Source: Lytechinus pictus (Eukaryota). From it: DNA of 60,000 nt. A model generated the notes under the pieces. It saw only the letters and a list, made by a program, of their open reading frames with translations, did no database searches and had not been told where the DNA came from. The position numbers and the translations under genes were made by a program. The stretch lies in the NCBI RefSeq assembly GCF_037042905.1, contig NC_087245.1, forward strand, positions 9,426,001 through 9,486,000. Direction: 5' to 3'. Shown in pieces: positions 1-60,000 of this stretch (position 1 is the stretch's first letter; each line of letters opens with the position of its first letter).

Positions 1-11
1 ATTTTCAGCAC
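1..11 (-). CDS. DNAJC13: DNAJC13 coding exon 38 (partial, runs off window)
   Basis: Pyrimidine tract + caacag|GTG CTG AAA AT = VLK(M/I), matching the expected next segment (xLKMLNSN). Confidence 0.8.
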
Positions 12-3000
12 CTGTTGGTAGAGAGAATGAGGATTACAATGGACATAGATGACAAGTAAATGTACAACAAATTTACTTGTTCAGTCATTTTATCAAGTAT
101 TATCCAATCAGAATATAGGAATGAAATACTCTCTTTTTTCTGATTAGGATTTTGGAGATGCGTGACCAGTAAAATAACATCTTTATTGTTTCACAGAATA
201 AGCTTTTCACTGAAAAAATATGACTGTTTCTGTTATGGACCACAGGAAATAATAACATAACTTATCACTGAAATTAAACATGAACGGCATCACTTTTACT
301 CATTGCATGCATTGTTCAATTGCAAATATGTTGATTTAAGTCTTACACTGGTCAATCATGCAATAATTTCTGAACAGAAAAACCATCAATTGAATTGAAT
401 TACATTGTAAATAACCGATAATAGATGCCTATTCAATTATAGTAGGTCATACATATCAACATTCAAACAATCCTTTTTGTATAAACTGGTAATTACTTTT
501 TAAGAGTTCTCTTTTAATAAGAACATATTTCTCTTGTAGTAAATTGGGTTGATTCAGTTCTATGATATAACCAGCAATTGATTTATTACCTGGTTGGGGT
601 TTTCTGATCCTAGTTGGTTTGCAAGGTATGGTGTAAGTAAGGCGCTGAGTGATTTCCTAATGGCCGGGTTCTCTGGGGTAGCTTTGTCTCCTGTTTGGTA
701 ACCTGCTAACCTAGCTAAACCTGTGAAGCATAAACTGGCTAATGTATTGGCTACTTGCTGTAAAGACAAAAACAGAGTGATAACAACCAATGATAGAACT
801 ATTGATTGCAGATATCTGATGAATAGTAAATTTAAGTTGAAATATAACTAACAATCTATGATGGAAGTCCCCCCCCCCCCTCCCCAAAAAAGAACATATA
901 ACAATACCCCCTCCCTCCTTTCCAAAACATGAACCCTTTAAAGTATAATCAGCCCATTAACATACAGGATAGAATCATGCAAAAAAGAGCACTATTACAA
1001 AATTTAAAATGTGATCCCTATTATTACCAACCATTTCAATCTCTTTTGGATGCTTTTCCTATCATCACTACCACAATAAAAAACTCTGTACCTAAAGCTT
1101 GGATCCTTGGATTATTTCTTCTTTACCCATACAGGGTGGGTTTTGGGTCTGATCCCTTCAATATCTTATACCACAATCAATACCACAATCACTACCACCT
1201 CCACAACCATTGCTACAATCACTACTAGTACTATCGATACTATCAACACTACCACTACGAAAATCACTATCACAACCACTAACACCACCCTTAAACCTGA
1301 AGATTTTAACACATTGCTTGTCCACTCTACTCTTATAGACTGTGAAGGCTAATACCACTTCTACAATCACTGTCACCACCATCCGGACTACCACAACCAC
1401 CATCGCAACCCCATACCTGAAGATTTAAACACTTACCTCATCCACTCCTCCCTTATAGACTATGAAGGCCATTAAGAACTAATACCATTACTACAATCAC
1501 TACCACCACCAATACCACTTCCACAACCACCATTGCAACCCCTTACCTGAAGATTTGATCCTTCACTAGCCTCCACCCCACTCTCATATAGGGTGAAGTC
1601 ATACTGGAAGAGATAGACAAGGAGATGCCAGATTACTCCAGCTTGTTGTAGATGATCCTGTAGATACTTATCCACAGAGAAGGCACTCACACACTCGGCC
1701 GCCACAGAGCACAAGAGAGGCAGGTTCTGATCAATAGAACAACAAAAAATAGCGGTAATATGATATGACTTTATATTGAATTTTAGAAGTAATGCTGATT
1801 AAGTAATCCCAATATGGTTTAAATATAGCATACAATGGACTACAAAATCACATCTTAAGCTAAAGCTTTGGTAAAGGGTCATTACTGTGAATGATACTCG
1901 AGCATAACATTCCAATATTACAAAAGGGCTCCCTGACATTTGCTCTGGCGATAATTGTTATAAAAATAATGAATGTTTATGAGTGCAATGGACCGAATAC
2001 TTCATGAGGTGAAAGATGAAACGATCCATTCAACAAGGCGTAGCAAAGTGGAATGGATCATTCATTTCATCTTTCACCGAATGAAGTATTCTGTCCATTG
2101 CACGAATGAAAAGAACATCCATTATTTGGTTTATATGACACCTAAAAGAATATTATTTTTTTATATGAAATTCATTAATTTCGAAGAAAAATATGCTCCG
2201 TCAGTTGATTGCCGCATACATGCGCGCTGCAAATAGTGCCTGCATGGTGCGCGCGTACAATGGACAAAATCGTATGGATCCAAAATTGGTTGATGACGTC
2301 ATGGTAAAATGGACTGAATGATCAATATCAAACAACCAATCAAATGACAGGGATCTTTCTAGGTGTCATATAATTTGTAATAAATTCCAAACACTAATCT
2401 AATGACAGACTTCAACCCTAGATGTAACATTATACCCAACCCTAACATAAAATGCTATTGCATCCCTAAACCTACATCTTTGCAGGAGCAAATGTCGTGT
2501 CACCTACAAAAGTGTAGGTGTCATTGAATGTATCTATCACATATTAGAATTTAGATAGGCATATTTTCATATTAAGGATTTCAGTTTAAATCTAGTTTTT
2601 TTTCATGTTTTTTATTGAATCAAACATAATCAAAACACATTTTAAAAAATATTAATGATTTTAAAACAATAATGATAATAATAATAATAACATTTTTGAA
2701 TATTTTGATCCAGACAGACTACTTCATCAATATTTCCAATTCCAATTGTCCCACTTTGTGGAGTTTAGACATCAATGACTGCTCACCAACATCCTTGATT
2801 GTGAATGCTAACCTTATAGAATAGTGCCCTGCATACATCCTTGATGATAGCTGGTATCTCAGTGATACGATCTCGACATCCTTCAAACTGAGCAGCAACA
2901 GCATAACATTTTATCACATGTTGACATACCTACAAACAGATGCAAGACAGAGTAAGGTTGAACTGTAGACTAGTAGCAATTACAACAAAATGTTGCTACA

Positions 3001-6000
3001 TTACTAACACTGATGTGACACCTGTTTGGTTAATAGTAGGTTTAACTCAAACATGTAAGCATAAATACATCAATATATCACTTCAAACCCTCTTTATCTT
3101 ACACCATATAGTTTTCATTGATAAATCAATGAATTTCCTGAGTAATGAATTACATAAGAACGAGAAAAGATTTTGACTACATTGGAGGTTTGATGAATTG
3201 CAAATTAATGCATATTGGTTAATCATCTCTGGCCTGACAATTTGAGATTGATGCACAACATCAACATGATGTAATCGCTGATAGATATTGCGGGCACTAG
3301 ACTGTTCCAAACTTAATACATAACTACCATGCACTTTTACTTAAATTACACTAAGTAACATAATGTCCTAGGGTCAACAACAGCCAAATGCAACAACGTA
3401 GGTGCCAAACAGGCTAAAAATTTATTATATATCAGGTTATTGCTAGGCATAATTTGCTTGTAACTTTAGGCAAATGGTTTTCTGGTCACAAAGATGTGCT
3501 CTTCTTAAGGTAAGCAGCATTGTTTCAATATTAGGTAGCCCCTTTAAGAAAAAGCTTCTTTGGAAATTACTGATATTATTTGTCACATGGAATTTACTCA
3601 GGCAATATTCCCAAAAGCTCTTCCACTCGTTTATGAAAAATTGTGGGGTCAGTGGTGTGGACTTTTGTAAGAGCAATATTCACATAAAAATACAACACTT
3701 CATCATGTTTCAAATACAAAAGAACAATAGTCAAAATGCTGAGCCACTGGATTATACTGTCAAATAAAATATGACTCTTACCTTTACAGCCATATCGCCT
3801 GCCTTACTGGATACATTTAGAACAGCAACACATCGTGTGAAAGCATCTTGGAGTGTCTGTATGTGAAATATCAAGTAGAGCAATACTTTAAAAAACCACC
3901 AATACCTTATTGACCTTTCATAGTATTCTATCATTTGATATTGAAAGATTATCATACGAGTGCATCAAATCCTTTAAATCATGAATGTAATCTCATTCAA
4001 ATAATTTGTAAGATCAATAGAGATTTCCTACTCACACATTTCTTCTATCTTGCAACCTCTTGCTATATTTACTCCTCATATTGCCCCCTCTCGACATGAC
4101 GCAAATTTACAAATACCTTTAAATTCAGCACCATCATCTACACATTCAAACTTATTGTGTCACAAATTTGGCAAATTCTAAATTGCATGATTGCCTGAAA
4201 ATAGTATATAAAAATAACAAGCAAAGCATGTGTAGAAGGCTGATTTCCCTGAATCAGAAGATTTTGCATCATAGATGAGAAATTCAAAGCTCCCTATTAT
4301 CATCAACAACAAACTTTACACTGTGATAATATCTAATTTATCATATAACCTTTATCATCACAAGTTCTATCCTATCCCCCATTCACATGTTTCAAGTTTA
4401 GTCAATACCCCCCCCCTCCCATAATTGCTTGATTGCTCACCTCAATTCCGTGCTCTCTTCGTAGTTCCTCTGCATTGAGAGCAGAGCAGTTGACTGTATG
4501 GAAGGCTAGCTCACTAGCTGCACTCAGGAGTGGAGCAGACTTAGAGAATAGTGTGTTATCATTGGTTTCCATCTCAATGGTCTTGATCAACATTGGATAG
4601 CCAGCATACTTGTATGGCTCAAGCACTACAGACAGATGCGACAAGAACAATGTCATACTCATCTTTCTTTTCATATGGTGATCCACTGTTCCATCCAATC
4701 ATTTACACATTCAAAACAAAAACTAGATGGGGTTTCTGCACTGTTCACATGCCTCTATTACACCAATGTCTGACACATATTACACATTTCAAACTAAACA
4801 GATTGCCATTACCATATGTATACATGAATCATATTTCAATTTGATTTTTATGTTGAATCTATTAATTTATTGTGAGAACGGGCTGTTTTTATGATCTACT
4901 ACATAAAATGTTACCTTTGACCCTCTAATACCTGTCCCAAATTTTTTGATAGGTTTGAATACTTTATATTCAATATTGATTTTGAATAACTACGGAAGCT
5001 TTAAAGTGCCATGGGCTTGACGCGATGGTGAGATATGTTAGGTCAACATAGCAAGAGTATCTCGACATTTTGATAACAAGTCGATGGCACTCCATAGCTT
5101 CTGTAAAAAATATTTTTAAAGGAACAAGTAAATGTAAAAAATTGATTTAAATAGTGCACACACCATTCAAGACCCTAACCAAGCAACAGTTCTATTATAC
5201 ATACAAATCCTATTTACCAATTAACCCAAGATTAAAGTATGCAATTGTGAACATATCTTGTACACACCTTCCTTATATCTCTCAAAAAGGATGCTTTGCG
5301 CTCGTAGGATGAGAACAATATTCTCAGGGTTGGGTCCTTCTGTCAGACGAGATGACTTGCTACACAGGAATTCATATGCCTTATTCACTTGCTCAAACAT
5401 GTCCTGAAAAAGAAAGAATTTTCATACTTATCGCTGTAAATCACTGTGAAGGAATTTTTCAAAGGAAAATTATTAATGGTAGATTCTTTCTGTAAACGAA
5501 CTACTTCCAATGACTTTATTCATTTTTAATTAGAAAAAAAAGTGAGCTACACTATGTCAAAGAGAAGGCTTTCTCATTTTGAATGAAAAGTTGTCTTAAA
5601 TGATTTAAGACAACTTTTAACAGACATGTTCCCCCCCCCCCCCTCTACTGAACATTGGACATTTTATTTTTACACACTTTTTTCTCACTCCAGCAGCAGT
5701 ATATACCCTAGTTAAATGTGTTTAAACTTCTTTCAGCTAAAGTGCCATGAATTACACAAAGAAGTAACTTTCAAGTACTATTGGACCCCTCCTTGCACCC
5801 ACCCCCCCCCCCTCCAAAAAACAATAAAAGCATAAATAAAACTCATTTTCCTCAGGAGTGTCTCAAAGTTACATTTGCATAATTCAAAGCATCCCCAAAT
5901 GCTTGTTCACAAATGAGAATATTAACTGGAACTTGACAAATTTTCACACTCAGCATTCTTACAAATGTTTATGATCATAGTTACGGCAAAGGTAGATTTA

Positions 6001-9000
6001 TTTTCTCAATCTATATTTTTTAATCAACTCAATTACTTACCCTTCCTTCTGGGTTCTTGTCAGGATGGTATTTCTGAGCTAATCTGAAGTATGCTTTCCT
6101 GATATCACTTTCCTCATGTCTGTTTACAAAAAAAAAGTAAAGGTAAAATAAAAAAGATTACAAATAATAAGAGCCTATCATTGCAGTTTGACATTGATTA
6201 TGCTATCATGCAAGTGGAAATTTAGGAAAGTTAATATTTTGGATGAGTATTAGGCAAATAGAATATGAATTATTGTGCTTTAAACAGACTGATATAGTTT
6301 TGAAGCTGATGAGACAATTCTTTAAATAATCTAGTAAATCTCTCCTCTCCCCCTCCCTTGAATGCAGTCTACTTTTAATTAAAAGAGCTAACCAGTGTGA
6401 GGGGGGTAGAAAAGAAAATGATGCGACAGTCTCCTTACCCTCCTGTTCCGGTAGATAGTTTGAGGGTCTGATAAGCTTCATCTACTGACATTGATGGTGG
6501 CTTCTTCTCAACTTCCTTCTTCCATTCCTCTAGTATGTCTTTCAATAGCTTCACCTATCATAAACGAACAATATGACAATTCACCATGAAACATATGCTG
6601 TTTTAAATTCTAGTATAATTCATGATAACATAAGTGGGAAATTGATATCATTGATTGAGAACAAGATCCACAATAAATGGAAAATGAATTGTCATCCATT
6701 TTACTTCTCATTAAAGTTGCACTTCATGTATTCAAGATGTTCTGATGCTGTACTCCATCTAGCTCACAGAACTCTCTGCCATCATTTCTTAAGAATCTTA
6801 ACCACTTCAAAACTTTATTCAAGATTAAAATAATGCATTACATATTTAATGTTAACTCCATCAGAGGAGTCTGTGGTTTTGAATGATTGAGAGACTGATA
6901 AAGTTGCAATAAAAATGCTGTGAATTATCATCATCATAACACATTTGGTCAGTACTGGGGCACCCTCTACCATATCATTATAACATCCCAGACTAAGAAA
7001 GACCCTTGTGACTTACTGGATCACTGATTGGCCAATCTGGAAACTTGGTGTTATCACAGAGATGTTTGAGATAGTAGATATTGACAAAGAGTTCCTTCTC
7101 GAGTTGTGGATAGTTGATGACAGGAATTGGACAGTACTGGTAGAGGGATCTGGTGTTGCTGCGTAGCCTTGGGGAGAAGTCTGCTATATGAGCTGCAAGT
7201 TTCTCTATCATCATCCGCCTGCATGGAGTACAGACAATTAGTTATCTTCAGACTTAAGGGGAAAATAATGGCCTTTAATCACTGGGGTGTACTTTAAAGT
7301 CAAAGCATATTTTAAATGGGTGGTTAAAAAAATATTTCTTGCCGAATTACCTAAAACAGTCTATGATTGCTTTGTAAACACTTTTAATTGTTATTATAAA
7401 ACTATTAAAAACTGTCTAGGAATGATGAGTATAATCATTCTAGACTATAAGAGCAAGAATTTGAAATCTAGTAAATAATAAGGGGGTATATCAGTGAAGA
7501 CAGAGTTATAAATTCTTTGCTACCCATAATTTAAACAGATTCAAAACATGAAAGTGGCTGAACACAATATTTTCTTGTAAATCCAAATTTTTCACAGTGC
7601 AAAATATTTGTTCACATTAAAAAATAAACATTATTTGGCTTATATGCATCAATACAGACATTCATTCCATGACATCTGGTCCCCTACATAAAAAAAAATT
7701 ACTTTAAAGTCGCCCAAAATAACTCCGGAATGTGGTTTAGCCTACCTCATTTCATTACTCCAGATAGCTTCAGGAGTATCAAACTCTCCAAGGTATGTCT
7801 CAGCAAACTTCTCAGCACTGTGATTCTCCAGAAAGTGAACCATAGCTTCTGGAAGGATGTGCCCTAGGATACTACATTGTATGATGTCTGAACCTTTGTT
7901 CTGAACAAAGAAAGGAAATTAACATTAATTTCCATACAACAATTAAGGTTGATAAGAGATCAGAAGAAATTAGTTCAACATATCCATGGTAACATACACA
8001 TCTGAGAGTATTAGAAAGCACTTCCTAGACAGCCTACGACAATATATGAATATATCAAATATTAGAAAAAGAAATAATTTTCCATTTGAAAATAAAATAA
8101 AATCATTCCATATGTCACAATGTAAATACACATTACCTATGATGGCAACTACAATCAAAATATATTTGTGGGGAGAAATGTATCAAATATTAACATAAAA
8201 ATATGATGTGCTCAAAATCAACAAGAAAATCAATGGAATATTCAAGGGTTGCATATTTGAAAATTAACTGAACAACGCTCCGAGTCCATTATATTCCAGA
8301 ATGGATATAACCTCATGCAGTAAAATCTAAATGAATATGATCTAATCACATAGTTTTCTCTCCATTTCCAATAAATACTTTCCAGTAAATGCTTCAATCA
8401 TATTCTATTGAAAATGGTTGGTCACTGTAAAACATCTACATTACATGAATTAAATAATCATAATATATCACTTTATTATTCAGCCAATTTTTACCTCATC
8501 TGATCTGAAGGCTTGTCTCATGTGTGCATACTTTAGGAACCTAAAATGTAAGAAAAGGGTCAATATTACCTTATGAGCTACATGTATAAGCAACACAAAA
8601 CAAGAAAACTCACATCCTTTTGGCTATCATGCCGTGATGACCAAGAGTCAAGCAGCTCTGACTGGCAAGCATTCTCCTATCATCATTTCTTCACCAATTT
8701 CAAGTTGTCCCAACTAATCTGGTTTACAGTCTGCAAAGGACTTAATCCAATCTCATAAAAGAATACTAGTACTCTTACTTCTCTCTCACCCTCACAGTCC
8801 TATGTAGGACATGTTTGCAAATACTTAAGTCTAGCATTCTTGCTCCATTTCCAAGCCTGTAATTTCATTTTTATTTTTTTTCTATTAATACCACCAACCC
8901 AACAGTACCTTCCAGCAATACAATAAATGAACCATAAACACACTCAAATGATAGCCAAACAACCATGCAAGCCTTTAAAGATCACATTAAATTATTCACA

Positions 9001-12000
9001 AATCCTAACATCTAATGCACGCCACATGAAATTACAGTTCTCATATGGGTAACTATTATCACTTCCTCGTCAGTGTTGAAAATCTCCAGTGCAACAGTCA
9101 GTAATACACGTCACTACTGACCCGTGGATACCTACCATAGAAGGCCTGACTTTCTTACCATGCAAGTGGAAGAACATTTGCTCCTGTGTACATCATAATG
9201 AAGAAGAAGACACCACTGAGATACAACCGAGGGAGTTGAGGGTTGTCTTGGATGATATTGAAGAGCAAGACAGAGACCTTCTCCACTAGGATGGGGTCAA
9301 AGGTCAATAGGAGCTGTGAGGGAACGATCAAAAACACCAGTATAATTCAATGTTAGAAATCCAGAGGTAGTTTTCATCTTAGCCATACATATCTTCTTTG
9401 GGGTACATCATATGAAGCTGTTCTTAAGTATAATTAATAAATGTAATATAACAATATGGCAAGCAATACAGTCTCATTTACAACATCCAGCTAAACCATT
9501 AAATCTGTTCCATCTTTTAGAATTTTGCTACATTCAGTTAAATTCATTTATTTCAAATTTCCCAAAACAAAATGTACAAAGAATAAAAATGGGTGACACC
9601 TCAAGAAGCTTGCACTTTCCAAGTAACACTGTCCTATACAATGTGCAATCATATCTTTACATTTTGGAGACTTGAACCTGTTAAGCCCTTCACCCAAAAT
9701 AATATCCGCTATGGTCTATGGAAAATATGTATTATAATAAATTTGGTGTGACAGTTGTGATATTATTTCATAATCATACAAATATATTAGGGGAAAAAAC
9801 ACAAATATAGCAAAAGAAAAGTAGAAACATCTTACCTGAACTATGTGTGGCAAGTTAGTTGCTTCTGATAAAAGTCTCTTTGGCTTTGGTAGGGGTCTGA
9901 TGATTGCACCATCTACATCCCTAAAAGGTTAAACATATTTGTTTAATTACAGAACAAAAAAACATTTATTTTAATACTAATAAAGGTTAAAATGAATATG
10001 TAGAAGAGCTAAAAACAATGGGTGAAAATTAGCCTGAAGAGCACTTTGCTCGAAATAACACAGGACAATTTACATGACTTTAATTGCTTTGCATGAAAAT
10101 TTATGCGCGAACAATTCAAGAAACATGTGAAGAAGGAAGAATAGCCGACCTGCTTGGGAAGTAGTCACATATCTTGATAAGCATGTTGAGAATGAGTGTA
10201 GCTAGATCACTCTCATTCATAACATGTGTTCCTGTTGCTAGGAGACACCACTTGAGTTGAGGGATGGTATGGAGTGGTTTCCATCCTTCCAATCCTTGGG
10301 CCCAGCACCGCGTCTTGGCATTCAGAGAACCATCATCCCATAGGTCTTTCATCTGGATGAAACAAGCACACAAAGTGTTGGTGGTGTTACAGGGCTTCAA
10401 GTTTAACAGTTCACAAGACAATGGATAAATATCTCATAGATTAGATAGCACATATGACAAGATGATAAACTGGCATGTCAACCTCATAACGATTTGAGAT
10501 GCAATTCAAGACACTTTGAAAGCATACTAAAGCATACATGTACCTGCGACCCTTCGACACTGAAAACTTGAAGTCAACTGTAGGCCTTGATAAACTTAAT
10601 CCATGTCAGGTGATTTGCATGGAATTATACCTGGACAGTTTCCCACATCTTCCATGTTTAATCCTACAATAATGTCCCCACTTCATCTGATAAATCAACA
10701 TCTCACCTCACTAAAGCTGTATGGTCCTAATCTCTCCCTCGGTCCATTACCATAGTACCACTCCTTCTCACTTGATATCATAGAGTCAGGTGCCGCTTCT
10801 ATCACATTGGTCTGAGTTGGTACAGTTGCCCTGGATACATGTAAATGAGCTAAGGTCAAGAGGTCAACAAGAACCTTTATGCCTCCTGCATCGATCAGAA
10901 GTCGGACGTTGCGGATGTTATTCAGGAGACGGTTAAGGAAGAGAATGATCCGATCTCTCTCCTGCTTGTCTGTGCTCTGTGAGAATAAGGGTAAATATCC
11001 AGTTTTTTATTTCTTATATCTCATGGGTTCTCAATTTGTATTACTAAAGCATCAAATTTGTTACTGGAAATCTGTACTGTGCCATTACTCAACCTTCGTA
11101 GCAAGTGAAGCGTCACAGCATGGGTCCAAGGGTTAGAACCTTCATATATTATAGACAACATATCAAATTATCCGGACATTACTTCGAATACAGTCACAAT
11201 TGAGCACAAATAATAACGGTCTTAATCCGTAAATCAGTAAAGGTAAATGTAATATGTTCATGCTCTTCCAAATATTTAGTTTAATAAGAAAATGTTGCTC
11301 ATTCACAAATGAAGAAAGATTGTTGTATTTTACCGACTCTTCTCAAGACAAAAACCCATTCTCAAGAATGATACTGGTCTAGCCGACCTACAAAAACTCA
11401 TACCAAACTTACCCTGTCAAGCATTTGCACGATATATTTAGTGTCGTTGAAAGCTCCAATGTCTTCGTAACACTTGCCATAGACGATTGCCATGGCCTGT
11501 AAACACATGCACTTCATAGGTATCTTGGTCGTTAGGAGGAACCGGTGGTAAAGATCATTGAAGAACTCGTATCTGAAATGAAGTGTAAAAAGATGGAATG
11601 TTTTCTGGCCATTTAAAATAGTCATCTCTTACGCTAGGGTCCTACCTTTGCATACTGTGTTGTGAATTGCAGGCATTAATTGATGCTTTTAGGGTAAGGC
11701 TGCTTTTTTATTGGGCATATTTCTATATAACAGCATAATTGGAAAAAAAAAATAATGAAAAAGATCACAACAAATCTCCAAGACCAATGAGACCAAGACA
11801 AATGAGAAGAGTATCAAGGTCAGTCACTAGGGTATCTGCAGCCAGGGATTCAGATCAATGTTAACATAAGTAATTGCTGCACTTTGAAAATGCAGCCATA
11901 CTAAGCAATGCATATTTTTAAGATAACAGCCATACAATTGTGTCTCTCATTCACAAGAAGCTCACATATGTCACTAATACAAAACAGACAGCATACCCAA

Positions 12001-15000
12001 TTTGAGCTGGACATAAATCTCTAGCTAAGTAGGAAGTGCAAACAAAAATGCAGTAATACAAGCTCTAAAAGAGGAATTTCATCCTTTCTTCATTGACATA
12101 ATTTAGAAAATTTTAAAAACTATCTAGACCAATACACTAATAGGGACAGTGATTTTCCGCGATCGCGGAAAACGGACGGAATTCACGGAAAGGGCCTTTT
12201 GAAACGGAAAGTGGCATTTCAAACGGAAAATCACGGAAAACGTATTTTCCCTCAAAATACACAGAATAGCAACAGAAATTACTCCAAAATCACAGCAAAA
12301 TGAGAATATTAAATGGCCAAAAAAACCCAGAAAACACGATCTCACTTCGCTACTATCATGACAATTTACACATCGTGTCTGCACTCGACATCAGCACACT
12401 CGTTTGTACCCCGCGCACCGTACCCGTACCCGGCCGGCCGGGTTGGGCTTCACATGCACACATATCGTTCAACTACATGTACACGGTCTTGTGTTGCTGC
12501 CCTCTACGTTTGAAGATGTAACAGCACGATATCGTGGTCTTAAAATCCAAGATGGCGGATTGGGGAAAAGCCGTTGACTGATGATAACGATGTCCAAAAA
12601 CCCCCAAAATTATCGATGAAATATCATTTCACCGTGAAATAATGCTAATAATATGAAAGGTGAGGATGTATGCATGCAAAATGGGTGTGTAAAAATATTT
12701 TATGCACCCGCATAGATCCGATTAGAACGGATTTTATTGTGTTGTTGGTACAGTAGCAGATACAAATTTTGACCAGTGCGAGTGTGCGTGTTGTGATTTT
12801 GCTATTCAATGTGTAAACGGAATTGTCACTTTTCCGTGTGTACAAAGTCTATGGGGAAACGGAATTTCCGTTTTCTGACATGCTGAAACGGAATTTGAGA
12901 TTTTCTGAAACGGAAAAGGCAATTTTTTGAAACGGAAAATCACTGTCCCTACACTAAGTCTGAGTAAGTAGTACCAAGTGGGCATTTTTTATTGAACTTT
13001 TGGGGTATGACTGCATATTTCTGGCAATGAATGGCAAAACATGGTGCGAAATGTAACATTTCCATAAGAACAATTTTTATAAAATATCCTTGATCGCTAA
13101 ACTAAACCATGATTAATCAGCATCATTAAAATAAAATTAGACCAGAATGATCAAAATGACGATTTATTACCAGGGTCTAAACCCTCCTCTAGGTTCAAGC
13201 ATAAATACACACATAATCTAAACTTACGACTCTCTTATGGCAGCAATTTCTTCATCACTCTCATCAGCTTCCAGCAGAAGTCGAAGGTAGTAGTCTCCAA
13301 TCTTAATCTCCTCTGAAAGACAATTGTATGGCACCTCAAACTCATTGTGGTTCCAAGAGATCATGTGACTTGCCCCAAGTTCTTTGTCAACGCTGAACGC
13401 TCTCATCTCATTTTCAAGACTTTGCCTCAGCTCCTCCCTTGTCTGTTATAAAAAATAATACACAAGAATACCTTCTTCATCTCATTCAAGTTAAAACAGC
13501 AAATGATCTCTGTTGACATTGGCCTTCAATAACACTGCAACTTATAAAGCACTCATATTAACTCTTCAAATTGCTCAAGGAGCTGTCACTCTGAGAATAA
13601 TATAAGGTACCCATTTACTACACCAGGGTTGAGAGCAGTACAATGTGAATCTTGCTGGCTGGGATTTGAACCCACCACCCTCTGATCAAAAGGAGAAAGT
13701 CAGGACCACAACACCCTGTGCACACACAATCACTAACAATAAAGAGTCTACAGTTTTAATTCTCTTTAGATATATGTTTTTTTTTATTCTGGTATTCTAT
13801 ACACAAGGTGGCGACCTGCCCGATATTAATAGAGTTTTTTATATTATTTTATTTTGTTACCTTATAATTCCAAATGAGATTGGGTTGAGCATGATCTCTG
13901 TTGAACCTGCAAATATGAATAAAATAATAGAATACAATAGTATGAATAAGAATAACATTAAAATCAGTTGCTACTTACATTTGTAGTCATAAATTATCAA
14001 TTTGATCACAAGGGCAGAGACAATAGCTCAAACATAGTTTTCTTCATTGCACAAAGAAATTTCAAGCATTAAAGGAATAATATTTATATCAATAAGTCAG
14101 ATTGACATCAAGGGCAAGGTTCAAATCAAATTTTTTTTTTTAAGTATTATGTTGATAGAGTCCAGAAGAAACTTTCTGTACAGATGGAATTTTACCTACT
14201 CCTACTCACTCCAAATATTGATATCAACACCTCTGGGCTCTTTTGCACCTTATAATGCTAACTTCTGAGATTCTTTTGTCACATGAAAATCACTTTCAAC
14301 TCTTGCGAATTGTTTCCTCTGATGCAGAGAGGATATTAAAAGCTAAAATGAACAGAAAACCAGCGGGTAATATATAGAGAATGTGGAGGATTACTTACTG
14401 GTAATAGAAGAGCTGCCAATTTGCTTCACTCTTTATCCTTTGCCGTCTTTTCCTGAGTACAATAGGTTTCTGGTCATGACAATGAAAAAAATCCACTAAA
14501 TTAAGAATTATTCCACTTAAAATTATCATTAGCAACAAATTGATGTTAATTTTTAACTCTTTGTGCACTAGGCCATGAACCTCTCTGTAGTGAATTGTTT
14601 TCAGGGAGGGAAACAAGTTTGCTTGAGTGTGAAATGCAAAGTTCGCACAGCACCAAAGTGTGCATTGGTGCGAAGTACACGTGGAAATGATATCTAAATC
14701 CATATTTGAATAAATTTCATCTTTTTCTCATACTGTCGTAGTTTTAATTATTAATCAAAATGATTAACAAATGTGGTTAATTTAAACAAAACAAACCTTT
14801 ACTAAAGTAGCAGCTCACATCTTATACCAAACCCTGTTCATATTCATAAAAACATGTTTTTAAAAATATGAAAGCATACTTGTATGCATTCTTTCATGAA
14901 GGTAATCAATGAGATAAATTAATGATACTGTGTTAGCTACATGACCGCATGCATAGAAAGAAAGAACATTTTCTTACCATATTAGGCTGCTTGTTTAAAT

Positions 15001-18000
15001 GTCAGAAAACAGTCAGATGATCAGAGACATAGGAAAAGAGACAGGGAGAAAAGGCAACAATGTTTTTTTCTTAGGATTCAATAAAGCACAGCAGGGCTCC
15101 GAAACACAAAGGTTTCCAAACAATCATGAAAGTCAAAATGAAATGGCCAATCAAACCCTTTGTTGCATGCAAACATGATTTAACATAACAGCTTACTATC
15201 ACGCAATCAAAATCATCGTTTTGAATTTGTGAATGATAGCAACCTTTGTGTTACTGAACCCATGGTTAGATTGTGGTAGCTATGTCAGCATATAGTGAAT
15301 TAATGGAGATGATTTAAGTCTTTTAATTAAAAGCATTTAGAATTTATAATGCAAAGTGAAGATTATTATTTCAACTGGTATTCGTTATTGTTACAAGAAT
15401 GAGAAACAGGTGGTGCACATCATTGAAAATATACATGATTATTATCTTTCTACAAACATAGGCCATTAACTTGTTCCTGGATAACTTTTAAAAGCTGATG
15501 AAGTGTGTATTTAGATGATCACTGCATTCTCTACATGCACAGCAATGGTTTAATTCTATGATTGCTAAGTCTAATGATGAGTTGTGAGAATGGTTTATTT
15601 AAAAAAAACGAGATCTTATTCAAATAGCTTAATATGTGCTTTAACTCTTTAAACATCTACAGACTATATTAACTTTTGTATCTAAATTACAACACCATGT
15701 TAGGTAATTAAGCTTATCCTGATAACAAGCCTTGGTTCACAAAAGAGTTAAGAGATTTGATCAAACGTAAAAGAATAGCAGTGTCATAAAATAATGACAC
15801 TCTAAAGAGAGAGCCCGAGACAGAGATCAGACAACGGACTGTGAAGTGTAAGAAAGATCGGTAAGATATATTGAAAGGAGCATCCATGATAATTATAGTA
15901 TATCTGCTTGGAAAGTAATGCAAAATCTTACAAGGTAAAGTAAAAAAAAATGAAAAGCTCATTTGATGAGCAAATTACGAATAATGATGAAAAGCATGCT
16001 TTCCCATTTTGTAGATGAATCAAGAAGTATGATCTCAAAGCTGCAAGCATTTTGAAAAACACCGCCCTTCCCTTCAGCAATAGAATGTGTAATCATGAAT
16101 TTATGGACAAAAATCACACAAACTTTAACCAAGATGTAAATATTAGCTTTAAAGATGTACCCCTGCCAGCAGCGAAACAAAAAAAATGAACAAAATTTTA
16201 AATTACGGTAACCTAATCATTCCTAGCACAAATCTAAATTCCTTGAAACACAGTGCAAGTAACAGCTTCTCTGTTTATACCAGGATTATTATGCTGCACT
16301 ACTGTAGAGCGCTTATGGACTTCTAATAAAAGGAAGTGTCAAGCATCATATAAGCAGGTGTAATTATCTTTTTTTTTAATATTATCCAGATTCATGCTCT
16401 CACCTTATTCTCTGCATTCACAACACCAACAGTAGTTATTAATTTCTTCTTATATCATTGCTTACACTGAATGTTTAAAATGAACCTGCATCATTTTACA
16501 ACTGTCCATACCATCTTTAAAAATAGAAATAATCATGCAGCTTTTGCTTTCACAATGCACAGGGAAAAGGGTGAGTTTTCCCTGAATGGGGAGAGTGGGT
16601 CAATACTCACATCTTGCTTTGCTTGTTTCTTGTTCTGTATTCCAACCCGCTGCCTCCAATGAAGCAGGACATTCTCAATCTGATGCCATTGAAGATTAGA
16701 CTTGGACTTGCCTGACTGGTCCTGTGCCATCTTCAGGTTGTCCCTGATGTGGATCATATCTCGTTCCTTCTCTGGTACCTTGTCTTCAGAGTCCATGGTA
16801 GCAAGAAGACCAGCCGGCTGGGAAAAAGAGATCATAATGAGAGCTATTAAGAAGAGTGTAAATAAAGTCATTTCAAGTATGGTGTTGGTGTTGGTGATGG
16901 TTGTAGCACTGGAAACACATTCTAGATTGTCTTCCAAAGCTTAATCCCAGCAATTATAACAAAAAAATTGCTCAAATCACACACTAATGATATATCCAAA
17001 CCAAACTTACAACCACCACTGATTCTAATCTGGTGCCCCTCTACCCTCACCAACGAGCAAAAAAATTTACAAAATATATAGTTCCCAATTGTACTTCCAA
17101 CAATTGCACTGCTGGTGGACAAAATAAAATCTCATTGCTATTATGCAAAAAAAAATATTTACTAGACATGTGACACGTCCACAAGACATACATATAACCG
17201 CTGGATGTGATCATTACGCATTTCTTACTTTTTTATTTGAAAATTGATGTCTGTCATTAGTCCAAACTTTTAGATATGGTTTTGTCCCTGTTGAACGGGG
17301 TAGCGAGATTCACCTTATACTCATAGTACCATTATTCCCTTCCTCCCATTTCGTATAATTCAGTGCATCCTCCATCCTTAGCCTAACCTCAATTTCTCCT
17401 CCTCTACTTGCTTCTTCCATGTATCTAGTTCTGAATCCTGCCTTTAAACATTTATCTTAAAACAGATGTATAAACCTGAAAATATATTGAATATTCAGGA
17501 TATTGAATATGAAGAACCCAGAGTGTGGAAAATTTTGTAGAGTTCTATACAGTTCGTAATCTTGACACCAACATTTATAGACTTTGTCTGCCGATTCAGT
17601 AGCTTGCTTTCTTTTCTTGTGAACCATGCAGGGTCAGGCTCTAACTTCAACGATGCATGCATTTATAATAATGATTTGATTGTAGATATTAATAGAGAGA
17701 ATAGTAACTCTTCCACTCACTAAGATTCTCTTGAGTAGTGCCATAGCAGTGGGATTGCCAGTGATCCACAGACCCACAAGATGTCTACTCAGCTGTCTGT
17801 TGGTAAGCATACGGGTATCTGAGCTTCCTGTGAACATGGCAACATGGAGATGCTTTGGTAGGGCACCCTCTGCCAACGCAAGCTCCTGCATCTTTGCAGC
17901 GATCTCCGCATCCCCCTCCTACAAAACGTGAGAAAGTAAATCCATAACTTTCAAATAGTTCTATACTTATTGAGAGAACAAAAACGGGACAGACAGGCTG

Positions 18001-21000
18001 ATAAAACAGACGGACGACCCAAAATCATAATGCCTCTGGCAACCTTATTTACAGGGAGTGGAGGCATAAAAACATTTGACTAAAAAAGTTATGCCTAAAA
18101 TAATGAAGTTATCAGATACACTCTTGATGGTACCATCTGAACATGGACAGGATTCATCCAATAGTTGAATTCAAACCGAAAATATCCAGGAAGATAATCA
18201 CTGCAAATTATTCACATTAAGATTTACCTATTTAAATAAGAGCATGTGCACAAGAAAATACTTCACCATATTTGATGACAAGATAAATACATGATTTTGT
18301 AAGGATTATTGTTGAATTTTTTCCTATGGAATTTGATTGGCATCAAACTTTACCTCAATGATAGCTTTCATCACAAGACCTGCTCCTTTAACAACCGTCA
18401 TTGATGGATGCTGTCAAAAGAGAAATATGAAATAAGTCAGTATACATGTAAAATGCCCCTCTAGCAAACACATACCTACTCAAGGCAGAGATCTACATTT
18501 AGATAATATTACTTCATTTTCAATTGCAATTTTGACATTTTACATTGTAAAACCAAAGTGTCCTGCAGAACAAGAGCAGCATACCTCTATCAACAGATTA
18601 AATGTTGAGGGGTGCACAAAATCAAATAAAATGCATTATATCATACAAGAATGGCATAATATTTTCCTCATTATTATCATTATCATCACCATCACCATAA
18701 TCATCACCACAATCACCACCACCACCACCATCATCCCTATCCTTATTACCATCCCATTCACCACCACCAGCATCAGCATTCCCCCAGTACCATAATTGAA
18801 ATCACCGCCACCACTACCATCCCCATCCCCACCATCATTATCACTATCACCACCACCAGCATCACCATCATCATTCCCCCAGTACCATAAATGAACTCAC
18901 CACCATCACCACCACTACCATCCCCATCATCATTATCAATATCATGACCACCACCAGCATCACCATCATCATTCCCCCAGTACCATAAATGAACTCACCA
19001 CCATCACCACCACTACCATCCCCATCATCATTATCAATATCATGACCACCACCAGCATCACCATCATCATTCCCCCAGTACCATAAATGAACTCACCACC
19101 ATCACCACCACTACCATCCCCATCATCATTATCACTATCATGACCACCACCAGCATCACCATCATCATTCCCCCAGTACCATAAATGAACTCACCACCAT
19201 CACCACCACTACCATCCCCATCATCATTATCAATATCATGACCACCACCAGCATCACCATCATCATTCCCCCAGTACCATAAATGAACTCACCACCATCA
19301 CCTCCACTACCATCCCCATCCTTATAACAATCCCCATCACCACCATCATTATCACTATCACCACCACCAGCTTCACCATCATCATTCCCCCAGTACCATA
19401 AATGAACTCACCACCATCACCTCCACTACCATCCCCATCCTTATAACAATCCCCTTCACCACCATCATTATCACTATCACCACCAGCATCACCATCATCA
19501 TTCCCCCAGTACCATGAATGAACTCACCATCACCACCACTACCACTACCATCCCCATCCTTATAACAATCCCCATCACCACCATCATTATCACTATCGCC
19601 ACCAGCATCACCATCATCATTCCCCCAGTACCATGAATGAACTCACCACCACCACCACCACTACCATCCCCATCCTTATAACAATCCCCATCACCACCGT
19701 CATTATCACTATCACCATCATCATTCCCCCAGTACCATGAATGAACTCACCACCACCACCACCACCACTGCCATCCCCATCCTTATAACAATCCCCATCA
19801 CCACCATCATTATCACTATCGCCACCAGCATCACCATCATCATTCCCCCAGTACCATGAATGAACTCACCACCATCACCACCACTACCATCCCCATCCTT
19901 ATAACAATCCCCATCACCACCATCATTATCACTATCACCACCACCAGCTTCACCATCATCATTCCCCCAGTACCATGAACGAACTCACCACCATCACCAC
20001 CACCACTACCATCCCCATCCTTATAACAATCCCCATCACCACCATCATTATCACTATCACCATCACCAGCATCACCATCATCATTCCCCCAGTACCATGA
20101 ATGAACTCACCATCACCACCACTACCATCCCAATCCTTATAACAATCCCCATCACCACCATCATTATCACTATCACCATCACCAGCATCACCATCATCAT
20201 TCCCCCAGTACCATGAATGAACTCACCACCACCACCACCACCACTGCCATCCCCATCCTTATAACAATCCCCATCACCATCATCATTCCCCCAGTACCAT
20301 GAATGAACTCACCACCATCACCACTACCATCCCAATCCTTATAACAATCCCCATCACCACCATCATTATCACTATCACCATCACCAGCATCACCATCATC
20401 ATTCCCCCAGTACCATGAATGAACTCACCACCACCACCACCACCACTGCCATCCCCATCCTTATAACAATCCCCATCACCACCATCATTATCACTATCGC
20501 CACCAGCATCACCATCATCATTCCCCCAGTACCATGAATGAACTCACCACCATCACCACCACTACCATCCCCATCCTTATAACAATCCCCATCACCACCA
20601 TCATTATCACTATCACCACCACCAGCTTCACCATCATCATTCCCCCAGTACCATGAACGAACTCACCACCATCACCACGACCACTACCATCCCCATCCTT
20701 ATAACAATCCCCATCACCACCATCATTATCACTATCGCCACCAGCATCACCATCATCATTCCCCCAGTACCATGAATGAACTCACCATCACCACCACCAC
20801 CACTACCATCCCCATCCTTATAACAATCCCCTTCACCACCATCATTATCACTATCACCACCACCAGCATCACCATCATCATTCCCCCAGTACCATGAACG
20901 AACTCACCACCATCACCACCACCACTACCATCCCCATCCTTATAACAATCCCCATCACCACCATCATTATCACTATCGCCACCAGCATCACCATCATCAT

Positions 21001-24000
21001 TCCCCCAGTACCATGAATGAACTCACCATCACCACCACCACCACTACCATCCCCATCCTTATAACAATCCCCTTCACCACCATCATTATCACTATCACCA
21101 CCACCAGCATCACCATCATCATTCCCCCAGTACCATAAATGAACTCACCACCATCACCACCACCACTGCCATCCCCATCCTTATAACAATCCCCATCACC
21201 ACCATCATTATCACTATCACCACCACCAGCATCACCATCATCATTCCCCCAGTACCATGAATGAACTCACCACCATCACCACCACCACTACCATCCCCAT
21301 CCTTATAACAATCCCCTTCACCACCATCATTATCACTATCACCATCACCAGCATCACCATCATCATTCCCCCAGTACCATGAATGAACTCACCACCATCA
21401 CCACCACCACTGCCATCCCCATCCTTATAACAATCCCCTTCACCACCATCATTATCACTATCACCATCACCAGCATCACCATCATCATTCCCCCAGTACC
21501 ATGAATGAACTCACCACCATCACCACCACCACTGCCATCCCCATCCTTATAACAATCCCCTTCACCACCATCATTATCACTATCACCATCACCAGCATCA
21601 CCATCATCATTCCCCCAGTACCATGAATGAACTCACCACCATCACCACCACCACTACCATCCCCATCCTTATAACAATCCCCTTCACCACCATCATTATC
21701 ACTATCACCATCACCAGCATCACCATCATCATTCCCCCAGTACCATGAATGAACTCACCACCATCACCACCACCACTGCCATCCCCATCCTTATAACAAT
21801 CCCCTTCACCACCATCATTATCACTATCACCATCACCAGCATCACCATCATCATTCCCCCAGTACCATGAATGAACTCACCACCATCACCACCACCACTG
21901 CCATCCCCATCCTTATAACAATCCCCTTCACCACCATCATTATCACTATCACCATCACCAGCATCACCATCATCATTCCCCCAGTACCATGAATGAACTC
22001 ACCACCATCACCACCACCACTGCCATCCCCATCCTTATAACAATCCCCTTCACCACCATCATTATCACTATCACCATCACCAGCATCACCATCATCATTC
22101 CCCCAGTACCATGAATGAACTCACCACCATCACCACCACCACTGCCATCCCCATCCTTATAACAATCCCCTTCACCACCATCATTATCACTATCACCATC
22201 ACCAGCATCACCATCATCATTCCCCCAGTACCATGAATGAACTCACCACCATCACCACCACCACTACCATCCCCATCCTTATAACAATCCCCTTCACCAC
22301 CATCATTATCACTATCACCACCACCAGCATCACCATCATCATTCCCCCAGTACCATAAATGAACTCACCACCATCACCACCACCACTGCCATCCCCATCC
22401 TTATAACAATCCCCATCACCACCATCATTATCACTATCACCACCACCAGCATCACCATCATCATTCCCCCAGTACCATAAATGAACTCACCACCATCACC
22501 ACCACCACTGCCATCCCCATCCTTATAACAATCCCCATCACCACCATCATTATCACTATCACCACCACCATCACCATCATCATTCCCCCAGTACCATGAA
22601 TGAACTCACCACCATCACCACCACCACTACCATCCCCATCCTTATAACAATCCCCTTCACCACCATCATTATCACAACCTTCATCACCAGCAACACTATC
22701 ATTACCATTATTACCATCATCATCATCACTGCCATCTCCACTATTATCAATGTTGCTACAAAATCAATTTCAAGAGCATTTTACCTGGAATAATCTATAG
22801 AGGACTCTGCCTTGCTTAGCAACCAGTTCTAATAGCTGATCAAACAGTGTACCATCAGTTGTCTCGCTATACGGCGCACACAGTCCAAATGTCAGAAAGT
22901 CTAGGAGTGAGACTATTACTAGAGCTCCTGTGCCTCGCAGCTAAATAAGAAATGAACAAATGAGAAGTGGCAGTTAGCATATGAAAAGGATATGTGGTAA
23001 ATCAATTTAGTATGCTATTCAGTTATATAGGAAAATCCTAAGGTTGAAACCATTTGCCTTTCTTTTCCTGGGAATTGTTCCTAACATAAGGTCAAATGAT
23101 ATAATGCAAAGACAATTTTTTATACAAGTAATATAATATTTGAGATGCTTTCTAAAAGATTTATCCCAATAGATATCAAATCTTCAAATAGCATACTTTT
23201 ACATATTATATGTTTGACATTGTGAAGTTATATTATTTTGTACAAAGTAATAATGAAAACAAAGAAAAAGAATATTTACAATACTTATTAACACAGGTAG
23301 TGGATGTTATAGCCGAGACCCCCCCCCCCTTCTACTCATTTGCATTTAAATGCAACTCTTTTTCAGACAATCGGCAGTGCACATTAAGGACTTGATTTAT
23401 ACATGTACGTCTGTTTTCAAATGCAAGTTTTACATAACTGATACTCAAAAGAAACAATGGGATTACAGTGGAGAATGTACAGAGAATGTAGATATTGTGA
23501 TTATTCCTACCACATGTTGGCTGAAAAGATCTAAAAGGTTCTCCAGGAAAGACTTTGATGAAAGCAGAGAAGATTTGTTGAGCTGTTCCGTTCTCAGTTC
23601 ATAGTCATCATGCATAGGCTGGACAACAAATAATGTTTTTAGAAAATAATGTTACAGAAAGTCACAAAGTTTTTAACTAAAAATTCATCAAATTTATTTA
23701 TTACAACAGGTAACTTTCACCAATAAGAGAATCATAAAAGGCCAACGAAGAACAAATGAAAATCAATGAAATTCCAGCTAATTTACAGCCTTTCAAAAAG
23801 TCATATCCCACCGTACAGGATCTCTATTAGTAATCCAACACTGGATCACATGTACATGTATAATTTATATTTTGTTTTATCATCTTCTTTGCATATCACT
23901 CTTTCTCAGATTATTAATTTATTTAATATTTAAACAATACATATTTCATTAGTTAGTTAGTTATCAAATTTATTGTTTTATATAAATCACAGACTAAAAG

Positions 24001-27000
24001 ATTTAACCACAATTTCCAGAACATTTTAATGATATCAATACACTGATACAATTTTGTATCACATCTTGCATATAACATTACATGGAAGACAAAACATATC
24101 GTACCATACATTTAATGCAAGGGAAAGGGCAAACAGTTGTTATAAGTAAAACCTAATTGTAACATACCTGCATAAGAGCACATAACATGTCAATAGCTGC
24201 ATGTGTTACACCATCATCCTGCCTTTTCAAGGCCTTCACAACACGAATTCCGACCCTCTCTCGGAACCTAGAAGGGTTTATAAAGAAACATTGTCAAAGG
24301 AGGAATTATGTGATTGATTAGGTTAGGTGCCCAATGAAGATCTGTTGTCCTGAGAAATGAAAACAATTCATATTATATTATAGAATGGATGGGAAAATCC
24401 CTGCAATCTGATTGGTTGAGAGCAATGCAAGAATTTTTACTGGGCTGCATGAACGATATCCCGATAATCAAAACGATATCCACTGTAAACAAGCTATCGT
24501 CCGAAAAGGTCATTGTGATGTCATCGCGCATGTACTGTTACGCTTGTTTACGTCAAAATTTTGAATTTTCGATCAAGGCAGAATGAATCAAATAAAGGAT
24601 GCAAAATGATCTGTAAGTACAAATACGTTACCGTAAATGTCATAGGGATTAAAACTGCCTGCATACTCGTTAGTTGAGAAGTCCAGACATACGATCTAAC
24701 GTTTATAGATCTACTGGCACTGCCCTGGGCTGGCTGTGCACAGCCAAATCTCCAGTGCGGGCCCAGGCGCTAGGCAGCCGTAGGCACTGGCCACCGGAGC
24801 GGCCCGGGCATACACACACAGCTATGGCTGCCTCATAGATCTAGTCAATCACTCAATGCAAAGCTGTATCTGGCATTTTGGGTATAATGATGCCTTTGTG
24901 CCAACATATTATCAAGTTAGGCATACATATTTATGTTTTCCAGGGTTATCAAAGGGTCTGCATTACATTTTGGAATTTTCATGCATCCGGTAAAAAATCA
25001 TGCGTCCAGTAAAAAAAATCATGCGTCCAGTAAATATTTTCATGCGTCCAGTAAATTGAATTTACTGGACGCATGAAATTATCATGCATCCGGTAAATCA
25101 TTAATTTTTGTGGTTTATTCAATAAAATTTTTCCATTCTATAAAACAGATGATGTATGGGTTTCTTTCGTGGGTCAGTGGAACTGTGTGCACGCGGTAAC
25201 TTTGGCATTATGGTCTAAACCCACTCGGCTGCGCCTCGTGGGTTAAACCATGCCAAAGTTACCTTGTGCACACAGTTCCTACTGACCCACTCTAACCCAT
25301 GCATCATTTGTATACTGATGGATAGCTCTCGTGGTTAAGCTTGATGCTTACAATGAAATCATGTAGTTCATCTTCCAATGAAAGTTCCTGTTTAAACTTG
25401 GTACAAAACTACAATATAGATCTAGCGTAATTGACAACATGTCCCTCCAACATCCCAAATCATTTCTGCTTTGAAGCCGACTTACTTTGGTAATGTAGTG
25501 AATGCCCCAAAGCCTGCCTTGGATGCTACTAGTCTCCTCAGGGCTTGAAGGTGACTTTCAAGGATCTCAGCTTGCATTGTCATTGGATCACCTACAAAAT
25601 AGACAGATTGTCAAATATAGAATCATATTGAAAATATCACATAAACCATAGAGCTATTACAGAAGGAGGACCGAGTCTCTCGAACGCTTTGCCCAGACCT
25701 GCCAACCTCTGGGAATGAAAAACTGTATTCTGTGATTAAAAAACTGTATTTTTCCCAAAATTTCATAATAAAATGCTTGGCGCACTCGCTCATCGCGGCG
25801 CTCAAGCTGCATGCAAGCTAAAATGCGCACTGCTCTTGCAGATGAAAAAAAAAACATTAAAACATGTGTATATCATCACCCTGGCTCTAACAAAATGATT
25901 GAAAAAAAAAAACAAGTTACCTGAAATTACATTGATCTAATAACCATATTTGTGTACATTTTATGAAATAGAGACATATAGAGATTATTTTTCTCAATAA
26001 ATTACGATTTAGTAAAAAAAAAAACGTACTAAATACGGCTAAAATTGGGAAAGTTGATTGAATGCAATTTAAAACGCCGTCATTCGGACCCAATGGGTAA
26101 TATCAATAAAATTTACAGATCATAATCAACGAAATATCATAAAAGTTAGGTCTAGATCTATCTCTTCAAGTGCGTCAATTCTAGTATTTTTCCGAAACGG
26201 TCTGGAGCTGAGGCCTGTACTGTGTGAATGAGCTGAGCGCACGAGTTGGAGCTCAAGCATCACACTCACCTTCAACTTACACAAATAGGAGTACGTGGGG
26301 CACCGGAAGATACTCGACGATGCATCAATCGACGTAGAAATGCCCCCATAGATTCCTCGTTATATTTTCAAGGCATACACGACCAACAAATAATCTTACC
26401 ATCTGAATCAACTTTGAAGTATGCTTTTCCCCCTCATTGTAATTTTTAAGACAGGAGCGCACAGGAGAAGGTTTAAATAAAGCAAGAAAGACAGACATGC
26501 GTAAATGACTAATATCCAACTTTCTCTGTAAGTATTGTGGCTGGGTTGAATCAGATTGTAACGTATTTGGTATGTATGCAAAGGGGATCATCTCAGAAGT
26601 TCGACCATACATAAAAGACGTACATCAGGGATCCGTACGAAGAGATATGGATGTTGGGAGAATAGCAAGTCATGTTTCGATTTTGAAAAAAAAACAGAGC
26701 TCGAAGGGAAGTTTTGTGGGAGAACGTCGTTTACGGCGGTGCCTAGCAGGGACCTTCAAAAAATCTCTGACCTCAGATTTTACGAGCGGGCTTATCGCGT
26801 TATGTAAGCGGGCTCTAACTTTCGCCTGGCGGCTCGCCGATTGATGTTAGATATCGTTCCTTTGCCCGAAGGAAGTGATAACAAAGGATTAACAGAGGAA
26901 TTGGAAGATGGTTCTCCTTCTGTAATAGCTCTATGCATAAACATATACCAATCTGTAGCATCAAATATACACATTGAATATAAATATGAACAGCTGTAAA

Positions 27001-30000
27001 AAAAACCAAAAAAAAAACAGATTAACTAGATTATTTTAATTATCAATGCCTAGTGCGCCTAGCGATTAGTTTGGAAACTCTTGCTAGAATACTCCTCAGG
27101 ACGTGGAGAAAGTGCAAACATTCTGTGTGGGTAAGCTAGAATCCAATCAACCAAGATAATAATACACCTATAAAATGCTTAGAAATGTTCCTATGTGTGA
27201 AGTGCTAATAATGGAATGTAATTATCAGTACCCAATCAATGACATCTCAAATGAAAGTTTCATGGCCTTTTTTAATGTGATGAAAATGAAAAATATCATT
27301 GAAGTTTTATGACCAAGGACAACCAATTTTGATAAGATATGTATAGCCAGGGTAATAATAAAAATGTGCCTCGGAATAGATTGTTTCTAGATAGATGGCG
27401 CTATACAAATGCCTATCATCATCATCATCAATATTGATTGATTGATTGATTCAATTTTATTTCTGCACTCAGGCTACAAATATGCAACATAACATCTGGG
27501 TGGTACAATCAAGTTTTACAAAACAATTAAGCAATAGTCATAGTAAAGCAATGAAAAATAAATATTAACAATAAGCAATATTCAATGAAAAGAAAATAAC
27601 AGTTTAAACGAATGCAGGAGACCGCCATCGTGAGCGGTTAAGCTTGAAAATGATGGCGGCCTCGTAAAATGGTACATAAATGTCTTTCTTCATTGATCAA
27701 GTGGGTGCAATGCAGGTGCAGGTGCGGGTGAAGTAAAGGGCAGTTGAATAATTAACTTGAAGAGGGGGATGCATATGATTCGATGATTTTTCTTTTAATA
27801 GTGGCTTTAAGTGAGTATATTGTTGAACATGACTTAACGTTGTTTGAAAAATTGTTCCAAATATCAGGACCATAATGTCGAATTGATTTGTGAGTTATTA
27901 ATAATTTAGGGTTGGTGAGATGAAGGTTTCCTGATGTGCGGGTTGGGTAGGAATGAACAGACCTGTTAAACCTAAACATATCATTAAAGGATGGAGGAAG
28001 TTGATTATTAAAATATTTGAACATAAAGATGGCTACTTGGATCGTATTGATATCAAAGATTTTTAAGGTTTTAAGTTTATGAAACAATGGGTCAGAATGA
28101 GCCAAGTAATGTGACCGTGTGCACATACGGATTGCTCTTTTTTGTAGTTTAAAGACAGAGTTTAGTTTGAAAGAACCACAATTTGCCCAGACGATATTAC
28201 AATATGTTATATAAGGGAGGACTAATGAATTGTATAACAAGAATAAAGTTTTGTCAGGAAGAGTGAATTTTAACTTGGAAATTATCCCAATACTTTTAGA
28301 AACGGACATCGTAACATGGTGTATGTGTTGATTCCAAGTCAAAGATTCGTCCATAATTACACCTAAAAATTTAGATTGTTTTTTCTGTTCTAGGGGGGTG
28401 CCGTCAATGTTAATGTCAATCGGTGTGTTAATGTTATGGGAATGGTGTCTGAAATACATAAAATGTGTCTTTTTTGTATTAAGGGATAGTTTATTGGCTT
28501 TGAACCAGTTTGATACTTTATCAATTTCACGATTTACGATATTGGTTAATGAATTAAGGTCTCTATGAGAATAAAATATATTTGTGTCGTCGGCAAATAA
28601 AACGAAGGATAAAATAGAGGAGGTTGTAATAATGTCGTTAATGTAGAGTAAAAATAAAAGTGGGCCTAAAATGGAACCTTGAGGGACACCACATCGAACT
28701 AAAAGAGAATCAGAGTCGTAACTGTTAAAATTGACATATTGCCTTCGATTATTTAAGTAGTCTTTAAAAAATGAGAGACATTGACCTCGTATTCCATAAT
28801 GGTTGAGTTTGGATAGTAAAATTTCATGGTTGAGGGTGTCAAACGCTTTACTAAGATCGCAAAAAATGCCAATTACGTGTTCTTTGTTCGCTATGGCATT
28901 TGTTATTTTGTCATAAATTTGAAGTAATGCTAAGTCTGTTGAATATTTTTTTCTAAAACCATATTGATTACAATTTAGAATGTTATATTTGTTTATGAAT
29001 TTATAAAGTCTTGTGTAAACTATTTTTTCTAGAATTTTAGATATTGTTGGAAGTAAGGAAATGGGACGGTAATTACTTATTTCGTGAGGGTTGTCTTTTT
29101 TAAAAATCGGATTTACTTTTGCTATTTTGAATAAGTCTGGAAAAACACCTTGAGATAGGGAGTTATTAAATATGTGAGTCAAAGGGCTGGCAAGAGGGTG
29201 AATTATTTGCTTAAGAAGAGACATGTTAATGCCATCGCAACCAGAAGATCTAGAATTATGAAGGGAACGAACAATAGTGATTATTTCGGAGGGGTTTGTT
29301 GGGGCTAAAAAAAGAGATTCTTGATTTGGATCTGAGAGGTAATCTGTAAAATGTGCGTTGGGACTATTAATTTTGTTTGCAAGCTCGGGCCCAATATTGG
29401 TAAAGAAAGAATTAAATGAGTTTGCATAATTAGTGGGATCAAGTATTTCAGATCCATTGAGAGTGATTTTATCATTAGGTGGGGGGTGTGTTTTTGTACC
29501 CAACACTTCTTTGATAATTTTCCAAGTCGTATTTGTATTACCATTGGCATCGTTAATTTTATTAGCAAAGTGCAATTTTCGGGATATTCGAATTAATTTT
29601 GTTAGTTTATTACGATATATTTTATATTCTTTTAAAGAATCATCAGTTGGATTGCGTAAGTGATATTTATATAGGCGATTACGTGTCTGTATGGACTTCA
29701 GTAAACCTTTAGTTATCCAAGGATTTTTGGGTTTGTTACGTTGGTTTTTTACTTTACCTATAGGGATATTCTTTTCATAATAATGTTTTAATGTATTATT
29801 GAAGTTATTGTATGCAATATTGGGATTTACTTCATTATAAACATCATCCCATTCTTCCAAAACTAGGTCTTGCTTCAGTAATTCTATATTTTGTTTAGAT
29901 TCTTTACGATAAGTATATTCTTTGTTTGATTTGGGGAAAGAAAGTTTACATTCACAAGTTAAGAAAATAGGCAGGTGGTCCGAAACTTCTGAACATAAAA

Positions 30001-33000
30001 TCCCTCCTGTGGCTTTGTTATTATGAACATTCGAAAATATGTTATCAATCTGAGTTGATGAATTCAAGTTAATCCTTGTGGGTTTATTAATGATAGAAAT
30101 AAAGCCAAACGAATATATCAATTTCATGAAATTGGATGAATTATTAATGTCAGATGAGGGCAAGAAGTTAATATTAAAATCACCGAGCAAAAAAAAATGT
30201 TTGTTTTCATTCCCTATTTCATGAAGAAAATATTCTAGTTCATCGTGAAAACGATCGATATTTGTATCAGGGGGTCTATAAATTAATCCTATGATGATAT
30301 TTTTGGAATTAGAATTTTCAATCTCTATAAACAATGACTCTGCATGCAATAATTTAACATCAGATCGAATCTTAAATTTGAGATTTTGTGAAATGTAAAA
30401 AGCAACTCCTCCTCCTCTTCTTCCCTTACGGTCCGCCCTTATTAATTTATAATTAGGTATATTAAACATGTCAGGAGAATTTTCATGTAGCCATGTTTCG
30501 CTTAAACCGATGACTGAAAACTGAAAGTTATTTAATGAGTGTAAGAGGTTAACTAAATATTCAAAGTTGCTATTTAGACTTCTTATGTTTGCATGTAAAA
30601 GGGATAGATTATCTGGAGTAAAATTAAATTCGTTGTTGAATTCTTGGGGAGTGTAATATTTGCTATCTTGCGGGTTCTCAATGAAAATATCTGGAGTAAA
30701 AGTATGTGACTCAAACAGGGGGACGTAAAAATGTAAAGTACCGGAGGTTTGGAGAGAGGTCAACTGCAATTGTGCAAGTGGTGCATGTGCGTGGGTGTGT
30801 GTGTACAGGTGTATTCATGTGTGAAAGTGGTGCTAGTGTATCAACAATAAAAACATAATATATGAATGCAAAAAAAGTAAGACCCATCTTGGTCAATGAT
30901 GGCTGGGCAGCAGAGCAGAGCTCGACCACCCTAAAAATACAATGGATAAGGCAATTTCAGCAAATAAAAACTTAGAGTTTACTACGAGGGGATTGGAAGA
31001 AGACAATATTTACAAAAAAGAACAATGAATCAACAAGATTGAGTCAATACTATAGATTTCTAAGCATGTAACAAAAAGATTCTTACATAATCTACATTGA
31101 ATCAATACATTGAAATCGCATTACACACTTTTCAGTCTGGAAAATACCGAGAATGGTCTACATCAAAGGGAGTATTTTTTTTCTCCTAGAAATCTGTTGC
31201 CGTGAGGAATAAATAAAAGAGGGAGACTGGAAATGAGCTTTGAATTAATTTGGAAGTATATAGAGAGTTCAAGAATGCACTACAAGCCCACTATTCACAG
31301 TTTAATAATATAGTAATGGATCTCTTTTCTGACAAACCGATTAAAATATTTGAGTAGTCAAAGAATAAGATGGGAACTAATTAGGGCCTTTTCTAAGTTG
31401 TACAAAGAGATTAAGCAGTTGGGGCCAAAAGAATGGGCGTATACGGCATAGTGATTGATTGAAAAAGTGGCAGGAAAAAACACTAGTGATTTCAAAATAC
31501 AAGACCAACACAATATAATGGATCCATCATGTGGCTGAAAAGACAAGACCAAAAACTAGTATACATTCTTGTGTATTAAGCATAACCAAGCATAATCAAC
31601 ACAATCAGGAATGATTTACTTAAAGGTAAATTGTGTCCCCCCCCCTCTCTCTCTCTTCCCTATTCTTCTTTTTACAAACGATTTAAAGGCTGTTGTTTTG
31701 ATCAATGACCGTCCAAAAGTAAATTTTATGAACAAAACAGCCGGATATCTACGTTGAAGTATGCATTCTTATACACGTGAATGTACAAAAACTATAGATA
31801 GAATTTTGTATACAGGTTGTTGCTGCTTTATAAAAAGAAATATATATTGTATGTCATGACTTGCCGCTGTGGAGAGAGAGAGAGAGAAGGGGAGGGGGGT
31901 GGTAATACTGATTGGTGCAGAGCAGGAGCGTTTGGTTCACTCATGCTATTCATCGACCAATAAAATTCATGAACAATGTTATAGGCGGGAAATGACCAGT
32001 GGTGCATAAAATCCACGCCCTGTTTGGCGAGACCTGTGGATATGGGCAAACGAATGAAGTGAATAAAAGAAGCTATATAATCGCTTTCTTACTTGACAAG
32101 TTGTTTAAAATATTTGGAAAAGTTAAGGAATGAATCGTATTATTAAGTTAGGACTCTGCTTATTTGAATAAGATTAAGCCGTTGCCAAACAAAGGGTATT
32201 GCCTTTTGGAATGAATCATAAAATTGGCGGGAAAAAATCTCTATAGAGAAGTAATTTAAATACATGTCAAGGACGAGATTAAATATAATGGTTACTTCAT
32301 GTACCTGAAGAGAATGTCACTGACATCAATATACACTCTATAGTCATGTGAGAGGGTGGACCCCCTCTCTCTCTCCCTCCCTTTACAATTGGCTCAAAGA
32401 ATGATCGTTAAACAACATTTGCATTAATCAATTCAGGTCTGTTGATAAAAGATAAAGGGATACTGATTTTGAACTAAGTGCAGATTATTGCTTCTTTACC
32501 AAATAATGTATTAATTACGTAATGAGATGTCATTAAATAGGCTGAGAGAGAGGGAGGGGGGGGGGTTGCATAGGCCAAAGCAGATTGCTTATTATGGTCA
32601 GTGCATAATGTTCTCTCATGCTCAATCGACCAATAATATTAATGAACAACGTGAAAGGCGGGAAATGACCATCGGTGCATAAAGGCCACGCCAAAGGGCC
32701 ACGCCTTATTGGGTGAAACCTGTGGATGTGGCATGCAAATTTAACTCCAACAATGCGTGTACAATAAGCAAAATCTTTAACAGTGTAACAATATGTCAAT
32801 TCAATAGTAATCTTTGTTGACGAACCGTTTAAAATATTTTATAAGTATAAGGTGAACACATGAGAAGCCCAGTAAATAATCTTTTAACAAAATGTATAAA
32901 TATTTTGGAAAGTCAAAGAATGAAATTGTGTCGGAATTTAGGACTGTACTTAATTGGATTAAGCCGTTGCCACATAAAGAGGTAAGCGTATAGGAATGAA

Positions 33001-36000
33001 ACTGAAAAGTGGCGGGAAAAACAACTGCATAATATGCAAGTAAATTTATTACATGTCAAGTACGAGACAAAAAAAATAATGGTTTCTCCATGTACCTGAG
33101 AGAACGCCACTGGAATTAATATACATTCTATACATTATGTATAAGCATAATCAACTATAAATGACATGATTTAGGTGAACCATATTCTCTCCCTCCCGCT
33201 CTCTCTTTCTTCCCTCTCTTTTTGGATCGACAGAGAGGATGTTCGTGACCAATTCCAGTCTGTATGTGAAATATAAAATTGGATGTTGATTTTTTTTTTT
33301 ACAAAACATACAAAATAGCGTCGAAGCATTATGATATGTAGAATAGGCGTGTTAAGAAAAGTCGATTTGTATAGTTATGCAGATATTTGTAAACAGATCG
33401 CTGCTGTATACGAAATAATAATAACATGCCATTGAATAGGAGAGAGAGAGGGGGGGGGGTGAATTAACATAGGTCAATGCAGTTTGGTTTGGAATGTACT
33501 CTCATACTCGCTCGACCAATAATATCAATGAACAGCGTGGAAGGCGGGAAATGACCATTGGTGCATAAAAAGCCACTCCTTATGTGGATGCTGCCATGCG
33601 AATTAAATACTACAATGTGTGTACAAGAAGCTTAACACTTTTCGGTGTAACAATAAGTCAATTCAGTAGTAATCTTGTCTGACGAACCGTTTAACATATT
33701 TGACAAGTCAAATAATGAATTCGTAATCCAATTGGGACACTTCTTAATTGGTTAAAGAGATTATGATGTGACACACAAAATGATGGGTTTGCAGTATAAT
33801 TAAATGGAAAAGTGGCGGGAAAAATATGTAAAATAGGAGATTGGAGTAATTCCTTCATCAGGTTTCATATACAAAAAAAAAAGTTTTTAATTCAAAGATT
33901 GATCTACGGAAAAGACCAACTGGTTAAACAAGAGAATTGTGTATGATAATAGTTTTGAAAACTTTAGTCATATAAAATACAAGACATATTATGAAGACAG
34001 TTTCTTCTTTTTCTTTTTAGGTAAAATTTACATAAAACATGTTTTAGCAAAATGAAGATCAACACCTATTGCAACCGATGTTAAGCAATCTTTATCTTAA
34101 TATTGATAATTATGATCGGCAATCACCATTGCACAGTCTGGAAGGTGTAGTTGTTAAGTACATTCCGAAAGAGAAAAATAAAATCAAAATCATTCAGTAT
34201 ATTTTGAATTATCTATGCTGTAATTTGCATTCGTTTCTCTGGTTTGTTTTGATTTTCCTTGATCGATTATAATTAATGGATTGCTTCCCTGGATCAGGGT
34301 ATCACAGAATTTAAAACACAGCAATAACAATAAGTATATCCATTTATTCAATGTATAAATGTCCAGGCTTCAAACGAACTTGATTTGGTATAAGGTTCCA
34401 TTCTTAAATGAATATGGGGGAAAAGTCATAAAGGCTGCTAGCAAATTTTGATTTTATTATTAACAGGTAGCATCAATAAAAATTCTGAGAAAACAGATAA
34501 CTTCACTTTTACCATATAAACCACCTCATTTATACTTGGTTAAACAAAAAATTGTAATAAAGAAAGAGAGAAAACAAGCCTGATCTGCCCCGATATCAAC
34601 AGTATAGGCTCGTGAGCAAAATGTACGATAATTGGTTGGACAAAAGTTAGCCTGAATCAAAATAAAAATATCAATATCATCATCATCATCACCATCACCA
34701 TCACTATCACCATCACCATCATCATCATCATCATTATGGTCTAACTTACCTTCGTGAGCCAAGAGAGCAGTTAAAGCACCATTGATTAGTTTCTCTTTGT
34801 TCTCAGCAAAGAATCCCTTCAATTAAAAGAATAACAACATTATTACAGAATAATTGAAATTGAAAATAATCACATGGGAAATTCCATTAAACAATCAACC
34901 TTTTGTACACATTGAACTATAACTGTGAAAACAAAACTGTATTTTATCTGGCATGTTAAATTCCACATTCATTTTGCATGATTAATAGATCATGATCATT
35001 ATGAATGGCGGTCTTTACTTCTGAACAGTTACAAAATTTGTCTAAGATCTGTGCAATATTCTGTACGCGTCATTATTTTTAAAGGATCTCAATTAATTTG
35101 GTCACATGTTATAATGGACAGCAGACATGGTAAGTTCTTATGAATTGAACACCTTGTGTAAATCATGCTTGGCCCAAGTAGTGAGAGGTTAATTTACATT
35201 ACTTACATCTTGTGTGACAGCATGTAAAAGACCACTATAAGATATGTTGTTATTGAACCTCATAACTGCTTCATCAAAGTTGTTGTCTGAAAAACATAAT
35301 AAAACAAAAAAAGAACACCCTTAACTTCAGATTTCCATGAAGACAGTATCTAAAAATCATTATTTCTGCCCAATACAACCATCTTTGTGCTCATTTGCTG
35401 ATTCTTAAGCAAAAGACTATACCAAATGAAATGATTTTACTTTATTTTTTTATCTAAACATTTAACTGGTAGGAACTATATTTTATCAAAATATTTTCCA
35501 ATAAGAAACTTCATAAGAATTCAAGCCATATTCTAGAATATAAACCCCTAAATTATACATAGCTTCCTCTTTCATTTTTATATCATATAAATAAAAAAGC
35601 ATTTTGAAGGGTTTATAATAGTAAAATAAGCTCATTTCCAAGAGAAGTTGCTAAATCTGACATAACACATTAAATATTCTAGAAATAATCAATACACAAA
35701 TATTCACATAACAGTCACTACACTTTTAGAATATTGGAATGCTATAATATAAGTGAAATATAATTCACATTTTTATTATCATTAAAATTCTTTAAATTAA
35801 AATAACTTACTGTATGGCACTGCTAAGAAGCGTAAATGATGACTCTCGACATCTTCATCGACTGGTACATAGAGGGGCTGCTGCCTTTGACCTCTATTTG
35901 TGAAGGTCATTTTTACACAGACATCTCTGTTGCCACTAGCCCTAACTCCATCTAAAACTCCAGCTATTAAATTATCCCTGAACACAAACAATGAAAAATG

Positions 36001-39000
36001 GAAAAGGAATCAATTTGGTAAACACTTTCCAGTGGACGGAGGTATCTGCAAACTTTCAAAACACGATGTCAAACACATTATGGTTTGATTGTTTTCTTGA
36101 TATGACATCATTCCAGCTTATTCTTTATCCAATATTTTGAAAGACACATATGAAAGCTGATAAACAAAGTTCAACTTACCTATCTGTTGATGTGTATTTC
36201 CTAATTTGACCTTTGACATACTCTAGAAAGAACATCTGTGGATTGTCTTGGCTACGGATTATTGCAAATATCTACAAGAAGATTAAAGAATGAAAAATAT
36301 CAATTAGTAGAGTCAAAAGGTGGTTTCAAACCGCCTCGATCACAAGAATCCCCGTTAAATTACGAGAACTTTTTTAGGCTGAAAAATACCCATTAATTAT
36401 TCCTGCATTCACACCGCCCTGAAATATACACTTCGGGATAAGTTCCTGAAGTTACGAGCATGCGCAGTATGGTCTGATAAGCAGCAAGGCGCGAAATTCA
36501 AAATCACTAGCCCAGCAGCAACCCATGCACGGCGCCGCACCCAACGACACGCTGGGCTAAAAGTTCCCGTAATTTGCTTTCAGACCGCCAAAATACCCAC
36601 GACCTTGGAAAAATCCCCGCGAAAGTTCTCGTAATTTCGCCAAGTACCTACTATTTATCGGGTATTTTCTTTCGGGGATATTACGCGTAGTTTGCTTTCA
36701 CACCGCCAAAATACCTGGTATTTTCTGATCGGGGTAAATTTCCCGATCAGAGAATACCTGGAACTGGCGAACTTCGAGGCGGTCTGAAACCGCCTATAGA
36801 TGTGATCAAATTTCATTTCATTAAACTGACAGGCTATCATACATAACAAACAAAGGAATTGTTTCAAATAGTACAAGTTTATCAGATTTCTATGGTTACT
36901 AAGAATACCCACTGATACATGCCTTGTGCAAGGATTTCTTGTTTGCAACCATCACTATGCTACAACAATTCTGTGACAATATCACTTTGATACGATATCA
37001 CATGAGATAGACTTACATCACATAGAGGTTTGACTGTGATAACGCTATAGCTAGCTGGATCTCTCTCTACTATACATGTCTCCGTAAGACATAAGACTCT
37101 CCTTTGAGGTTCGTTGTGTCTTGGTGTCCATTTCTGAACACCAAATTCTGCTAGAGATGTCAGTGCCTCATCCCCACTACAAGGAAACAAATGTGAAATG
37201 AACAATGTGATTTAGTATTTTTTTTAAAGTAGCAAAAAGGCATGAGTGTGATGGTAAAAAAAATTTGCGTAAGGTGAAAGAAAGATGCTCAGCTCAATTC
37301 AACCAGGCGTAGCCGAGTTGAGCAGTGTCTCTTTCTTTCACCAAACGCAAAATATTGTACAATTGCACGAATAAGAATATTGCAATTTGTCTTGTAGAAT
37401 GCATCAAAAGTAAAAGAAAATATGAAAACTCATTCTTTGAAAGGCCTGAAAAATATCAATCTTACTGAGAGAGGGAGCTAAATGTGATTTACTGTCAAAT
37501 TTATATTTTTCATACAGACAGAATCAATTAATGAAAAATGATGCAATGGTAATAACATATTTGTAAGATTTAAATGTTAGAATAACAATCAAAGATATTT
37601 ACATTCTTGAATCATTAAAAAAACTTTATCCTGGCTTTAAGATGTTCCTAGTAGTCCATATAAAACTTACCAGTACTTGCCAAGTCTGTTGTTGGTGAAC
37701 TGCTCAAATGATATGGGGTCTTTGCGTATTCTCAAAATTACTCCAGTGTAATTTGCTGCAAATTCAGTTGCTTGCTTGATCAGTTGATCTTTCTGTTCTG
37801 TGGCAAAAAGGTGCTGAAAGTAAAGCAACAGAGAAATTATCATTCAATCAGTGAAGATTTATTTCAGAGTAAATAGGAAACTGGTGCCCACATTGAAAAT
37901 GATCAGTGAGTTATGAATATATGTCTGTCCAATAATTTTATCTTATCACGTAAAATTTAAAAATTCGCTAATGGCTAACATGAGCTACCAGCTTTGACCT
38001 GCAAATGCAATTTCCAAATCTTATCCTGACCTATAATTTAATGTGGACTGACACATCAAAGATAAATTTTGTCCTCCAGTTTTCTTATTATTATATACAA
38101 TCCAATTTAGAGTCAGACACAATCCATGGACACACAGATGGACGGATGGCTGCCTCTAGAATTCGTTTGCAAGGGCATAATCATATCAATTTTGCTTGCA
38201 TAAACTAAAACAAAGTACATGTATAATATTCAATTTGACATACATGTACATGTTGGGATTAATGAGCATTAATTGTCAAAATTTTATGAAGAAGTCAATA
38301 CCCTTTTCCAAAAGCTGCTAATAATCTTACCAATCTGCTGAAGCCCCCATGGGCAATGGCAAAGCCACCGGGATATCCCGTCACCTGGGTGAACCCCTCT
38401 ATGTCCTTGTAATAGTAGGAGCATATAGTCTTTCCTGATGTTGCATCCTTCTGATCTATGGAACATGGAGTTACCTCAAGGACAACAGACCTTCTGTTGT
38501 CACTCCAATGATGCTTGTATGCATTATACCTCTGTCAAGAAAACAGTGTAGGAGTCATTGTCAAAATCACCACATGATGCAGAGATGCAAATGGATCATA
38601 TAACTAAGAATATATTCTGCTCTTACTATGTCCCATTAGTACATGTACATGGATAAGGGGAAAGAGGGGGAGAGTACATGGATAAGGGGAAAGAGGGAGA
38701 GAGGGGGTACAGGGTGAGGGAAGCAAGGAAAATAAGGGTCACCGAGGCAAGAAGAACAAGTTTTAAGGTGGTCATCAATTATACTAGTAATTTTTTTTCT
38801 CAGTATTTGTACCACTAATGCAAGAGGGCAGTAACATCAGCGACTGGTATGATTTTTGTTTTAATTTCTTACCATTATCGTGGGGCAGGGGTAGGAAAGC
38901 AAGAGGATGATGGAGCAAGCATACATTGTTGCATTGCATTATAGGTTATTTTATTGTCAAAAGAATTCAAAGAAAGTCAAATAGAATATCAATTCTTTCA

Positions 39001-41701
39001 TGCTTGATAATTGGAAAATGGTTGATAAATGTATATGTGTAATTTCACAGGTTTCCAAAGCTGTTTATTACAGAGTTAAATTGATGAACATTGGGTATCC
39101 AACATAATCAAATCAAAATCAAGTAATTGCCTGATATCTTGTAAAATAAAAAGTAAGTACATGACAAAAAAAAAAATCAAAATTTCATAATAGCTTATAA
39201 AACATGTCAACTAACTTGTTCAACTCCAAGCTTGCTCCCTCCAAACTGTGATCTAAATTTCTGTACACAAACAAAGAAAAGGAATGTTAAATCATTATTC
39301 AATATCTTTAACTGAAAACATCACCATGTTCAACCTTAAGGAATGTTCAATTTAAATGCATTTATACTTGAATGCAAATTAGTGACAGTTAGTGCTATAC
39401 TGAATCACAACAGAGACTTTAGAGATTAGAATTTGGACAAAAAAATATCTAGAAATGGGACATGCTAAAAATACTTTTAATGTTAAAATTTGTCAAATAT
39501 TATTTAGGTACTGAAACTCATTCCAAAAGATCAGTGGTACTAGATTACCATTATGTCCAAGTCTCATGAAATGGATCCTTATACTTTCAAAGTCGTGATG
39601 ATATTTCCAGAACTAAACTTTGGTTAAGATTTTTTTATTTTTGATGTTGATGCTGGCGTCGCAGTCAGAAAAGCGTTGCCCATGTATTGGTTATGCTAGG
39701 CAGACAAGATGAAAACTGATGCTCAAAATGTTCTCGTTATGTGTCTTTAATTTGTTCACTACTGAATTCTGTCAATCGCAAGGTTTTAATATAGGGATGA
39801 CCCAGATAATGCAGTCAATGCTTCACTCTTAATGAGATAAATCCACAAATAGCAGCAAGAAATTAGACTAAAAAGAACTAATATCCCATGAATAGGTGTC
39901 AAAGTGATGATCCCTTTACAACATAGAATGCACTGTGCAATTCTAAATCTTTAACACTTTATGTTAGCAAGAGATGGAGTTGGATGCAGCAGAATTCTTA
40001 CAATGAGAAATGCAGACCCTCTGATTGCTGGTAGTTCTACAAGTGTTTAATGAATTAATTTACTCACCAAGGCTTCTGAGATAATATCCGCCCTGTGTTC
40101 TGTAGAGAATCTCATCGTCTCTCCTTTCTTACCGCCTTTCCTCACAGTGATGATGAATTCATTGTTCAGTTGGGCTTTCGTGTTTGGTGCAATCCCATAA
40201 AAATCACTGTATTGCCACTGTTAAATTAAAAAGGGAATTGAAAACAGAGGGTTAATAATAGCATGAAATAGTTGATGTCAATGTAAATTTACATTTGAAA
40301 TTACAAAGATAGATGTGGAATCAAATGAATATGGCTGAAACCATAATTTGAATTATGAAAGATCCTACATCAAATATCCCAGCATAGGCTTAAAATAATC
40401 AATCATATACATGTAGTCCAAAAGTAAACAGCAGCTTTAAGACTGGCCTATACTCATTTAAAAAGTCACTTCTAAGTACTGTATATTATTTAAGGCAGAC
40501 TTCAATTTTAAAAAAATAATTTAAAAAAATGTCTTGTCTAGCGACTCAAGTTGGATTCGCCTCAACTGAAAGAGCCTTGTGTGCCTAGCTATTAAAGTAC
40601 CATATCTTGGGCAATATACAACACAAAATTACAATAATCATCAAAAGATTAGGGTCTGATACCAGGCAATGGTTTGAAAGTTTGTATAGATCTTTATCTA
40701 ATAATCTACATATAACTGATTTGTGATTGTTCATTTCCATATGTGAAATTCCTATAAAAGTAGCATTAAATTTATTTTATTTAGTACTGTCTATCTGCCA
40801 TATTAACTTTGTCATTGCAACGATGACAAAAGTGTAAAGAAAAAACGAGGGCAAAGAAATGGGTCTAGAATATCTAATAAAGGGAAACATTTCAGATTTA
40901 CACACCTGATTCGTAACCTCCATAGTGGTTGGATTGTATGTTGTGACTCCATGGGATCCCACAGAAAACACCCTCTTGTATCTAAAGGAAAGAAATTTAT
41001 ACATACCATGTTCAATGTATTAAGTATTATGGAATCAATACTTATTGGAATCAATATGTACTTATAGCAGTGGGTGAACAACAAGTACATTGTAGGAACA
41101 TGTGTATTACAAAGTGTACATGTTTCAAAACAAAACCTTCCAAGAACTTCAATGCCGTATCTCTTTGAGTTTTGTTTTTATTACGGGAAATCATCATGAG
41201 GCTTATCACATGAATGTATTCAATTAACAATTATTGCAGGCACTACAAATATAATAATTTATTCATTTTTTTTAAACACATCCATAGCCATGCAATCATT
41301 CAAATGATTCAGCAAGATAACGCCTGAACACTGGTCCAACGAAATCATATAAATGGGATAAAAAGGATTTAGAAGTTTGCTAGCCTTACGATGCATTTTA
41401 CCAGTATCAATCCATTATAAGTTCAAACAGGAATAAAATGGATTTCTACAAGCTGTTTGAGAACTTAAACAAGAAGCAAAACTTTAATTTACCGCGTCAA
41501 AGTACATATAATTACCTGTAGTAGATAAGGACAGCTACAGACTCTAATGCACCACTTTCAGCACCAGAAAAAATCTGGGCATTTGGCGATTTGCACCCTC
41601 CCCCACAGCCCTTAAATGAATTCCTTCTTTACTTACTTTCCTCTCCAAGAGTGCTTTGTTGTATAGTAGCTGGCCACATCTTTATTTTCCCTCATAGCCA
41701 T
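1..41701 (-). CDS. DNAJC13: DnaJ homolog subfamily C member 13 (RME-8), spliced CDS; 38 coding exons in window, 3' part beyond left edge
   Basis: Exon translations are colinear with DNAJC13/RME-8 as I know it: N-terminal [19 protein letters not shown]-type repeats ([19 protein letters not shown]), GYF_2-like WYY..GPY/WAQG.EGW, J-domain [10 protein letters not shown]. Phases join into one frame of about 4,853 nt. Confidence 0.97.
590..757 (-). CDS. DNAJC13: DNAJC13 coding exon 37
   Basis: [20 protein letters not shown]...[18 protein letters not shown]...NPNQ. Confidence 0.95.
1547..1726 (-). CDS. DNAJC13: DNAJC13 coding exon 36
   Basis: [19 protein letters not shown]...[22 protein letters not shown]. 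Confidence 0.95.
1935..2503. mobile_element. Small non-autonomous element with GACATTTGCTC/GAGCAAATGTC inverted ends, interrupted by a hairpin element
   Basis: Inverted motif at 1935 and ~2486-2496; internal AACCCT repeats. Confidence 0.55.
1959..2372 (+). mobile_element. TATA-bounded hairpin element (long terminal stem-loop + internal/terminal inverted repeat)
   Basis: Stem-loop ~1975-2125; IR TATATGACACCTA (2132) / TAGGTGTCATATA (2360-2372). Confidence 0.7.
2813..2929 (-). CDS. DNAJC13: DNAJC13 coding exon 35
   Basis: [39 protein letters not shown]. Confidence 0.95.
3782..3856 (-). CDS. DNAJC13: DNAJC13 coding exon 34
   Basis: [25 protein letters not shown]. Confidence 0.94.
4441..4625 (-). 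CDS. DNAJC13: DNAJC13 coding exon 33
   Basis: [16 protein letters not shown]...[24 protein letters not shown]. Confidence 0.96.
5268..5403 (-). CDS. DNAJC13: DNAJC13 coding exon 32
   Basis: [14 protein letters not shown]...[23 protein letters not shown]. Confidence 0.95.
6041..6119 (-). CDS. DNAJC13: DNAJC13 coding exon 31 (J-domain HPD)
   Basis: [26 protein letters not shown]. Confidence 0.97.
6439..6554 (-). CDS. DNAJC13: DNAJC13 coding exon 30
   Basis: [38 protein letters not shown]. Confidence 0.95.
7017..7218 (-). CDS. DNAJC13: DNAJC13 coding exon 29
   Basis: [18 protein letters not shown]...[14 protein letters not shown]...FPDWPISDP. Confidence 0.96.
7746..7900 (-). CDS. DNAJC13: DNAJC13 coding exon 28
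   Basis: [21 protein letters not shown]...[15 protein letters not shown](R). Confidence 0.95.
8495..8540 (-). CDS. DNAJC13: DNAJC13 coding exon 27
   Basis: [15 protein letters not shown]. Confidence 0.93.
9159..9313 (-). CDS. DNAJC13: DNAJC13 coding exon 26
   Basis: [13 protein letters not shown]...[29 protein letters not shown]. Confidence 0.96.
9836..9920 (-). CDS. DNAJC13: DNAJC13 coding exon 25
   Basis: [28 protein letters not shown]. Confidence 0.95.
10150..10352 (-). CDS. DNAJC13: DNAJC13 coding exon 24
   Basis: [27 protein letters not shown]...[10 protein letters not shown]...YFPS(R). Confidence 0.95.
10707..10976 (-). CDS. DNAJC13: DNAJC13 coding exon 23
   Basis: [14 protein letters not shown]...[22 protein letters not shown]...[21 protein letters not shown]. 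Confidence 0.95.
11413..11572 (-). CDS. DNAJC13: DNAJC13 coding exon 22
   Basis: [16 protein letters not shown]...[10 protein letters not shown]...MLDR. Confidence 0.95.
12141..12951. mobile_element. Non-autonomous TIR element (hAT-like TAGGG termini)
   Basis: 19-bp TIR TAGGGACAGTGATTTTCCG; subterminal AACGGAA repeats; flanking duplication CACTAA. Confidence 0.85.
13228..13442 (-). CDS. DNAJC13: DNAJC13 coding exon 21
   Basis: [16 protein letters not shown]...[10 protein letters not shown]...[11 protein letters not shown]. Confidence 0.95.
13530..13725 (-). mobile_element. Degenerate tRNA-derived SINE
   Basis: Minus strand: A-box-like TGTTGTGGTC, B-box GGGTTCAAATCCC, body CTCAACCCTGGTGTAGTAAATGGGTACC. 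Confidence 0.65.
13861..13906 (-). CDS. DNAJC13: DNAJC13 coding exon 20
   Basis: [15 protein letters not shown] (IWN motif). Confidence 0.94.
14399..14469 (-). CDS. DNAJC13: DNAJC13 coding exon 19
   Basis: [23 protein letters not shown](Q). Confidence 0.92.
15093..15261. mobile_element. Degenerate short TIR element
   Basis: GGGCTCCGAAACACAAAGGTT ... AACCTTTGTGTTACTGAACCC imperfect inverted ends. Confidence 0.5.
15715..16160 (+). pseudogene. Degenerate LINE ORF2 fragment
   Basis: [21 protein letters not shown] resembles the PW motif between EN and RT; the rest is decayed. Confidence 0.45.
16611..16817 (-). CDS. DNAJC13: DNAJC13 coding exon 18
   Basis: [29 protein letters not shown]...[19 protein letters not shown]; donor gtgagt. 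Confidence 0.9.
17721..17918 (-). CDS. DNAJC13: DNAJC13 coding exon 17
   Basis: [25 protein letters not shown]...[12 protein letters not shown]...LLKRIL. Confidence 0.95.
18354..18410 (-). CDS. DNAJC13: DNAJC13 coding exon 16
   Basis: [19 protein letters not shown]. Confidence 0.95.
18670..22745. repeat. Intronic minisatellite, ~34 units of mostly 98-122 bp built from (ACC/ATC)n, with degenerate triplet flanks
   Basis: Anchor ATTCCCCCAGTACCAT(G/A)AATGAACTCACC recurs at 98-bp spacing near 18.9-19.3 kb and 122-bp spacing near 21.3-22.3 kb. Confidence 0.97.
22785..22940 (-). CDS. DNAJC13: DNAJC13 coding exon 15
   Basis: [30 protein letters not shown]...RLFQ. Confidence 0.95.
23511..23618 (-). 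CDS. DNAJC13: DNAJC13 coding exon 14
   Basis: [36 protein letters not shown]. Confidence 0.95.
24168..24267 (-). CDS. DNAJC13: DNAJC13 coding exon 13
   Basis: [33 protein letters not shown]. Confidence 0.95.
24379..25314 (-). mobile_element. TATA-bounded hairpin element, same architecture as 1959-2372 in opposite orientation
   Basis: IR TATAGAATGGA (24379) / TCCATTCTATA (25132-25142); long stem-loop 25145-25310 with loop CTCGGCTGCGCCTCG; internal CATGCGTCCAGTAAA repeats. Confidence 0.75.
25486..25591 (-). CDS. DNAJC13: DNAJC13 coding exon 12
   Basis: [34 protein letters not shown](K). Confidence 0.95.
25647..26935. mobile_element. Non-autonomous DNA transposon, P-element-like
   Basis: ~26-bp TIR CATAGAGCTATTACAGAAGGAG(G/A)ACC at both ends; 7-bp TSD CATAAAC (25640-25646, 26936-26942). 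Confidence 0.8.
27040..27434 (+). mobile_element. 3' end of an older L2-type LINE/SINE whose (ATC)n tail was the LINE target
   Basis: GTGCCTCGG...GGCGCTATACAAATGCCTAT(CAT)n resembles L2-type 3' ends; 5' limit uncertain. Confidence 0.5.
27752..30769 (-). CDS. LINE ORF2: apurinic-like endonuclease + reverse transcriptase (1005 aa open frame; starts at TTG, no upstream in-frame ATG)
   Basis: EN motifs [32 protein letters not shown] motifs [48 protein letters not shown]. Confidence 0.95.
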   Translation of the reverse strand: MQLTSLQTSGTLHFYVPLFESHTFTPDIFIENPQDSKYYTPQEFNNEFNFTPDNLSLLHANIRSLNSNFEYLVNLLHSLNNFQFSVIGLSETWLHENSPDMFNIPNYKLIRADRKGRRGGGVAFYISQNLKFKIRSDVKLLHAESLFIEIENSNSKNIIIGLIYRPPDTNIDRFHDELEYFLHEIGNENKHFFLLGDFNINFLPSSDINNSSNFMKLIYSFGFISIINKPTRINLNSSTQIDNIFSNVHNNKATGGILCSEVSDHLPIFLTCECKLSFPKSNKEYTYRKESKQNIELLKQDLVLEEWDDVYNEVNPNIAYNNFNNTLKHYYEKNIPIGKVKNQRNKPKNPWITKGLLKSIQTRNRLYKYHLRNPTDDSLKEYKIYRNKLTKLIRISRKLHFANKINDANGNTNTTWKIIKEVLGTKTHPPPNDKITLNGSEILDPTNYANSFNSFFTNIGPELANKINSPNAHFTDYLSDPNQESLFLAPTNPSEIITIVRSLHNSRSSGCDGINMSLLKQIIHPLASPLTHIFNNSLSQGVFPDLFKIAKVNPIFKKDNPHEISNYRPISLLPTISKILEKIVYTRLYKFINKYNILNCNQYGFRKKYSTDLALLQIYDKITNAIANKEHVIGIFCDLSKAFDTLNHEILLSKLNHYGIRGQCLSFFKDYLNNRRQYVNFNSYDSDSLLVRCGVPQGSILGPLLFLLYINDIITTSSILSFVLFADDTNIFYSHRDLNSLTNIVNREIDKVSNWFKANKLSLNTKKTHFMYFRHHSHNINTPIDINIDGTPLEQKKQSKFLGVIMDESLTWNQHIHHVTMSVSKSIGIISKLKFTLPDKTLFLLYNSLVLPYITYCNIVWANCGSFKLNSVFKLQKRAIRMCTRSHYLAHSDPLFHKLKTLKIFDINTIQVAIFMFKYFNNQLPPSFNDMFRFNRSVHSYPTRTSGNLHLTNPKLLITHKSIRHYGPDIWNNFSNNVKSCSTIYSLKATIKRKIIESYASPSSS
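31290..33860. repeat. About 3.5 diverged tandem monomers (~670-890 bp) in the LINE 5' region
   Basis: Recurring blocks CGACCAATAA (31954, 32627, 33513), GGCGGGAAATGACCA (31984, 32657, 33543), and GGC(G/A)GGAAAAA (31469, 32226, 33011, 33814). Confidence 0.8.
34750..34816 (-). CDS. DNAJC13: DNAJC13 coding exon 11
   Basis: [22 protein letters not shown](G). Confidence 0.94.
35207..35286 (-). CDS. DNAJC13: DNAJC13 coding exon 10
   Basis: [26 protein letters not shown]. Confidence 0.95.
35811..35977 (-). CDS. DNAJC13: DNAJC13 coding exon 9
   Basis: [23 protein letters not shown]...HLRFLAVPY. Confidence 0.95.
36180..36271 (-). CDS. DNAJC13: DNAJC13 coding exon 8
   Basis: [30 protein letters not shown](R). 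Confidence 0.95.
36319..36794. mobile_element. MITE, Harbinger/PIF-like
   Basis: TIR GGTGGTTTCAAACCGCCTCGA / TCGAGGCGGTCTGAAACCGCC; internal TTCACACCGCC repeats; TSD not clean. Confidence 0.7.
37017..37176 (-). CDS. DNAJC13: DNAJC13 coding exon 7
   Basis: [11 protein letters not shown]...[14 protein letters not shown]...KPLCD; tag/gtaagt. Confidence 0.95.
37671..37813 (-). CDS. DNAJC13: DNAJC13 coding exon 6
   Basis: [13 protein letters not shown]...[20 protein letters not shown]; cag/gtaag. Confidence 0.95.
38331..38531 (-). CDS. DNAJC13: DNAJC13 coding exon 5
   Basis: [22 protein letters not shown]...HGGFSRL; cag/gtaag. Confidence 0.95.
39216..39260 (-). CDS. DNAJC13: DNAJC13 coding exon 4
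   Basis: [15 protein letters not shown]; cag/gttagt; phase 0-0. Confidence 0.88.
40068..40217 (-). CDS. DNAJC13: DNAJC13 coding exon 3
   Basis: [11 protein letters not shown]...[16 protein letters not shown]; cag/gtgagt. Confidence 0.95.
40906..40981 (-). CDS. DNAJC13: DNAJC13 coding exon 2
   Basis: [25 protein letters not shown]; ag/gt boundaries. Confidence 0.95.
41637..41701 (-). CDS. DNAJC13: DNAJC13 coding exon 1 (start codon; exon including UTR 41637-41723)
   Basis: [21 protein letters not shown](K); donor gtaagt; upstream acceptor tttttcag at 41724. Confidence 0.93.
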
Positions 41702-43133
41702 CTTGGTGATTCATATAGCTTTACTGAAAAAATAATATGAGATTCAAACAAAAATATTAAGGCACTGGCACCTTAAAGTGTATCAGCACCAGACCTGCAT
41801 GTGATCAGTTTTATTTACTAAACAAATAACATTCATCACTGACAGACACCGTCACCAACTATAAAGAAGAAAAAATTGACATAAAATGTAGCCTACACTG
41901 CACAGCCAGCCTTTAACCTGCGACCTCTTGCATATTACAGGCCTACCAACATTTGAAAATGAAAAAAGTAGTCCTAAATGCTAGATGTCAGATGTGTCTC
42001 CCTCACTTTTTTTTAATTCAGACATGTTTAGCATTCTTATATTTAAACAAGTGCTGAGAAAATACAAGTGCTTAGAAACTATATTGGGTACTCTTTCTTC
42101 CATACCCACACCCAGGCATTATATTCCCTTCTGAAAAGTACATATAGCCAAGGGTTGCTAAGTCCTCCCCAAAGTCCGAGATGCCCCAGTTGGGGTTACA
42201 AGCTCTTGCATAGTAAGAAATCGAAAGTGATTTTTCAAGCCAAGTCTGCATGATAGCTTTATCATTTGACTTTAAAAAGCAGTCAAAAACAGCATGCGCA
42301 TGCACGAGGGTCCGAGCTGACCCTCGCGAATGCGCATGCGATGTTTTGAAATCGGCAGCGAATTATTTATATGTGTGAGGAACTCAATGTTGGCTCTAAA
42401 TCACCAATTTAGAGGCTAACCGGAGGATGGATATGGAGTGAAATTAGGATGAAAAGTAAGAAATTAAGCTTCTTATTCTTTTAAATCTAGTTTGGTGTAG
42501 GATTTTTACAATATGCATTTTTTCCCACCTTTGCCACTCGGAGTATCAGAGCGAATTTTGGACCTTGAAGTTCAGGTACAAGTAGGTGGAGCGTAGTGTA
42601 GCGGTAGTGAAATGGAGTGGAGCCTGCACAAACATCACTACTCAATCACCATGATCACATGCAGGCCAGTCACTCTGGGGCCGATTGCACGAAAGGGTCT
42701 TTACAAGAACCGTCTTTCGTGTCGCCCATTTATTATATTATGATGCGCCATGAGAAACGCATTTTACATAATACATACTGATTTATATAGCGCAGAAACT
42801 ATGTGCAAATATTCTACTGCGCTGCAATTAAGAGCTAGTGAAATGCTTGAGAACAAAATTAGAAAAGGGGGTGAAAAAATGTATGGGAATTATTTAAACA
42901 GATAGGTTTTTAGTTTATGTTTGAACGTTTCTACTGATGGACAGGATCTTATTACATAAGGCAAACCATTCCATAACTTGGGGGCTGCACAGGCAAAAGC
43001 ACGATCTCCCAAAGTTATCTTTGTATTATGAGTGGGGATGTGAAGGAGCAAATTATCATGAGAACTATGCAGGTTGTGAGAGTGTCTGTGAACTTTTCTT
43101 TGTAAAAGCTCAGAAATATAAATGGGGGCTTGG

Positions 43134-44326
43134 CAGGGTAGGAATTACACGGGGGCGACGGGCGATTTTGCCCCCATGACAGCCCAAATCGCCCCTAAAA
43201 ATTCTCAAAACCCAATGCTTTGGGGCGACTTTTTATTTCAGAATCGCCCCAATAAAATACCATCGACAATGTAAAAAATACTTCACATAATTACGTTCTC
43301 CGGCGGCGGAGCAGGCGCATCTTTTATATCGCCCTTGCCAGCTAAGTTGAACGGTCGATCGATGCAATATCCAAACCTTCCGTAACACCGGAAGCTTCGC
43401 GATTGTAAAATAAACGCGCAATGCAATATGGGATGCGGAGTGTACACGCATAGTCTTTAGCACGGGGTTTTTAGAATTATTGACGCACTTGCCGCATGGC
43501 TTATGTACATGTTCGCGTGCACGATTAGACTGCACAGCTGGTAACGAGACCACGTGCATCGTACGGTATATTATGTATACTAGGCCTAGGCATGCACAGA
43601 ATTGTATGCGATCAGCTGGTGATTGTGACAGCACTGATTATCGACATCGTCGAGTCGCAGTGCGAGATGGATAAGTTTCTAATTCGAGTTCAACCTGGCT
43701 CTGCCAAACGGCCAGAGCCAGCGCAAGAAGCCTCTCCAAATCGAGATACTGTTGAGAAGGATAAGCCAAAAAAGAAACAGAAAAAGAAACAGTACTGTAC
43801 AGAGACAATCGACAATAAAGTCTTGGGGCCTCGATTGGCTCAAATCTGAAGTGTGTGAAGCTGAAGCTCTGGTGCACTAGCGTACCTACGGGGGGGGGGG
43901 GGCAGTCTGCCCCCCCTGACGAGTCCCAACCCATGCACTTTTCTTTTTTTTTTTTGCTTGTCAATTTTTTTTCTGGTACGAAATCTTATATTTGTGGTTG
44001 AAGACTTGTTTATATTTATTTGCTTGTCACATTTTTGGGCGGACGAATTTGCCCCCCCCCCCCCGTGTGAAAAATCCTAGGTAGTGCTGCTCTGGTGGGA
44101 TCACTGTTGTTTTTTGTAAGGCCTGTAGCCTACAGTAATTACAGTTAAAAATGTTCTGAGCTTTTAGGCATCACATTGAGTCTCGGAATGTCAAAAGGTA
44201 ATTGCTGATATGCGATAAAAAAAGTAGCCCCATGAATTAGAAAATAGCCCCAAGATATTCAGTGGTAGCCCCAATGTTAAAAAAAAAAAAAGTAGCCCCT
44301 AAAAAAAAAAATTAATTCCTACCCTG
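43134..44326 (+). mobile_element. Internally deleted hAT element
   Basis: TIR CAGGGTAGGAATTA; perfect 8-bp TSD GGGCTTGG; residual transposase-like N-terminus MDKFLIRVQ...KPKKKQKKK (~43667-43850). Confidence 0.88.
43875..44089. mobile_element. Small MITE nested inside the hAT element
   Basis: 8-bp TSD CTCTGGTG (43867-43874, 44090-44097); poly-G/poly-C subterminal tracts. Confidence 0.75.
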
Positions 44327-45005
44327 GGGCTTGGCCACTCAGTGCCTTGTATACGATTAACAAAATCTTAAAAGATATTCGTTGGCGAACTGGAAGCCAG
44401 TGCAGATCTTTAAGACAGGGGTGATCCTTGAAAATCTAGATAAATTTACTACAAATCAGCCGTGCACATGCGTTTTGTACTCGCTGAAGACGCCCAATTT
44501 GAGACAAGGGGAGCCCATACAGCAAACTGTTACAATAATCTACCTTATACCCAGTTGTTGTGTGTCCGATCAATTTTAGAAAGTCATTTGGAAAAAATTA
44601 CAAGCGAAGTTTCATCAATTTTTAGTACAAAATGTTAGAAAATATTAGAGAACAAAATAGAAGACGATTACAACTATTGAATTCATGTTTTTAGTTTAAT
44701 CTTAAAACAAAAAAGAAGGTTAAAAAATATAAAGTGTCCGGACACCCGACCCCCCATCGCATGCATGGACAATTGTTTTCATGCTTTCATCGTCAAAGTA
44801 TTTTCGTATACGTCTGAGGTTGTATATCATATGAAATGAAGATTTACACACATTGGTGATATGTGCTTCCATATTCAATTGCGAGTCAAAAAATACTCCA
44901 AGAGTCCAAGATTTCTTACATAATTAGAATTTGGTTCTATGACTGTACTGCCAACTGATATCCCGTCAAAATCTAGCTTATTCAGTTGTTTATATGTACC
45001 GATTA

Positions 45006-46241
45006 CCGTAAGTAACGGTGTATTAACCGCACCTTTTTCTCGGCGGGACAGAATCAAAAGTCGGGGGTGCGGTTTATACACGGTGACAGGTCTGAGCCAA
45101 GCCAATCTCAGCCCGATACCACTACCAGTTTTCAACTCGCGTCGGGTGGCCGAGCGTAGCCGCTTGGGGCAATCCCGTTTAGAGGGGTATGAGCCGCGGG
45201 TATAAAAGGGAAGCAACTATGACTACCGGTATCTGCCGTAAATGTCCCTCAAAGTTATATCACGGTAACAAACGCACCTACCTTCATGAAACTGACTTTT
45301 TTTAATGGTGTGACTCTGTCTTTGTTGTCATTTTTTAGTCATCGCGGCAAAGTTAAGACGCCAATCGATCGCACAGCGCGGTGCAGCTAGCCGAATAAGA
45401 CATGCATGTGTAATGTTTATCGCAATGTCAACGTAAGCTGGCGCTTTACCTTTCCGTGGAAGTTATTTTGTTTGACAAATTATTGGTATTATTTGACAAT
45501 TAATTTCTTTCATTTGCCTTTCCTTCATTTCTCTCTATCATCCATCATCTCAAAATCAATCTTCAATCCCCATCTTCACTCCTTCCGACTTTTTATTTTT
45601 AATTATTATTCACTTTATTCCCGCCCAGAGCTCCCATTGAAAATACGGTATACCGGTACTAGCATTTTTTTTCCTATTTTGCTGTCTGTAAGATACCGCC
45701 ACACACGTACTGAGAACTACCGGTAGTGGTTCAAAGCAGACAAGAAAAACACCTGAACAAAATCGCAAATTTCTCGTATCTTGAACCTTCCCGTATTCCC
45801 TTGTCTAAAATTCATGTCAAGACATTGAATGCTAGACAGAATTCTGAAAGCAAAAGTGGGGCTGTGATGCAGGAAATATGATATGAACGATCTTCTCGTA
45901 TGGGTGAGCCCCCATGTTGATGCTGGTATCGGTACTTGCAATGAACACCGGTACCATATGTGTGTGTGTGAGGTGACTCGGAGTGTGGAAGTGGCCAATA
46001 TCGGCAACTTGCAGATAAGTGACGAAGCGCTGATTTCCCATCATTTTTTACAAGTAATTCTTCGATATTTTTTGGTTCTTGACTCTTTCTTAAATACGCA
46101 TATTAGAGATAGAAAGTAAGTTTGATTAAATTTTTTTTTTTTGATTTTTTTTTTTTTTAATGATTTTTTTTTTTTTTTTTCCATCCGAAAATGGGGGGTG
46201 CGGTTAATACACGGGTGCGGTTAATACACCGTTACTTACGG
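45006..46241. mobile_element. Tc1/mariner-pogo-type non-autonomous element
   Basis: 28-bp perfect TIR CCGTAAGTAACGGTGTATTAACCGCACC; TA TSD. Confidence 0.9.
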
Positions 46242-46804
46242 TACTAGCAATTCTGTTTTATTGTCATTTAGCATAACTTAAGTTTGTTACATTATTCATT
46301 TGTTTAAGATGTACCGATAACTAGCAATTCTGTTTTATTGTCATTTATTTAGCTTAAGTAGGCCTAATTAAGTTTGTTATAATATAAATTACCTGCAAAC
46401 ATTATTTATTTGATTCATCCGTTAAACAAAATCTTTGACTTTGTTTATAAAATGATGTGATACTGATAGTGATATATCATGAAATCGTATACAAATTGAT
46501 TTAAATGCTAGCTAACAAATTTGATTTGTTTATTATATTTTTCAGAAATATCCCGCATACAGCGCATCATAAAAGAGGGCGACACGAAAGACCCTGTCGT
46601 GCAATCGGCCCCTGCTTCCGTACACAACACACACCTCTTTGACCGAGTCACTCATTAAATAACCAACAACTAAGATCTTGTCATGTGAACGTGAACGGTG
46701 AGATGTAGATTCTTGCTACTAAACTGGTTTATTTTCTACCATTCTATTGCCTCACAACATAAATTAATAATTTACCCTCAAAACTACTAACTACATATAT
46801 TCAC

Positions 46805-47030
46805 CTCATACAGAAGACAAACTGTACCGGTAGATGACAAAATACATTTCCAAGACTGAGTAAGAGCGTAAATTCTGTGCAACTTTTTCACTGGCGGCGG
46901 GTCGCCATCTTGTCCCGTGCAGACAAGTACAAAAGTGCGCTTGCGCGGTGGGCGTGTATATTGCGTTCGATCAATATTGTGTGCATATATATATGAGCTG
47001 CTTTCAGATATGACAGGAAGTCACGGAGCT
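46805..47030 (-). promoter_or_regulatory. Probable DNAJC13 promoter and non-coding first exon (about 46805-46915)
   Basis: Locally CpG-rich. YY1-type AAGATGGCG on minus strand (~46903-46911), NRF1-like TGCGCTTGCGC (46936-46946), ETS CAGGAAGT (~47014-47021), candidate donor GAG|gtgaat at 46805/46804. The first coding exon has an acceptor, so an upstream exon is required. Confidence 0.55.
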
Positions 47031-47667
47031 GAAGAGATAGAGTGGGATATAGGGCCTATAGGGTCCAAAATTTGATATAAATTTATATAAATTTATTTTT
47101 CGATAGAATGAATCGACGGGGAAATAGTGAAATAAAATTAGTTGGCGAATAACGAGGTAACGCCCCCCCCCGGAACGCCCCTCATGTCCATGCTGGAGAT
47201 AAGGCATATAGCGGATGAGGATTGACCAGCACTCAGCAGTGTGAGGCCCGGGAGCATCACTGCATCAGTGCACTTTTTCTTTGAAAAAAAATCTGATTGA
47301 TTGATTGATTGATATATTGATATTATGAGCGCAAAGTGTGAGCTGAAATTTTTAATATACTAGCCAGCAAAAAGACCTCTCAAAGACTGTTCGGCATCAA
47401 TCCACTAATGCGAGCGCGAAGCGCCTTTAGCTGAAAATGTTTTATATTTCAACCTGAAAACTCGATTGTAACCATAAAGAGGATGGATATAGGCCTATTA
47501 ACCAAACAATTTTGATTCTGACCAGAAAACTGAACATTCTAAGCACTTTTTGTATGAGTAATATGTGTATATACAAATGAGGCCAAAAGATGATACACCC
47601 AGGCAGTGAAATTTGTTCGCTAGCCAAATAAAGTAAAATTTACTATCTTCAGAAATATAAATACTAC

Positions 47668-48121
47668 CATGACGAATTTGGTATCAAATGAAAGAGTGTA
47701 CTATTAAGTTCTTTCACATAATTGGGATGCCATTGGGATTAAATTATATTTCAGGTAGAATTTTCTCTGAAGAAAAAAGGTAATAGTCGTGCCAATTAAA
47801 TGTATTTTGTTGTTTGATATGATATTTTCAAACATCGTTTCATAAAAATATATTAATGTCAAATCTAAGATTTATATTATATTTTCTATCATGATATGTC
47901 ACCACTGAACAAAAAAAGGTGTAATCTTAAATGGTTGTGTTGAGAAGTTACTAGCACAGTGATATGAAATGTTTTTGTCAAGTTTTTATCTTTAATTTGT
48001 CTAAAATATAAAGATTTTATTTGGGTAAAAATTACACCTAAATATTTGTCAGCTCCTGATGACAAAGCAATGTGATGAAGGGGCATGATATACTCATTTG
48101 TTTGATATCAAATTCGTCATG
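47668..48121. mobile_element. Probable MITE core with inverted ends
   Basis: CATGACGAATTTGGTATCAAATGAAAGAGT / ACTCATTTGTTTGATATCAAATTCGTCATG. Confidence 0.5.
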
Positions 48122-48684
48122 ATCGCACAAACATTTTAGCTTTAAATATAGTTTCACACGTTTTTATTTAATATTTTAAAGAACAAACTCAAATGCGACA
48201 TGTGCAATTATGTGTATCTTAATGCGAGCGCGAAACGCGAGCGGAAATTTTTGATATTCTGAGGGAAATTTAAGCACTGGCCAACATGAAGAAAAAATCT
48301 GGAGAGGATATACGGATCTCACTAAAAACATGATGCGAGCGCGAAGCGCGAGCTGATTTTTTTTTTTTTTTTTTTAGATTAAGACCTTAAACCGGGACTA
48401 TCTAATCATTGTCGGTACAGAGAGCTCACCATGTTCGCATTGCGAACAAAAAATCAAAATTTAACGATAACAGAATGCAATTTGACATCATTTTACCGAC
48501 AAAAATAATGGAACTGATCAATTAAAGACCGAGCAAGAACAAGGTACATTGAGCAGTGAGAACAGCCCTGCGTGACCCGACAGTTTGTAATTTTCCCCGA
48601 CAGTCGTCAGTCCAACAGCCCTGCTCTTGCGTATAACAATTTATCATTTTCCAACATCTCAGACTCCGCATCTTAAAGTCCACC

Positions 48685-49820
48685 CAGGGGCGGCGGAGCG
48701 AAGTTGAAAGTGGGGGGAGCACAGGGAAAAAAGGGTAACCTTCTTTCGAAAAGGACACTGTCTTAAACATGGCCGTATGCAGAAATTTTTCACGGGGGGC
48801 AGCATGCGTAAAATTTTTGGGAAAAATTAACTCAAACGCGAGAGAGTGAAGTGACCGAGCTTATCATCGAGGCGCTTTTGCATTTTCTTAAGTGTAATTG
48901 ATGGATTTTGTGCATACTTTTGGTGAATTTTGTGAAAATCTGCAGTAAAACAACGTAAGATTTTTTGCGGCTGCGTACGGCCATGACCTTAAAACAAAGA
49001 AAAAATTACTTATCTACCCCTGACCCCACTCACACGACTCATGAGACTTAAGGCACGTAGGATTATTTTCACATTATGCACCTGCAGAAGGAAGCAGAAC
49101 GGCGCTAAATAAAGAAACCGGTCGCTCCTCGGGCACGAAAAGGCTGGTTTTTCAGGACAACTTATATCTGATATAAAGAACAGGCACATGTGAGAAGGCA
49201 AAGGGGCACTCGTCAACACATGAAACAGGTTCTTCTCAGGTGAAAGGGACACAGAACACGTTCGCGTGCCACTTTTCTAAGGTAAAAAGGGGCACTGATA
49301 CGAGAAAGGTCACCTATAGGAAGGAAAGGGAGCACTTGCTCAGACTTAAAACGGGTCCTTCTTAGGTGAAAAGGAGCGAAGGACATGTTCGTAAGAGCAC
49401 TTTTCTTGGGTAAAAAGGGGCACTGATTCGAAAAATGGCACTTACAAGTAAGCAAGGGAGCACTTGCTCAGGCATAAAACGGGTCCTTCTTAGGTGAAAA
49501 GGGGCGAAGGACATGTTTGTAAGAGCACTTTTCTTGGGTAAAAAGGGGCACTGATTCGAAAAATGGCACTTACAAGTAAGCAAGGGAGCACTTGCTCAGG
49601 CATAAAACGGGTCCTTCTCAGATGAAAGGGCACAGAACACAATCGTGAGGGGGATTTTTTTTGGTTAAAATTTGGCACTGATACGAGACATAGCACTTGC
49701 TAACACATAAAACGGGTCCTTCTCAGGTGAAAATGCATTTTCTTGCGTAATGAGGGCTCTTTTCCAGTGCTTCAAAAAGTGGAGGTAATGTGCCCCCCCC
49801 CCCCCGGATCGCCGCCCCAG
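48685..49820. mobile_element. hAT-like non-autonomous element carrying ~128-bp tandem repeats and a nested MITE (48768-48985)
   Basis: Ends CAGGGGCGGCG / CGCCGCCCCAG; TSD AGTCCACC/ATTCCACC. Inner TIR CATGGCCGTA(T/C)GCAG with TSD GTCTTAAA/ACCTTAAA. Repeats AAACGGGTCCTTCT..GGTGAAA at ~49225-49735. Confidence 0.7.
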
Positions 49821-50025
49821 ATTCCACCGACACATAGGTTTACCTAATCAAAACCTTGTCTACCCCGTTCTCTTCTCTCTGAATTTTCTCCTTTCTTTAG
49901 ATTTCCTATTTCTCTGTGTCCCTTTATTTATTCCTTTCTTTCTTCCTTCCTTCTTCTCTGTATTTTTTCTTTCATTTTTTTAAATATTTTTTTTCTTTCT
50001 ATTCTTTCCCATATCCTCTCCCCAC

Positions 50026-50195
50026 TGGGCGTTGTGGCGTGCGCCTGTAATCCAAGCTGTGGGGAAGTTACAAATTGATGCAGAGGTTCGAGCCCTGGTC
50101 ACGTCTTTCGGATGGTGACGTTAAAGGTCGGTCCAAGACGTAAATAATCATATATGATTGGTACACGTCTGACAAAACTCAAATACACACACACA
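50026..50195 (+). mobile_element. SINE with 7SL(Alu-domain)-like head, B-box, Meta-like core and (CA)n tail
   Basis: TGGGCGTTGTGGCGTGCGCCTGTAATCCAAGCT; GGTTCGAGCC; GTCTTTCGGATGGTGACGTTAAA; 10-bp TSD CTCTCCCCAC (50016-50025, 50196-50205). Confidence 0.8.
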
Positions 50196-50913
50196 CTCTC
50201 CCCACAATTTTTCTTCATGTTTCAGATCAGTATACCAAAAAATTGAGCTCGCACTTCGCGCTCGCATTATGTATTAAGATACACAGCTTGTACCACTGGC
50301 GGATCCAGGGTGCAAAGCCGGCCGTGCCCCCCTTTTGAGTGGCACAATTAAAATGTGTAATGTAAATTGCCGTTAAAACAGAAGTGTGCCCCCACCCCTT
50401 TGAAAGTGAAGACCTTTTTTTTTTGGGGGGGGGGAGTTGTCAATTTTTTTTTTGAACGAAATTATTGTGGGTTAAAAACCTTTTTTTCTTGCTTGTCATT
50501 TTTTTCTTGGACGAAATAACCTGAATTTTTGGTTAAAACCCTATTTTGACGAAACGAAATATCCTTAATTTTGGGTCAAAAACCTTTTTTTTTGCTTGTC
50601 AAATTTTTCCTCGGCAAATTGTGCCCCCCCCCCCCCCTTTGCTTGTCCAATTACATATGCGGAATCTAAGTTTATATATATATATACATATATATACATA
50701 TATAAAAAAGAAATAGTCTGCTTCGGCATATGGAATAAAGTAATCACAAAAGGTTTAGTAAATGCCGTGGAAATAAGATTGTAGATTTTAAAAGGAGCAT
50801 AGCTCTCAAAAATGAAAGGTAAAGTCACACTCTTCATCAGTGCCCATGATGTGACAAAAATAAAAAGAATTCAAAATCCGTTTCTGAAACAGTCGTGAAA
50901 AACACGTCTGTTC

Positions 50914-50918
50914 ATATA

Positions 50919-50982
<64 letters not shown>
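50914..50982. repeat. (TA)n microsatellite
   Basis: Directly visible. Confidence 0.95.
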
Positions 50983-50984
<2 letters not shown>

Positions 50985-51667
50985 AAACGCGTGAAAATCA
51001 AGTAAAAAATATCAAAAGTTGTTAGTTTGCGCTTTAGTACCGACAGTGAATAGTATGTCTAAATCTATTATAAAAAAAAAAAAAAAAAACAGCTTCAACA
51101 GATTGCGCTTCGCACGTGCATCATGTTTACTGAGATCCACAGCTTGTTCAAGTACAGATGCGGAATCTGAGTTTGTTATATATAAAAACGTGTAGGCCCT
51201 AAAAATCTTAGTTTTCGAGTCAGTTTTAGCTCGCGCTTCGCGCTCGCATCATTCATTGATACCATTCCTTTTCATTATTACAAAAATACATGGAATATCC
51301 GATTTTAAGTCGAAATCTCAACAAGGAAATCAGCTCGCACTTCGCGCTCGCATCATGTGTGATCCATACCCTCTCCACAATTTCCATTCATGATGGACAA
51401 TGATTAAAAGGTTCTCCTTCAGGTCAGTAAATCAAAATTTCTGCTCGCACTTCGCGTTCGCATTATGTTTATTGAGATATACAGCTTGTTCAAAAATTAA
51501 AGATGCGGAATCTAAGTTTGTACTTTATATAAAAACGGGTAAAAATCTTGGTTGCAAGTCAAAATATCAAGCATTTTCAGCTAGCACTTCGCGCTCGCAC
51601 TGTGATACCCTTCCTTTCATGATTGCAAAAACTGCATGGAACGTTCAATTTTAAGTCTAAAGATAAA

Positions 51668-52606
51668 CAAGTGGAATGCCTCTGGCGGTCTCACCTGCAT
51701 CACGCGATTCAATATAGCAGCAGTGCTGACTTTGAAAACTACTGTAACTCGCACAAGATGTTCAGTGATACTTGGTTACTCTTATGTCCACGTTTATGAA
51801 CTAGACCAATACACTTACAGAGATATGATGGTAATTCAACAAATACCCCCAACATGGCTAAAGTTCATTGACCTTACATGACCTTTGACCTTGAACATGT
51901 GACCTAAAACTCGCACAGGATGTTCAGTGATACTTGATTACTCTTATGTCCAAGTTTCATGAGTCAGATCCATAAACTTTCAAAGTTATGATGGTAATTC
52001 AACAGATACCCCCATTATGGCCAAAGTTCATTTACCTTTGACCTTGGTCATGTGACCTGAAATGCGCACAGGATGTTCAGTGATACTTGATTACTCTTAT
52101 GTCCAAGTTTTATGAACTAGACCAATATACTTTCAAAGTTATGATGGTAATTCAACAAATACCCCCAATTTGGCCAAAGTTCATTGACCCTAAATGACCT
52201 TTGACCTTGATCATGTGACGTGAAACTCATGCAGGATGTTCAGTGATACTTGATTAACCTTATGTCCAAGTTTCATGAACTAGGTTCATATATTTTTTAA
52301 GTTACGATGACATTTCAAAAACTTAACCTTAGGTTAAGATTTTGATGTTGATTCCCCCAACATGGTCTAAGTTCATTGACCCTAAATGACCTTTGACCTT
52401 GGTCATGTGACATGAAACTCAGGCAGGATGTTCAGTAATACTTGATTAACCTTATATGGCCAAGTTTCATGAACTAGGTCCACACACTTTCTAAGTTATG
52501 ATGTCATTTCAAGAACTTAACCTTAGGTTAAGATTTGGTGTTGACGCCGCCGCCGTCGGTAAAGCGGCGCCTATAGTCTCACTCTGCTATGCAGGTGAGA
52601 CAAAAA
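51668..52606 (+). mobile_element. Helentron/HINE-like non-autonomous element with internal ~170-230-bp tandem repeats
   Basis: 5' subterminal GTCTCACCTGCAT inverted to 3' ATGCAGGTGAGAC, which also closes a 3' hairpin. About 5 units of CAGGATGTTCAGTGATACTTGATTA...GACCTTTGACCTT. A decayed relative lies at ~39520-39715. Confidence 0.7.
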
Positions 52607-55333
52607 ACAGCTCGCGCTTCGCGCTCGCATTCTTGTTTGATTAGATTACCATCTTATTCATCATTGCAAAAAGTGTTCAGTGTTAAAGTGTAAAATAAAA
52701 AACCAAAGATCGCGCTCGCAACAATTTCTTAGTTCCATGCCCACCCTCTTCGTGGTTACATTACTTCGAATGTCCTGTTTATAGTTCTAAATCTGTTTTA
52801 AAAATATCAGCGCGCGCTTCGCGCTCGCTCTATTTGATTAGTGAGAAATGTACTCTACACACGAGTCACTGCAAACAGTCATTAACAGGTCCTCTTTCAG
52901 CTCGCGCTCGCATGAAGTACTTAGTTATATATACTGTGTGAGTCGGAAATTAAAATTGTCAGCTAATCCTTTTCATGGTTAGGCCTACAATCGAGTTTTC
53001 TGGTCTTGATATATTAATTTCTCAGCTTGCGCTTCACGCTCGCATTTGTAGATTGGTGAGATATGTATTCTATTCATGGATCATCGCAAACACTCTTTAA
53101 CAGGTCTTTTTGCAGGCCAGTTTATCTTGTTTCTAAGAATGAAAATTTTGTTATGACTAACCCCTAACATTAAAAAAAAAATCGGATGCTGGGGGCAGCG
53201 ACGGGGAAATTTTGAAAATGTGAATGAACGTATCCCCCCCCCCCCATTGATGAAAGCTGGAGCTACCCCTGAATATGACAGAAAATGTGACTTAGGAGTA
53301 TAAGAATCTCCAAAATGACTTACGGCCCGGTAATCAGGGCCTCCAGCCCCCCCCCCCCCCCCCCCCCGCACACACACACATACTAACTGAAAAAGGCCTA
53401 GTGACGCCCTCCATCCCCATTTATTCGCCAGTGCCGGGAAGGATTAAAATTATGAAAATGATTATGCCATGTATAATATAATAAAACATTCAACGATTAT
53501 TCTATTTCATCCTGGACCTTTATTTTGTGTCTTTCTCCGTCCACCTTTTCTAAAAGTTTCTGAAAGGAATGGCTTCACCAAAATAAACAACAGAAAATCA
53601 TGCGGGGAAAAAAAATCGATGGCAATCATGCGGATAATACGATAATCATCACTATCATCGTGATTATCATCATCATCTTCTATATACTGAAATACTCCCT
53701 TGCTTATACTTGTCATATGATTCATCGTAAATAATAAAATTTTCTACCGTATATCTGTACATTGGGGGTGATAATCAGGCCATCCCTATATACCCAAAAT
53801 ATTGGGGAGGATATCCCACATTCTCCCCCCCCCCCCCCTGAATCGTCACCCTTGCACTCGATCCTGTTCCCATTATACTATAGAGCCTGGGAGTACATGA
53901 TGAATTAAACTTACATGATAAACTCGCCTATTATTTTGTCCACTATCCTCCTCAAATTACTAAATTAGCTCAAAGATATAGGTCTATTGAAGCTAATTTT
54001 GGAAATATTCAACAAACCTTTATTGACATTTCGAAAAAGCATCTTGAAGATGTAAAAGGCATAACCAGGCAATATAGTCTACAACTTTGGTTGACAAATA
54101 CATGGGGAGCGGAAAGGTTTGGCGGGGGGCGGGGGTCAGCACCCTATACCTTTCGGTAATCGAGTTAAAAAAAACATGAGATTGACCTTCAGATTGTGAT
54201 TATTTATGCGTATTCTGCCCACCCCTCCCCCTTTGTCTCATTTTGTGCCCCCCCCCCCCCCCATTTTCAAACTCGTTTCACTGCCCCTGATACAAACAAA
54301 CAAGTCTTTATACACAGAATTAAAAGGAATCTTCGACATGCGTTTATCGTAAATAAACTGATAGGGGCGCCTGGAGGCGGGGCAGGGCTGGATGCAGTTA
54401 CCCTTGGCTATCAAAGGGGGGGGGGCAAAACGCACCTCATAAATAGATAGAAAGAGGCGAAGAAGAAAATTAGAAGCAAACGAAGGAAAGACGCGGAAAC
54501 ATTCTCCTAGAAACGCTCATGTATTTGGTTAAGTAATTTTAGTGAAATTTGATAAGCAAAAAAATGGAAGTTTAGAAGAAAAAAAACCACACTGTACCTT
54601 TCCCGCTATCAATAATGGATGCAGCCATGTAGAAAAAAATTGCATAAACTATATTTTAGAATCATTGGAATGACAACCCCACCCTTTTACGCATATAATT
54701 AAAATACAATACACATTTGTCGTTTCTAGTTTGGCCTTTTCACGTAAAGTTTCTTACATCGGAAAGCTGCAATAATTAATGCTACGTGTCAAATGAAAAT
54801 TGAAATAATATCAATCGTGTATACATACAGTATATATAATGTATTCTTTTTCTTCTTCCTAGCCCCTTTTTTTTCGAGGGAGAAAATGTATTACGGTGCG
54901 TTTGACGCCCGCTTTTTTAGAGGCGGTGACTTCCCCTTGAGCTCTCGAAGTTCCAAAAGCCACATGGCTGTTATCATTTTTAATTGTTTGCTTCTGTGTT
55001 GACTCAGCATTCGTTTCATTTATCAAACCAATTAGATTTTAATCACTGATCTTCTTTTGAAAGAATTATTATAATGAACTTCCTCTTTCTCTGTATATAC
55101 AAAGACAACTCGTTGTCATTAGTTAGTTAATTTTTAATGAATTCGTTTACATGTTTCTTCTCAATCTGATAGTCTACTTAGTCTTGAGGACTTGAGGTGA
55201 CTTCCATCAATATATCAAACGAAATGTTGCTCCTCTAGTCGAGCCTGCTAACATTTTCAAGTTCTCCGTGTGAAAACTTAGGTGTTTCCTGTCATTGTAT
55301 GCATAACGGGGCAGGAAGGCAAGACTGAATAAA

Positions 55334-56758
55334 ATGTTGATCATGAACAACTCTTCGCCCAGAACAAATAATCATAGTGATAATGGTTTTGTGCTTGAAA
55401 GCTATCCCCAGCGAATCATCATCGCTTGCATCCACTGCATCATCATCGTTGTCGGCATCATTGGGAACAGCCATGTGGTACTTGCTGTGCTGCTCTGCCG
55501 AAAGCTGAGGTCATCCACCAACTGGCTTGTTGTCAATCTCGGAATGGCCGATCTCCTAAACTGTCTTTTCCTTCCTTTCAATGTCGTAGCATTACTTAGC
55601 AAGGATGGGTGGCCCATCGGTGAATGGATCTGTGCAATGACAGGAGTCGTCACGATGACCTGTCTAGGAGCTAGCATCGTCAGTCTTGCTCTCATTGCAC
55701 ACAATAGATTGACTCTCCTCACCAAGCCTAGGTTCACATTCTACCGCTTCTACTCTAATCGTAACCTGACTGTGATGGTGATTTTATCATGGCTCTACCC
55801 GCTGTTGCTTGTCATAATCCCACCGATAGCAGGACTCGGAATGTTAGGATATTCGGAAAACTACAAGGTATGTCTGCAGGATACCACCTTGCCAAACTCA
55901 GATTATTACAGTCTTATTGCCGGGGTGGGTGTCATCGTTCCTGCATCCATCATCATAGTAATCATCTACGTACTCATATATCGATATGTTTCGCGCCATA
56001 ATAAGGCTTTTGAGAGAAGATTGGCCGAATCGAGCAAAGCTGGAAGTTCTAAATTTACTCGAACCAGTCTTGATATGAGTACCAATTGGACAGAATCCAG
56101 GGATCATCAGCAAACGAACGAAGACGTGGCTGGCAGTTCGAAGCTAAACTGTCAGATATTTGGCAATGCTGGGAACGGCAGCACATTCGCGGCTACTTCT
56201 CATATCAACAACCAAAATGATACATCAAACCTGTCAAGTACAGGAAACCTGACAGAAAGTAATGATGCCGAAAGACAAAACAATCCATCGGACAACCCAT
56301 GTAAAACTAATGAAGATGAAATAGAAAGTAAAGTTAAATCCCAAGCTGAAGATATAGAATCAACGTCAGACGATCGTATCAGCCAGGCTAACCTCGAAAA
56401 TAAAGAATCGTCAAATCCTAGAAGGGATATCCAAACACCCAAAAGAACTGATGATCTAAAACCTTCGCCTAAAATTTCGCGCCACAACATTAACGTCACC
56501 AAACGTCTGTTCCTGGTGGTCATTTCTTTCTTCCTATGTTTTCTTCCATTTGGGATCTGTGTGATGGTGCCTACCAGTGATCCAGCGGTTCCATGGGCTA
56601 ACCTTCTGATGATGCTCAACAGTTGCATCAACCCTATCCTCTATGCTGGTACTATGCCGATGTTCCGGAAGGTAATGTGGTGTATAGCTCGATGTCGATA
56701 CCACAGTATTCCGGAGGGGGTCGATTTGATACGCTTTTGCCGTAGGCATCAATTGTAA
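55334..56758 (+). CDS. Intronless rhodopsin-like (class A) orphan GPCR, 474 aa, with long third intracellular loop
   Basis: TM1 GIIGN, TM2 NLGMADLL, ECL1 W..GEWIC, TM3 IAHNRL (DRY position), TM4 W..P, TM5 P..I...Y..IY, TM6 FFLCFLPF, TM7 NSCINPILY; N-terminal N-glycosylation sequons. Confidence 0.93.
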   Translation: MLIMNNSSPRTNNHSDNGFVLESYPQRIIIACIHCIIIVVGIIGNSHVVLAVLLCRKLRSSTNWLVVNLGMADLLNCLFLPFNVVALLSKDGWPIGEWICAMTGVVTMTCLGASIVSLALIAHNRLTLLTKPRFTFYRFYSNRNLTVMVILSWLYPLLLVIIPPIAGLGMLGYSENYKVCLQDTTLPNSDYYSLIAGVGVIVPASIIIVIIYVLIYRYVSRHNKAFERRLAESSKAGSSKFTRTSLDMSTNWTESRDHQQTNEDVAGSSKLNCQIFGNAGNGSTFAATSHINNQNDTSNLSSTGNLTESNDAERQNNPSDNPCKTNEDEIESKVKSQAEDIESTSDDRISQANLENKESSNPRRDIQTPKRTDDLKPSPKISRHNINVTKRLFLVVISFFLCFLPFGICVMVPTSDPAVPWANLLMMLNSCINPILYAGTMPMFRKVMWCIARCRYHSIPEGVDLIRFCRRHQL

Positions 56759-57278
56759 ACTCTAGATATTAAAAAAAGTTAATTTATTGCATAATGATTT
56801 CTGAAAGACCATTGAAAATACTGAAAGACAATTAAACGATGGACTAGTCTAAACTCAGAAGGCAAGAAGTACATGTATCAGTTAGTCTTTTAAAGTTTTC
56901 CGCGGGGGGGGGGGTGGTCAGTAAGTTCTTTCAGTGGTCTCTGTTAGTTTTCATAACGATCCATGGTTTTCCGAAGATCTCTGGCAGTGTGACAGATGAC
57001 GTTTCAGTGATTTCTCAACAGCCTTATTGATCTTTCATTAAAGTGTCTTCAGCTGTCTTCACTAACTTTGGCTGTCTGTCACATTAAAAGTGTATATACA
57101 AGCTATGTTTTTAAGTGAATTGCAAGATAATCTGTATACTTCTGTCTATATATATTACGATATCTATTATAAATTTCTACAAAAATATTCTTTATGCATA
57201 TTATGTAATTACCATTTATATCATTGAATGTAATTATGAACGAAGGAAATTAATTTGTATTATTCTTTATGGGTTCTA

Positions 57279-59200
57279 GGACAATTACCCCCTGAGGACA
57301 ACTATCCCTACTATTGTATTTGCAAACCTCTTTCGCATATATTCAATCTATCATTTACTACAGGCATTTTTCCAGATAAATTATAAGTTGCAAGAGTTAT
57401 ACCAGTTTTCAAAAAGGGAGATAAAGATTTACCTGGAAATTATCGATTTTACCCGCGATTAGCAAAATATTTGAAAAACTAGTGAATGCACGATTGATGA
57501 AATTAATAGAAAAGAATGAAATATTGTATAAACACCAATATGGTTTTAGAAATGGATACAGTACGAAACTTTCACTGATAAATCTGATTAATCAAATTAC
57601 AAGATATACCGATGAGGGAAAGGTGACAGTAGGAATATTCATCGATTTTGCTAAAGCTTTTGATACGATTAATCATTCTATTCTCATTAAGAAACTAGAA
57701 CACTATGGCATTCGTGGTAAGGCAGTAGAATGGTTTAATGATTATTTACGAAACAGAAAGCAATTTGTTAATTAAGATGGTGTAAATTCCGAATACAGGT
57801 CGATTTCATGCGGTATTCCACAAGGATCAGTTTTGGGTCCAACTTTGTTCTTGTTGTATATAAACGATCTGGCAAACTCATCAAATTATTTCAATTTCCG
57901 TCTTTTTGCGGATGACTCAAATTTATTTCATACTTTCAATTGTGATGAACAACATATTGATTTATCAGAAAGTAGTCTCAATTTAAACAATATAATAGCA
58001 TGGTGCAATGCCAACAAATTGACAATCAATGTTACGAAAACTAAATATATGTTGTTTAAAAATAGACGAAAAAATATTTTGATATCAGGACAATTGTCAC
58101 TGAAAGGAACGTTATTAGAGTGTGTTGAATCAACATTATTTCTTGGTATATGTATCGACAAAAACCTTACATGGAAGAAACAGGTTGACATTGTCTGCAA
58201 TGTGCTAAGCACAAAAATTGGAATACTTTATAGATTGAGGAACTATGTAACAAAGAGAATCTTAGTTATGTTATACAACTCATTTATTTTACCACATATA
58301 ACGTATGGTCTGGAAGTATGGGGTGGGACGTGCAAAACAACACTGAACCCTATATTATAACTTCAAAAACGAATAGCTAGAATAATGACGTTCAACCATC
58401 ATACTTATCACTCTGCTCCTTTTTTTTATGATCTAAATATTCTCGATATTTTCAAACAATACCAATATTTGATAGGAGTATTTATGCATGATTTGATTAA
58501 TAATCGGTTGCCGCATTGTTTTATTGATTATTTTTCATTTATAGACCATCCTTACAATACAAGAAATAGAGAACAGCGATATGTTAATCTTGACAAAAAT
58601 AATACCAATTTGGGAAAACAATCAATTTCATTTCCTGGTCCTACTTTATGGAATCATCTGCCAAGTAATATTAGAAACACCCCCAGTCGTAAGATATTTA
58701 GCAAATCGTTAAAATTAATGCTACTGGAAGATTATAATTAATTTGGTATGGTAAACTGCCGGATTTTGTGAATAAGTAAGATATTTTTTTCTTTTAAATA
58801 GTGTAAATATGTTCACTGAAAATGCCCGAAATTTTCTGCAACAATAATTAGTAGAATTAGTATTGAATTTGATGTACAATATTGAGATTTAGTTAAATTT
58901 ATTGTTTAAACTATGATAATGACATTATTTGGGGCTAACCTCGTTTAGCATTTTGCTATTATGTTAGCTCCAATTACCAAATGTTTTGTTTATATGTGAT
59001 GTACTATTCCTTGTAATTGTACCTGACAGTGATATTTGGTAATAAATTCAATTCAATTCAATCCCCAATGACAATTACCCCCCCCTGGACAACTATACCT
59101 CCAAGGACAATGACCCCAGACAATAACCCCCAAACAATCACCTCTGAGGATATAGGCCTATGCCCCATGATAATTACCCCTGAAAATTACCCCCCCCCCC
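57279..59200 (+). repeat. GACAATTACCCC-type degenerate short tandem repeat, split by the LINE
   Basis: Units at 57279-57308 and 59061-59200. Confidence 0.6.
57309..59060 (+). mobile_element. 5'-truncated, disrupted CR1/L2-group LINE (RT C-terminal half)
   Basis: QYGFR, DFAKAFD, PQGSVLGP.LF..YIND, FADD, FLGI; in-frame stops at ~57773 and ~58358 plus a small deletion. 3' hairpin 58931-58971, AATAAA + (TTCAA)n tail, possible TSD ATCCC (57304-57308, 59061-59065). Confidence 0.9.
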
Positions 59201-60000
59201 CCCCTCCTCTTCGGCATCGATGTTAGAATCAAGCAGGACCCATTGTAAGTCTTGGCCGGTGGCACAGGTTTTCGAAATATTTTCTACTTTATCTTATCTA
59301 AATAACTTTGTCTTCTCTTTTACATTACTCTTTCTCCTATTCTCTCTCCTCTCTCTCTCTCCCCCCCCCCTCTCTCTCTCTCTCTACCCCTTTCACCCCT
59401 CCTGAGAGACTAGCCTTTGATAGGGTGAGCAGGAATTAGCCTTCCAGATTTTTTTAGAGGCGAGTCCTTTGGAACTTGCAAAGTTAAGGGTTTTATGCTA
59501 AATTACTGATGAATTGAGATCAGTTTGGGTTTCTTAAGCAAATTTCATGAGTTACTAAATTTAAATGTAATGCATGAGTAAACAGAAATTGTAATTTTAG
59601 TGTAGCATTTTTAGTTTATTATGTGGATATTAGCAAGTGTGCTTATGAGAGTCAGAGTAACGTGATGGTACCTGTTACATTCAAGGGGTGAGATAGGGTA
59701 AGACTGGGTTAAAGGGGCATTCTTCTTTGTGTTCTCTTACAAATTACATGTCATGTACTCACTCCCGCCCTCCACCCCCTTTCTTTCTCCTGGATGGTAT
59801 TTAAAACTTAAAAGCCAAGTGACTTATGGTTGACGGGTCTTTCTTTTCCATTGAATGATTTTTAAGAACTTGACTAATTATGATGATTTATGAAATAATT
59901 TATTGAAAAAGCTGAATGTTTGATTGATCACATTGATTGAGTTGATTTACTAGCAGATTTTTGATTGAATGATTGATAGGTAAATGTTGATGACCTAATT

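Follow-up and report, generated by a model that had tools for sequence, protein, structure and literature searches.

An intronic LINE insertion of about 7.24 kb is best read, with a probability of roughly 0.55, as a young, single-ORF element of the CR1/L2-like type (Jockey superfamily, a placement to be taken with a reverse transcriptase tree whose rows include no named reference elements), whose lineage appears to have swapped ORF1 for a 5' region of 3.95 kb in which one cis-regulatory module underwent tandem amplification long ago. Candidate sites for cell-cycle-type factors within this region probably tie the activity of the element to cell division, to judge from their sequence. The window referred to below is the whole 60,000-nt stretch of Lytechinus pictus DNA that was analysed.

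The insertion, ORF2 and the host gene

The features of the locus are as follows.

25592-34749, minus strand: host intron of an RME-8/DNAJC13 gene, about 9.16 kb (donor/acceptor joining, Pfam exon matches)
27427-27434, no strand: 3' copy of the 8-nt target-site duplication, its final 2 nt common with the tail; (ATC)4 lies ahead of it at 27415-27426
27435-34669, minus strand: whole LINE insertion (ATCAATAT duplications at both ends splitting one (ATC)n tract; unbroken coverage in three contig runs, X1, X5 and X10)
27435-27452, minus strand: (AATC)n tail, following AATAAA (from sequence)
27618-27663, minus strand: 3' UTR stem-loop (z -4.75; an equally good fold in 0 of 200 shuffles)
27752-30814, minus strand: ORF2 frame, 1020 stop-free codons, APE endonuclease and reverse transcriptase
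30719-30930, minus strand: ORF2-proximal leader after an acceptor-like TAG (from sequence, function putative)
31200-31540, minus strand: partial unit M4, with an acceptor-like CAG ending at 31535 and an E2F-type site at 31469-31477
31541-32297, minus strand: unit M3, 757 nt; E2F-type sites 32226-32234 and 31984-31992, CCACGCC 32013, CCAAT block 31954-31963, CT tract 31871-31899, GA tract 31636-31661
32298-33082, minus strand: unit M2, 785 nt; E2F-type sites 33011-33019 and 32657-32665, CCACGCC 32699 and 32686, CCAAT block 32627-32636, CT tract 32544-32565, GA tract 32361-32384, acceptor-like CAG ending at 32305
33083-33885, minus strand: unit M1, 803 nt; E2F-type sites 33814-33822 and 33543-33551, CCAAT block 33513-33522, CT tract 33438-33459, GA tract 33199-33223, acceptor-like CAG ending at 33096
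33886-34669, minus strand: non-repeated 5'-most segment lacking E2F sites, perhaps with a decayed stub of a unit around 33958-33985 (best self-match E 0.018; X1 and X10 both cover the segment)
34670-34677, no strand: 5' copy of the target-site duplication (8 nt); the longer part of the (ATC)n tract then runs on to 34734

Both copies of ATCAATAT (27427-27434 and 34670-34677) extend an (ATC)n tract in register, which places the 5' end of the element at 34669, as the preliminary description had proposed from the duplication. The duplication is short (8 nt) and lies within a microsatellite. The sense orientation within a host intron, also claimed there, was borne out by matches to Pfam RME-8_N in six of the seven minus-strand exon frames tested around the element and by an in-frame join of donor 34749 to acceptor 25592; the LINE begins 80 nt past this donor.

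ORF2 matches Exo_endo_phos (75-280) and RVT_1 (572-820). With an ORF running from endonuclease to reverse transcriptase, a simple-repeat tail with a duplication, and a depth pattern of 5' truncation, the insertion has the features of an APE-type LINE, and its 3' UTR stem-loop is, as a predicted fold, a feature of stringent-type LINEs. A PHD finger (by Pfam) and a 2A motif were looked for in ORF2 and neither was found; more distant relatives do possess the PHD finger. In close relatives ORF2 starts with a Met about 40-60 residues ahead of the endonuclease, where this copy has CTG/TTT (30718). Within the leader, an upstream ORF of 58 codons (30887-30711) ends just beyond that start position. The element may resemble Crack/Daphne. 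A cluster look-up of close ORF2 proteins returned no name for 10 of 10. Among 89 candidates in viral contigs there was no relative of ORF2, and 80 metagenome and 39 genome-bin loci reached at most 60% best-segment identity with the element. The 5' region was matched by none of these 119 loci, and its conserved block had no match in metagenome contigs.

Composition of the 5' region

The 3.95-kb 5' region holds neither ORF1 nor a remnant of it, in agreement with the earlier claim that no ORF1-sized frame lies upstream of ORF2. The longest stop-free frame fully within 30930-34669 has 101 codons, and an ORF1 of the Jockey-superfamily L2 lineage (Tnp22-like, CCHC, esterase or PHD type) is not found upstream of ORF2. 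A decayed ORF1 was ruled out by tblastn with 18 ORF1-like proteins from relatives (no match, best E 0.10) and by an HMM of 11 of the 18 (nothing in the 5' region, best E 0.87), which recovered 11 of 11 held-out members as a control. An ORF1-like frame ends about 170-1,070 nt ahead of ORF2 in 18 of the 29 relatives with enough upstream DNA. The preliminary description would have been undermined by ORF1 in other ORF2 copies; these 18 relatives do carry one, but all are 30-46% identical and fall outside the 21-row clade that includes the window element (quick tree, SH-aLRT 98, omitting L056, L094 and L098 for short coverage), so that the comparison concerns relatives more distant than the closest ORF2s.

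The approximately 3.5 diverged monomers first noticed were recovered as three full units and a partial fourth (full units about 780 bp, 36% GC), with pairwise identities of 69, 61 and 65% as against 36-49% in shuffled controls. The further suggestion that the whole region of about 3.9 kb is built of monomers holds in part: the array (about 31200-33885) makes up about 2.7 of 3.95 kb and begins about 780 nt inside the 5' end, but the segment at 33886-34669 has faint unit likeness at most.

The E2F-type 9-mer TTTCCCGCC occurs six times in the 5' region, twice per full unit and in two unlike contexts in each, and not once in the remaining 56 kb (0.058 copies expected by chance); CGACCAATAA occurs three times in the region and nowhere else in the window. 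Of the runs invariant in all three units, the longest four (16, 12, 11 and 10 nt) coincide with both E2F sites, with the CCAAT block and with TTTATGCACC. Their summed length was matched in 0 of 257 and 2 of 345 simulations, all run under a single uniform rate without gene conversion, at an identity of 0.47 in the first set (0.52 observed) and 0.57 in the repeat. Site A lies 31 nt from CCAAT in all three units, site B lies 242 to 354 nt from site A, and the CT tract follows 57-86 nt beyond CCAAT. The E2F-type site in M4 is the seventh; here a CpG-type transition at 31472 disrupts it, whereas X1, X5 and X10, which represent two organisms, all retain it intact (substitutions against contig runs were read from 40 of 661 rows). 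The blocks bearing E2F and CCAAT motifs are more conserved than the rest of the unit, as the comparison of motifs with spacers first suggested had to show. Among the best-conserved blocks initially named, TTTCCCGCC (two per unit) and CCAAT stood; CCACGCC did not, being present twice in unit 2, once in unit 3, and as CCACTCC in unit 1. An E2F consensus and a CCAAT box are thus present and conserved in the units, as expected in sequence of an E2F/NF-Y promoter, and with these blocks held while the spacers drift, the motifs look selected. Myb-like words are not enriched (5 vs 3.4 expected). TAATCY is mildly so (11 vs 4.5 expected).

That the 5' region belongs with ORF2 is supported by other samples. 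ORF2 and the array are contiguous in a single 4,430-nt contig of X1, which covers 28688-33110 and differs there by 20 letters and 7 gaps; the contig has a depth of 18.6 vs 2.8-10.8 in five flank bins, where summed contig depth is a proxy rather than a copy number and the library type is unrecorded. The X1 copy could be an allele of the same locus. In X10, from a second organism (B), the array is about 90% identical and its eight bins average 9.1 times the five flank bins. On the same proxy, depth climbs toward the 3' end of the element in X10 and X5, and in X10 it falls toward 34669 from 542 (M4-M3) to 192 (M2-M1), 118 and 52, as 5' truncation predicts, with a hint of a step near 32300-32770. 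The array therefore does not look unrelated to the element, the outcome on which the preliminary description would have failed. A joint in X10 from 33824 to 31486 (depth 244) may reflect another unit order or an indel of about 135 nt before M1.

Proposed activity and competing readings

We propose that ORF1 was lost in the lineage, with the 3.95-kb 5' region in its place, and that one cis-regulatory module was tandemly amplified long ago, its spacers diverging. Going by known factor families, each unit would form a directional Pol II module of E2F/DP sites, a GC-box-like site, an NF-Y site at 31 nt and a CT tract. According to the available part of PMC7793273, a CCAAT box precedes the start site by 60-100 bp, and NF-Y is found together with E2F4 and E2F1; the CT tract would lie at this usual CCAAT-to-start distance if transcription starts there. 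The units would raise transcription in cycling cells, additively if the model borrowed from mouse L1 applies. Because the array sits 0.8-3.5 kb inside the 5' end, it is no simple upstream promoter of a full-length RNA. Moreover, 72 AUGs lie between the 5' end and ORF2, 18 of them past the last CT tract, which makes the full-length RNA unlikely as the ORF2 message. The anatomy suggests that ORF2 may be translated from a shorter RNA, by an internal start and/or splicing to the acceptor near 30930, and that whole-array copies would derive from RNA starting at 34669 and recognised via the 3' stem-loop. The 72 AUGs did not figure in the preliminary description. We counted against the proposal the position of the array inside the element, the 18 AUGs, the missing ORF2 AUG at the start position of the relatives, and the depth of 0-0.4 over the array in the RNA run X21 described below.

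A bolder form of the proposal, which we hold to be speculative and doubtful, is a two-RNA cycle. The internal E2F/NF-Y modules would give a short or spliced ORF2 message in proliferating cells, and the AUG-blocked full-length RNA would be copied in trans via the stem-loop, in the manner of a SINE; such an element would be cell-cycle-timed, would lack cis-preference, and would have been kept in at least two organisms.

An array that belongs to the LINE might bind E2F mainly as a brake, with RB/DREAM- or E2F6-type silencing in resting or somatic cells and activity upon release, the sites being kept to limit harm or to confine the element to the germ line. We consider this unlikely. The identical sequence evidence serves both it and the activating proposal. 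GGCGGGAA is also the E2F6 motif. In the available parts of the sources, the E2F/Rb sites of L1 promoters act with HDACs (PMC2894050), NF-Y/E2F4 can repress, and E2F6 is a repressor (PMC7793273). The raw RNA run X21 (about 6% sampled) is consistent with a brake at low power, as it has no array reads (depth 0-0.4 over 30354-34685) and host exon bins reach only 1-2 themselves. A selfish element, however, should presumably lose rather than amplify a purely repressive site, the CCAAT at a fixed distance before the CT tract suits an activating core promoter, and CHR-like TTYGAA is not enriched (8 vs 7.6 expected).

An independent origin of the array, as a repeat in its own right or as captured host promoter/first-exon cassettes that became attached to a 5'-truncated LINE with a normal ORF1 in its master copy, is rather improbable; the composite would have moved or duplicated only a few times. 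The 18 relatives with ORF1 and the 8-nt duplication inside a microsatellite would fit such an origin, as would the roughly 6-fold fall in X10 depth at 31075; given that the bin 30715-31075 is this much deeper than the next, some relatives may have another 5' end. Against it, those relatives lie outside the clade of the element, X1 runs unbroken from array to ORF2, and the array recurs in organism B. X10 per-site depths are also alike on either side of the junction (342 at 30176, 860 at 30936, 621 at 31260 and 552 at 31490), although no contig bridging ORF2 and array was among the 24 of 9,019 X10 pieces listed. The array as a DNA transposon is unsupported, no terminal inverted repeats being found around it (best E 0.26).

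We think it improbable that the conserved features work in RNA, as splice acceptors, as a paired CT/GA domain per unit, or as a ribosome-entry or packaging signal replacing the function of ORF1, with E2F likeness incidental. The 72 upstream AUGs do call for an RNA-level solution, and acceptor-like (Y)nCAG stands at three of three unit junctions, but acceptor-like words are not enriched overall (15 vs 11 expected) and the 15 of 70 joints listed included no spliced one. The CT tract pairs with the GA tract about 160-215 nt downstream in all three units (z -2.7, -3.2 and -6.6), while none of 14 comparable tracts from the rest of the window has a partner; these segments, however, were chosen once the tracts had been noticed, and the pairing is no stronger between own partners than between swapped ones. 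No fold is predicted for the 60-nt block of highest conservation (z +0.45, +0.85 and -0.42, with 0 of 13 pairs compensated). An Rfam search that covered the conserved block gave no match at E<=1 and hence no sign of a known ribozyme or snoRNA. RNA-level features may nevertheless exist alongside the promoter role.

Neutral tandem duplication, with blocks alike by short gene conversion or chance, is very improbable: there are just three full units, and a run of at least 16 nt arose in 9 of 345 simulations, but the joint statistic was matched in just 2 of the 345, the invariant blocks fall on a 9-mer that every unit carries twice, at separate places, and the M4 site, which contains a CpG, has stayed intact in two organisms.

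Relation to known elements

Under the favored reading of a single-ORF LINE with an amplified E2F-CCAAT module, the element offers a testable case of a young family in which several diverged copies of a defined module have been retained. An active element would be a LINE timed to cell division, and with every insertion host genes would receive six or seven E2F sites together with signals resembling splice acceptors. How ORF2 is produced behind an AUG-rich leader of about 4 kb is a question that the element poses.

The nearest precedents, in the L2 and CR1 lineages, are single-ORF elements whose 5' region is repetitive, namely L2 subgroup 4 and CR1 subgroup 6 (Metcalfe and Casane 2014; PMC4120745). 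They share with the present element a Jockey-superfamily-type APE-RT, apparently one ORF, and repeats 5' of it. Their ORFs open with a PHD finger, unlike that of this element and its closest relatives, which start just before the endonuclease; the available part of that paper does not describe the motif content or promoter role of the repeats. Zebrafish ZfL2-2 is likewise a one-ORF LINE, mobile and with mostly short target-site duplications, for which the available part of the source mentions no long monomer array (PMC2666801).

The monomers of mouse L1 act additively as promoters and contain E2F/Rb sites, and the A, TF and GF types resemble this element in having tandem 5' UTR units upstream of a non-monomer tether. 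Mouse L1, as described in the available text, has ORF1, YY1, and GC-rich monomers of about 200 bp, variable in number, at the very 5' end (PMC2894050), whereas the units here are 757-803 nt, 36% GC and 61-69% identical, lie behind a 780-nt unique head, and contain CCAAT. The analogy drawn in the preliminary description therefore stands as to tandem 5' UTR units but is loose, the units being four times longer, diverged, and apparently position-specific in two organisms.

Amplified E2F sites borne by transposons are known from Brassicaceae MITEs (Henaff et al. 2014, as cited in PMC5950925); those are non-autonomous DNA transposons with in vivo E2F binding, according to the available part of the citing paper, whereas the sites here are candidate E2F sites. 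Human L1 SpIREs also have splice sites within a LINE 5' UTR, but their splicing strips parts of the promoter and leads to dead ends (PMC5860796, available part), while the splicing predicted here might be needed for ORF2 translation. An ORF1-less LINE with an E2F/CCAAT array was not found in the literature searched, which consisted mostly of openly accessible papers. Separately, each ingredient has been described before: repetitive 5' ends in single-ORF L2 elements, monomers acting as promoters, and transposons that carry E2F sites.

Boundaries of the element and its host intron

The LINE occupies 27435..34669 (~7.24 kb), and the features discussed here are as follows.

27752-30814, minus strand, ORF2 frame of 1020 codons with Pfam endonuclease and reverse transcriptase domains
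30711-30887, minus strand, upstream ORF of 58 codons, its stop 5 nt past the position at which relatives start ORF2
33083-33885, minus strand, first full array unit (M1, 803 nt)
32298-33082, minus strand, second full unit (M2, 785 nt)
31541-32297, minus strand, third full unit (M3, 757 nt)
31200-31540, minus strand, partial fourth unit (M4)

Downstream of ORF2, the 3' UTR carries a strong stem-loop (z -4.75), AATAAA and an (AATC)n tail. Copies of ATCAATAT at 27427-27434 and 34670-34677 each prolong an (ATC)n tract in a shared register, and deletion of the 7.24 kb between them rejoins a single tract. The 8-mer occurs 12 times in the window and is weak evidence by itself; it is the restoration of one (ATC)n tract upon removal that supports both an 8-nt target-site duplication and 34669 as the 5' end, in agreement with the preliminary description. 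The rejoined tract forms the tail of a short repeat of very high copy number whose end lies near 27415 (27353-27416 is its 3' end, in opposite orientation), and the LINE is inserted into this microsatellite tail. Other copies of the repeat terminate in (TAT)n at loose ends.

The host gene is RME-8/DNAJC13, with RME-8_N matches in six of the seven exon frames tested and a donor (34749) and acceptor (25592) that join in frame. The LINE was correctly described as sense-oriented within a host intron, and begins 80 nt past the donor. In the same intron, a high-copy repeat at 25661-26021 has strongly strand-biased coverage (473 vs 40) in the raw RNA run X21. Between RME-8 exons (18759-22702) is a 4-kb tandem array rich in CAC/CAT, its periods being 98, 119 and 122 nt, and a 21-nt tandem repeat with two near-perfect inverted repeats (24- and 30-nt arms) adjoins a host exon (24979-25279). 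Elsewhere in the window are a 3' fragment of a second LINE, from a different family (57776-58741, plus strand; 38% identical to the window ORF2, one in-frame stop), an unbroken 483-codon rhodopsin-family GPCR frame (55307-56758, plus strand), and broken frames apparently interrupted by other sequence (42893-44923, minus strand), which we take to be similar to the 3' portion of an L2-type ORF2.

Loss of ORF1 in the element's family

Within the ~3.95-kb 5' region, the longest stop-free frame has 101 codons. Of 119 related loci, 29 have 718 nt or more ahead of a near-complete ORF2; these were examined, and 18 of them have an ORF1-like frame ending ~170-1,070 nt upstream of ORF2. Domain scans of five of the 18 proteins returned coiled-coil, Baculo_FP_2nd and, once, a weak Transposase_22. 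None of the 18 matched the 5' region (best E 0.10), and an HMM built from 11 of them found nothing there while recovering 11 of 11 held-out members. The claim that no ORF1-sized frame lies upstream of ORF2 was thus confirmed. The ORF2 of all 18 ORF1-bearing relatives is only 30-46% identical to that of the window, and those included in a quick tree fell outside the 21-row clade containing it. Loss of ORF1 is shown for the family of the window element and not for the whole clade. The closest ORF2 proteins (51-88% identity) mostly have a Met start ~40-60 residues ahead of the endonuclease and are without a PHD finger, whereas more distant ones have one. Animal-type ORF2 relatives are also encoded at 39 loci in bacterial or archaeal genome bins (L081-L119), probably through eukaryotic contamination; in L083, the relative lies amid small unrelated ORFs on a 108-kb contig.

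The tandem array and its linkage to ORF2

The array (~33885-31200) comprises three full units and a partial fourth, with pairwise identities of 69, 61 and 65% among full units against 36-49% for shuffles. This agrees with the ~3.5 diverged monomers described previously, although the array does not include the element's initial 780 nt. Each full unit has two copies of TTTCCCGCC, in two dissimilar contexts, and there are none elsewhere in the 60 kb (0.058 expected); CGACCAATAA is found once in each unit. The two E2F-type sites, the CCAAT block and TTTATGCACC form the longest runs invariant across all three units (16, 12, 11 and 10 nt). Of the uniform-rate simulations, 0 of 257 run with lower background identity and 2 of 345 run with higher identity reached the summed length of these runs, and 9 of 345 reached the longest run alone; the motifs are therefore more conserved than the spacers. 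E2F-type sites and CCAAT had rightly been named among the best-conserved blocks, but CCACGCC, also named, is present only in units 2 and 3. Site A, the E2F-type site near the CCAAT block, lies 31 nt from it in all three units, and the other spacing varies by 112 nt. The conserved block gave no conserved RNA fold and no Rfam match. TAATCY, presumably Otx-like, is found in all four units (31413-31421, 32176-32184, 32961-32969, 33763), with a Myb-like YAACKG just ahead of it in three (CAACGG twice, CAACTG once). TTTCCCGC is an E2F/DP site. The array is a real feature with motif-focused conservation; a function for it is inferred.

Four of 23 listed sequencing runs were compared with the window. 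The library type of X1 (organism A) is not on record; a single contig of 4,430 nt from this run covers 28688-33110, differing from the window by 20 letters and 7 gaps, and X1 may represent an allele of the window locus. Array bins average 3.2x the flank bins in X1 and 9.1x in X10 (organism B, probably DNA), as summed contig depth, which does not equal copy number; in X10, array depth falls toward the 5' end from 542 to 192, 118 and 52. The contig joining ORF2 to the array and the multi-fold excess in X10 bear out that the 5' region belongs with ORF2, and we put at about 0.85 the probability that this feature is part of the LINE. None of the X10 pieces listed (24 of 9,019) reaches from ORF2 into the array, and bin 30715-31075 has six times the depth of the bin that follows, although per-site depths are alike on both sides. 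Since X10 contigs match single units at ~90% (e.g. 33511-33948, 44 other letters, depth 191), the units appear to be position-specific and to predate the split of both organisms. Every contig of X1, X5 and X10 that covers position 31472 has G there, so that the M4 site is a perfect TTTCCCGCC; the CpG-type change carried by the window copy did not appear in these runs. Among 14 differences listed at 30936-33049 (from 40 of 661 substitutions and 12 of 141 indels), only 31472 falls in a motif core; one other is an extra A directly behind CCAAT. Among the 15 of 70 joints listed, one in X10 connects 33824 to 31486 and may reflect a different unit order or an indel before M1. In X21 (~6% read), 5' region depth is 0-0.4, which says little because host exon bins reach only 1-2.

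Proposed function and comparison with known elements

NF-Y binds CCAAT boxes, which usually lie 60-100 bp upstream of start sites, and is found together with E2F4 and E2F1 (PMC7793273, in part). Past the CCAAT box, every unit has a CT tract with its start at 57-65 nt and its end at 78-86 nt; given the usual NF-Y distance, each unit is predicted to be a directional core promoter, active in cycling cells, with E2F sites that may either activate or repress. Because the array is internal to the 5' end, a copy retaining it must derive from RNA that starts upstream, and for such RNA the array could only be a downstream element. Counted from 34669, 72 AUGs stand ahead of ORF2; 18 are left when the count begins at the last CT tract, and 4 when it begins at an acceptor-like TAG (30930). 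This load suggests translation of ORF2 from shorter or spliced RNA. Both points make the analogy with mouse L1 less simple. Acceptor-like (Y)nCAG is present at all three unit junctions; no splicing was seen among the 15 of 70 joints listed. The 58-codon upstream ORF has a hydrophobic start, a frame different from that of ORF2, a short stretch of (CA)n where the two overlap and no Pfam match. Where relatives start ORF2, the window copy has CTG/TTT; it may therefore initiate at a non-AUG codon or be damaged. In stringent LINEs, recognition is through a 3' stem-loop (PMC3747384, in part), by which untranslated full-length RNA could be copied in trans. Complementary CT and GA tracts close a 200-270-nt domain in each unit, and such a partner accompanies 0 of 14 similar tracts elsewhere in the window; the tracts had no partner specificity, so this pairing is a lead only. 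The ORF2 leader (30760-30800) and 3' UTR start (27695-27735) share, on the minus strand, a CAC/GCAC-rich tract and a CCATC...GATGG hairpin core.

Searches of the largely open-access literature turned up no publication describing an E2F-CCAAT array in a LINE of this kind. E2F sites have been amplified by MITEs in Brassicaceae (cited in PMC5950925, in part), and splicing of the L1 5' UTR produces dead-end copies (PMC5860796, in part). ZfL2-2 is mobile with one ORF and makes mostly short duplications (PMC2666801, in part). Single-ORF L2 and CR1 subgroups have a highly repetitive 5' region like the window element, but their ORF begins with a PHD finger (PMC4120745, in part). Mouse L1 monomers are additive promoters with E2F/Rb sites, given as TTT[G/C][G/C]CGC (PMC2894050, in part). 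The window element, of Jockey-superfamily type, falls outside the mouse-L1 definition, but in its predicted working it resembles a monomer-promoter LINE.

Follow-up and report, generated by a model that had tools for sequence, protein, structure and literature searches.

A sea urchin SINE family whose head derives from the 5′ end of 7SL RNA

Introduction

The described range of SINEs derived from 7SL RNA is narrow. In Kosushkin 2026 (PMC13023118), such elements are stated to occur only in supraprimates, hagfish and now the shrew mole, all of them having arisen via a central deletion of about 183 nt. Alu/FLAM, B1 and Tu of supraprimates and Urop of the shrew mole have the 5′ end of 7SL, box A, the UGUAAU motif, a high copy number and recent activity (PMC13023118), and the sea urchin SINE described here resembles them in these respects. 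Alu, B1, Tu and Urop keep both 7SL ends, require no more than a poly(A) tail and use L1 (PMC13023118), whereas the urchin SINE is devoid of the 3′ 7SL part and has a tRNA-type box B outside 7SL, a structured tail and a (CA)n end.

The hagfish family, SINE1-1_EBu (Ebu1-1) of Eptatretus burgeri, was called the first outside Euarchontoglires (Kojima 2020, PMC7245038). Like the urchin SINE, it is chimeric, has a head from the 7SL RNA of its own host and was born independently of Alu; both families are joined to older SINE or LINE material, are young and number around 10^3 copies (2363 in hagfish), and both have a microsatellite at the end and apparently rely on a LINE other than L1 (PMC7245038). 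The two differ in the amount of 7SL retained: Ebu1-1 keeps 96 nt of the 5′ part together with the 3′ end, from which a whole Alu domain is possible, in contrast to the 45 nt of the urchin SINE (PMC7245038). Moreover, the body and tail of Ebu1-1 derive from RTE and its partner has been identified, whereas the body of the urchin SINE contains a Deu-like fragment and its partner was not found by exact patterns. The hosts differ as well, the urchin being an invertebrate and Ebu1-1 belonging to a hagfish.

Other SINEs are relevant to the body of the element. The Deu domain measures 330 bp in vertebrates, is represented elsewhere by its Nin part of about 120 bp and is 70 bp long in BivaDeu-SINE1; it follows a tRNA or 5S head (PMC4824008). 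MetaSINEs are recognised by a 66-bp Meta-domain placed directly after a tRNA head, and the sea urchin families SINE2-1, -2, -3 and -6_SP have been described as tRNA-headed (PMC4824008). The DeuSINEs AmnSINE1, EbuSINE1, SINE2-3_SP and a family that we found in the urchin genome (L073-L078, see below) have in common with the urchin SINE the motif that starts the Deu domain, CGTC..TCGGAT..GACGTTAAA..GTCCC. Whereas the heads of DeuSINEs come from tRNA or 5S and are accompanied by 70-330 bp of the domain (PMC4824008), the urchin SINE combines a 7SL head with about 37 nt of it.

The 7SL part present in the urchin SINE has an experimental counterpart in human cells. Moldovan 2025 (PMC12199147) reports that SRP9/14 is bound by a 46-nt 5′ Alu domain, with which retrotransposition reaches about 86% of that of Alu; a 39-nt version fails. 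This minimal domain, SA46, covers the same part of 7SL as the urchin head (46 versus 45 nt); it is an engineered human construct that, on its own, binds SRP9/14 and supports retrotransposition in HeLa cells with L1.

Here we describe a locus in a 60,000-nucleotide stretch of Lytechinus pictus DNA, hereafter the window, to which all positions refer unless a contig is named. We conclude with considerable confidence that 50024-50195 is one insertion of a LINE-dependent mosaic SINE, composed of a 7SL head, a linker, a box B, the start of a Deu domain, a stem-loop and (CA)n (Table 1).

Results

Boundaries of the insertion

The stretch is present in 22 sequencing runs, in all of them as contigs. The SINE copy is 172 nt long (50024-50195) and is flanked on both sides by CTCTCCCCAC; directly after the left CTCTCCCCAC the sequence reads TGGGCGTTGTGG, and its start, more fully quoted, is TGGGCGTTGTGGCG. 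As a control for flank matching, the 5′ flank of each of 28 copies was paired with the 3′ flanks of all the others. Among these 756 mismatched pairings, the longest match was 9 bp, and matches of at least 7 bp made up 0.13%. The 10-bp match at the window copy is beyond chance.

Table 1. Features of the SINE insertion and of its immediate flanks in the window
Feature	Position	Strand	Basis
Left target-site duplication, CTCTCCCCAC; final AC possibly the first 2 bases of the element	50016..50025	.	10-bp exact match
Head, copy of the 5′ 45 nt of host 7SL RNA (helices 2, 3 and 4 of the Alu domain)	50024..50068	+	Rfam; alignment to host 7SL
Putative promoter element TGGCGTGCGCC, about where box A of 7SL/Alu sits	50035..50045	+	Read from the sequence
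TGTAAT, single-stranded UGUAAU between helices 3 and 4	50046..50051	+	Rfam alignment columns identical to the model consensus
Linker TACAAATTGATGCAGA	50069..50084	+	No similarity to the remaining 7SL
Pol III box-B consensus GGTTCGAGCCC, outside the 7SL-derived part	50085..50095	+	Sequence; kept in old copies
Core similar to the ~37 nt at the start of the Deu (Nin) SINE domain	50098..50134	+	By-eye comparison with printed alignments
Tail stem-loop, AGACGT...ACGTCT enclosing TAATCA...TGATTG	50136..50170	+	Folding
3′ terminal GACAAAACTCAAATA and (CA)n microsatellite	50171..50195	+	Same end in 30/30 best copies, CA length varying
Right target-site duplication, CTCTCCCCAC	50196..50205	.	Exact repeat of the left flank
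Run of TTTTT in the 3′ flank, at which Pol III may stop on this copy	50208..50212	+	Presence of the run; function putative

The perfect 10-bp target-site duplication of the original prediction is thus present as a repeat, but the start given with it, 50026, lies 2 nt too late. The 5′ end is most likely at 50024, because AC precedes TGGGCG or TAGGCG in 22 of the 30 best copies, because all seven host 7SL genes begin with ACC or ACT, and because the Rfam match begins at this position. With such a start, the duplication consists of 8 bp plus 2 nt that can be assigned to either the target or the element. At the other end, the predicted (CA)n tail was recovered, its CA run ending at 50195. An exact duplication of at least 7 bp was observed in 7/28 copies, flank identity amounting to only 2-6 bp in the other 21; in one copy (L016), a 15-bp repeat is accompanied by 10 extra bases at the 5′ junction.

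Further downstream in the window, 50290-50450 contains GGCGGATCCAGGG, followed by C-rich, poly-T and poly-G runs, and possibly represents another repeat family. Similar poly-T/poly-G runs occur downstream of the 7SL genes on contig C10.

Origin of the head

The head of the SINE is of 7SL origin, which bears out the 7SL/Alu-type head that had been proposed. At gathering thresholds, Rfam gave no match in the window; with E-value thresholds, the head (50024-50068) matched positions 1-44 of the Metazoa_SRP model with 31.2 bits (E 1.3e-6). Seven full-length 7SL genes, scoring 272-283 bits, are present in the host genome (812 Mb in 368 contigs). The first 30 nt of the SINE equal those of the host 7SL genes except at position 3, where the SINE agrees with a single variant 7SL gene (L037, contig C12); L037 and the SINE also have in common a paired change in helix 2, from ACC..GGT to ACT..AGT. 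When the young consensus was aligned with L037, 42 of 46 alignment columns were identical, with a score of 68 against 15.6 ± 2.3 (maximum 26) for 300 dinucleotide shuffles. Overall, the head scored 65-68 against host 7SL, and 300 shuffles scored 15-16 ± 2.4 with a maximum of 27. Furthermore, the head departs from the Rfam consensus exactly as the urchin's own 7SL does.

Since the element has a tRNA-type box B, one might suppose a tRNA-derived head, or else an unrelated sequence that looks like 7SL by chance, or contamination with human Alu. We consider these origins extremely improbable. ARAGORN detected no tRNA in the window and no tRNA family was among the five Rfam matches listed up to E 10, so that a tRNA fitting the head better than 7SL, the case raised against the original prediction, did not emerge from either program. 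The departures from the Rfam consensus that the head and the urchin gene have in common argue against all three origins, and the copies lying on many chromosome-size contigs among echinoid genes argue against Alu contamination. The window also contains a single-exon gene for a rhodopsin-type receptor (55307-56758, + strand). Compared over 55337-56755, its product shows 95% identity to a Lytechinus variegatus protein whose annotation is muscarinic M4-like and 65% identity to a Strongylocentrotus purpuratus protein, all named matches being from echinoderms; this puts the host among sea urchins close to Lytechinus. An invertebrate host free of human contamination, as had been assumed, is in line with the echinoid flanking genes, the copies on many contigs and the correspondence of the head to host 7SL.

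Having its origin in host 7SL, the head stops at a defined point: the likeness ends as soon as the 3′ strand of helix 2 is complete, at the closure of the 5′ Alu domain. The SINE from position 48 to its end, aligned with 7SL from position 48 to its end, scored 13-15 against 15-16 for shuffles, and 169 to 281 of 300 shuffles scored as high. The element therefore holds a complete 5′ Alu domain and no other 7SL part. A derivation of the body from 7SL was rejected, as the local alignments of SINE positions 46-125 and 48-end to the remaining 7SL gave scores at the shuffle mean. With alignments at this level past position 48, the SINE is chimeric, as predicted, its 7SL head being joined to a non-7SL body. 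The Alu-like build that had been proposed is retained for the 5′ 7SL domain and has to be given up for the architecture as a whole, the 3′ 7SL part being absent.

Two short motifs of the head deserve mention. The UGUAAU turn presumably has a role in SRP9/14 binding. For the putative promoter element, the point of reference is box A of human 7SL, located at positions 6-15 (Kojima 2020, PMC7245038).

Copy number and subfamilies

The insertion belongs to a young SINE family of roughly a thousand copies. A DNA search of the genome returned 1635 first-look candidates and 39 places with 98% identity to the window copy (40 scored). Within the 812 Mb, an exact 25-mer of the head occurred 833 times (414 forward and 419 reverse) and an exact 25-mer of the core 894 times (435 forward and 459 reverse), and the reversed-pattern controls for these head and core 25-mers gave 0 matches. 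The similarity of the two counts argues against another abundant family with this exact core. The matches, on both strands and on many contigs, substantiate the view that the window copy is a member of a family rather than a single copy. The insertions are dispersed, the family being spread over many contigs with some copies in tandem arrays.

On contig C1, 39 copies have both 25-mers intact. Their head-core spacing is 68 nt, the window type, in 7 cases, 70 nt in 12, 75 nt in 13, 77 nt in 4 and of other length in 3, indicating that several length subfamilies coexist. Divergence is low among the best 30 copies, which were picked for their likeness to the window copy: over 160 nt, 12 of them equal the consensus and 14 differ from it once, the window copy itself differing at 3 positions. 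At the other extreme, old copies down to about 75% identity still have a visible 7SL-type head. Older subfamilies keep GCTAC in the loop of helix 4, whereas the youngest is without the AC that these subfamilies and 7SL have; as a result, the contact between the loops of the Alu fold may be weaker.

We also weighed the possibility that there is no SINE family and that 7SL chimeric retrocopies arose repeatedly and independently, in the manner of U6-L1 chimeras, given that chimeric retrocopies are known to arise when a template switch leads onto a small RNA (Kojima 2020, PMC7245038). Independent chimeras would vary in their junction, yet the junction is identical in every copy examined. In addition, all of the best 30 copies have one 162-nt frame in common, and the two 25-mers recur in their hundreds at few fixed spacings. 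This makes repeated retrocopying very improbable, and we retain the reading of a single family.

Some copies are part of larger arrangements. Six SINE units, 82-98% identical to the window copy, stand head to tail at C18:3952127-3953141, much as in the tandem SINE arrays known from bivalves (PMC11481361). On C18, C5, C2 and C4 (L039-L042), segments that are 3 kb or more in length and 97% mutually identical carry one or two head-to-tail SINE copies each, and two places on C7 also belong with segments of this type. The presence of the SINE inside these 97%-identical segments implies that part of its spread took place inside a larger repeat or duplication that carried it along.

Linker and box B

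Older subfamilies have an extra GTTCGAG unit in the linker region before box B. The Pol III box B that had been predicted is in place (GGTTCGAGCC, 50085-50094), and box B is kept in the old diverged copies at L031, L035, L071 and L072 and in the second copy in L051, all of which had been found by criteria other than box B. The box A-like element and box B are about 40 nt apart, and there is no TTTT inside the consensus element.

A box-B-like sequence is also found next to the 7SL genes themselves. In six of the seven full-length genes (L031-L036; C10 and C1), GGTTCGAGTC(C/T) follows shortly after the T-run terminator; it is mostly succeeded by a GGTGTC-type motif and, in several cases, then by another T run. 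The variant gene L037 is without this downstream sequence, which could be a conserved extragenic Pol III element. Three of the genes (L031, L035 and L036) are tandemly duplicated at C10:7911947-7920824, each with an old SINE copy upstream. The old copies that end about 35 bp upstream of the C10 7SL gene starts are 80-88% identical to the young consensus, and at L031 a second SINE copy lies about 410 bp further upstream.

The occurrence of GGTTCGAGTC(C/T) downstream of the terminators would fit a scenario in which the linker and box B came from the 3′ flank of a 7SL gene, the SINE having begun as an internally deleted 7SL locus. In agreement with this, one flank aligned with the linker plus box B of an old subfamily at a score of 21, shuffles giving 14.3 ± 2.4 and 7/300 of them being as good. 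That score is nonetheless marginal, as it is the best of 10 comparisons and covers mostly the box B consensus itself, and the 7SL variant closest to the head, L037, is the very one without the downstream element. We regard such a beginning as improbable and retain the reading of a 7SL head joined to a body from outside 7SL.

Core and tail

The original prediction included a core with a Meta-like sequence. The quoted core, at 50103-50134, occurs once in the window and in 0 of 100 shuffles, and its presence thus stands. The likeness to Meta does not: compared by eye, the core bears no likeness to the printed Meta region of either BivaMeta-SINE1 or BivaMD-SINE1. Instead, by-eye comparison suggests a core resembling the start of the Deu (Nin) domain. 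With the part of BivaMD-SINE1 that comes after the Meta domain, as aligned in the supplement of Nishihara 2016 (PMC4824008), it has GTCACG, TCTTTCGGATGG, TTAAA and GGTCCC in common, in the same order (by eye). The printed "Deu domain" alignment in the supplement of Kojima 2020 (PMC7245038) opens with the same motif in EbuSINE1, SINE2-7_EBu and AmnSINE1_HS; against the last of these, about 28 of 37 positions match by eye.

The tail of the window copy folds into a two-tier stem-loop at -12.9 kcal/mol (z -2.46). For a consensus copy, the corresponding values are -13.0 kcal/mol and z -2.88, and 1 of 200 shuffles reached an equally good fold.

Searches for a partner LINE and a parent SINE

A comparison of the tail with LINE 3′ ends had been suggested as a way to the partner. 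With the SINE body excluded, three exact tail patterns of 22-27 nt matched 36, 11 and 2 times, and no LINE with the same end was found by them. Judged from the matched strings, the matches read as variants of the SINE or as short truncated copies preceded by unrelated bases, and the two oddest of the 36 are diverged SINE copies with 7SL-type heads.

Two LINEs lie within the window, and open reading frames of at least 180 aa in the examined DNA revealed no further LINE. One is an uninterrupted 1020-aa non-LTR retrotransposon frame on the minus strand (27752-30814) with a reverse-transcriptase motif of the FADD type (by pattern); its 3′ UTR ends in (AATC)n, the tail lying near 27440. The other is a LINE reverse transcriptase fragment on the plus strand (57776-58360) with a 3′ end of (AATTC)n near 59050. 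Both were rejected as the partner, since their tails differ from (CA)n.

A pattern for the same linker, box B and core, from which the base before box B was excluded, yielded 28 matches, among which there was no tRNA-headed relative: 23 have the 7SL head and 5 are 5′-truncated or rearranged. A gap variant of the core gave 0 matches, and a Deu-style pattern gave 1 match, equal to its control (1 match). With a different internal spacing, a Deu-motif pattern matched 254 times in the genome and its control 0 times. Six of the 254 matches (L073-L078) belong to a DeuSINE-type family of about 430 nt, which has a long Deu-like body and, unlike the (CA)n of the 7SL-headed SINE, a (CAT)n tail. Its head, complete in 4/6 copies, has tRNA-type A- and B-box sequences, ARAGORN calling no tRNA in it. 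The family is probably related to the sea urchin DeuSINE that the literature mentions. Its likeness to the 7SL-headed SINE is limited to the motif (20/24), in a comparison that is circular because the pattern selected for that motif; with similarity so limited, this DeuSINE was ruled out as the direct parent.

Discussion

The urchin element falls between the established classes. At 172 nt, interspersed and with at least 100 copies, it accords with the general SINEBase definition, and its 5′ end derives from 7SL RNA, as the SINE1 head does. SINEBase requires an overlap with 7SL of 60 nt or more at no less than 60% identity (PMC3531059); here, identity is about 91% and the overlap 45-47 nt. Nor are both 7SL ends kept, as they are in Alu, B1, Tu, Urop and Ebu1-1 after central deletion. 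The short overlap and the missing 3′ 7SL part argue that the element is not a plain SINE1 member. Full-text searches of the literature found no echinoderm or other invertebrate 7SL SINE, and the family could already be catalogued in a repeat database such as Repbase or Dfam, its 7SL head having passed unnoticed.

How could such a SINE be propagated? In our model, RNA polymerase III would transcribe it, with the 7SL part contributing box A and the body contributing box B. A LINE reverse transcriptase would then recognise the 3′ stem-loop and (CA)n, with insertion by target-primed reverse transcription. The chimera itself may have been born when a reverse transcriptase switched template from a Deu-type SINE RNA onto 7SL RNA, a route that has been proposed for other chimeric SINEs (PMC7245038; PMC4824008).

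The head might bind SRP9/14 and bring the SINE RNA to ribosomes making the LINE protein, as proposed for Alu. We see about even chances for docking of SRP9/14 by the head. That it could dock is suggested by the 45-nt head ending at the structural boundary of the 46-nt minimal domain, and doubt comes from the youngest subfamily, which is without two loop bases that 7SL keeps. The alternative, which concerns the role of the head alone, takes the element and its mobilisation to be the same and the 7SL piece to do no more than provide box A for Pol III and a stable leader at the 5′ end, having been captured by chance template switching and acting without SRP9/14. It is a credible reading that we hold at somewhat below even chances. 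Because box B lies outside the 7SL part, the head was perhaps kept as the supplier of box A; the subfamily that lost the two loop bases is not only the youngest but very successful; and SINE heads from 5S rRNA, snRNA and rRNA have been described as promoter donors (Kojima 2020, PMC7245038). Chance capture is harder to reconcile with a 7SL piece that ends exactly where the 5′ Alu domain closes, with a head length equal to that of the experimentally minimal 46-nt SRP9/14-binding domain (PMC12199147), and with the presence of the head in diverged old copies of about 75-80% identity.

Returning to the reading of the head as a docking device, we put forward a more general proposal tentatively, as possible but doubtful: the bare 45-nt 5′ Alu domain would be a portable ribosome-docking module, independently recruited by an echinoderm SINE to capture the protein of a non-L1 LINE with a structured tail. 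If this is true, the module would stand as a naturally occurring replicate of the minimal 46-nt domain that was established in human cells, and the family would be the first 7SL-derived SINE reported from an invertebrate, one without the 3′ half kept by all described 7SL SINEs.

The near-identical copies suggest that the family may still be active in a laboratory model group. The urchin family would extend the origin of 7SL SINEs to invertebrates, with a different architecture in which the 5′ domain alone is combined with a Deu-type core. It would also make a question testable, namely whether docking of SRP9/14 helps LINE parasitism in general or is a trick confined to L1.
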